NCBI GenBank assembly: GCA_029939655.1
Contig: JAOZSO010000002.1
Location: 2,116 to 34,333, forward strand
DNA length: 32,218 bases
Source: Desulfobacterales bacterium
GTDB taxonomy: Bacteria; Desulfobacterota; Desulfobacteria; Desulfobacterales; B30-G6
Direction of reading: 5' to 3'
Part shown: piece after piece, positions 1 to 32,218 of the stretch
Layout of the letters: each line of letters starts with the position of its first letter
Numbering within the stretch: the stretch's first letter is position 1
Notes under the pieces: model-generated
Database searches by the model: none
Told to the model about the DNA's origin: nothing
The model's input: only the letters and a program-made list of their open reading frames with translations
Program-made: the position numbers and the translations under genes

Positions 1-373
1 TCGGTAGAACACCACCATCTGAATGATATTCAGGAAACTCGATAAGCATGAAAGTGTATAGTATTTACTTTTATCACGTCTTGACAACGTGCAGGGTCAG
101 GTGAGCTCGAAATCAGGTGTAGATAGAAAATTTAAGTGATCAATATCATACACAAGCAATTACTACAAGATATTGATCTTTTTATTGCAGAGTGTCCACC
201 CTAAAACACGGTGGTTTGTCTGACAAAATATAGGGTCAGGCCAAATCAACACAGGGTCCCGGCATCTCATTTTCCGATACCCTCCAGCGTTTGATGATAT
301 CACATCGCTTATAATCGTTTATAAATTTCAGCATGTTGTGTTTTGAATAGTACCCTGCTATTGAACGGCAATA

Positions 374-1555
374 ATGAATCAAAGAAACTATCGAAACGTA
401 CTCTTCATTTCTCTGGCCCAATTCGGGATGGCCTTTTCTTTCAATTTCGTCTTGATCTTTCTGCCTTTTTTTATTTATGACATCAGCCCTTATTCTTCAC
501 GGGACACGCTGATATTGCTGGGATTTATCATGGGGGCACCCAGTTTCGCCGCAGCTTTTGCGTCTACCTACTGGGGATCCTTGGCCTCGCGTACCAGTCC
601 CAAGAACCTCTTTATGGGAGGATTGCTTTCCCATGCCCTTATCATCCTGTCGATGGGCTTTGTTTCGAGTCTTCCTGTTCTGCTTGTCCTTCGTATCGTC
701 CAGGGATTGTTGGGCGGTATATCCACCGTGGGTCTGATCATCGTCTCTTCGTCGTCATCCGGAGAATGGGTGTCAAGAGATATCGGATTGTTTCAAAACT
801 CCATGACACTCGGACAGTTGACCGGTCCCCCGGTGGGTGCGCTGGCCGCCACGATGCTGGGTTACCAGGGTGCGTTTATCAGTGCATCGGCTTTGGTATT
901 TATGACGATGGGTTTCTGTTTTTTATATGTAATTGATATTGTGCATAAATCAAAACAGCCTGCCGGCGTCACAAAACACACGATCAATAAAAAGACCCTC
1001 ATCGGGTGGGGACTTTGTTTCACCGCGACCATCCAGTTGATGTTCCTGCCCAGTGTTCTTCCGAATGTTTTTCAGGGATTCCACATGCCAGAAAGCATGG
1101 CTGTAAAATCGGCCGGCCTGGTTGTCATGCTGTATACGGCCACGGCTATGGCGGGAACCTTTTTGCTGTGCAGACTTGCTGCAAAAGTCACGAATCACAG
1201 GATGATTATTTTCGCCGGTATCATGGGAACCGTTATGCAATTCATGCTGTCCATGTGTCCCGGGTTTACAAGTTTTGTTGCCGTTCGTATGATTCAGACC
1301 GCCATGATAGCCGCTATCATGCCATTGGTTTTTTCTTCTTTTGCCTCGGATCTGGACGAACGGGTGATCGGGTTCTTGAATTCAAGCAGGTTTGCAGGAA
1401 ATGCCATGGGACCGATGATGGCAACCTCGGTTCTTGCCATTTCAAACTTGAAATGGCTCTATCTTGCATTGGGCAGCATGGGCCTGCTATCCCTGCTTTG
1501 CTATGTAATTTTAGTTGCGGGCACACCCCTTTTGGGTCGGACCGAGACAGCTTAA
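374..1555 (+). CDS. MFS-family transporter (about 12 predicted TM segments)
   Basis: 393-aa ORF, hydrophobic throughout, with a repeated 6+6 helix pattern and MFS-like loop motifs. The N-terminus MNQRNYRNVLFISLAQFG is typical of MFS transporters. Confidence 0.8.
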   Translation: MNQRNYRNVLFISLAQFGMAFSFNFVLIFLPFFIYDISPYSSRDTLILLGFIMGAPSFAAAFASTYWGSLASRTSPKNLFMGGLLSHALIILSMGFVSSLPVLLVLRIVQGLLGGISTVGLIIVSSSSSGEWVSRDIGLFQNSMTLGQLTGPPVGALAATMLGYQGAFISASALVFMTMGFCFLYVIDIVHKSKQPAGVTKHTINKKTLIGWGLCFTATIQLMFLPSVLPNVFQGFHMPESMAVKSAGLVVMLYTATAMAGTFLLCRLAAKVTNHRMIIFAGIMGTVMQFMLSMCPGFTSFVAVRMIQTAMIAAIMPLVFSSFASDLDERVIGFLNSSRFAGNAMGPMMATSVLAISNLKWLYLALGSMGLLSLLCYVILVAGTPLLGRTETA

Positions 1556-1682
1556 TGATAAAATAGGTAATGCAATATAAACAGAGGTTAATTTTGGTCT
1601 TAGGTTGATGTTTTTAGGCTCAAAAACAACCTTCTAAGCATAAGAAAACCCATGCCGTTTAGGAAAAGGAGCCGTTGGTAAA

Positions 1683-1895
1683 ATGAGAGAAGTTGAAATA
1701 ACAGAAGAGCCCATTGAACTCTATAAAATCTTGAAGTTCGAAAATATGGTCAATAGCGGTGGTGAGGCGAAATATGTAATCTCTGAAGGTCAGGTTACGG
1801 TAAATGGTGAGGTGGAAACCAGAAAACGAAAAAAAATATTTTCAGGTGATATCATAGAATTTAAAGATGAAAAAATTCATATAAAAGTCAAATGA
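1683..1895 (+). CDS. Small S4-domain RNA-binding protein (YbcJ-like, ribosome-associated)
   Basis: 70 aa. LYKILKF...[34 protein letters not shown] matches the S4/YbcJ pattern. A GGAG-type RBS lies upstream (aaaaggagccgttggtaaaATG). Confidence 0.7.
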
Positions 1896-1905
1896 GGGTG
1901 AAAAG

Positions 1906-2193
1906 ATGAAAAAATTATTTGATGGTAAAAAAACTGCAAAACTTGGCACCGAAAAGAATCCCGCAATTGTAAATGTAAAAACAAAAAAGAGAGTCAAGGA
2001 ATTAGAATCCGTATTTGAAAAAAACGATTGGAAATATTCAATTGAATTAGATTCAGACAAACCTGAGGATATTAATGACTTAGAAATGTTGTTGAATCCA
2101 CCAAAAACAGTGATCGCCGAAAAGAAAGTGGGGCGTAATGAACTCTGCCCCTGTGGAAGTGGTAAAAAACATAAAAAATGCTGTGGCAAATAA
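1906..2193 (+). CDS. SEC-C metal-binding motif protein (small, lysine-rich)
   Basis: 95 aa ending in [15 protein letters not shown], the canonical SecA C-terminal-type zinc motif. It starts 10 nt after the S4 gene, with RBS gagggtgaaaagATG. Confidence 0.75.
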
Positions 2194-2198
2194 GGATA

Positions 2199-2837
2199 AT
2201 GAATATGACGATCCAATCATGGCTCATGTATTTGGTGTTAGTATTTATCGCTACGTCAACACCCGGGCCGGCAGTTCTCTTCATCACGACAAGCGCAACA
2301 ATCCATGGATGGAGAAAAGCCGTCTTTGCTGCAATTGGCAATATTGTTGGTCTTTTCTGTCTTGGCATCATCGCGGTTACAGGATTGGGTACCGTACTCA
2401 ACACCTCAGAAATGATATTTAATAGTATCAAATATGCGGGTGCAACCTATCTGATCTATTTAGGCATTAAACTGATTTTTCAGAAAAATTCCGATGTAAC
2501 TACCATGAAAAAACAATTGATTTCGACAGATGTTTCATCTCAAAAACTATTTTTTCAAGCCTTGGGCGTTGCACTGAGCAATCCAAAGGCAATTGTATTC
2601 CTGACTGCCCTATTTCCACAGTTTGTTAACACCAAAGAAACTTTAATCCCTCAATTTTCTATGCTCATTGCTACATTGATGTTTTTTTCATTTTCTTTTT
2701 TGATGCTTTATGCCTTATTGGCGCACAAGGTAAAAGCCTGGATAGCAAAACCCAATAGAATTAAAGTTTTCAATCGAACAAGTGGTTCAATTTTTGTTGG
2801 TTTTGGTATCTTGCTGGCAACTTCATCAAATAACTGA
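2199..2837 (+). CDS. LysE/RhtB-family amino-acid exporter
   Basis: Six-TM-like profile with the N-terminal TPGPA motif (FIATSTPGPAVLF). I prefer the ATG at 2199, preceded by AAGGA, over the track start at 2178, which overlaps the previous gene. Confidence 0.8.
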   Translation: MNMTIQSWLMYLVLVFIATSTPGPAVLFITTSATIHGWRKAVFAAIGNIVGLFCLGIIAVTGLGTVLNTSEMIFNSIKYAGATYLIYLGIKLIFQKNSDVTTMKKQLISTDVSSQKLFFQALGVALSNPKAIVFLTALFPQFVNTKETLIPQFSMLIATLMFFSFSFLMLYALLAHKVKAWIAKPNRIKVFNRTSGSIFVGFGILLATSSNN

Positions 2838-2877
2838 GACTGATGGACGCCATCAAAAGTGCCCTGCCTGCAAGTTC

Positions 2878-2909
2878 ATCCACCAAATGTAGATTGACAT
2901 TTGGTGGAT
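2878..2909 (+). terminator. Perfect 13-bp inverted repeat (atccaccaaatgt / acatttggtggat) with a 6-nt loop, followed by a T-rich tract
   Basis: Read directly from the sequence. It lies 41 nt after the LysE stop and 57 nt before the first gene of the Ehr-type operon. It could be a terminator or an operator, and a TTGACA hexamer sits in the loop. Confidence 0.45.
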
Positions 2910-2965
2910 TTCATGTTTTCTCAAAAAATCTATCCGTATCAGAATCAGATTAAAAAGGGAGTTTT

Positions 2966-4924
2966 ATGAACAGTTTTTTTCTCTCGATTGCACTGATCTG
3001 CTGTGGCGGCTTTGCCACCCTTTTTATTTGGCGAAATTTTGTGTTGATGAAAGCCACCGCTGTTTCCGTCATCAGCATCGGATGCGCCATTGGATTGTTC
3101 GACGCCCTGGTCAAGCTACTGCATCAGGGGTCCCATGCTGCATCTTTTGAATATTTGAAACTATTTTCCCTTTCATTCCAAGTAGATGGACTGTCGGCAT
3201 TTTTCCTGGTTGCGATTTATGCCGTTTCCCTGCTTGCAGCAGTTTACAGTTTTCACTACCTCAATAAACCTGAAAAGGCTCTCCGCTCGGCAGTCAACTA
3301 TCTGTTTTTCTCCCTGTTGATCGTTTCCATGGCGCTGGTGGTGACTGCCGCCAACATGATCGCTTTTATGCTTTCCTGGGAAATCATGTCTCTGTCATCA
3401 TTTTTTCTGGTGATATATGACTACGAATCTGCTGAAAACCGAAAAGCCGGCTATCTCTATTTTATTTTTTCGCATGTCGGCGCCATGTTCATCCTGGTTT
3501 CTTTTGGTATATTATATGGGTATAGCGGCAGTTTTCTGTTCTCTTCCGGCAGCACCATCCCTGATTCGGCAAAATTACTGGTGTTAATACTCTCTTTTAT
3601 CGGATTTGGTTCAAAGGCCGGTGTGTTTCCGTTTCATGTCTGGCTGCCTCATGCCCACCCGGCCGCTCCGAGTCACATTTCAGCAGTGATGTCCGGTGTA
3701 ATGATAAAAACCGGAATTTACGGCATTGTACGCCTGTATGCCTCGCTGAGCCTGCATACGCCGCTGTTTGGTGAAATCGTACTGATTGCGGGAATGATTT
3801 CCGGCATTCTGGGTGTTGTCTACGCCCTCGGCCAGCACGACCTCAAACGGCTGCTTGCCTATCACAGCGTTGAAAATATCGGGATTATTCTGATCGGGAT
3901 CGGAATCGGCATGATCGGCGTATCCTCCGGCAACCCTATCATGGCTGTCCTTGGGTTTTCCGGGGGGCTGTTACATGTGTTAAATCACTCGATTTTCAAA
4001 TCACTGCTGTTCATGGGAGCCGGGGTGGTGATCCAGAAAACGGGAACGCGCACCATCGATATGCTGGGTGGTCTGCTCAAAAACATGAAAGTCACAGGTG
4101 TCACGTTCCTGGTCGGTTCTTTGGCCATTTCCGGTCTTCCGCCGTTTAACGGATTTGTGAGCGAATTTTTTATTTATTTAGGTGGGTTCAGAGGCGTGGC
4201 CCTCGACAAAACGGCTTTTGTGCTGAGCATCATGGCCATTGTCAGCCTCGCCATTATCGGTGGCCTGGCCCTGGCCTGTTTCACCAAGGTAGTGGGGGTG
4301 GTTTTCCAGGGAGAACCCAGGAGTTCGAGTGCTGTGGCCGTGGATGAAAAAGGGCCGGCTATGCTGGCACCCATGCTGATACTGGCCGCCGTTTGTATCA
4401 TCATAGGGGTGTTTCCACGGATGTTTATTACCCTGGCCCTGAAGGCTGTTCCGGTATCCGGGCTGGGGTATGGCCGCATACCCATGGAGCCGTTTATGCA
4501 GATGACGGCAAATATCACCCTGGCAGCCACAGTTTTCTTTATCGTTCTTCTGATACTTATTGCCCTCCGTCTTGTTTTATACCGGGGTAAGACTATCGGC
4601 AAAGCAGGAACCTGGGGGTGCGGTTTCACACAACCAACCGTTAAAATGCAGTATACCGGCACTTCCTACGCAGCCTCGATTCTCGAATTTTTCAGGCCGG
4701 CTGCCCCTCTGCAAGAGGATCATCCTAGAATTCGCGGTCGGTTTCCCCAAAAAACCCATTACCATAGCCATATCGATGACATAGCCGAGCTTCACATGGT
4801 GCGTGTGGTGGTCAATCCGGTTCTGTGGCTGTTCGACAGGTTGCGCTGGATACAGCACGGAGACATCCATTTGTATATCGGTTACATATTGCTGGCCATT
4901 GTGGTGCTTATATTTTTCGTATAA
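2966..4924 (+). CDS. ehrA: Ehr/Hyf-type complex, NuoL/HyfB-like antiporter-type membrane subunit
   Basis: 652 aa and polytopic. It has proton-conducting-membrane-transporter motifs (WLPHAHPAAPSHISAVMSG, LLAYHSVENIG) and a HyfB/HycC-type C-terminal extension (WGCGF...). RBS is GGGAG. The symbol is by analogy to the Geobacter ehrABCDLS naming. Confidence 0.85.
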   Translation: MNSFFLSIALICCGGFATLFIWRNFVLMKATAVSVISIGCAIGLFDALVKLLHQGSHAASFEYLKLFSLSFQVDGLSAFFLVAIYAVSLLAAVYSFHYLNKPEKALRSAVNYLFFSLLIVSMALVVTAANMIAFMLSWEIMSLSSFFLVIYDYESAENRKAGYLYFIFSHVGAMFILVSFGILYGYSGSFLFSSGSTIPDSAKLLVLILSFIGFGSKAGVFPFHVWLPHAHPAAPSHISAVMSGVMIKTGIYGIVRLYASLSLHTPLFGEIVLIAGMISGILGVVYALGQHDLKRLLAYHSVENIGIILIGIGIGMIGVSSGNPIMAVLGFSGGLLHVLNHSIFKSLLFMGAGVVIQKTGTRTIDMLGGLLKNMKVTGVTFLVGSLAISGLPPFNGFVSEFFIYLGGFRGVALDKTAFVLSIMAIVSLAIIGGLALACFTKVVGVVFQGEPRSSSAVAVDEKGPAMLAPMLILAAVCIIIGVFPRMFITLALKAVPVSGLGYGRIPMEPFMQMTANITLAATVFFIVLLILIALRLVLYRGKTIGKAGTWGCGFTQPTVKMQYTGTSYAASILEFFRPAAPLQEDHPRIRGRFPQKTHYHSHIDDIAELHMVRVVVNPVLWLFDRLRWIQHGDIHLYIGYILLAIVVLIFFV

Positions 4925-4937
4925 ATGAGATGATGTC

Positions 4938-5858
4938 ATGATTAAATCCATTTTATTCTGGGTTCTGGCCATACTGGTGGCCCCGTTTTTTTCAGCGGTT
5001 ATCCTCAAAGTGAAGGCTTTTTTCGGCGGGAAAAAGGGCCCCCCTCTGCTGATCAACTACTACACCCTCGTCAAGTTGTTCAAGAAGGGTTCGGTTTACA
5101 GCACCAGCACGACCTTTATCTTCAAACTGGGACCCGTGGTATCGCTGGGAGCTGCTGTCACTGTCCTGTTGTTTCTTCCCTTTGGGGGCCATCCGCCGGT
5201 TTTTTCGTTCAGTGGTGATCTTCTTTTCATTTTGTACCTGCTTGGCCTGGGCCGTTTTTTCACCATTGCGGCTGCCATGGACACCGCGTCGCCGTTCGAA
5301 GGAATGGGGGCAGCCCGGGAAGCCTATTTCCCGATTATCTGCGAAGCCACGATGTTCATGCTACTGATCCTGTTCTACATACTGACCGGTGAATTGCGCC
5401 TGGCGGCCTATTTTTCAGGCGGCCAGCCTTTTGGATTATGGCAGGCAGCCGGGTCGCCAATGCTGTTTGTGGTGATTGCCTTTTTCGTTATTCTTCTGGC
5501 GGAAAACTCACGCGTACCGGTAGATGATCCGGCCACCCATCTGGAGTTGACCATGATTCATGAAGTCATGGTGCTGGATCACAGCGGACCCGATTTAGGA
5601 TTTATCGAACTGGGATCTTTCTGCAAACTCTTTTTCTATTCATCCATTGTCGCCAGGCTGATCATGCCATTTGAATCAGGCTATCTTGCACTGAACATCT
5701 GCCTGTTCGTGACATCCCTGCTGGTTGTGTATATGGCCGTGGGTGTCATGGAATCGGTCGTGGCCCGTTACAGGATGGACAGGGTTCCCAAGTTCCTCCT
5801 GACCTCCTTTGCCCTGGCTTTTTTTGCAACCGTTATTACACTGGAGTTTCTAAGATGA
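4938..5858 (+). CDS. ehrB: Ehr/Hyf-type complex, NuoH/HyfC/HycD-like membrane subunit
   Basis: 306 aa. NuoH-family features are present (PFEGMGAAREA, AENSRVPVDDPATHLELTMIHE). Confidence 0.85.
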   Translation: MIKSILFWVLAILVAPFFSAVILKVKAFFGGKKGPPLLINYYTLVKLFKKGSVYSTSTTFIFKLGPVVSLGAAVTVLLFLPFGGHPPVFSFSGDLLFILYLLGLGRFFTIAAAMDTASPFEGMGAAREAYFPIICEATMFMLLILFYILTGELRLAAYFSGGQPFGLWQAAGSPMLFVVIAFFVILLAENSRVPVDDPATHLELTMIHEVMVLDHSGPDLGFIELGSFCKLFFYSSIVARLIMPFESGYLALNICLFVTSLLVVYMAVGVMESVVARYRMDRVPKFLLTSFALAFFATVITLEFLR

Positions 5859-6496
5859 ACATCCCGGTCGACATGACATTGTCCCTTGTTCTGCTTTCGG
5901 TTCTGTTTTCATTTGGTTCCAGCCGGCTGCCGGGGCTTATCAAGGTTCTGGCGTTTCAGGGAGTGGTCGTATCTATCGTCCCGCTGATAATCGGGCACGA
6001 CATGACCGGCGGCGGAATTTTGTTTACGCTTGCCACCTTGACGATTCGCGGTATCGTCATTCCTTTGTGCATACATTTCGCCATTAAAAAGGTTGCCATT
6101 CGCAGGGAAGTGGAACCGATCGTCGGCTATCACGCCTCAGTGCTGGCAGGCCTGGGGTTGATCGTGGCTGCCATGGCTGTCAGTCACAGATTCAATGCCC
6201 CGTCCATCAGTACCAGTGTACTACTGCTACCCACTGCCATCTCTCTTCTGGTCGCCGGCATGTTCCTGCTGATAGCACGGCGAAATGCCATCGCCATGGT
6301 GCTGGGGTATATCATGATGGAAAACGGCATCTATCTGGTGGGAACGACCTTTTCAGTGCGAGCCCTTCACATAGTGGAATTCGGCATTCTTCTGGATGTA
6401 CTGGCCGGTGTCATGATCATGGCCGTCATCCTTCAGAATATCAAACAGACATTTGATGATGTGGATACCGCCCTGCTCAGAACATTAAAGGAATAG
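5855..6496 (+). CDS. ehrC: Ehr/Hyf-type complex, HyfE/NuoK-like membrane subunit
   Basis: 213 aa and hydrophobic, with HyfE length and topology. The start overlaps the previous stop by 4 nt (ATGA). Confidence 0.75.
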   Translation: MNIPVDMTLSLVLLSVLFSFGSSRLPGLIKVLAFQGVVVSIVPLIIGHDMTGGGILFTLATLTIRGIVIPLCIHFAIKKVAIRREVEPIVGYHASVLAGLGLIVAAMAVSHRFNAPSISTSVLLLPTAISLLVAGMFLLIARRNAIAMVLGYIMMENGIYLVGTTFSVRALHIVEFGILLDVLAGVMIMAVILQNIKQTFDDVDTALLRTLKE

Positions 6497-6507
6497 GTGT
6501 TTGATTC

Positions 6508-7929
6508 ATGGTTGAAATCGTTTTCCTGGCCCCGTTTGTCACCGGCGTGATTGCCTTTTTCCTGCCCCGCAACATGGGGCGTCCGCTGCTGGTCTTTACC
6601 GGAGCACTTCACCTGTTGCTTTCCCTCCTGCTGTGGGTCCGGCAGCCCGAACCGCTGTTTAAATCCTATTTTGCCGTCACGCCGGAAGGAATGCTCTCGC
6701 TGCTGGTGATATCGCTCCTGTTTTTTCTGATATCCATTTATACGGTAGCCTATCTCAAGGTGGCCGATATCAAGTCCGAGCATATTTTTACCGGCTCCAT
6801 GCTGCTGTTTCTGTCCACCATGACCATGGTGACCCTTTCCGATCATATCATGGTCATGTGGATCGCCATTGAAGCGACAACCCTGGCCAGTGCGCCGCTG
6901 ATCTACACCCACCGATCTTCCGCTTCCCTGGAAGCCACCTGGAAATATGTACTGATCTGTTCTGTGGGCATTGCCATGGCGCTTTTGGGATCGGTGCTGA
7001 TCACGATTTCAATGGATGTCGGCAAGGTAGATGCGCCGGTTTCCTTTTCTGCGCTCACGGCGGTTGCAACCCGTCTTGATCCCATGTGGCTGAAAGCGGG
7101 TTTCGCCTTTATCCTGGTAGGATACGGCACAAAAATGGGTCTGGCGCCCATGCACACCTGGCTGCCCGATGCCCACAGCGAAGCGCCCAGCCCGGCATCG
7201 GCGCTGTTGTCCGGCGTACTGCTCAACTGCGCCTACCTCGGGATCTTCAAAACCAATAAAATCATGCTGGCAGCCGGCCTGGGCGATTTTTCCGGCCCTA
7301 TCCTAATGGGCTTCGGCCTGACTTCGATTCTGGCGGCAGGCACCTTTATTCTCAAGCAGACAGAATACAAACGCCTGCTGGCATATTCGAGCATTGAAAA
7401 CATGGGCATTATTGCCTTTGGAACAGGTGTTGGCGGACTGGGTGCCTATGGAGCCATGCTTTGCCTGATCCACCACAGTCTGATCAAATCTTCGCTGTTT
7501 CTGACTTCCGGCAACATTCTGCTGGGCTATGGCAGCCGGCAGATTGAAAAGACAGGCAACCTGGTTAAGCAGATGCCGCGGACCTTTGTAGCCTTTTTCG
7601 GCGGATTTGTCGCAATCTCAGGTCTGCCGCCCTTTGGAATTTTTATCGGCGAGCTGTTCGTCATCCTCGGGGCCTTTAAGGCCGGTCACTACATAGGCGT
7701 CACTGTTTTGGTGGTCAGTCTGTGTGCCATCTTTGCCGGTTTTGCCAACCAGGCAATGAAAATTTCTTTTAACACGTCGGAAGCGACCATTGGTTTGACG
7801 GAAAAAGCCAGTCTGGTCTGGCCCCAGTATGTGCTGCTATTAACCTCTCTGGTATTGTGTTTCTGGATCCCGGACTCCCTGTACCAGACAATAATGAATG
7901 CGGTAACTATCGTCAGTGGAGGTTTTTAA
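6508..7929 (+). CDS. ehrD: Ehr/Hyf-type complex, NuoN/NuoM/HyfF-like antiporter-type subunit
   Basis: 473 aa. Motifs include MHTWLPDAHSEAPSPASALLSG and LLAYSSIENMG. Confidence 0.85.
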   Translation: MVEIVFLAPFVTGVIAFFLPRNMGRPLLVFTGALHLLLSLLLWVRQPEPLFKSYFAVTPEGMLSLLVISLLFFLISIYTVAYLKVADIKSEHIFTGSMLLFLSTMTMVTLSDHIMVMWIAIEATTLASAPLIYTHRSSASLEATWKYVLICSVGIAMALLGSVLITISMDVGKVDAPVSFSALTAVATRLDPMWLKAGFAFILVGYGTKMGLAPMHTWLPDAHSEAPSPASALLSGVLLNCAYLGIFKTNKIMLAAGLGDFSGPILMGFGLTSILAAGTFILKQTEYKRLLAYSSIENMGIIAFGTGVGGLGAYGAMLCLIHHSLIKSSLFLTSGNILLGYGSRQIEKTGNLVKQMPRTFVAFFGGFVAISGLPPFGIFIGELFVILGAFKAGHYIGVTVLVVSLCAIFAGFANQAMKISFNTSEATIGLTEKASLVWPQYVLLLTSLVLCFWIPDSLYQTIMNAVTIVSGGF

Positions 7930-9437
7930 TGAACACGGCATTTCTGGAGGTTTCAAATGGTGTCGCCCTCCCCAGAAAACAGGTCCCGAACCTTACGTTT
8001 GACACCTTTCGTCAGGAAGCCCTGGATATTGTCGAAAACGGCGGGAAGGTCGTTCACTACTTTGCCTACATAGATAGCGACACCGTCAGATTTATGGCTG
8101 TACTGCGCAAGGATAAGCTGCTGGTTGCCGCCTGCAATGCGCCCGACACCTATCCGGCCATGAGCAGTCAATGCGAACCATTCCACATGTTTGAACGGGA
8201 AATTGCCGAACAGTTCGGTATCCGGCCCGAGGGTCATCCCTGGCTCAAAATGGTTCGCTATCATCCCAATTATATGAACAGAGCCGACGTCTTTAATAAC
8301 CACTACGCCGATGATATCCCCGGAAACTATAACTACTACAGCGTGGAAGGCCAGGAGATCCACGAAGTGGCTGTCGGCCCCGTGCATGCCGGAGTGATCG
8401 AACCAGGACATTTTCGGTTCAACTGTATTGGTGAACGGGTACTGAACCTGGAGATCCAACTGGGATACCAGCACCGGGGCATTGAAACACTTATTCCACA
8501 GGTAGAAGCCAAACGCTTGTCCCTTCTGGCCGAAAGCATTGCCGGTGACACCACGGTGGGCCACAGCCTCTGTATGGCTCAGGCCGTGGAGGCCTTTTCC
8601 GCAGTCATACCGGATAACGGGGCACACATCATCCGAACCATTGCTTTCGAGCTTGAACGTATTCAGAATCACGTGGGTGACCTGGGCGCATTGAGCGGGG
8701 ACGTTGCATTTTTGCCGCCCATGAACTACTGCGGCCGCATGCGGGGCGATTTTTTGAATATGTCACTGCTGCTTTGCGGCAATCGGTTCAGCAAAGGATT
8801 CATTCGTCCGGGAGGTGTGGTTTTCAATATGAACAACGAGGTCCGGAACATTCTGACCGAGCGCATCATTGAAATCAAACCGCAGGTCAAGCATGTTATC
8901 GATCTACTCTTTTCCACATCCAGTGTGCGTTCGCGCTTCGAAGATTGTGGAACAGTCAGCAGGTCCGATGCCGAAAACCTGGGGTTGGTGGGACCTGCCG
9001 GCCGGGCTTGCGGCATGCCCTACGATGTCAGACGCTGCTTTCCCAACGAACATTATTCTGAACTCGATATTCCGGAAAATGCCGAACACAGCGGAGATGT
9101 TTATGCCCGGGCCAAAATCAAAGCCGACGAAACCCTACAGGCCATCGATCTCATCCAGTCCCTGCTGAACAACCCGGTGGAAACGCATTGTGTTGAGCAG
9201 GAAAATCCGTCCATGGCACCCGATTCCTTTGTAGTAACCCTGAATGAGGCCTGGCGGGGTGAGGTTTCACATTGTGTTTTAACCGACGCGGCGGGAAAAA
9301 TTATACGCTACAAGATCAAGGACCCTTCCTTTCACAACTGGAACGGCTTGTCCATGTCTCTGCGGGATACAGAAATATCCGATTTCCCGCTCAACAACAA
9401 AAGCTACAATCTGTCGTATTGCGGCTTTGATCTATAG
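7929..9437 (+). CDS. ehrL: NuoC-NuoD fusion, the group-4 hydrogenase large-subunit homologue, lacking all [NiFe] cysteine ligands (Ehr large subunit)
   Basis: The core is GPVHAGVIEPGHFRF...LGYQHRGIE. The N-terminal CxxC position reads ESIAGDTTVGHS (8532-8567) and the C-terminal DPCxxC position reads YNLSYCGFDL-stop (9405-9437). I chose the ATG at 7929 (GGAGG RBS, overlaps the ehrD stop) rather than the track start at 7857. Confidence 0.85.
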   Translation: MNTAFLEVSNGVALPRKQVPNLTFDTFRQEALDIVENGGKVVHYFAYIDSDTVRFMAVLRKDKLLVAACNAPDTYPAMSSQCEPFHMFEREIAEQFGIRPEGHPWLKMVRYHPNYMNRADVFNNHYADDIPGNYNYYSVEGQEIHEVAVGPVHAGVIEPGHFRFNCIGERVLNLEIQLGYQHRGIETLIPQVEAKRLSLLAESIAGDTTVGHSLCMAQAVEAFSAVIPDNGAHIIRTIAFELERIQNHVGDLGALSGDVAFLPPMNYCGRMRGDFLNMSLLLCGNRFSKGFIRPGGVVFNMNNEVRNILTERIIEIKPQVKHVIDLLFSTSSVRSRFEDCGTVSRSDAENLGLVGPAGRACGMPYDVRRCFPNEHYSELDIPENAEHSGDVYARAKIKADETLQAIDLIQSLLNNPVETHCVEQENPSMAPDSFVVTLNEAWRGEVSHCVLTDAAGKIIRYKIKDPSFHNWNGLSMSLRDTEISDFPLNNKSYNLSYCGFDL

Positions 9438-9447
9438 GGAACCTAAG

Positions 9448-10191
9448 ATGCTTAATACGCTTAAAAACAGATTCGAACAGGGCTACAGAACATCAAAATA
9501 TCCACAGGAAAAAATCGAACTGTGGAAACGTTACCGTGGACGCCCACAAATCAATAAAAAGGCCCAAAGCGATCTGGCCCTGACCTGTGCAGCGGCCTGT
9601 CCCCAGGATGCCATCGATGCGCAAAAAAAATTAATTGACATGGGGCGCTGTGTTTTCTGCGGAACCTGTGAACGCGTTTCTAAAGGAAAATTTGTCACCT
9701 TTACCCAGGACTTCGAAATCGCCGTATCCGAAAAAGAGCACCTTAGCACGGACGGATCACTTCCTGAATTGGCCACACATGCCCGGCAGCATTTCAAAAA
9801 ACTTTTTGGCCGCTCTTTGCAGTTGCGCCAGGTATCGGCCGGCGGCTGCAACGCCTGCGAAGCGGATCTCAATGTCCTGGCAACACCCTTTTTTGACCTG
9901 GCCCGCTTTGGAATCAACTTCGTGGCTTCGCCCCGCCATGCAGACGGCATCGTCGTAACCGGACCCGTCTCCCGCAACATGAAAACGGCCCTGTTTCAAA
10001 CCTACGAGGCCGTACCCGACCCCAAAGTTGTCATCGCCGTGGGTACTTGTACCCTGACCGGAGGACCCTTCAGGGGCAGCCCTGAAATCACAGAAGGCCT
10101 GGACAACCTCTTGCCGGTGGATCTTTATATTCCGGGATGCCCGCCCCACCCGCTGACCAATCTGCACGCCTTGCTGACGTTTTTTAAGTAG
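9448..10191 (+). CDS. ehrS: NuoB/HyfI-like small subunit with an N-terminal degenerate NuoI/HyfH-type ferredoxin module
   Basis: The C-terminal half has GGCNACE...GTC...PGCPP, the proximal 4Fe-4S ligands. The N-terminal half has a single CVFCGTC motif plus CAAACP. ATG 9448 with RBS AGGGA is preferred, and TTG 9427 is an alternative. Confidence 0.8.
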   Translation: MLNTLKNRFEQGYRTSKYPQEKIELWKRYRGRPQINKKAQSDLALTCAAACPQDAIDAQKKLIDMGRCVFCGTCERVSKGKFVTFTQDFEIAVSEKEHLSTDGSLPELATHARQHFKKLFGRSLQLRQVSAGGCNACEADLNVLATPFFDLARFGINFVASPRHADGIVVTGPVSRNMKTALFQTYEAVPDPKVVIAVGTCTLTGGPFRGSPEITEGLDNLLPVDLYIPGCPPHPLTNLHALLTFFK

Positions 10192-10309
10192 ATACCCAGC
10201 TCTGGAGGGACTGGCACTGATCATGCCCTATAAGAGTTTACTCGTACATCCGATATTCTAAATTCGAAATACGAATATCGAAATACGAAACAAATCCAAA
10301 TATTGAATG

Positions 10310-10371
10310 TTCAAATGTCCTAAACAAAAGCCCTTTTTTATACCTCCAAGGCTACGTTTTGATCATTTGAA
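10310..10371. repeat. Imperfect inverted repeat (ttcaaatgtcctaaac / gttttgatcatttgaa) between convergent genes; possible bidirectional terminator
   Basis: The arms match at 13 of 16 positions around a 30-nt spacer. It sits between the ehrS stop (10191) and the minus-strand gene stop (10403). Confidence 0.3.
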
Positions 10372-10402
10372 TGCACCCCGTTTGTTTATTCTTTTTCCCG
10401 CA

Positions 10403-11824
10403 TCACGGACGGATGATGATGGTCGGATACAGTCCTTCCTGTTCTCCCATGGGATAGGGTTGGATCGTGTTGAAGGAAATGTTTTGATTTTGCTGGGCGT
10501 GGCCCTTATTCGAATGACCGTTGAAAAAAGCCCCGTTGGCCTCCAGGATATGCTGAATTCTCTCTTTGAAGGCTGTAACAAATTCGGCGCCGCTTCCTTC
10601 AAAAATCATGTCACCTTTTGAAAAGCGGGTGTTGATTTTTGAAAAGGCCTTCAGAGACATACTGTTGTTCTTCAGGTCCTTTTCATCCGTCACCAGCCCC
10701 CAGACCAAATAGCCTGCCGGAATCGTCATTGGCTTGTGGACATCGATGATCGTATGCGGCATGATGATGCTATCCTGGCCGATGGTCAGTCGTGATTCCG
10801 GCCGTCCCCTCAGAAAACAGTTAAAACCGACAAATACATCCTTACCCAGGTCAGCCTCGATAATTTTGGCGCCATGGGCGGTAATGTCATTACCCTCCAG
10901 GCGTGAGTTGATGATATAGCTATGCTCCTGGGCGTTGGCACCTTTGCCGAGCCAGGCATTCTGAAGAAAGGCCCGCTGTGAAACCAGCACATTTTCGCTG
11001 ATATGCGTTTTGGGTCTGATCACGGCAAAGCGGTCAAGCGATGCGCTGTTGGGAACAGACACGGAAGGTTCCAGGTTGACCACGTTAAAAATCCGCTGGA
11101 AAGCCTCTTTGCGATCTTCCACAAAATCGATAAAGACTCCCTGGGGAGAACCACCGGCAGCAAAATAGATGTAATTGTTCAACCGTTGAAGGGGAAACCG
11201 GTACAGGAAATTGAACGTTTCAGGGCTACGCACCCACACCGTCCCGGGTTCAATATTCAGGTGGCTCACTTCCCCGGCTTGTATATAAGAAAATGTTCCG
11301 ACGAGACAGTCCCGTATCGTTGTGAGATCAACGGTTGAAAAGGGCCCCAGGAAGCATCCATCCGAAGGGGAGCCGTGGATATTGGCATAATGGGTGGAGA
11401 TGGTATCCCTGATAAAAAATTTCTCCAACGTTTCCGGGTCGTGAGAAAAATTGTGAACCAGCGTTTTGATCAGGAAGCTGTCATCTATCTCGATCTCTTC
11501 ATCCTCAGCCACCGGTATTTCAAATTCCTGATATTGGAACAGCTCTGCTTTCTGTTTGAGTTCGTCCCCCCTGATATCGCTCTTGTAGAGAAGTGAGTTG
11601 GTAACACTGCATTTTCCCAGAAAGTAGCTGCCGGCCAAATTGGAGTGTCTGAACTGAAGATGCAGCGGATGGTGGGGCGTAATGCCGTAAAATGCATAAA
11701 ATTTTGTCATCTGGTTCGGTGGGATAAGTTTTTGAACCAACGGGTTCACATCGTATTCGAGTTCCCGCAGGTTGATGTTGACGCGCTGGATAATCCTGTC
11801 CAATAGTCTTTCGAGTTCTTTCAT
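10403..11824 (-). CDS. Large hexapeptide-repeat (left-handed beta-helix) family protein, function unknown
   Basis: 473 aa. The C-terminal half has an LbH/gamma-carbonic-anhydrase/PaaY-like periodicity (GANAQEHSYIINSRLEGNDITAHGAKIIEADLGKDVFVGFNCFL...IGQDSIIMPHTII). I do not recognise the roughly 200-aa N-terminus. Confidence 0.6.
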   Translation of the reverse strand: MKELERLLDRIIQRVNINLRELEYDVNPLVQKLIPPNQMTKFYAFYGITPHHPLHLQFRHSNLAGSYFLGKCSVTNSLLYKSDIRGDELKQKAELFQYQEFEIPVAEDEEIEIDDSFLIKTLVHNFSHDPETLEKFFIRDTISTHYANIHGSPSDGCFLGPFSTVDLTTIRDCLVGTFSYIQAGEVSHLNIEPGTVWVRSPETFNFLYRFPLQRLNNYIYFAAGGSPQGVFIDFVEDRKEAFQRIFNVVNLEPSVSVPNSASLDRFAVIRPKTHISENVLVSQRAFLQNAWLGKGANAQEHSYIINSRLEGNDITAHGAKIIEADLGKDVFVGFNCFLRGRPESRLTIGQDSIIMPHTIIDVHKPMTIPAGYLVWGLVTDEKDLKNNSMSLKAFSKINTRFSKGDMIFEGSGAEFVTAFKERIQHILEANGAFFNGHSNKGHAQQNQNISFNTIQPYPMGEQEGLYPTIIIRP

Positions 11825-12399
11825 GGTATATCCTCACCTACTTTGGTTGCTTCGACCTCTTTCATGACATGGAAGGTTGCAGCGAACACATCCGGCATTC
11901 TCAGTATACCCACAATTTTCTTTTTTTGAGTCACCAGCAGAGACAGATGGTGCCCTGTGAGCAGCTGGTGGACGGCGGTATCAAGGGAAGTGTCTTCATT
12001 GACGTACTCGCCTTCGGAAGGGGTTTGCATAAATTCTTCAACCTTGAGCTTGACCGCTTTTGTGTAGATGTCCTTGTTTGGTGGAGCCGTCCGACGGTAC
12101 TGTTCCTGTTGAAGCGCAATGGACTTTGAGCTAAAGCCGAACTTTCTGATATCCTTTATCCGTTCAATTTTATCATCCTTTGGATCAAGGGACCGCAGGA
12201 AATCCAACTGACTGACTTTTCCAACCACCTGTTTGTTGCTGTCCAAAACCAGTACGGCACGGTGGGAGTATTGGGTATGGCAATATTCCTCCTGGGCTTT
12301 TTCCAGCGCAAGCACGGCCTCGGACAGTGTCGATCCCACGGCTACGGTCGCATATTCTGAAATTGGAACCATCAAGTCCTTCACACAATATTGTTTCAT
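11821..12399 (-). CDS. CBS-pair domain protein
   Basis: 192 aa with two CBS-like modules (VKDLMVP...AVLVLDSNKQVVGKVSQLDFL and VEEFMQTP...LLVTQKKKIVGILRMPDV). RBS is GGAGGA. It overlaps the downstream gene by 4 nt. Confidence 0.8.
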   Translation of the reverse strand: MKQYCVKDLMVPISEYATVAVGSTLSEAVLALEKAQEEYCHTQYSHRAVLVLDSNKQVVGKVSQLDFLRSLDPKDDKIERIKDIRKFGFSSKSIALQQEQYRRTAPPNKDIYTKAVKLKVEEFMQTPSEGEYVNEDTSLDTAVHQLLTGHHLSLLVTQKKKIVGILRMPDVFAATFHVMKEVEATKVGEDIP

Positions 12400-12420
12400 A
12401 TCTCCTCCAAGGTACGTTGG

Positions 12421-12837
12421 CTATTGCGATTCAAATTCGATCTGCGTATTGGCCTGGGCCGCCGACAGTCCCGGAAAGGTCGAGGTCACGATCCTGGGCA
12501 TGCTGTGGCTGAGATTGCGTTCCAGCTGGTCACGCCCCTCCAGGGCTTCCGACACACGCTTTTTGAAATAAAACAGGTTTGCCGTCAGTTTTTTTGCCGA
12601 CCGGCACCCGCTTATCCTCCTGCCAGAAAGATTTCGGCAGTCTGTTTTTTAATTCGGGGTTTACCCGAAAAGCTTTGGACGTACTGAAGACCTTGAGAGG
12701 TTCAGGGATATTGCCCGAATCCATGACCACAAACTGACCGGTTTTCGGTTCGTAGCCAACATGGCTGGCCTGGATGATCACCTTTTGTCGGCCAGGCACT
12801 TGGTCTGGCCGATCTTGGTAAACACCCGTCCAAGCAT
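12421..12837 (-). pseudogene. Disrupted small ORF of unknown family that needs 2-3 reading frames
   Basis: The track ORF 12530-12799 continues plausibly in another frame after an A7 run (T7 on the plus strand, 12589-12595). That frame reads ...AKKLTANLFYFKKRVSEALEGRDQLERNLSHSMPRIVTSTFPGLSAAQANTQIEFESQ-stop at 12421. An upstream ATG at 12837 lies in a third frame. Confidence 0.5.
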
Positions 12838-12861
12838 GATGGATGCAAAAATAGAATACGA

Positions 12862-12890
12862 ATTTTAACCTTTCAACTTTTAGTTGTCAA
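12862..12890 (-). promoter_or_regulatory. Near-consensus sigma70-type promoter on the minus strand (TTGACA-N17-TAAAAT)
   Basis: The -35 is at 12885-12890 and the -10 at 12862-12867 (reverse complement), with a 17-nt spacer. It lies about 25 nt upstream of the ATG at 12837. Confidence 0.55.
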
Positions 12891-12907
12891 TAAAAATTTG
12901 GGTGAAG

Positions 12908-13801
12908 TTATTTTTGCACAAGCCCTGCCTTGAGTCGATTCAGTGCCACCACGCTGCCAAAGACCAAAATGCCACCGACCCAGAACCTCAGCGTCACGGG
13001 GTCTCCCAGGAAGACAATACCCACGATACCGGTGAAGATCACCTCACTGGACATGAACACGCCCCCCTCCCACCCCTTGCAATAGAAAAATCCCTGGTTC
13101 ATGAGGAGCTGGGCCGTCAAAGATGTGAAGATGATCCCCAGAACCATGGCCCACTCCATTGGTGTGGCAGGCAATATCGGCGTCATAATAAATTTGGGCG
13201 CGGTGACCAGGGCGCCCATGGTGCAGAAGTAGAGGTAGATGATGACCGGTCCGTTTTTTTCCCTTAAGCTGCGGATCAGTGTTACGGTGAGACCTGCGAA
13301 CACGGCACCGATTATAGCCATGGCCTGTCCTAAAAAAGTACCGCCAAGTCTGAAATCGAACAACGCCCCGACACCGACCACCACCAGGACAATACAGGCT
13401 ATCTCGAGCTTGCTAATTTTTTCGCCGTAAATCAGGTAGGCAAAAACCGCTGAAAATGCCGGAAACGAGTAGAAAAGAACCAGAGCCGTCGACAGCGGCA
13501 GCAGTTTGAGCGCCGTGATAAGGGAGATAAAGGCCACGGAGCCTACACACCCCCGGATAATCAGCAGCCGGGTGTTATTCCCCCGAAAAGGGTTGTGGTG
13601 GCGGCCGAAGATGATAAGAATCATGACCAGACCCCCGAAAAAACGAAAAAAGCCGATGTGCCAGACGGTGAACACCGGATTCAGGGTCTTGATGATCAGG
13701 TTGAGCAGGGTGAACAAAAGCGCAGCAGACAACATGAACAGCGGCCCGGCAAGGGCTGCGTCCATCTGAACCAGGCTGCGCCGTTTTTTGGGTGCATCCA
13801 T
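12908..13801 (-). CDS. EamA/DMT-superfamily transporter
   Basis: Ten-TM-like duplicated EamA pattern. I prefer the start at MDAPKKRR (13801, RBS GGAG) over the track start at 13870. Confidence 0.8.
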   Translation of the reverse strand: MDAPKKRRSLVQMDAALAGPLFMLSAALLFTLLNLIIKTLNPVFTVWHIGFFRFFGGLVMILIIFGRHHNPFRGNNTRLLIIRGCVGSVAFISLITALKLLPLSTALVLFYSFPAFSAVFAYLIYGEKISKLEIACIVLVVVGVGALFDFRLGGTFLGQAMAIIGAVFAGLTVTLIRSLREKNGPVIIYLYFCTMGALVTAPKFIMTPILPATPMEWAMVLGIIFTSLTAQLLMNQGFFYCKGWEGGVFMSSEVIFTGIVGIVFLGDPVTLRFWVGGILVFGSVVALNRLKAGLVQK

Positions 13802-14045
13802 ATCAACTCCAAGGATTATTAATAAAATCGTTGGAACAATTTTATTAGAACTTGACACGTATGACATCATTTAATATTTATTTAAAAATATTTTTCGTTT
13901 CTTTCCCGATATGGCACTTTTTCCGCAATTTATCAATTCAATAAAGCCGATAAGCAATCATTCTCGCACACAAAGTGCGGGTCTAAAAAATTTTTGAAAT
14001 ATACCATTTTGCTTAAAGGGCCTTTTTTTATACAAAAAAAACCAC

Positions 14046-14081
14046 TTGACAATAAGTCCATATATGGTACCATATACGGAC
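14046..14081 (+). promoter_or_regulatory. TTGACA -35 box plus an 11-bp-arm palindrome (gtccatatatg-gtac-catatacggac); likely autoregulatory operator of the TA operon
   Basis: The palindrome at 14056-14081 has one mismatch and lies just upstream of RBS GGAGG (14083-14087) and the ATG at 14095. The -10 element is not clear. Confidence 0.45.
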
Positions 14082-14094
14082 TGGAGGCAATAAA

Positions 14095-14376
14095 ATGAAT
14101 ATTACGAACGACATAAAATCAGTATCTTATTTAAAATCTAGGGCTGCAGATTTATTATCTCAGATTAATGAGACTCACCGTCCTGTCATCATAACGCAGA
14201 ATGGAGAACCACGAGCTGTTCTTCAAGATCCAAAAAGCTATGAGGATATGCGTAATGTAATCGGATTACTGAAACTGATATCTCAGGGTGAAAGTGATGT
14301 CCGGAACGAAAAGGTAAAATCTCAAGATAGTGTGTTTAAAAACATTGAGAAATCACTGAAAGAAAAACCTAAATGA
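14095..14376 (+). CDS. Type II antitoxin, Phd/YefM family
   Basis: 93 aa. The N-terminus VSYLKSRAADLLSQINETHRPVIITQNGEPRAVLQDPKSYE is typical of Phd/YefM. Confidence 0.85.
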   Translation: MNITNDIKSVSYLKSRAADLLSQINETHRPVIITQNGEPRAVLQDPKSYEDMRNVIGLLKLISQGESDVRNEKVKSQDSVFKNIEKSLKEKPK

Positions 14377-14705
14377 AACAAAACTACAAAGTTATCTGGG
14401 CAAATGTTGCAGAAAGTGATTTGAAAGATATTATTGAATACATATCAATAGACAGCCCTCAAAACGCACTAAGAATCTTAAAAAATATTAAACATAAAAC
14501 TTCAGAGCTTTATACCCTTCCTGAAAGAAACCGTATTGTTCCAGAACTTCAAGACCAAGGAATATTACAATACAGAGAAATGATCATACCGCCATGGAGG
14601 TTGATATACAGGATTGCTGAACGGAAAGTATATGTATTATCATTAATAGATTCTCGCCGGAATGTTGAAGATATCCTATTGAAAAGATTAATAGCAACCA
14701 AATAA
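14373..14705 (+). CDS. Type II toxin, RelE/ParE family (ParE-like)
   Basis: 110 aa. It overlaps the antitoxin by 4 nt (ATGA). Motifs are A..DL..I..YI and the C-terminal YRI..R.V.VL...D.RR. Confidence 0.85.
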   Translation: MKQNYKVIWANVAESDLKDIIEYISIDSPQNALRILKNIKHKTSELYTLPERNRIVPELQDQGILQYREMIIPPWRLIYRIAERKVYVLSLIDSRRNVEDILLKRLIATK

Positions 14706-14713
14706 AAGCAAAG

Positions 14714-14947
14714 ATGACGCAAAATACAGACTTAAAAGTGTTTATCTCGACCTCGAATTCATCCTGTGACGAGTGCGGTGAGGATCTCGGGCGTCGAGCC
14801 TGGATAACGCTGACAAAAGACAAGAGAGCACTCTGTCTGGCATGCGCAGAGGAAAATCCGGATCTTACATACAGCCTTATCAAAGAAATATTGATCGGAA
14901 TCACCGAGCTGGATCATGGCGCGTCATCAGAATACAGCTTTGGATAA
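14714..14947 (+). CDS. Small CxxC...CxxC zinc-ribbon protein, possibly the N-terminal remnant of a longer (DUF2293-like) gene
   Basis: 77 aa. VFISTSNSSCDECGEDLGRRAWITLTKDKRALCLACAE resembles the N-terminus of longer proteins as I remember them, and the tail has no recognisable features. Confidence 0.35.
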   Translation: MTQNTDLKVFISTSNSSCDECGEDLGRRAWITLTKDKRALCLACAEENPDLTYSLIKEILIGITELDHGASSEYSFG

Positions 14948-14997
14948 TGATTGGCCCCCACCAGAATTATTATCGAGATTTAAAAAAATACATTAAA

Positions 14998-15267
14998 TTA
15001 TAAGTTTCCGGATCGCATACGAGACAGGGCCATTTCAATGGGTTGCGGGTCGAGTTGCCGCATGAGAGCGCCGATATGTTTAATCTGCCTGCGCCGGGCA
15101 CCATGGCTCTTTATTTTTCGTGCAAATTCGATAGCCTCCAGAAGTTCATCCGGTAGGCCCATGGTCTCAAGCTGGCCGGAATTCAAAGATACCAGCTGCT
15201 CCCCCAGGCGCTGCAGGGCCTGATCTTCCTTTTTTTTCTGGGTTCTGCTTTTATACTCCATATCCAT
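14998..15267 (-). CDS. YjgA/DUF615-family ribosome-associated protein, short form aligning only to the N-terminal half of E. coli YjgA
   Basis: 89 aa. LQRLGEQLVSL...LPDELLEAIEFARKIKSHGARRRQIKHIGALMRQLDPQPIEMAL parallels E. coli YjgA LKRLGAEIVDL...[39 protein letters not shown]. Confidence 0.65.
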   Translation of the reverse strand: MDMEYKSRTQKKKEDQALQRLGEQLVSLNSGQLETMGLPDELLEAIEFARKIKSHGARRRQIKHIGALMRQLDPQPIEMALSRMRSGNL

Positions 15268-15519
15268 GCCTGTTCAGCTTTTCCTCCGGCGGTGCGCCAA
15301 GTTTCTTCCCTTGCAAGAAGGAATTTTTCCACAATTCAGTTGATTTTACACCTAAACTCTTGCAGTAATAATATCCCAAGAACAACATTAGTACTGCAAA
15401 CGGGTTCAAATGATCAAGCAATCTTTCGATTACTCTCTCCAGCTCCGATTGAAATGAAAACGATGGAACAAGGCACCAGCCGATAGGATTGCAAACCCTT
15501 TAAAAAAAGGCATCAAGCA

Positions 15520-16662
15520 GTGGCATATCAGTATCAAAAGAATGACCAATATTTTGCCCAGATAGCCGATGGATTAAAAGAGGCCGGCGCACAGGAAATA
15601 ACTGAACTCGGCGCCAAGGATGTTCGGCCTGAATTCAGTGGCATCTATTTTAAGGCGGACAAATTAACCCTGTATCGAATCAACTATCTGACCCGGCTTC
15701 TCTCACGCTGCCTTGCGCCGTTAGTATCATACGCTTGTCCGGATACGGACACACTGTATCAGAAGGCTAAACAGATCGCCTGGGAAGATTTCTTTACAAA
15801 AGACAATACTTTTGCTGTGTCGGGAAATGTTTCCGACAGTGCGATTTCGCATTCAAAGTATGCCGCTCTCCGTCTTAAAGATGCCATCGCCGACTATTTC
15901 AAAGAAAAAACCGGTCAGCGTCCGGATGTGTCGGTAAGGAATCCTGATATCCCGCTGAACCTTCATATCAGGAACGATAAGGCCGTTATAAGCCTGGACA
16001 CGTCAGGCGGTGCACTTCACAGGAGAGGATACCGAGAGGAGGCTGTTTCGGCACCCATGCAGGAAACCGTTGCCGCTGCGATTATACGATTCAGTGAATG
16101 GGACGGATCTGTTCCTCTTTATGATCCGTTGTGCGGTTCGGGAACCCTTTTGTGTGAAGCGCTCATGCAATATAGCCATATCCCTGCGGGCATATTCAGA
16201 CAGCGATTCGGTTTTGAATGTATGCCCGACTTTGATCGCGCTGTCTGGCAACAGGTGAAGAAAGAGGTCGACGGACAGATCCGGGAACTGCCGAAAAGAC
16301 TGATTGCGGGCAGTGATGTGTCACTGGAAGCTGTCAGGGCCGCACGAACAAATCTGATGGGGCTCCATTACGGAAATAGGGTAACCATTGAACGGGTAGA
16401 CTTCAAAAAACTGCCGGCCTTTAAAAAGCACGTCATTGTAACCAATCCACCTTACGGCATTCGGATGGGGGGAGATCAGAACCTTGAACTATTTTATAAA
16501 CATTTCGGTGCTTTTCTAAAACAGAAATGCAAAGGCTCAACCGCCTTTGTGTATTTCGGAGATCGGGAATATATCAAAAAGATCGGTCTGAAAGCATCCT
16601 GGAAAAAACCGATCAAAGCCGGTGGGCTCGATGGCAGGCTGGTTAAATACGAGATGTATTGA
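15520..16662 (+). CDS. THUMP-domain class I SAM-dependent RNA methyltransferase (RlmL/YpsC-like)
   Basis: 380 aa with a GTG start. It has the DPLCGSGTLL SAM motif and the VTNPPYG catalytic motif, and the N-terminus is THUMP-like. Confidence 0.8.
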   Translation: MAYQYQKNDQYFAQIADGLKEAGAQEITELGAKDVRPEFSGIYFKADKLTLYRINYLTRLLSRCLAPLVSYACPDTDTLYQKAKQIAWEDFFTKDNTFAVSGNVSDSAISHSKYAALRLKDAIADYFKEKTGQRPDVSVRNPDIPLNLHIRNDKAVISLDTSGGALHRRGYREEAVSAPMQETVAAAIIRFSEWDGSVPLYDPLCGSGTLLCEALMQYSHIPAGIFRQRFGFECMPDFDRAVWQQVKKEVDGQIRELPKRLIAGSDVSLEAVRAARTNLMGLHYGNRVTIERVDFKKLPAFKKHVIVTNPPYGIRMGGDQNLELFYKHFGAFLKQKCKGSTAFVYFGDREYIKKIGLKASWKKPIKAGGLDGRLVKYEMY

Positions 16663-16667
16663 AAGTG

Positions 16668-16969
16668 ATGAATATTCAAACAACCATCGTCATGCCGAAC
16701 AACGCGCCCCGTCATTGGGTAAGCTTACATTCCCACTGGTGCTGGAATACGTAGACGATATGAAAACGGTTTCAGAAAAAGCCATTATTGAGGCTGTTCA
16801 ATTTCTATTTTATCGAATGAAACTGGTGGTTGAGCCGTCAGGCGCTCTTGGGCTGGCAGCCCTGCTGAGTCAGGCTGTGGTACCGGAAGGCCGGGTTGGA
16901 ATCATCTTAAGTGGCGGAAACATAGATTCTGACACAATGATAACGATTTTAAGCGGAGTTATCTCATGA
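16668..16969 (+). pseudogene. Remnant of a PLP-dependent threonine dehydratase / serine racemase-family gene (internal deletion and frameshift)
   Basis: One frame reads MNIQTTIVMPNNAP, matching the family TIVMP..AP motif, then stops. The next frame carries only the family C-terminus (VSEKAIIEAVQFLFYRMKLVVEPSGALGLAALL...IILSGGNID). Confidence 0.6.
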
Positions 16970-17754
16970 ATCAAACAATGGAACTGCTTCTCAATCGAAA
17001 GTCAGTTCGTGCATACGAGGAAAAAGAAATCAGCAACGAGGTCAAGGATACGATTCTGGCAGCGACAATGCGTGCTCCCACGGCAGGCAACATGATGCTG
17101 TATTCCATCATAGAGATCAAGGATCAAGACGCAAAGGACCAATTGGTCAAAACGTGTGACAATCAACCGTTTATCGCCAAGGCGCCACTTGTTTTGCTTT
17201 TCCTGGCGGATTACCAGCGGTGGTATGATTATTTCCACATATCCGGCGTGGATCAATACTGCGAGCAAAAGAAGATTACCATGCGCAAGCCACAGGAGGG
17301 GGACCTGTTTCTGGCCTGCTGCGACGCCCTCATTGCTGCACAAACAGCTGTCATCGCTGCGGAATCATTAGGAATTGGCTCCTGCTACATCGGGGACATC
17401 ATGGAGAACTACGAAGCGCACAAGGCAATGTTTGATTTGCCTAAGTATGTGTTTCCAATTACCCTGGTATGTTTCGGATATCCCACAAAACAGCAGCAGA
17501 AAAGAGAGTTGACACAACGATTTGATGAAAAATATGTGATATTTGAGGATCGATACAACCGTTTTGGCATGGAGGTGTTCGAAGAAATGTACCGAAAGCG
17601 TCATGCCCAGATGTTTGGTGAGAAAAAGGAAGTAAAAGGTGCCCGGAATGTCGGGCAGATGATGTATCAGCGAAAATTCGACGCAGATTTCGCTCATGAG
17701 ATGAACCGATCGGTGCAAGCTATGTTGCAGGCCTGGGTGAATGGGAAGCCATGA
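16966..17754 (+). CDS. Nitroreductase-family protein (NfsA/FRP-like)
   Basis: 262 aa. The N-terminus LLNRKSVRAYEEKEIS...APTAGNMM is typical of oxygen-insensitive NAD(P)H nitroreductases. Confidence 0.8.
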   Translation: MNQTMELLLNRKSVRAYEEKEISNEVKDTILAATMRAPTAGNMMLYSIIEIKDQDAKDQLVKTCDNQPFIAKAPLVLLFLADYQRWYDYFHISGVDQYCEQKKITMRKPQEGDLFLACCDALIAAQTAVIAAESLGIGSCYIGDIMENYEAHKAMFDLPKYVFPITLVCFGYPTKQQQKRELTQRFDEKYVIFEDRYNRFGMEVFEEMYRKRHAQMFGEKKEVKGARNVGQMMYQRKFDADFAHEMNRSVQAMLQAWVNGKP

Positions 17755-18037
17755 TCACGCAACCAGCGATGCCATCTGGATCGTAAAGAAATATGATCCG
17801 GAATCGCACTTGGTACAATTTTACAAAATAGAACCCCAGGAAAAAATTGGCGTGGTCACCGTAACATGTGCGGAACTGGGGGCTGAGAGAACAGACATTC
17901 AAGTGACATACAAATACATAGCGCTGTCAAAAACTGGGGAAAGTTTCATCGATGCATTCAATGAGGATGCTTATGAAGAATTCATGGGTGAATGGCAAAA
18001 ATTGCTATTGAAATATTTTGATTCGAAAGACAAGTAA
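17741..18037 (+). CDS. SRPBCC-like protein fragment (C-terminal part only; probably truncated)
   Basis: 98 aa overlapping the nitroreductase 3' end by 14 nt. From memory, the sequence resembles only the C-terminal two-thirds of roughly 150-aa SRPBCC proteins. Confidence 0.35.
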   Translation: MGSHDHATSDAIWIVKKYDPESHLVQFYKIEPQEKIGVVTVTCAELGAERTDIQVTYKYIALSKTGESFIDAFNEDAYEEFMGEWQKLLLKYFDSKDK

Positions 18038-18403
18038 ACAGAATCAGAAGACACCAAAAGTGCGATCCGTTCAAAATATCTCTCACAAAGAAATCATTGA
18101 TCTTTTGGGTAAGTGTTGGATGACGCATGACGGCATGAAAAGGTTGGGCGCCATAGACAAGTACAAATGCGGGGTCCTTTACAGAATTAAATGTTGGCTG
18201 GATGCACTTGAAATTAAAAACAGATTCGACCCTCGGATCGATAAATGCAACATGTATTTCAATGGGAATTGCGCGGGAGAAATCTACCTGTTTTGAAGGC
18301 CATTCACAAAAACAAAGAGTTGCAAAAATATTTCGAAAAGGCTGATTTTATAGATGTAAAAATTTTCGAAGGTAATACAACCGGACCAGGCTTTCATTCT
18401 TGA
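18018..18403 (+). pseudogene. Composite gene debris: a DUF6125-like fragment, an in-frame TGA (18294-18296), then a methyltransferase-like C-terminal tail
   Basis: LLGKCWMTHDGM...FDPRIDKC is DUF6125-like but much too short. After the TGA the same frame reads KAIHKNKELQKYFEKADFIDVKIFEGNTTGPGFHS-stop, which resembles a SAM-methyltransferase C-terminus. Confidence 0.3.
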
Positions 18404-18481
18404 TAAATATAGGTTATTGGTGGAAAGTATGCTCTGATTGAGCTACCCGAACAAATAGAGATCCATAACATAGGAGGCAAT

Positions 18482-19030
18482 ATGTACTTCGAAAAACCTG
18501 GACGCGACAACACAGATACAACCGTTGAACTGGCCTATGAACGGGCCAAAGCCCTTGGCATCGACGAGGTGGTGGTGGCCTCTTCAAAGGGCTATACCGC
18601 CCACAAGGTGCTTGATGTTTTTAAAGGATTCAAGATTGTAGTGGTCACCTACCACAGCGGATTTAAAGAACCATTTCAGTCCGTCATGCCGGAATCGGTT
18701 CGCACCGACCTGGAGGAGAGCGGTGCTACCGTGATATCCGCCACCCATGCGCTGTCGGGCGTAGAGCGATCGCTTTTCAACAAGTATTCCGGTGGTTACC
18801 CGGTTCTTATCATTGCCGATACTCTTCGACTGTTCGGCCAGGGTACCAAAGTAGCCGTGGAGATCGCCATCATGGCGACCGATGGCGGCACGCTTTCCGG
18901 TGAGGACATCGTCTCCATCGGCGGCACCGGAAAAGGCGCCGATGCAGCACTGATCCTGAAGCCTGCTAATCAGTCGCATCTCTTTGACTTGCGCGTCAGG
19001 GAGGTGGTGTGTAAACCGAGCTCGTTTTAG
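18482..19030 (+). CDS. Pyruvate kinase alpha/beta (C-terminal) domain-like protein
   Basis: 182 aa. MYFEKPGRDNTDTTVELAYERAKALGIDEVVVASSKGYTA...GTKVAVEIAIMATDGG is typical of the standalone PK_C-like family. RBS is AGGAGG. Confidence 0.7.
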   Translation: MYFEKPGRDNTDTTVELAYERAKALGIDEVVVASSKGYTAHKVLDVFKGFKIVVVTYHSGFKEPFQSVMPESVRTDLEESGATVISATHALSGVERSLFNKYSGGYPVLIIADTLRLFGQGTKVAVEIAIMATDGGTLSGEDIVSIGGTGKGADAALILKPANQSHLFDLRVREVVCKPSSF

Positions 19031-19050
19031 TGTTATATCCCGTAAATAAG

Positions 19051-19150
19051 TGACATAAATATGTCACTCCCGCGCAGGCGGGAGTCCAGAAAACCAACAT
19101 CTGGATTCCTGCCTCCGCAGAGCCTGCCCCTGCGAAGGCAGGGGAATGAC
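19051..19150. repeat. GC-rich nested-palindrome (REP/MITE-like) intergenic element
   Basis: Hairpins are tgacat-aaat-atgtca, ctcccgc-gcag-gcgggag, tccag-N11-ctgga and cccctgc-gaag-gcagggg. The ends are inverted (gtcactccc ... ggggaatgac). Translating it gives the MSLPRRRES-type pseudo-ORF seen for such repeats. Confidence 0.6.
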
Positions 19151-19298
19151 GAATTGAACTACTTCTCGACATGCACAATTATTTTGCACGGAACATCCAT
19201 TTCTGCCCTTTCTGTGGAGAGCCGGTCAATTGATAACGACACCTTCCTCAAACCCGCATGACCACCAACACGATCCACTTTTTGAGTGCCGGCGTCAC

Positions 19299-19760
19299 GT
19301 GGTACTGGTCTCACCTGATATTCACTGGAATACGGGAAACATCGGACGAACCTGCCTAGGTACCGGAACAACCCTGCACCTCATCAAACCACTTGGATTT
19401 TCTCTGAATAGTCGATGGGTAAAACGCGCCGGCCTGGATTACTGGCAACATGTCGATCTGAAGATCTGGGAAGACTTTCAGACTTTTCTAAAGGTCGCAG
19501 TACCTGAAAAGGATGAAATATTTCTTTTCAGCAAAAAAGGCTCCAAACCATTCTGGTCCATGCCGGCTATGAAAAGAATGTTCCTTGTATTCGGATCCGA
19601 AACCAAAGGGCTCCCCCCGTCCATTCTGGACGCCTATTCAAACGCTGTTTATTATATTCCCATCACGCGACACATCCGTTCCCTGAACCTCTCTTCGGCC
19701 GTCGGTATTGTTTTGTTTGAAACCCTTCGATCTTTTTGGGACAACCAACAAGATCGTTGA
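19299..19760 (+). CDS. trmL: tRNA (cytidine/uridine-2'-O-)-methyltransferase TrmL (SpoU/TrmH family)
   Basis: VVLVSPDIHWNTGNIGRTC...LHLIKPLGF...RAGLDYW...FGSETKGLP...IPI...RSLNLSSAVGIVLFE aligns along the whole of E. coli TrmL. The start is uncertain: GTG 19299 fits the alignment, and the track uses TTG 19230. Confidence 0.8.
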   Translation: MVLVSPDIHWNTGNIGRTCLGTGTTLHLIKPLGFSLNSRWVKRAGLDYWQHVDLKIWEDFQTFLKVAVPEKDEIFLFSKKGSKPFWSMPAMKRMFLVFGSETKGLPPSILDAYSNAVYYIPITRHIRSLNLSSAVGIVLFETLRSFWDNQQDR

Positions 19761-19770
19761 TCTAAAAAAA

Positions 19771-19800
19771 GGATTCAAGGATTCCAGGGGTCCAGGATTC
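19771..19800. repeat. Left inverted-repeat flank of the four-helix-bundle gene remnant
   Basis: ttccaggggtccaggattc (19782-19800) is the reverse complement of 19979-19997 at 18 of 19 positions. ggattcaagga also recurs inverted at 19971-19984. Confidence 0.6.
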
Positions 19801-19807
19801 GAGTGAT

Positions 19808-19980
19808 ATGCTTAAAAATTATAAAGAGTTAAACGTTTGGCAGAAATCATATAAGCTTTGTTTGCATATATATATGTGTAAAAAGAGAGGTGTCAGAAAT
19901 TAAGAGAGGAAATTGGGGATGTCGAGAGAATGATGAAAGCCTTGATCAAATCCCTGGAAATCAAACACTTGGATCCTTGA
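19808..19980 (+). pseudogene. Internally deleted four-helix-bundle (23S rRNA intervening-sequence-type) protein gene
   Basis: The N-terminus MLKNYKELNVWQKSYKLCLHIY carries the family's (L)xVWQK(A/S) motif, then a stop. The C-terminal frame reads EEIGDVERMMKALIKSLEIKHLDP-stop. The roughly 80-aa middle is missing. Confidence 0.55.
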
Positions 19981-20000
19981 ATCCTCGACCCCTGGAACCC
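19971..20000. repeat. Right inverted-repeat flank of the four-helix-bundle gene remnant
   Basis: gaatcctcgacccctggaa (19979-19997) pairs with 19782-19800. Confidence 0.6.
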
Positions 20001-20094
20001 TTTCTCCCAACTAATTGGGAGAAGAGCCAAATTTTAATAATACGCTCTCTATGCGACACATTTCATTGAACTTCAAAGATACCTCAGGGGTAAT

Positions 20095-20122
20095 TTGACA
20101 TAAAATGGCACGTGCTTATATT
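20095..20122 (+). promoter_or_regulatory. Sigma70-type promoter candidate for clpB (TTGACA-N16-TATATT)
   Basis: The hexamers are read directly from the sequence. An AT-rich leader of roughly 80 nt follows, containing a small hairpin (gggat-gttttg-atccc) before RBS GGAGG. Confidence 0.45.
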
Positions 20123-20204
20123 ATGCCTGCATTTATAAGATATTATATATATTATTTCAATTAGTTATGGGATGTTTTGATCCCATTTGGCTGTGGAGGA
20201 ACAT

Positions 20205-22790
20205 ATGCGGTTAGATAAATTCACCATAAAGGCGCAGGAACTGATTCAACAGGCCCAATCCCTGGCTGGCCGGCACGGTAACCAGCAGATCGTGCCGGAG
20301 CATCTCCTGAACGTCATGCTGAAGGACTCGGAAGGCATCGCGACTGGAATTCTTCTGAAACTTGGCGTCTCCCCAAAAACAATCCTTCCTGATATCGAAC
20401 AAGTAGTGAGCCGCCTCACCAAGGTCTCAGGCACCGGGGATGTCTATTTTTCAGCGTCTACCAGGCATGTGCTGGACGCCGCATTTGCCGAGGCTGACAA
20501 AATGAAGGATGCGTATGTCAGCATCGAGCACATTTTTCTTGCCCTTCTGGATGAAAAGGAATCCGAAGCCTCAAAAATCCTTCACAAACAGGGTGTTTCA
20601 CGTGAGACCGTTTTGAAGGTTCTCATGGATATCCGGGGAACCCAGCGGATTACAGACCCCAACCCAGAAGAAAAATACCAGGCACTCGATAAGTTCAGCA
20701 GGGATCTTACCAGCAGCGCCCGACGGGGGAAACTCGACCCGGTTATCGGCAGGGATGATGAAATAAGACGTATCGTTCAAGTCCTGTCACGGCGAAAAAA
20801 AAACAATCCTGTCCTCATCGGAGAACCGGGCGTCGGTAAAACTGCCATTGTCGAAGGATTGGCCCAGCGGATTGTTGAAGGTGATGTTTCAGAAACGCTC
20901 AAGAACCGGCGGCTTGTATCCCTCGACATGGGCGCTCTGATTGCAGGCGCCAAGTATCGTGGAGAATTCGAGGATCGACTCAAGGCGGTACTGAAGGAAG
21001 TTGAAGAAGCTGAAGGTGATGTGATTCTATTCATCGATGAACTGCACACCCTGGTTGGCGCCGGGGCCAGTGAAGGAGCTATGGATGCATCGAACATGCT
21101 CAAGCCGGCTTTGGCGCGTGGTACCCTGCGCTGTGTAGGTGCCACGACCTTGAACGAATACCGAAAATATATTGAAAAAGACGCTGCCCTTGAAAGACGC
21201 TTTCAGCCGGTCATGGTAAGGGAACCTTGTGTGGAAGACACCATCTCTATTCTCCGGGGATTAAAAGAAAAATATGAAGTCCACCATGGCGTCCGGATAA
21301 AGGATTCTGCCATTGTTGCGGCTGCAACTCTTTCTAACCGATATATCACGGATCGCTTCCTGCCGGACAAGGCCATCGATCTCATCGATGAATGTGCCTC
21401 CAAACTAAGGATCGAAATCGACAGCATGCCGGCAGAGATCGATGAAATCCAGCGTAAAATGACCCAACTTGAAATCGAAAAGGAAGCCTTGAAAAAAGAA
21501 TCCGACAAAGCCTCCAAGGAGCGTCTCTCCAGGTTGGAGGCCGACCTGAGCAGTTTTAAAGCAGACATTATACAAATGAAAGTCCACTGGCAAAATGAAA
21601 AGGACCTGATTCAAACCATCCGGGAAATAAAGGAAAAGCAGGAACAACTAGGCATTGAAGCCCAGAAATTCGAAAGACAAGGCGACCTGGCCAGGGTTGC
21701 GGAAATACGCTATGGCCTTTCCACCGAACTTGAGAAACAGTTACAGAAAGCCATGCAAGAGCTCTCCCGGCTCCAGGAAAACAAAAAAATGCTGAAGGAG
21801 GAAGTCGAGGAGGATGATATTGCCGAGGTCGTCTCTCGCTGGACAGGCATCCCCGTCAAGAAAATGCTCGAAGGTGAACGCGAAAAACTGGTTCATATGG
21901 AGGAAAGACTCTCCCGTCGTGTCATCGGTCAAACCGAAGCCATTTCCGCCGTTTCGAATGCCGTCCGAAGAGCACGCTCCGGGCTGCAGGACCCCAACCG
22001 ACCCATCGGCTCCTTCATATTCATGGGCCCCACCGGTGTCGGGAAAACAGAACTTGCCAAGGCATTGGCTGAGTTCATCTTTGACAGCGAACAGGCCATC
22101 GTACGTATCGACATGTCCGAGTATATGGAAAAGCATGCCGTATCAAGATTGATCGGTGCGCCCCCGGGCTATGTGGGGTATGACGAAGGTGGATTCTTGA
22201 CGGAAGCTGTTCGCAGAAAACCCTATGCCGTTGTTCTGTTCGATGAAATTGAAAAGGCACACCCGGAAGTCTTCAATGTACTGCTCCAGATATTGGATGA
22301 TGGCAGGATGACCGATGGGCACGGCCGAACTGTCGATTTCAAGAACTCCCTCATCATCATGACCTCAAACGTGGGCAGCCGGCATATTCAAGAACTGGCG
22401 CAGGAAAACCGGTCTGAGATGGAAGCGCATGTCACCGCTGCCTTACGGGCAAGTTTCAAACCGGAGTTTTTGAACCGGATCGATGAAACCATCATATTTC
22501 ACAACCTGACCCCCGAGCAGATTGTAAAAATCGTAGGGATTCAAATGGAACGCCTTAAGGTCCGTCTTGCAGAGCAGAACATCGAACTGGTACTTGCCGA
22601 CCAGGCTACAACGTTTCTGGCCGGGAAAGGATACGATCCAACATACGGCGCCAGACCCTTGAAGCGGATAATCCAGAAGCATATCGAAAACCCGCTGTCC
22701 ATGAAAATTTTAAAGGGTGACCTTCTGCCTGGTTCGAAAATCAACGTGGAAGTTGCCGGCGACAGCCTGGTATTTCAGGTGCTTGAATAA
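20205..22790 (+). CDS. clpB: ATP-dependent disaggregase ClpB
   Basis: 861 aa from ATG 20205 (GGAGG RBS). It has two AAA+ modules ([18 protein letters not shown] and [17 protein letters not shown]), a long middle coiled coil, and the Clp_N repeat at the N-terminus. Confidence 0.95.
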
Positions 22791-22796
22791 ATAATG

Positions 22797-22825
22797 ATAA
22801 TAAAATCGTTCCACGATTTTATTAT
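22797..22825 (+). terminator. AT-rich 13-bp perfect hairpin after clpB (ataataaaatcgt-tcc-acgattttattat)
   Basis: It begins 7 nt after the clpB stop. The stem is AT-rich, so its strength as an intrinsic terminator is uncertain. Confidence 0.4.
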
Positions 22826-22887
22826 TGATATATTCAGCGACTCATCATACGGTTAAAAGATATCAAAAAATAATCAATCATTGCAAT

Positions 22888-23904
22888 ATGGTGAAAACAC
22901 ATATGCTTTTAACATCAAAAGATAGGGTCAGCCGGTTCTACAATCAATTCACCTCCGATGACCGGGTGCTCATTCTGATCAATGCGGACCCGGATGCCAT
23001 TGGAAGCGCCATGGCCGTTAAGCGTCTTTTATGGCGGAAGGTGAACAACATCACCATTTCCAATATCAATGTCATCGATCGACCGGATAACTGCGCCATG
23101 GTGGAGCTTCTGGGTGTCAAACTCACCCATATAAAGAATCTGGATAAAACGCGCTTCAATCGGGTTGTAATGGTGGACTCGCAACCTTCCCACAATGTTT
23201 TGTTTGAAAAATTTACCGTTGATATAGTCATCGACCACCATCCCGATACCGGCAGTAAAGCCCCCTTTCAGGACATCCGGCCCAAATACGGTGCCACGGC
23301 CAGCATCATGACGGAATATTTAAGAGCTGCGAGAATCAAACCCGCCATCAAACTGGCCACGGCACTGCTGCTGGGTATTAAAAACGATACCAGCAATTTT
23401 GAACAACAAACACTGGTGGAAGATGTGCGTTCCTTCCAGTATCTGTTCCGTCATGCCAATAAACACCTGGTCAGGAAGATCGAACAATCCGAAATCAGGC
23501 CGGATTATTTAAAATTTTTTAAAAAGGCGCTTGAAAACAGACGTGTTCGAAAAGGGAAGGTCTTTGTTTTCCTGGGACCGGTGCCCAATCCCGACATCTG
23601 CGTTCTGATTGCAGATTTCTTTTTAAAAATCAGCTCCATCAAATGGAGTATCGTTGCCGGATATCACCAGAAAAAACTGGTCATCATATTCAGGAGCGAT
23701 GGTCTGCGTAAGAACGCCGGCAAAATTGCGGAACAGGGATTCGCTGAATTCGGATCTGCCGGCGGCCACAAAGCCATGGCACGGGCTGAGATCGATCTCG
23801 CCATGCTGAGGCCTCTCATCGACCATAAGGATGACAGAAAGGTCGTTCGTTGGATCATGAATCAGATCAAGACCAAAACCCAAACACCCCTACCGGTACA
23901 ATAA
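22888..23904 (+). CDS. DHH-family phosphoesterase (NrnA-like oligoribonuclease / pAp phosphatase)
   Basis: Motifs are INADPDAIGS, VIDHHPD, a DHHA1-type GGGH equivalent (SAGGHKAMA) and GIKNDT. The start is ambiguous between ATG 22888 and 22903. Confidence 0.75.
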   Translation: MVKTHMLLTSKDRVSRFYNQFTSDDRVLILINADPDAIGSAMAVKRLLWRKVNNITISNINVIDRPDNCAMVELLGVKLTHIKNLDKTRFNRVVMVDSQPSHNVLFEKFTVDIVIDHHPDTGSKAPFQDIRPKYGATASIMTEYLRAARIKPAIKLATALLLGIKNDTSNFEQQTLVEDVRSFQYLFRHANKHLVRKIEQSEIRPDYLKFFKKALENRRVRKGKVFVFLGPVPNPDICVLIADFFLKISSIKWSIVAGYHQKKLVIIFRSDGLRKNAGKIAEQGFAEFGSAGGHKAMARAEIDLAMLRPLIDHKDDRKVVRWIMNQIKTKTQTPLPVQ

Positions 23905-23905
23905 A

Positions 23906-24679
23906 ATGACCCCGACCTCCGTAACCATACTCGGTTCCGGTACATGTGTGCCTTCTTTGAAGCGCAGTTCATGCGCCGTCCTTTTGGAAATCGGTGAGGC
24001 AAAGCTCCTTTTTGATTCCGGGCCGGGCACCATGCATCGCCTTTTAAGTACCGGCATCCAGATCTTTGATATTGATGTCATTTGTTACAGCCATTTTCAC
24101 CCGGATCACACAGGAGAACTGGTACCCTTTATCTTTGCCACCAAGTACCCGGACAGCAACAGGCGGAACCGATTGTTGACCATCATCGGAGGCAACGGGT
24201 TTGTCAATTTTATCAATGGACTGAAAGCTGTATACGGCGATGGGCTGGAACTGCCCGACGGCATGCTGCGCTTTCTCGAACTCGACAACAACGGGCCGGA
24301 CAGCCGAAACTTTGCATCTTTTATCCTGGAAACAATGTCCATGAATCACCGGGAAGAGAGCATCGGATACCGCATCACGAATCCCGACGGCAAATCAATC
24401 GTCTATTCAGGAGATACCGACACGAATGAAAACCTGGTTTCCCTTGCCACGGGGGCCGATCTTCTCATCTGCGAATCGGCAATGCCGGATGCATTGAAAG
24501 TCCCGGGGCACCTGACTCCATCGCTGGCCGGTGACATGGCAACCCGCGCCAATGTAAAAAAACTGGTGCTAACCCATTTGTACCCGGAATGTGACCAGGT
24601 CGATTTAGCAGCCCAGTGCCGCAAGACATATCAGGGGCCCCTTGTGATAGCGGAAGATTTAATGAAGATAGAACTTTAA
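23906..24679 (+). CDS. MBL-fold metallo-hydrolase (RNase Z/ElaC-like)
   Basis: 257 aa. It has the HFHPDH motif, the N-terminal ILGSG...P pattern and a later GDTD motif. It starts 1 nt after the DHH gene stop. Confidence 0.75.
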   Translation: MTPTSVTILGSGTCVPSLKRSSCAVLLEIGEAKLLFDSGPGTMHRLLSTGIQIFDIDVICYSHFHPDHTGELVPFIFATKYPDSNRRNRLLTIIGGNGFVNFINGLKAVYGDGLELPDGMLRFLELDNNGPDSRNFASFILETMSMNHREESIGYRITNPDGKSIVYSGDTDTNENLVSLATGADLLICESAMPDALKVPGHLTPSLAGDMATRANVKKLVLTHLYPECDQVDLAAQCRKTYQGPLVIAEDLMKIEL

Positions 24680-24845
24680 ACAAACCAGCGGTCCAGGTTC
24701 CAAGGGTCCGAGGGGAAAAAGAATAGGGTCTGAGGGTTGTAGGTTTGGAGGGTAGCTGTGGCTATCTGCTATAAGCAACCTAACAGTCTACAAGTTAGCT
24801 TTTACGTTTTAGGTAACCTCCAAGCGATGAGCTATCAGCGGCAAC

Positions 24846-24933
24846 AAATTACGCCCGAAGGCTAATTACCATAAATGACAGCCGAAGGCTAAATATCGCG
24901 CGCAGCGCAAATGACGCACGAAGTGCAAATGAC
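24846..24933. repeat. Array of four mini-hairpins, each flanked by AAAT(N)AC-type spacers
   Basis: The hairpins are gcc-cgaa-ggc (24853-24862), gcc-gaa-ggc (24881-24889), gcgc-gca-gcgc (24898-24908) and gcac-gaa-gtgc (24916-24926). Between them lie aaattac, taattac, aaatgac, taaatatc, aaatgac and aaatgac. Confidence 0.5.
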
Positions 24934-25010
24934 ATGAACAGTCTTAATTTCGTTAGGTGTTTATAATATGGCCCGGACAATCAAATAGACCCGGAGTTAT
25001 TGTTAGTATT

Positions 25011-25703
25011 ATGCGATATTATCCCATTTTTCTAGATATAAAAGACCGTAACTGCCTGGTGGTCGGCGGTGGTGATGTCGGCACCCGAAAAGTTGAAATG
25101 CTGCTCGAATGCGGTGCGTCGGTCACGGTCGTAAGCCTCGATGCCTCCGAAACGTTGAAACGGTTATTCGAAGACCAGCGTATCACCCTTGTTACCCGTG
25201 CTTACAGACCATCCGATCTGGATAACAGTTTCCTAATCATTGGCGCCACCAACGATGAGCGACTGAATCAACAGCTCAGCATGGATGCAGAAAAATGTAA
25301 CCTGTTATGCAATATTGCCGATAGACCGGCGGCCTGTAATTTTATCCTACCGGCCATTGTTCAGCAAGGTGACCTGGTTATGGCGATCTCTACGTCAGGA
25401 AAAAGCCCGGCCTTTGCAAAGAAACTGCGTAAAGACCTTGAAAAACAATTTGGTGAAGCATATGCCGTCTTCCTGAATTTAATGGGCTCCATTCGAAACC
25501 GCCTTCTCCTGGAAAAACATGCACCGGAACAACACAAACCCCTTTTTCAAAAAATTATATACAGTGATATTATTTCGTGGATTCAAAATCGCCAATTTAA
25601 AGAAATCGATCGTCTGCTTCTTGACGTGCTGGGCCCCGGCTATACTGTTGACGAATTATTGAAGCCCGATTTCAGCCATAACGAAACAAAGGGTGCGAAA
25701 TGA
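25011..25703 (+). CDS. Precorrin-2 dehydrogenase / sirohydrochlorin ferrochelatase (SirC/Met8/CysG N-terminal type)
   Basis: MRYYPIFLDIKDRNCLVVGGGDVGTRKVEMLLECGASVTVVS is the classic siroheme synthase N-terminal Rossmann module. I chose the ATG at 25011 rather than the track start at 24957. Confidence 0.85.
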   Translation: MRYYPIFLDIKDRNCLVVGGGDVGTRKVEMLLECGASVTVVSLDASETLKRLFEDQRITLVTRAYRPSDLDNSFLIIGATNDERLNQQLSMDAEKCNLLCNIADRPAACNFILPAIVQQGDLVMAISTSGKSPAFAKKLRKDLEKQFGEAYAVFLNLMGSIRNRLLLEKHAPEQHKPLFQKIIYSDIISWIQNRQFKEIDRLLLDVLGPGYTVDELLKPDFSHNETKGAK

Positions 25704-26521
25704 ACCAACTGATTCATACGGTTGCCTTTATCTATATCCTGAGCGCCATGGGATATGTGGTGTATCTTGTACGCCAGGACGCATTCTGGAACCAGGCCGG
25801 TTTTTATCTATTGATTTCCGGATGCTTGCTGCACACGGGGGTCATTGCTTATGGAACCTTCCTGGCCGGCCATCTTCCGGTTCACAACCTGCGGGATACG
25901 CTCTCCATGGTTGCCTGGGCCATGGCCGCCCTCTTTATCGTATTTCAAACCCGATATCATCTTAAAGTTTTGGGTGCCTTTGCCTCTCCCCTGGCGGCAG
26001 CAATCATGAGCATCAGCGCGCAATTGCCAATAGAAGTGATCGAGGCGCCGCCGGTTTTTAACAGTATTTGGCTTTATTTTCATATTGTTACAATTTTTCT
26101 AGGATATGCGGCATTTGCCCTTGCGTTTGGCGTCGGAATTTTTTACCTGGTTCAAGAGCAGGCCATCAAGACCAAAACACAAGGTTTTTTTTATCGGCGC
26201 CTGCCCTCGCTCGAATTTATTGACATCACCGGGTATGCATGCATCGTAGTCGGATTTACCCTGCTGACCATAGGTCTTATCACCGGCTTTGCCTATGCAA
26301 AGACCGCCTGGGGACACTTCTGGAGCTGGGATCCGAAAGAAATCTGGTCCGGGATCGCCTGGCTGTTGTATGCTGCACTGCTGCATGGCCGCATCAGTCT
26401 GGGCTGGCGCGGAAGAAAAGCGGCTATCATGGCAATCATCGGCTTTGCTGTGCTCATGTTCACTTTTTTTGGGGTTAATTTTTTTCTGAAGGGACACCAC
26501 GGTGAGTTCACCCGGTGGTAA
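25700..26521 (+). CDS. CcsA/HemX-family cytochrome c assembly-type membrane protein
   Basis: 273 aa and polytopic, with the Trp-rich heme-handling motif WGHFWSWDPKEIWSGIAWLLYAALLH. It overlaps the sirC-like stop (ATGA). Confidence 0.8.
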   Translation: MNQLIHTVAFIYILSAMGYVVYLVRQDAFWNQAGFYLLISGCLLHTGVIAYGTFLAGHLPVHNLRDTLSMVAWAMAALFIVFQTRYHLKVLGAFASPLAAAIMSISAQLPIEVIEAPPVFNSIWLYFHIVTIFLGYAAFALAFGVGIFYLVQEQAIKTKTQGFFYRRLPSLEFIDITGYACIVVGFTLLTIGLITGFAYAKTAWGHFWSWDPKEIWSGIAWLLYAALLHGRISLGWRGRKAAIMAIIGFAVLMFTFFGVNFFLKGHHGEFTRW

Positions 26522-26553
26522 GCCGCTCGACGGGTAATGGTTTGATGTAACAC

Positions 26554-27822
26554 ATGACAGATATCGTATTAATAGGACTGAATCACACCACAGCACCGGT
26601 TGAACTCAGGGAGTGCATCGCGTTCACGCCCGAGGATACCCTCGTTGCCCTGGATCAATTAAAGCAGGAACCAGCCATCGATGAAGTACTGGTCTATTCG
26701 ACCTGTAACCGTGTTGAAATCCTCATGGTTACCGACAACATCCCCGTTGCTGTCGATATAACAAAAAACTTTATCGCATCCATCCATCAGATCCCTTTGG
26801 AGCGGTTCGAGGGCGTCCTCTATCATCGGGAAAATGATGATGCTGTCAGGCATGTTTTCCGTGTTGCGGCCAGCCTGGACTCCATGATCGTTGGAGAGCC
26901 TCAAATCCTGGGACAGATAAAAACGGCCTATCAAACCGCCACCCAGAAAAAAGCATCCGCACTGATACTGAACCGATTGCTGCACCGCGCTTTTTTTGTA
27001 GCCAAAAAAGTGCGCACCGAAACGGGCATTGGAGATCGTGCGGTATCCATCAGTTATGCCGCCATTGAACTGAGCAAGAAAATCTTCGACTCCCTGGTAA
27101 AAAAGAAGGTCTTGATGATCGGTGCCGGAGAAATGGCTGAACTCGCGGTGGAGCATCTGCTCCGACAAAAGGTCGGGGATCTCTATGTTGCCAACCGGAC
27201 ATTCGAACGGGGTGTTTCCCTGGCGGAAAGATTCAAGGGGCAGGCCGTCCGAATCGAGGAAATTCCTCAGTGGCTTGAGCAGGTTGATATCATAATCAGT
27301 TCAACCGGGTCATCCGAGCTGGTTATCCGGCGCGACCAGGTAAAAGCTGCCATGCGTGCCCGACGAAACCGGCCGTTGTTTTTTATCGATATTGCTGTTC
27401 CGCGGGATATCGACCCGGAAATCAACCGACTGGACAACGCCTATGTCTATGATGTCGATGATCTCCAGAATATTATCGAAGAAAATCTCGAAGATCGAAA
27501 AAAAGAGGCTTTGAAAGGTGAAAGAATCGTGGATGAGGCGGTTATCCGTTTTCGGGACTGGTGCGACAACCTGAATATCGTTCCAACCATTGTGGACCTC
27601 AGAAACAAATTGCGCATAATTATCGAAAATGAGCTCACTAGAACGTTTCCGAGCCTTCAACAAACCTCCTTGGCAGACCAGGAAGCCCTGCAGAAAATGA
27701 TAGGAACAATGGTCAATAAGATTATGCATGATCCCACCCGTCTTCTGAAGATGGAAGGGCATCACATCAACAAGCCTGTCTACCTGGATTTGCTGCGCAG
27801 GCTTTTTAACCTGGACGAGTAG
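26554..27822 (+). CDS. hemA: Glutamyl-tRNA reductase
   Basis: 422 aa. Motifs are LNHTTAPVELRE, the catalytic YSTCNRVEI, GEPQILGQ and the NADPH loop GAGEMAEL. Confidence 0.95.
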   Translation: MTDIVLIGLNHTTAPVELRECIAFTPEDTLVALDQLKQEPAIDEVLVYSTCNRVEILMVTDNIPVAVDITKNFIASIHQIPLERFEGVLYHRENDDAVRHVFRVAASLDSMIVGEPQILGQIKTAYQTATQKKASALILNRLLHRAFFVAKKVRTETGIGDRAVSISYAAIELSKKIFDSLVKKKVLMIGAGEMAELAVEHLLRQKVGDLYVANRTFERGVSLAERFKGQAVRIEEIPQWLEQVDIIISSTGSSELVIRRDQVKAAMRARRNRPLFFIDIAVPRDIDPEINRLDNAYVYDVDDLQNIIEENLEDRKKEALKGERIVDEAVIRFRDWCDNLNIVPTIVDLRNKLRIIIENELTRTFPSLQQTSLADQEALQKMIGTMVNKIMHDPTRLLKMEGHHINKPVYLDLLRRLFNLDE

Positions 27823-27840
27823 ATACCCAGGAGACTTCAC

Positions 27841-28779
27841 ATGAAAAAAATAGCGTTCCTATTTCCCGGTCAAGGTTCCCAGCGTGTTGGTATGGGCCTC
27901 GAGTTTTATCGGGCGTTTGATGTTGTTCGGGAAGTTTTCGACATGGCCGAAGAACTGGTTAAAATCAATTTGTCAAAACTCTGTTTCAAGGGTCCCATGG
28001 AAGACTTGACCGCCACTGTGAACCTTCAACCGGCTTTGACCACGATCAATCTGTCCACTTTGACGGTCATTCAAAAAGAGGGAATCAGGGCTGATGTCAC
28101 AGCAGGCCACAGCTTGGGTGAATACAGCGCCTTATGTGCTGCTGCCGTTATTTCCAGAGAAGATACCATTCGCGCTGTCATGAAAAGAGGCCAGTTGATG
28201 CACCGGGAAGCCACACGGCAGAATGGTGCCATGTCCGCGATTCTCGGGCTTCCCATTGAAGCAGTAGAGGATATCGTCGCCAAGGCTGGATCAGACGGCA
28301 TTGTGTCCGTGGCAAACCACAATACCAAAGAACAGGTCGTTATTACAGGTGAACCGGCAGCCGTCCTGAAGGCGTCCGCTCTGGCTGCCAACCAAAATGG
28401 CCGGTCGATTCCTTTAAAGGTGAGCGGTGCATGGCATAGTGCCTTGATACGTGGTGCGGAAAACGATTTCAAGAATTTTTTGGAGAACATCCCGTTCAGC
28501 ACGCCCGATATGCCTGTCCTGCATAATGTAACAGCCGATAGTACGAAAGATCCATGTGAAATCCGTTCGATGATGGTAACACAGCTGTGTCATCCCGTTA
28601 AGTGGTATGACACCATGGGCAGATTGATGGACGAAGAAATAGAAATATTTGTGGAAGTGGGTCCCGGAAACGTACTGGCCGGCCTGTTAAAAAAAACAAT
28701 ACCGGAAGGCTACCCGTATCAGGTATTCAGAATTAACAATATGAAAACGCTTGACATCTTCTTTTCGGCTGTTCTCTAA
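27841..28779 (+). CDS. fabD: Malonyl-CoA:ACP transacylase
   Basis: 312 aa. Motifs are FLFPGQGSQ, the active site GHSLGEYSAL and VSGAWHS. RBS is AGGAG. Confidence 0.92.
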   Translation: MKKIAFLFPGQGSQRVGMGLEFYRAFDVVREVFDMAEELVKINLSKLCFKGPMEDLTATVNLQPALTTINLSTLTVIQKEGIRADVTAGHSLGEYSALCAAAVISREDTIRAVMKRGQLMHREATRQNGAMSAILGLPIEAVEDIVAKAGSDGIVSVANHNTKEQVVITGEPAAVLKASALAANQNGRSIPLKVSGAWHSALIRGAENDFKNFLENIPFSTPDMPVLHNVTADSTKDPCEIRSMMVTQLCHPVKWYDTMGRLMDEEIEIFVEVGPGNVLAGLLKKTIPEGYPYQVFRINNMKTLDIFFSAVL

Positions 28780-29024
28780 AAGTCGTCCGGTTCTACCCAA
28801 ACGATATGATCTTTGTTGATGAAGCGTGTTTTTCCAGATGTATCTATCGAGGTGACGTCTACCATGATAATAAAAGACCGGCCGGCTTTCGTAAAAAGGT
28901 CTGAAACTCTCTGATCCGGTGAAATGTTCACTTTTCCATTAAACGTCGAACCATCGATGGTTCTGACAGTGATGGATTTGTATGCCGTACTATAGTTGTC
29001 TTCCTCCATATCCAGATCCTCCAT
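28776..29024 (-). CDS. Small hypothetical protein (82 aa, acidic N-terminus, predicted beta-rich)
   Basis: The ORF has sensible codon usage, is convergent with fabD (4-nt overlap of the stops) and divergent from dksA. I did not recognise a family. Confidence 0.45.
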   Translation of the reverse strand: MEDLDMEEDNYSTAYKSITVRTIDGSTFNGKVNISPDQRVSDLFTKAGRSFIIMVDVTSIDTSGKTRFINKDHIVWVEPDDF

Positions 29025-29190
29025 TTCATTCGGGTCCGATAAAATCGTAAAACAATTCTATTCTTTATACGATATCCGGCCGGTAGTGACAATACCTAAA
29101 AAATTCAATATTAGCACTTTACAACATTTTCCACTTGTGGTATGTAAATCTTTTTCAGTAGACATTGTTCCATGCTTTTGAGGTATTATT

Positions 29191-29553
29191 ATGAAAAAAA
29201 AAGACATTGAATATTTCAAAGAACAACTGACACAAAAAGTGGAGAGCCTTCTCAATCAGGCGGATGATACCGTTTCCGGTATGACCGCGCCCAAAGAAAA
29301 TTTCCCGGATCCGACCGATCGTGCGGCTCTCGAATCAGAGCGGAATTTCATGCTTAGAATTCGTGACAGAGAAAGTAAGCTCATCGACAAAATCAAAAAA
29401 GCACTCACGCGTATCGAAAACGGTACATTTGGCATCTGTGAAACCTGCGGGGAAGACATCTCGATCAAGCGCCTGAAGGCCCGAATGGTAACAACCCAAT
29501 GTATCGATTGTAAAACAAAAGAGGAAGCATTCGAAAAAGCCCTTGGATTATAA
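29191..29553 (+). CDS. dksA: DksA/TraR-family RNA polymerase-binding zinc-finger protein
   Basis: 120 aa. The coiled-coil tip has a DxxDxA motif (DPTDRA) and there is a C4 zinc finger (CETCG...CIDCK). RBS is GAGG. Confidence 0.88.
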   Translation: MKKKDIEYFKEQLTQKVESLLNQADDTVSGMTAPKENFPDPTDRAALESERNFMLRIRDRESKLIDKIKKALTRIENGTFGICETCGEDISIKRLKARMVTTQCIDCKTKEEAFEKALGL

Positions 29554-31105
29554 AGAAAACATCAGTATCGACCTGCATGTTCACTCCACTGCCTCAGACG
29601 GCACCTTGACACCCTCAGAAATTATAACAATGGCGCAAGAACTCGGATTAGGCGCCATTGCCATCACGGATCATGACACACTTGCCGGTTCAAAAGAGGC
29701 GCTTGGTCTCACCATGCCCGCAACCATTGAATTGGTCACCGGTGTAGAAATCAGCGCGATGCCCATTGCGCCATTCGATTTTGTCGGCAGCTATCACATT
29801 CTGGGATATTTTATCCATATCGATGATCCGGCACTGAACCAAACACTCGATAATCTTCAACAAATTCGCCGGGTTCGAAACCACAAGATTCTCCAACGTC
29901 TGAACAGCATGGGTATCATGATAACGATGGAAGATATCCAAAAAGAGGTTGGCTCCGGCGAAATCGGCAGACCCCATATTGCCACAGCACTGTTTGAGAA
30001 AAACTTCGTCCATTCCATCAATGAGGCCTTCGATCAATATCTCGGTGAGGGAAAACCTGCCTATGTGGACAAGCAACGGCTCAGTTGCCGGAAAGCCCTC
30101 CAAATCATATCAGGGGCCGGTGGTGTTCCTGTTCTGGCACACCCCGGATTGCTGAATATCGAACAGGAAAGCGATCTGGAAGCCTTGATTGTCTCTCTAA
30201 AGGAGAAGGGCTTGAAAGGTGTCGAGGTCTACTATCCGGAACACTCGGAGCTGCAGGTCCAACAACTGCTCAGAATTGTCTCATCACACGATCTGCTTGT
30301 AACAGGCGGTACTGATTTCCATGGCGACTTAAGGCCTGAACTGAAAATGGGCATTGGCTATGGCGCCCTGCATGTTCCTTATCGTTTATTTGAAAGCTTA
30401 CGGCTACACGCCCACGCACCGGATAATCTTTCAAAGCTCGAAAAGAGGCTCGGGTACACATTTCAGGATTCCCGGATCCTGTCGGAAGCTGTACGTCACA
30501 GTTCCTTCGTGAATGAACAGGCAAACCCGGATATGCGCGACAACGAACGATTCGAGTTTCTTGGAGACGCTGTGCTGAGTCTTGTTGTTGGGCATATTTT
30601 GATGGAGCGCTATCCGGACCTGAAGGAAGGAGACCTGACCAGGCTCCGTTCGAATATGGTCAATGAAAGCCAGTTGGCAGCTATTGCTCACTCCTTGAGC
30701 ATCGGCAGCCACATTCTCTTTGGTAAGGGTGAATTTCTCACCGGCGGACATCGAAAAAATTCGATTCTCGCCGATACCATGGAAGCAATTATTGCCGCCA
30801 TCTACCTGGATGGTGGTTATCAAGCCGCCTATACCCTGATTGAAGGGCACTTCTCAGCGCTTTTCGATGCCGTCGGCACCGGGGTTCACTTTCTGGATTA
30901 TAAAAGTGCGCTTCAGGAAGTTGTTCAGCTGCAGCATGAACCACCACCGGAATACCGAATAATCGAAGAAAACGGACCCGACCATGACAAGACCTTCAGT
31001 GTCCAGACCGTGGTCTGTAATATTCAGGCCGTCGGAAAAGGAAAAAGTAAGAAAACCGCCGAGCAGGATGCAGCACGTAAAGCCTTGTTAGCGTTGAAAT
31101 CCTGA
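29543..31105 (+). CDS. rnc: Fusion protein: N-terminal PHP-domain phosphoesterase (TrpH/YciV, RNase AM-like) plus a C-terminal complete ribonuclease III
   Basis: The N-terminus has IDLHVHSTASDG...AITDHD...GGVPVLAHP...TGGTDFHG. The C-terminus has LEKRLGYTF..., the signature NERFEFLGDAVL, ADTMEAIIAAIYLD and a dsRBD (DYKSALQE...KKTAEQDAARKAL). It is one uninterrupted frame. The only start upstream of the HxH motif is TTG 29543, which overlaps dksA by 11 nt. Confidence 0.85.
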   Translation: MDYKENISIDLHVHSTASDGTLTPSEIITMAQELGLGAIAITDHDTLAGSKEALGLTMPATIELVTGVEISAMPIAPFDFVGSYHILGYFIHIDDPALNQTLDNLQQIRRVRNHKILQRLNSMGIMITMEDIQKEVGSGEIGRPHIATALFEKNFVHSINEAFDQYLGEGKPAYVDKQRLSCRKALQIISGAGGVPVLAHPGLLNIEQESDLEALIVSLKEKGLKGVEVYYPEHSELQVQQLLRIVSSHDLLVTGGTDFHGDLRPELKMGIGYGALHVPYRLFESLRLHAHAPDNLSKLEKRLGYTFQDSRILSEAVRHSSFVNEQANPDMRDNERFEFLGDAVLSLVVGHILMERYPDLKEGDLTRLRSNMVNESQLAAIAHSLSIGSHILFGKGEFLTGGHRKNSILADTMEAIIAAIYLDGGYQAAYTLIEGHFSALFDAVGTGVHFLDYKSALQEVVQLQHEPPPEYRIIEENGPDHDKTFSVQTVVCNIQAVGKGKSKKTAEQDAARKALLALKS

Positions 31106-31141
31106 CAGAAGATCCCATTATCAACAACCCTATAGGGTGAT

Positions 31142-31172
31142 AAAACGGGTTCAACGATAACCCCGTTTTGTT
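31142..31172 (+). terminator. Rho-independent terminator candidate after the PHP-rnc ORF
   Basis: The stem is aaaacggg / cccgtttt with a 12-nt loop, followed by gtt. It lies 37 nt after the stop. Confidence 0.45.
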
Positions 31173-31183
31173 ACGTGACCCAC

Positions 31184-32218
31184 ATGACAACAGTTCCCCC
31201 TTTCCAAGACCCTCATAAAAAGAAAGGCTCCCGCCCGTTCATTATCCCTGTTTTCATTCCCCATGCCGGATGCCCCCACCAGTGTGCATTCTGCAACCAG
31301 ATCCTCATTGCGGACCGCCCGGACCAAACGCCCTCCGAAGAAGTTATCGCGGCGGATATCTCCCGCTTCTTGACATATCAACAACCACACCACGAAGCAC
31401 CCCAGATATCGTTTTACGGCGGCACCTTCCTCGGTATCGGGAAAGAAAGGATTCTCAAGTTTCTGGGTGTTGCCACGCGTTTTATCTCTCGGGGTCAAGC
31501 TGATAGCATCCGGTTTTCGACCCGGCCGGATACGATCACCGCAGCGATGCTGGATCTGATTCAACGCTTTCCTGTCAGAACCATCGAGATAGGTGTACAA
31601 TCCATGGATGATACAGTGCTGCGGCTTTCCCAGCGGGGGCATACAGCCCTTGACACCCGCAGGAGTGTCAAACTTTTAAAAGAACGCGGCTATGCCATCG
31701 GTCTCCAGATGATGGTAGGTTTGCCGGGTCAGGATGAATCATCCGCCATGACAACGGCCCTTGAAATCGCCGGTCTTCTACCGGACTTTGTCCGCATCTA
31801 CCCGACGGTTGTGTTGAAAAATAGCCGTCTCGAAGTATGGTTTCGAAATGGCACTTATGAGCCTCTTTCCCTGGATGCGGCAGTCGCCCAGGTAAAAGAC
31901 CTCTATGGTGTCTTTCGGGGGAAAAAAATACCGGTTATTCGCATGGGTCTTCAGGCTTCCGAAAGCCTTGATTTCGACGGAACCGTTCTTGCCGGTCCCT
32001 ATCATCCCGCCTTCGGCCACCTGGTCCACTCGGAAATCTTTTTTGACAAGGCCGCCGCAGAACTAGCATCAGAAACGACACCGATACACAAAACGGTGTT
32101 CTTTGTTCATCCAAGCAGTATCCCGAAAATGAGGGGCTTGAAAAACGCCAACATCAAACGCTTGAAGACAATTTTTCAAATAGATTCAATTGAATTGGTT
32201 CCGGAGGCTTCTATTTCA
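31184..32218 (+). CDS. ELP3-like radical SAM protein (3' end beyond the window)
   Basis: It is absent from the ORF track because no stop lies within the window. ATG 31184 opens a frame of 345 codons to the window end, with PVFIPHAGCPHQCAFCNQ (CxxxCxxC) and IEIGVQSMDD...MVGLPGQ motifs. Confidence 0.8.
   Translation, partial: MTTVPPFQDPHKKKGSRPFIIPVFIPHAGCPHQCAFCNQILIADRPDQTPSEEVIAADISRFLTYQQPHHEAPQISFYGGTFLGIGKERILKFLGVATRFISRGQADSIRFSTRPDTITAAMLDLIQRFPVRTIEIGVQSMDDTVLRLSQRGHTALDTRRSVKLLKERGYAIGLQMMVGLPGQDESSAMTTALEIAGLLPDFVRIYPTVVLKNSRLEVWFRNGTYEPLSLDAAVAQVKDLYGVFRGKKIPVIRMGLQASESLDFDGTVLAGPYHPAFGHLVHSEIFFDKAAAELASETTPIHKTVFFVHPSSIPKMRGLKNANIKRLKTIFQIDSIELVPEASIS

What the first reader, a model, noticed from the sequence alone, without database searches (positions are those of the whole stretch)
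2966..10191. Six-gene Ech/Hyf-hydrogenase-related (Ehr-type) membrane complex whose large subunit has lost every [NiFe] ligand
The operon is compact, with overlapping or short junctions. It encodes a NuoL-like, a NuoH-like, a HyfE/NuoK-like and a NuoN-like subunit, then a NuoC-NuoD fusion and a NuoB-like subunit.

In the large subunit, group-4 hydrogenases carry R-x-C-G-x-C-x3-H, but this sequence reads ESIAGDTTVGHS (8532-8567; Cys to Ala and Cys to Thr). The C-terminal DPCxxC is replaced by YNLSYCGFDL-stop (9405-9437). There is no protease-cleaved C-terminal extension.

The window contains no hyp or hycI maturation genes and no formate dehydrogenase, CODH or other partner. The NuoB-like proximal cluster ligands (CNAC, GTC, GCPP) are intact.

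The machine therefore probably keeps its Fe-S wiring and ion-pumping modules but cannot be a hydrogenase. This matches the comparative-genomics class called Ehr, with the same gene order as the Geobacter ehrABCDLS annotation. I know of no assigned substrate, electron donor or acceptor for that class.
Basis: partly seen in the sequence, partly recalled or inferred. Interest (0 to 1): 0.75.

Follow-up and report, generated by a model that had tools for sequence, protein, structure and literature searches.

The report
Cysteine-less hydrogenase-like membrane complex (Ehr)
This is an intact, strongly conserved six-gene operon for a membrane ion-pumping complex that descends from a nickel-iron hydrogenase but has lost its metal site; the class (Ehr/Hyq) is already known, is common, and still has no proven function.

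Summary
Six tightly packed + strand genes (2966-10191) encode HyfB-, HyfC/NuoH-, HyfE-, HyfF-, HycE/NuoCD- and NuoB-like proteins. In formal alignments the large subunit has Ala, Thr, Ser and Gly at the four [NiFe] cysteine columns.

Three corrections:
- The last gene is a fusion of a HycF/NuoI-type ferredoxin domain with a NuoB-like domain. In this Desulfobacterales clade the ligands of the outer ferredoxin-domain cluster are lost, so the Fe-S wire is shortened to two clusters.
- The missing C-terminal extension is not diagnostic. Four-Cys sister sequences also lack it, and one has the same six-gene layout.
- The rhizobial Hyq "endo-hydrogenase", claimed from genetics to handle H2, carries the same Cys-less signature.

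The operon is not decaying. dN/dS is about 0.06-0.12 for all six genes, 50 of 54 complete orthologous loci are intact, and the proton-channel residues are kept. The same stand-alone cluster occurs in at least seven phylum-level lineages with no shared redox partner. In Desulfobacterales the only recurrent neighbour is a 473-aa left-handed beta-helix protein.

Verdict: a new member of the known Ehr family. It is probably a ferredoxin-driven (or reversible) ion pump whose acceptor is unproven; menaquinone is my best guess, held weakly.

The parts
2878..2909 (+). A 13-bp-stem palindrome containing TTGACA, followed by a T-rich tract, 57 nt upstream of ehrA. It could be the terminator of the upstream LysE gene, a promoter/operator of the ehr operon, or both.
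   Evidence: Terminator-like hit and the sequence itself. The core GATTGACATTTGGTnGATTTCATGTTTTCT is conserved upstream of ehrA in close relatives L001-L004 while the flanks differ. Function not tested.
2966..4924 (+). ehrA: a 652-aa HyfB/NuoL-like antiporter-type subunit.
   Evidence: Proton_antipo_M 6.5e-52 and NCBIfam hydrogenase 4 subunit B 6.5e-172, below that model's curated cut-off. It keeps E139 (TM5), K217 (TM7), K248 (TM8), H337/H341/K345 (TM11) and E400 (TM12). dN/dS is 0.09-0.12 against L001/L003/L004.
4938..5858 (+). ehrB: a 306-aa HyfC/HycD/NuoH-like subunit that links the membrane arm to the peripheral arm.
   Evidence: NADHdh 7e-34. The alignment with HyfC, HycD and NuoH keeps the GP loop, the E of 'CEATM', the PxD..ExEL motif and the ARxR motif. 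dN/dS is about 0.08-0.10.
5855..6496 (+). ehrC: a 213-aa HyfE-like subunit whose C-terminal half is NuoK-like.
   Evidence: NCBIfam hydrogenase 4 membrane subunit 8e-21 and Oxidored_q2 2.4e-5, both below their curated cut-offs. The HyfE-type membrane acidic residues (E of 'MENG', D of 'LLDV') are kept. dN/dS is 0.06-0.09.
6508..7929 (+). ehrD: a 473-aa HyfF/NuoM/N-like antiporter-type subunit.
   Evidence: Proton_antipo_M 7e-51 and hydrogenase 4 subunit F 1.5e-100, below that model's curated cut-off. It keeps E122, K209, H323, K327 and E382. The TM8 position is Asn, as in HyfF. dN/dS is about 0.08-0.10.
7929..9437 (+). ehrL: a 502-aa NuoC-NuoD/HycE-like large subunit without [NiFe] ligands. 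The degenerate L1 motif lies at 8532-8567 and the degenerate L2 motif plus stop at 9405-9437.
   Evidence: Complex1_49kDa 2.6e-37. The best solved relative is HycE, 7e-37. It has A205/T208/S496/G499 at the four Cys columns. The family signature [AS]-G-D-[ST] has Asp207 in 92% of Cys-less representatives. dN/dS is 0.07-0.11.
9448..10191 (+). ehrS: a 247-aa fusion of a HycF/NuoI-type ferredoxin domain (about 9448-9780) with a NuoB/HycG-like domain (about 9823-10188). Motif 1 (9568-9603, SDLALTCAAACP) has lost Cys I and II. Motif 2 (9649-9681, CVFCGTCERVS) has lost Cys IV.
   Evidence: Oxidored_q6 1e-28. NCBIfam formate hydrogenlyase Fe-S subunit 1.4e-19 on residues 8-112, below that model's curated cut-off. 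Alignments with HycF/HyfH/NuoI and HycG/HyfI/NuoB. Nine Cys are invariant in 74 orthologues. dN/dS is about 0.08-0.09.
10403..11824 (-). Conserved neighbour, association uncertain: a 473-aa protein with two left-handed beta-helix (hexapeptide) domains, transcribed convergently with ehrS.
   Evidence: It matches PDB 3c8v 'putative acetyltransferase' at 2.5e-156. A homologue is present in 47 of 64 informative Desulfobacterales loci, with a median distance of 160 bp after ehrS, in convergent or co-directional orientation. Upstream neighbours are not conserved at all. It is absent from nine of the ten clusters examined outside Desulfobacterales; the tenth (L088) was not checked for it.
11821..12399 (-). 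A 192-aa CBS-domain protein, the first gene of the two-gene minus-strand unit with the beta-helix protein.
   Evidence: CBS 3.1e-11. It co-occurs in 29 of 64 informative loci, mostly together with the convergent form of the beta-helix gene.

Best explanation
The operon encodes a functional six-subunit Ehr/Hyq-family membrane complex. It derives from a six-subunit group-4 [NiFe] hydrogenase with the same gene order, from which the Ni-Fe site was removed: Cys to Ala/Thr/Ser/Gly, with an Asp inserted at the centre of the former site.

Proposed mechanism (inferred, not shown): a low-potential cytoplasmic donor, most plausibly reduced ferredoxin, delivers electrons to the one remaining [4Fe-4S] cluster of the ferredoxin domain of EhrS. 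They pass to the NuoB-type proximal cluster and then to an acceptor bound in the rebuilt polar pocket at the EhrL/EhrS/EhrB interface. In a menaquinone-containing sulfate reducer the most economical acceptor is menaquinone. The redox step drives H+ or Na+ translocation through EhrB/EhrC and the two antiporter-like subunits EhrA and EhrD. The reaction may run backwards to make reduced ferredoxin at the expense of the membrane potential. It is very unlikely to be a conventional hydrogenase.

I am about 0.9 confident in the identity (a selected, intact Ehr complex lacking a [NiFe] site). I am about 0.35 confident in the donor and acceptor assignment.
For: Identity:
- Homologies of all six proteins.
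- All four Cys columns are substituted.
- Four-Cys sister sequences share the family motifs GPIHAGIIEPGHFRF and DFPLINKSF.L.Y..D. One of them (L096) has the same six-gene layout and the same ferredoxin-NuoB fusion.

Functionality:
- dN/dS is 0.06-0.12 for every gene where dS is unsaturated.
- 50 of 54 complete orthologous loci have six intact ORFs in order.
- Asp207 is 92% conserved across more than 100 clusters at 50% identity and is absent from the four-Cys sisters.

Fe-S chain: C51 plus C68/C71/C74, and C134/C137/C201/C231, are invariant in 74 orthologues.

Pumping: the TM5 Glu, TM7 Lys, TM11 His/Lys and TM12 Glu are kept in both antiporter-like subunits, and the HyfC/HyfE acidic residues are kept.

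Self-contained module: the same cluster occurs with unrelated neighbours in Hydrogenedentota, Sulfurospirillum, Magnetoovum, Rikenellaceae, Variovorax and Rhizobium, and the ehrL-ehrS end is seen on a truncated Spirochaetia contig. This implies ubiquitous substrates such as ferredoxin and a pool carrier rather than a dedicated partner enzyme.

Expression precedent: all Geobacter Ehr subunits were detected by proteomics (PMC7894505).
Against: - The canonical quinone ligands of NuoD are absent. The Thermus Nqo4 His38 column is Ile157 and the Tyr87 column is Gly206.
- The NuoB-like domain has hydrogenase-type CxxC, not the complex-I tandem CC.
- The protein is closer to HycE than to NuoD.
- Ehr complexes are reported in Margulisbacteria genomes that lack quinone biosynthesis (PMC6349859), so quinone cannot be the universal acceptor.
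- The distal cluster is degenerate in several lineages and the whole ferredoxin domain is absent in Hyq. The classical ferredoxin entry point is therefore dispensable.
- No biochemical datum exists for any member.
Confidence: 0.4

Rival explanations
1. It is a redox-gated or redox-independent cation/proton transporter. The one or two remaining Fe-S clusters are structural or act as sensors of the ferredoxin redox state, and the large subunit is a plugged, non-catalytic coupling element. An Asp207-Lys491 pair could fill the old metal cavity.
For: The electron-input end is trimmed stepwise across the family. Two clusters are present in most phyla, one in this clade, L086 and Rikenellaceae, and none in the Hyq type. 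No partner enzyme is conserved anywhere. The canonical quinone ligands are absent. The only family-specific gain in the pocket is a charged Asp.
Against: The ligands of the proximal cluster and the medial cluster are invariant in 74 orthologues. The hydrogenase proton-path residues E158/H161/R163 are retained. Known redox-free relatives (Mrp) dispense with NuoB/NuoD-like subunits altogether (established knowledge).
Confidence: 0.2
2. It is an ion-pumping oxidoreductase that reduces a soluble, non-quinone acceptor at the rebuilt pocket, for example a sulfur species, by analogy with the MBS/Mbx complex of Pyrococcus.
For: The pocket is polar, with conserved Asp, Ser/Thr, His, Asn and Lys. The host lineage is a sulfur-cycling sulfate reducer. 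MBS is a precedent for a hydrogenase-derived complex that changed substrate; 6u8y_L matches at 4e-17. Ehr occurs in quinone-less organisms (PMC6349859).
Against: MBS is a more distant relative than FHL, MBH or Nqo4. As I recall, the published MBS mechanism relies on a three-Cys proximal cluster, whereas EhrS keeps all four Cys. The family occurs in aerobes and non-sulfur organisms such as Rhizobium, Variovorax and Nitrospira (PMC10284858), so a sulfur-specific role is not general.
Confidence: 0.15
3. It is a genuine but non-canonical hydrogenase, as claimed for the Azorhizobium Hyq 'endo-hydrogenase'. It would activate or evolve H2 at a site that does not use the four cysteines.
For: The Rhizobium Hyq orthologue has the same Cys-less signature as the window protein (SGDST ... 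NKSFNCSYSGHDL-stop). In A. caulinodans, hyq deletion abolished H2 recycling and about 80% of microaerobic H2 evolution, also in a nifK background (PMC2650096; PMC3357923 section 7). The hydrogenase proton-path residues are retained.
Against: No known H2-activating metal site lacks cysteine ligation (established knowledge). The Hyq evidence is whole-cell genetics only. No hyp or hycI genes are in the window or next to any cluster examined. Hydrogenase classifications exclude Ehr (PMC6349859, PMC10284858).
Confidence: 0.1
4. It is a decaying, non-functional remnant of a Hyf-type hydrogenase operon. This is the view taken of the Geobacter copy in PMC13194489.
For: Loss of all catalytic ligands; a published statement that Ehr is 'nonfunctional' in G. 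sulfurreducens KN400; one distant locus (L087) looks fragmented.
Against: dN/dS is 0.06-0.12 in all six genes. 50 of 54 loci are intact. Substitutions at the old site are themselves conserved. The cluster ligands and channel residues are invariant. The family persists across many phyla. Geobacter subunits are detected as protein (PMC7894505).
Confidence: 0.02

Closest known systems
Ehr (Ech/energy-converting hydrogenase-related) complexes: Geobacter sulfurreducens EhrA-S (GSU0739-0745); class defined by Coppi 2005 and Marreiros et al. 2013
   Same: A group-4-type large subunit without Ni-Fe cysteines, a NuoB-like small subunit with a [4Fe-4S] site, and NuoL-like, NuoH-like, HyfE-like and NuoN-like membrane subunits in one operon. 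Function unknown.
   Different: Geobacter is reported to have two ehrA genes (PMC7894505, PMC13194489); this operon has one. I could not retrieve the Geobacter sequences, so orthology and the state of its ferredoxin domain are untested.
Hyq 'endo-hydrogenase' of Azorhizobium caulinodans and rhizobia (hyqRBCEFGI)
   Same: The same six structural genes in the same order, and the same Cys-less signature in the large subunit of the Rhizobium orthologue.
   Different: The Hyq small subunit is NuoB-only (177 aa, no ferredoxin domain). A sigma-54 activator gene, hyqR, precedes that operon, and no regulator gene is adjacent here. Hyq was reported to metabolise H2 in vivo and is proposed to use ubiquinone. 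Identity to the window large subunit is about 34%.
Four-Cys six-subunit group-4 [NiFe] hydrogenases, probably HydDB group 4f (e.g. locus L096)
   Same: Identical gene order and the same ferredoxin-NuoB fusion. The same large-subunit motifs (GPIHAGIIEPGHFRF, DFPLINKSF.L.Y..D) and the same lack of a C-terminal extension.
   Different: They keep R-x-C-G-[AV]-C and L-C-Y-[SA]-C and both ferredoxin clusters. The window has S-I-A-G-D-T and L-S-Y-C-G and only one ferredoxin-domain cluster. The assignment to group 4f rests on PMC10284858, not on a classifier run here.
E. coli hydrogenase 4 / formate hydrogenlyase (HyfA-J, HycB-G; PDB 7z0s)
   Same: The best solved relative of the large subunit (E 7e-37). 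EhrA, B, C, D, L and S correspond to HyfB, C, E, F, G and H+I, and the channel residues match the HyfB and HyfF patterns.
   Different: There is no HyfA/HycB electron-input ferredoxin, no HyfD, no HyfJ/HycH, no HycI protease, no FdhF link and no Ni-Fe ligands. HyfH and HyfI are fused.
Respiratory complex I / NDH-1 (NuoB, CD, H, I, K, L, M, N)
   Same: The shared module architecture and antiporter-type proton-channel residues, and the loss of the Ni-Fe site in the NuoD-like subunit.
   Different: The quinone-ligating His and Tyr columns are Ile and Gly. NuoB has CxxC rather than CC. There is no NuoA, no separate NuoJ and no NuoEFG.

Membership tests
Ehr (energy-converting hydrogenase-related) complex | The large subunit is homologous to group-4 [NiFe] hydrogenase large subunits and NuoD. 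| tested here: met
   Complex1_49kDa 2.6e-37; HycE 7z0s_E 7e-37; MbhL 7e-32; Nqo4 3e-27.
Ehr (energy-converting hydrogenase-related) complex | All four Ni-Fe-ligating cysteines (L1 RxCGxC and L2 DPCxxC) are absent. | tested here: met
   A205, T208, S496 and G499 lie at the HycE C241/C244/C531/C534 columns. The same holds in 106 of 111 diverse relatives.
Ehr (energy-converting hydrogenase-related) complex | A NuoB-like small subunit with a complete [4Fe-4S] ligand set. | tested here: met
   C134, C137, C201 and C231 align with the HycG/HyfI ligands and are invariant in 74 orthologues.
Ehr (energy-converting hydrogenase-related) complex | NuoH-like and Mrp/NuoL-M-N-like membrane subunits are encoded in the same operon. 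| tested here: met
   channel residues.
Ehr (energy-converting hydrogenase-related) complex | Gene order ehrA-B-C-D-L-S, as annotated in Geobacter. | tested here: inconclusive
   The same order was verified in six other lineages. The Geobacter locus was not available; only subunit names come from PMC7894505.
Group 4 [NiFe] hydrogenase (Hyf/FHL 4a, or 4f) | Four cysteine ligands for the Ni-Fe centre. | tested here: not met
Group 4 [NiFe] hydrogenase (Hyf/FHL 4a, or 4f) | The six-subunit architecture of the four-Cys sister group, including the ferredoxin-NuoB fusion. | tested here: met
   L096 compared with the window.
Group 4 [NiFe] hydrogenase (Hyf/FHL 4a, or 4f) | Maturation genes (hyp, endopeptidase) in the genome. 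| not testable with these tools
   None was found in the 32-kb window. The rest of the genome is not available.
Respiratory complex I (quinone-reducing NuoD type) | The quinone head-group ligands His38 and Tyr87 (Thermus Nqo4 numbering). | tested here: not met
   The columns are Ile157 (97 of 106 relatives) and Gly206 (98 of 106).
Respiratory complex I (quinone-reducing NuoD type) | A tandem Cys-Cys ligand pair for cluster N2 in NuoB. | tested here: not met
   The window has GGCNACE, the hydrogenase-type CxxC; E. coli NuoB has SCC.
Hyq endo-hydrogenase (rhizobia) | Six structural genes hyqBCEFGI in this order, with a Cys-less HyqG. | tested here: met
   The Rhizobium johnstonii plasmid locus L088 has a 504-aa HyqG and a HyqI with Cys55/58/152, as described in PMC3357923. 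The order and signature are shared.
Hyq endo-hydrogenase (rhizobia) | A NuoB-only small subunit and an upstream sigma-54 activator gene, hyqR. | tested here: not met
   The window small subunit is a 247-aa ferredoxin-NuoB fusion. The upstream genes are LysE and MFS transporters.
MBS/Mbx (sulfane-reducing hydrogenase relative) | A thirteen-subunit Mrp-type membrane arm and a three-Cys proximal cluster. | tested here: not met
   Only six subunits of Hyf type, four Cys on the proximal cluster, and MbsL is a weaker match (4e-17). The MBS features are recalled from the literature, not re-derived.

The most novel reading that the evidence does not exclude
The family-wide, strongly conserved replacement of the Ni-Fe site ([AS]-G-D-[ST] plus ...S-Y-x-G-x-D-L-COOH) could be a new catalytic centre rather than a plug. 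Taken with the published hyq genetics, it might activate or evolve H2, or another small molecule, without cysteine-bound Ni-Fe. The progressive loss of the ferredoxin-domain clusters would then reflect a different electron route. A weaker variant: in Desulfobacterales the complex works together with the conserved neighbouring beta-helix protein, which resembles gamma-carbonic anhydrases and acyltransferases. Precedents for such a pairing are the gamma-CA subunits of plant complex I and the Cup proteins of cyanobacterial NDH-1.
Probability: 0.1. Interest if true: 0.85.

Novelty: new member of a known kind. Interest (0 to 1): 0.4.

Why it matters
Ehr/Hyq complexes are among the most widespread complex-I relatives without an assigned reaction. 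This search found more than 8,000 90%-identity clusters related to the large subunit and at least 577 matching stretches in species-representative genomes, mostly Desulfobacterales. These are key carbon and sulfur cyclers of marine sediments, and the two Desulfobacteraceae energy-metabolism papers I searched do not mention the complex under the names I tried.

If it is a ferredoxin:menaquinone (or reverse) ion pump, it would change the energy budget assumed for complete-oxidising sulfate reducers. If the Hyq-type H2 claims hold for a Cys-less site, it would be a new kind of hydrogen chemistry.

This particular locus adds no new class. It does supply testable details: the two-cluster wire, the invariant Asp207, and a conserved beta-helix neighbour.

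Tried and rejected
- **AlphaFold2 of EhrS from a single sequence** gave mean pLDDT 34 and was discarded. No fold search was run on it, and multimer modelling is not available.
- **Rfam scan of the whole window:** no hit.
- **Sigma-70 promoter and terminator scans** of 2000-12600 gave counts no higher than shuffled sequence. Only the 2878-2909 hairpin was kept, because of its conservation.
- **De novo clustering of flanking ORFs** in 80 Desulfobacterales loci found no redox partner. Only the beta-helix protein, the CBS protein and shadow ORFs recur.
- **A carbonic-anhydrase link for the beta-helix protein** stayed inconclusive. Similarity to E. coli CaiE (5e-5) and to a CcmM model (3e-5, far below its cut-off) is weak, and only two of the three expected metal-binding His seem to align. 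PDB sequence hits other than 3c8v are GlmU-type acetyltransferases at E above 0.07.
- **Literature on this complex in Desulfobacteraceae** proteogenomic papers found nothing under Nuo, Ech, Hyf or hydrogenase.
- **Confirming from open papers which ferredoxin-motif cysteines bind N6a versus N6b** was not possible. That assignment rests on my recollection of the Thermus Nqo9 structure.
- **A shifted set of four Cys** was considered and rejected.
- **A selenocysteine read-through at the C-terminus** was considered and rejected: the stop is TAG, and ehrS starts 10 nt later.

Full report
**1. What is in the sequence**

Six ORFs lie head to tail on the + strand:

| Gene | Coordinates | Length |
|---|---|---|
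| ehrA | 2966-4924 | 652 aa |
| ehrB | 4938-5858 | 306 aa |
| ehrC | 5855-6496 | 213 aa |
| ehrD | 6508-7929 | 473 aa |
| ehrL | 7929-9437 | 502 aa |
| ehrS | 9448-10191 | 247 aa |

The ORF lister starts the last two genes at an upstream GTG (7857) and TTG (9427). Homology begins at the ATGs at 7929 and 9448, and 120 listed relatives are 502-503 aa long, so I use those starts. The junctions are then a 13-nt gap, a 4-nt overlap, an 11-nt gap, a 1-nt overlap and a 10-nt gap. A good Shine-Dalgarno sequence (AAAGGGAG) precedes ehrA.

Pfam and NCBIfam assign the proteins as follows:
- ehrA: HyfB/NuoL-like
- ehrB: NuoH/HycD-like
- ehrC: HyfE-like, with a NuoK-like C-terminal half
- ehrD: HyfF/NuoM-N-like
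- ehrL: NuoC-NuoD/HycE-like
- ehrS: NuoB-like

**2. The metal site**

phmmer against all PDB sequences ranks E. coli HycE first (7z0s_E, 7e-37). MbhL (7e-32) and Thermus Nqo4 (3e-27) follow, and MBS MbsL is weaker (4e-17).

The HycE alignment places 'SiAGdTtvgHS' under 'RvCGiCgfaHS'. I built a MAFFT alignment with HycE, HyfG, NuoCD and 111 full-length representatives of 50%-identity clusters. In it the window has A205, T208, S496 and G499 at the four ligand columns. The one cysteine near the C-terminus (C498) is out of register. It is Cys in only 43 of 106 Cys-less relatives, Ser in 27 and Ala in 21. The refuting scenario of 'ligands present at shifted positions' therefore fails.

The quoted coordinates (8532-8567 and 9405-9437) are exact. 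The stop codon is TAG, so selenocysteine read-through is not an issue.

**3. A correction: the sixth protein and the Fe-S wire**

EhrS is not simply NuoB-like. Residues 8-112 match the HycF/HyfH/NuoI ferredoxin family (1.4e-19, below that model's curated cut-off), and residues about 126-247 match NuoB. So it is a HyfH-HyfI fusion.

Aligned with HycF, HyfH and NuoI, the first CxxCxxCxxxCP motif reads S-DL-A-LT-C47-AAA-C51-P. The second reads C68-VF-C71-GT-C74-ERV-S78.

In 2x[4Fe-4S] ferredoxins one cluster uses Cys I-III of motif 1 plus Cys IV of motif 2, and the other uses Cys I-III of motif 2 plus Cys IV of motif 1. This is established topology. Only the second cluster keeps four ligands here (C51, C68, C71, C74). 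By homology with Thermus Nqo9, that is the N6b-type cluster next to N2. This assignment is my recollection of the published structure; I could not confirm it in the open papers.

All nine cysteines, including the four NuoB-type ligands C134/C137/C201/C231, are invariant in 74 Desulfobacterales orthologues.

The distal-cluster loss is lineage-specific:
- Both motifs are complete in Hydrogenedentota, Variovorax, Sulfurospirillum, Magnetoovum, Spirochaetia and two further metagenomic clusters.
- They are degenerate again in L086 and in Rikenellaceae.
- The whole domain is missing in the rhizobial Hyq type.

'Keeps its Fe-S wiring' is thus only partly true. The wire is cut back to two clusters here and to one in Hyq.

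**4. Is it alive?**

Pairwise Nei-Gojobori dN/dS between the window genes and the closest orthologues (L001, L003, L004; dS 0.3-1.8) is 0.06-0.12 for every one of the six genes. Of 54 loci in which the whole cluster fits on the contig, 50 have six intact ORFs in the same order.

Both antiporter-like subunits keep the canonical residues. I verified the columns against E. coli NuoL E144/K229/K399, NuoM E144/K234/K265/E407 and NuoN E133/K217/K247/K395:

| Position | EhrA | EhrD |
|---|---|---|
| TM5 Glu | E139 | E122 |
| TM7 Lys | K217 | K209 |
| TM8 | K248 | N240 (Asn, as in HyfF) |
| TM11 His/Lys | H337, H341, K345 | H323, K327 |
| TM12 Glu | E400 | E382 |

EhrB and EhrC keep the acidic and loop residues shared by HyfC/HycD/NuoH and by HyfE. 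The 'decayed Hyf operon' alternative is rejected.

**5. What the site became, and where the family comes from**

Across the Cys-less representatives, the residues that replace the ligands are themselves conserved: [AS]205, G206, D207 (92%) and [ST]208. The C-terminus reads D-F-P-L-x-N-K-S-F-N-L-S-Y-x-G-x-D-L and then stops.

Five representatives with all four cysteines sit beside or inside this radiation in a neighbour-joining tree. They share GPIHAGIIEPGHFRF and DFPLINKSF.LCYSC.D[RL], and they also end without a C-terminal extension. One of them lies in a cluster with the identical six-gene order and the same ferredoxin-NuoB fusion, with both cluster motifs intact (L096).

Three conclusions follow:
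- The missing extension is not evidence of loss of function.
- The N-K-S and neighbouring residues are ancestral.
- The one family-specific gain is Asp207, between the two former L1 cysteines.

A published tree places Ehr next to group 4f hydrogenases (PMC10284858), which fits. I did not run a classifier.

The complex-I quinone ligands are not recreated. The Nqo4 His38 column is Ile157 and the Tyr87 column is Gly206. The NuoB-like domain has hydrogenase-type CxxC rather than the complex-I CC.

**6. Distribution and context**

Named ones come from Desulfosarcina, Desulfobacterales and 'Deltaproteobacteria'. Against 50%-identity representatives there are 688 hits below 1e-30. Named members include Hydrogenedentota, Acidobacteriota, Sulfurospirillum, Ca. 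Magnetoovum, Spirochaetia and Rikenellaceae. The best 80 loci are almost all Desulfobacterales, at 62-89% identity.

The same stand-alone A-B-C-D-L-S cluster appears in six distant lineages and on Variovorax and Rhizobium plasmids. The neighbours are unrelated, and none of the clusters has an adjacent formate dehydrogenase, CODH, NuoEF or hyp gene.

The other window ORFs scanned against Pfam are housekeeping or transport genes: MFS, LysE, EamA, Phd/ParE, RlmL, nitroreductase, ClpB, HemA, FabD, DksA and RNase III.

**7. One recurrent neighbour**

None of the window's upstream genes is found next to the cluster in the 80 Desulfobacterales loci. A homologue of the 473-aa hexapeptide-repeat protein encoded convergently at 10403-11824 is present in 47 of 64 informative loci. 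Its median distance is 160 bp after ehrS. It occurs either convergently (about 70-92% identity) or co-directionally (about 51%). A CBS protein precedes it in 29 loci.

The protein matches PDB 3c8v ('putative acetyltransferase') at 2.5e-156. It has about 2,200 relatives, mostly annotated 'transferase' or 'carbonic anhydrase/acetyltransferase-like'. Its resemblance to gamma-carbonic-anhydrase-like proteins is weak and inconclusive. It is absent from nine of the ten clusters examined outside Desulfobacterales; I did not check L088 for it.

Retention of adjacency while all other synteny is scrambled hints at a functional link. Shared ancestry within one order cannot be excluded.

**8. Comparison with what is known**

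The Ehr class was named from the Geobacter genome (Coppi 2005) and generalised by Marreiros et al. (2013). Papers I could read describe it as lacking the Ni-Fe ligands and of unknown function (PMC6349859, PMC10284858, PMC4758237). All Geobacter Ehr subunits were detected by proteomics and were more abundant on formate (PMC7894505). A 2026 paper nonetheless calls the complex non-functional (PMC13194489).

The Azorhizobium hyqRBCEFGI operon has the same six structural genes (PMC2650096, PMC3357923). I retrieved a Rhizobium orthologue whose HyqG is 504 aa and whose HyqI has Cys55/58/152, as described there. It carries the same Cys-less signature. Those authors reported hyq-dependent H2 recycling and H2 evolution in vivo, also in a nifK mutant. 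This is whole-cell genetics only.

So the statement 'cannot be a hydrogenase' is the orthodox inference, and I share it. But there is a published, unrefuted claim to the contrary for a member of the same family.

**9. How it most likely works**

*Shown:*
- An intact, selected six-subunit complex.
- Two cysteine-complete [4Fe-4S] sites.
- A full set of ion-channel residues.
- A rebuilt polar pocket with an invariant Asp.
- No dedicated partner.

*Inferred:*
- Electrons from a ubiquitous low-potential donor (ferredoxin) enter at the remaining ferredoxin-domain cluster.
- They pass to the proximal cluster and reduce an acceptor at the EhrL/EhrS/EhrB interface.
- This drives H+ or Na+ export, or the reverse reaction.
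- In a menaquinone-containing sulfate reducer, a ferredoxin:menaquinone reaction would link CODH and oxoacid oxidation to the Qmo/Dsr quinol consumers, which is bioenergetically attractive.

*Against the quinone reading:* the canonical quinone ligands are absent, the family occurs in organisms reported to lack quinones (PMC6349859), and the input clusters are dispensable in some lineages. I therefore give the donor and acceptor assignment only about 0.35. I keep three live rivals: a redox-gated or redox-free transporter (0.2), another soluble acceptor (0.15) and a non-canonical hydrogenase (0.1).

**10. Verdict**

The finding is real and correctly classified. It is a new member of a known, widespread and functionally unassigned family, not a new kind of system.

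The added value here is fourfold:
- the ferredoxin-NuoB fusion with loss of its distal cluster;
- the demonstration that the Cys-less site is under strong purifying selection with a family-specific Asp;
- the identification of four-Cys sister sequences, one in a cluster of identical architecture;
- the placement of Hyq in the same family, and a conserved beta-helix neighbour in Desulfobacterales.

Interest is moderate (0.4). The open question, what Ehr does, is long-standing, but this locus does not by itself make it more testable than the Geobacter or rhizobial copies.

Noticed in passing
window 10403-12399 (- strand): A two-gene unit, a CBS-domain protein followed by a 473-aa double left-handed beta-helix protein (matches PDB 3c8v, E 2.5e-156). 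It is the only gene set that stays next to the ehr cluster across Desulfobacterales: 47 of 64 informative loci, in convergent or co-directional orientation. Its function is unknown, and its similarity to gamma-carbonic-anhydrase-like proteins is weak and inconclusive.
   Followed up: partly
window 2878-2909: A perfect 13-bp inverted repeat (ATCCACCAAATGT-AGATTG-ACATTTGGTGGAT) that contains TTGACA and is followed by a T-rich tract. It lies between the LysE gene and ehrA. Its right half and the downstream 20 nt are conserved upstream of ehrA in the four closest relatives, although the flanking genes differ. It could be a terminator, a promoter/operator, or both.
   Followed up: partly
window 10264-10289: Two direct copies of TCGAAATACGAA, two bases apart, in the AT-rich 211-nt spacer between the converging ehrS and beta-helix genes.
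   Followed up: no
L089 3920-11204 and L097 270-7454 (Variovorax sp. PBL-E5 plasmid 3): One plasmid carries two Cys-less six-gene clusters about 3.4 kb apart. One has the ferredoxin-NuoB fusion (249 aa, both cluster motifs intact). The other is Hyq-type with a NuoB-only small subunit (176 aa). Their coexistence suggests the two subtypes are not redundant.
   Followed up: partly
L087 1-7747: In one distant metagenomic cluster the membrane-subunit genes are called as several short pieces (170-240 aa), while the large and small subunits are intact. This is either a genuinely decaying copy or assembly frameshifts.
   Followed up: no
window 14095-14705: A Phd/YefM antitoxin and ParE toxin pair sits in the lowest-GC kilobase of the window (GC 0.365 against about 0.48-0.53 around it). 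It is possibly a small inserted island.
   Followed up: no
window 16622-16969: A 115-aa ORF matches only the last ~75 positions of the PLP-dependent enzyme (PALP) domain. It overlaps the end of the RlmL-like gene by about 40 nt and looks like a gene remnant.
   Followed up: no
window 29543-31105: A single 520-aa ORF combines an N-terminal PHP phosphoesterase domain with a complete RNase III plus dsRNA-binding domain. This is an unusual fusion, if the upstream TTG start is real.
   Followed up: no
window 18482-19030: A stand-alone 182-aa protein consists only of a pyruvate-kinase C-terminal (alpha/beta) domain.
   Followed up: no
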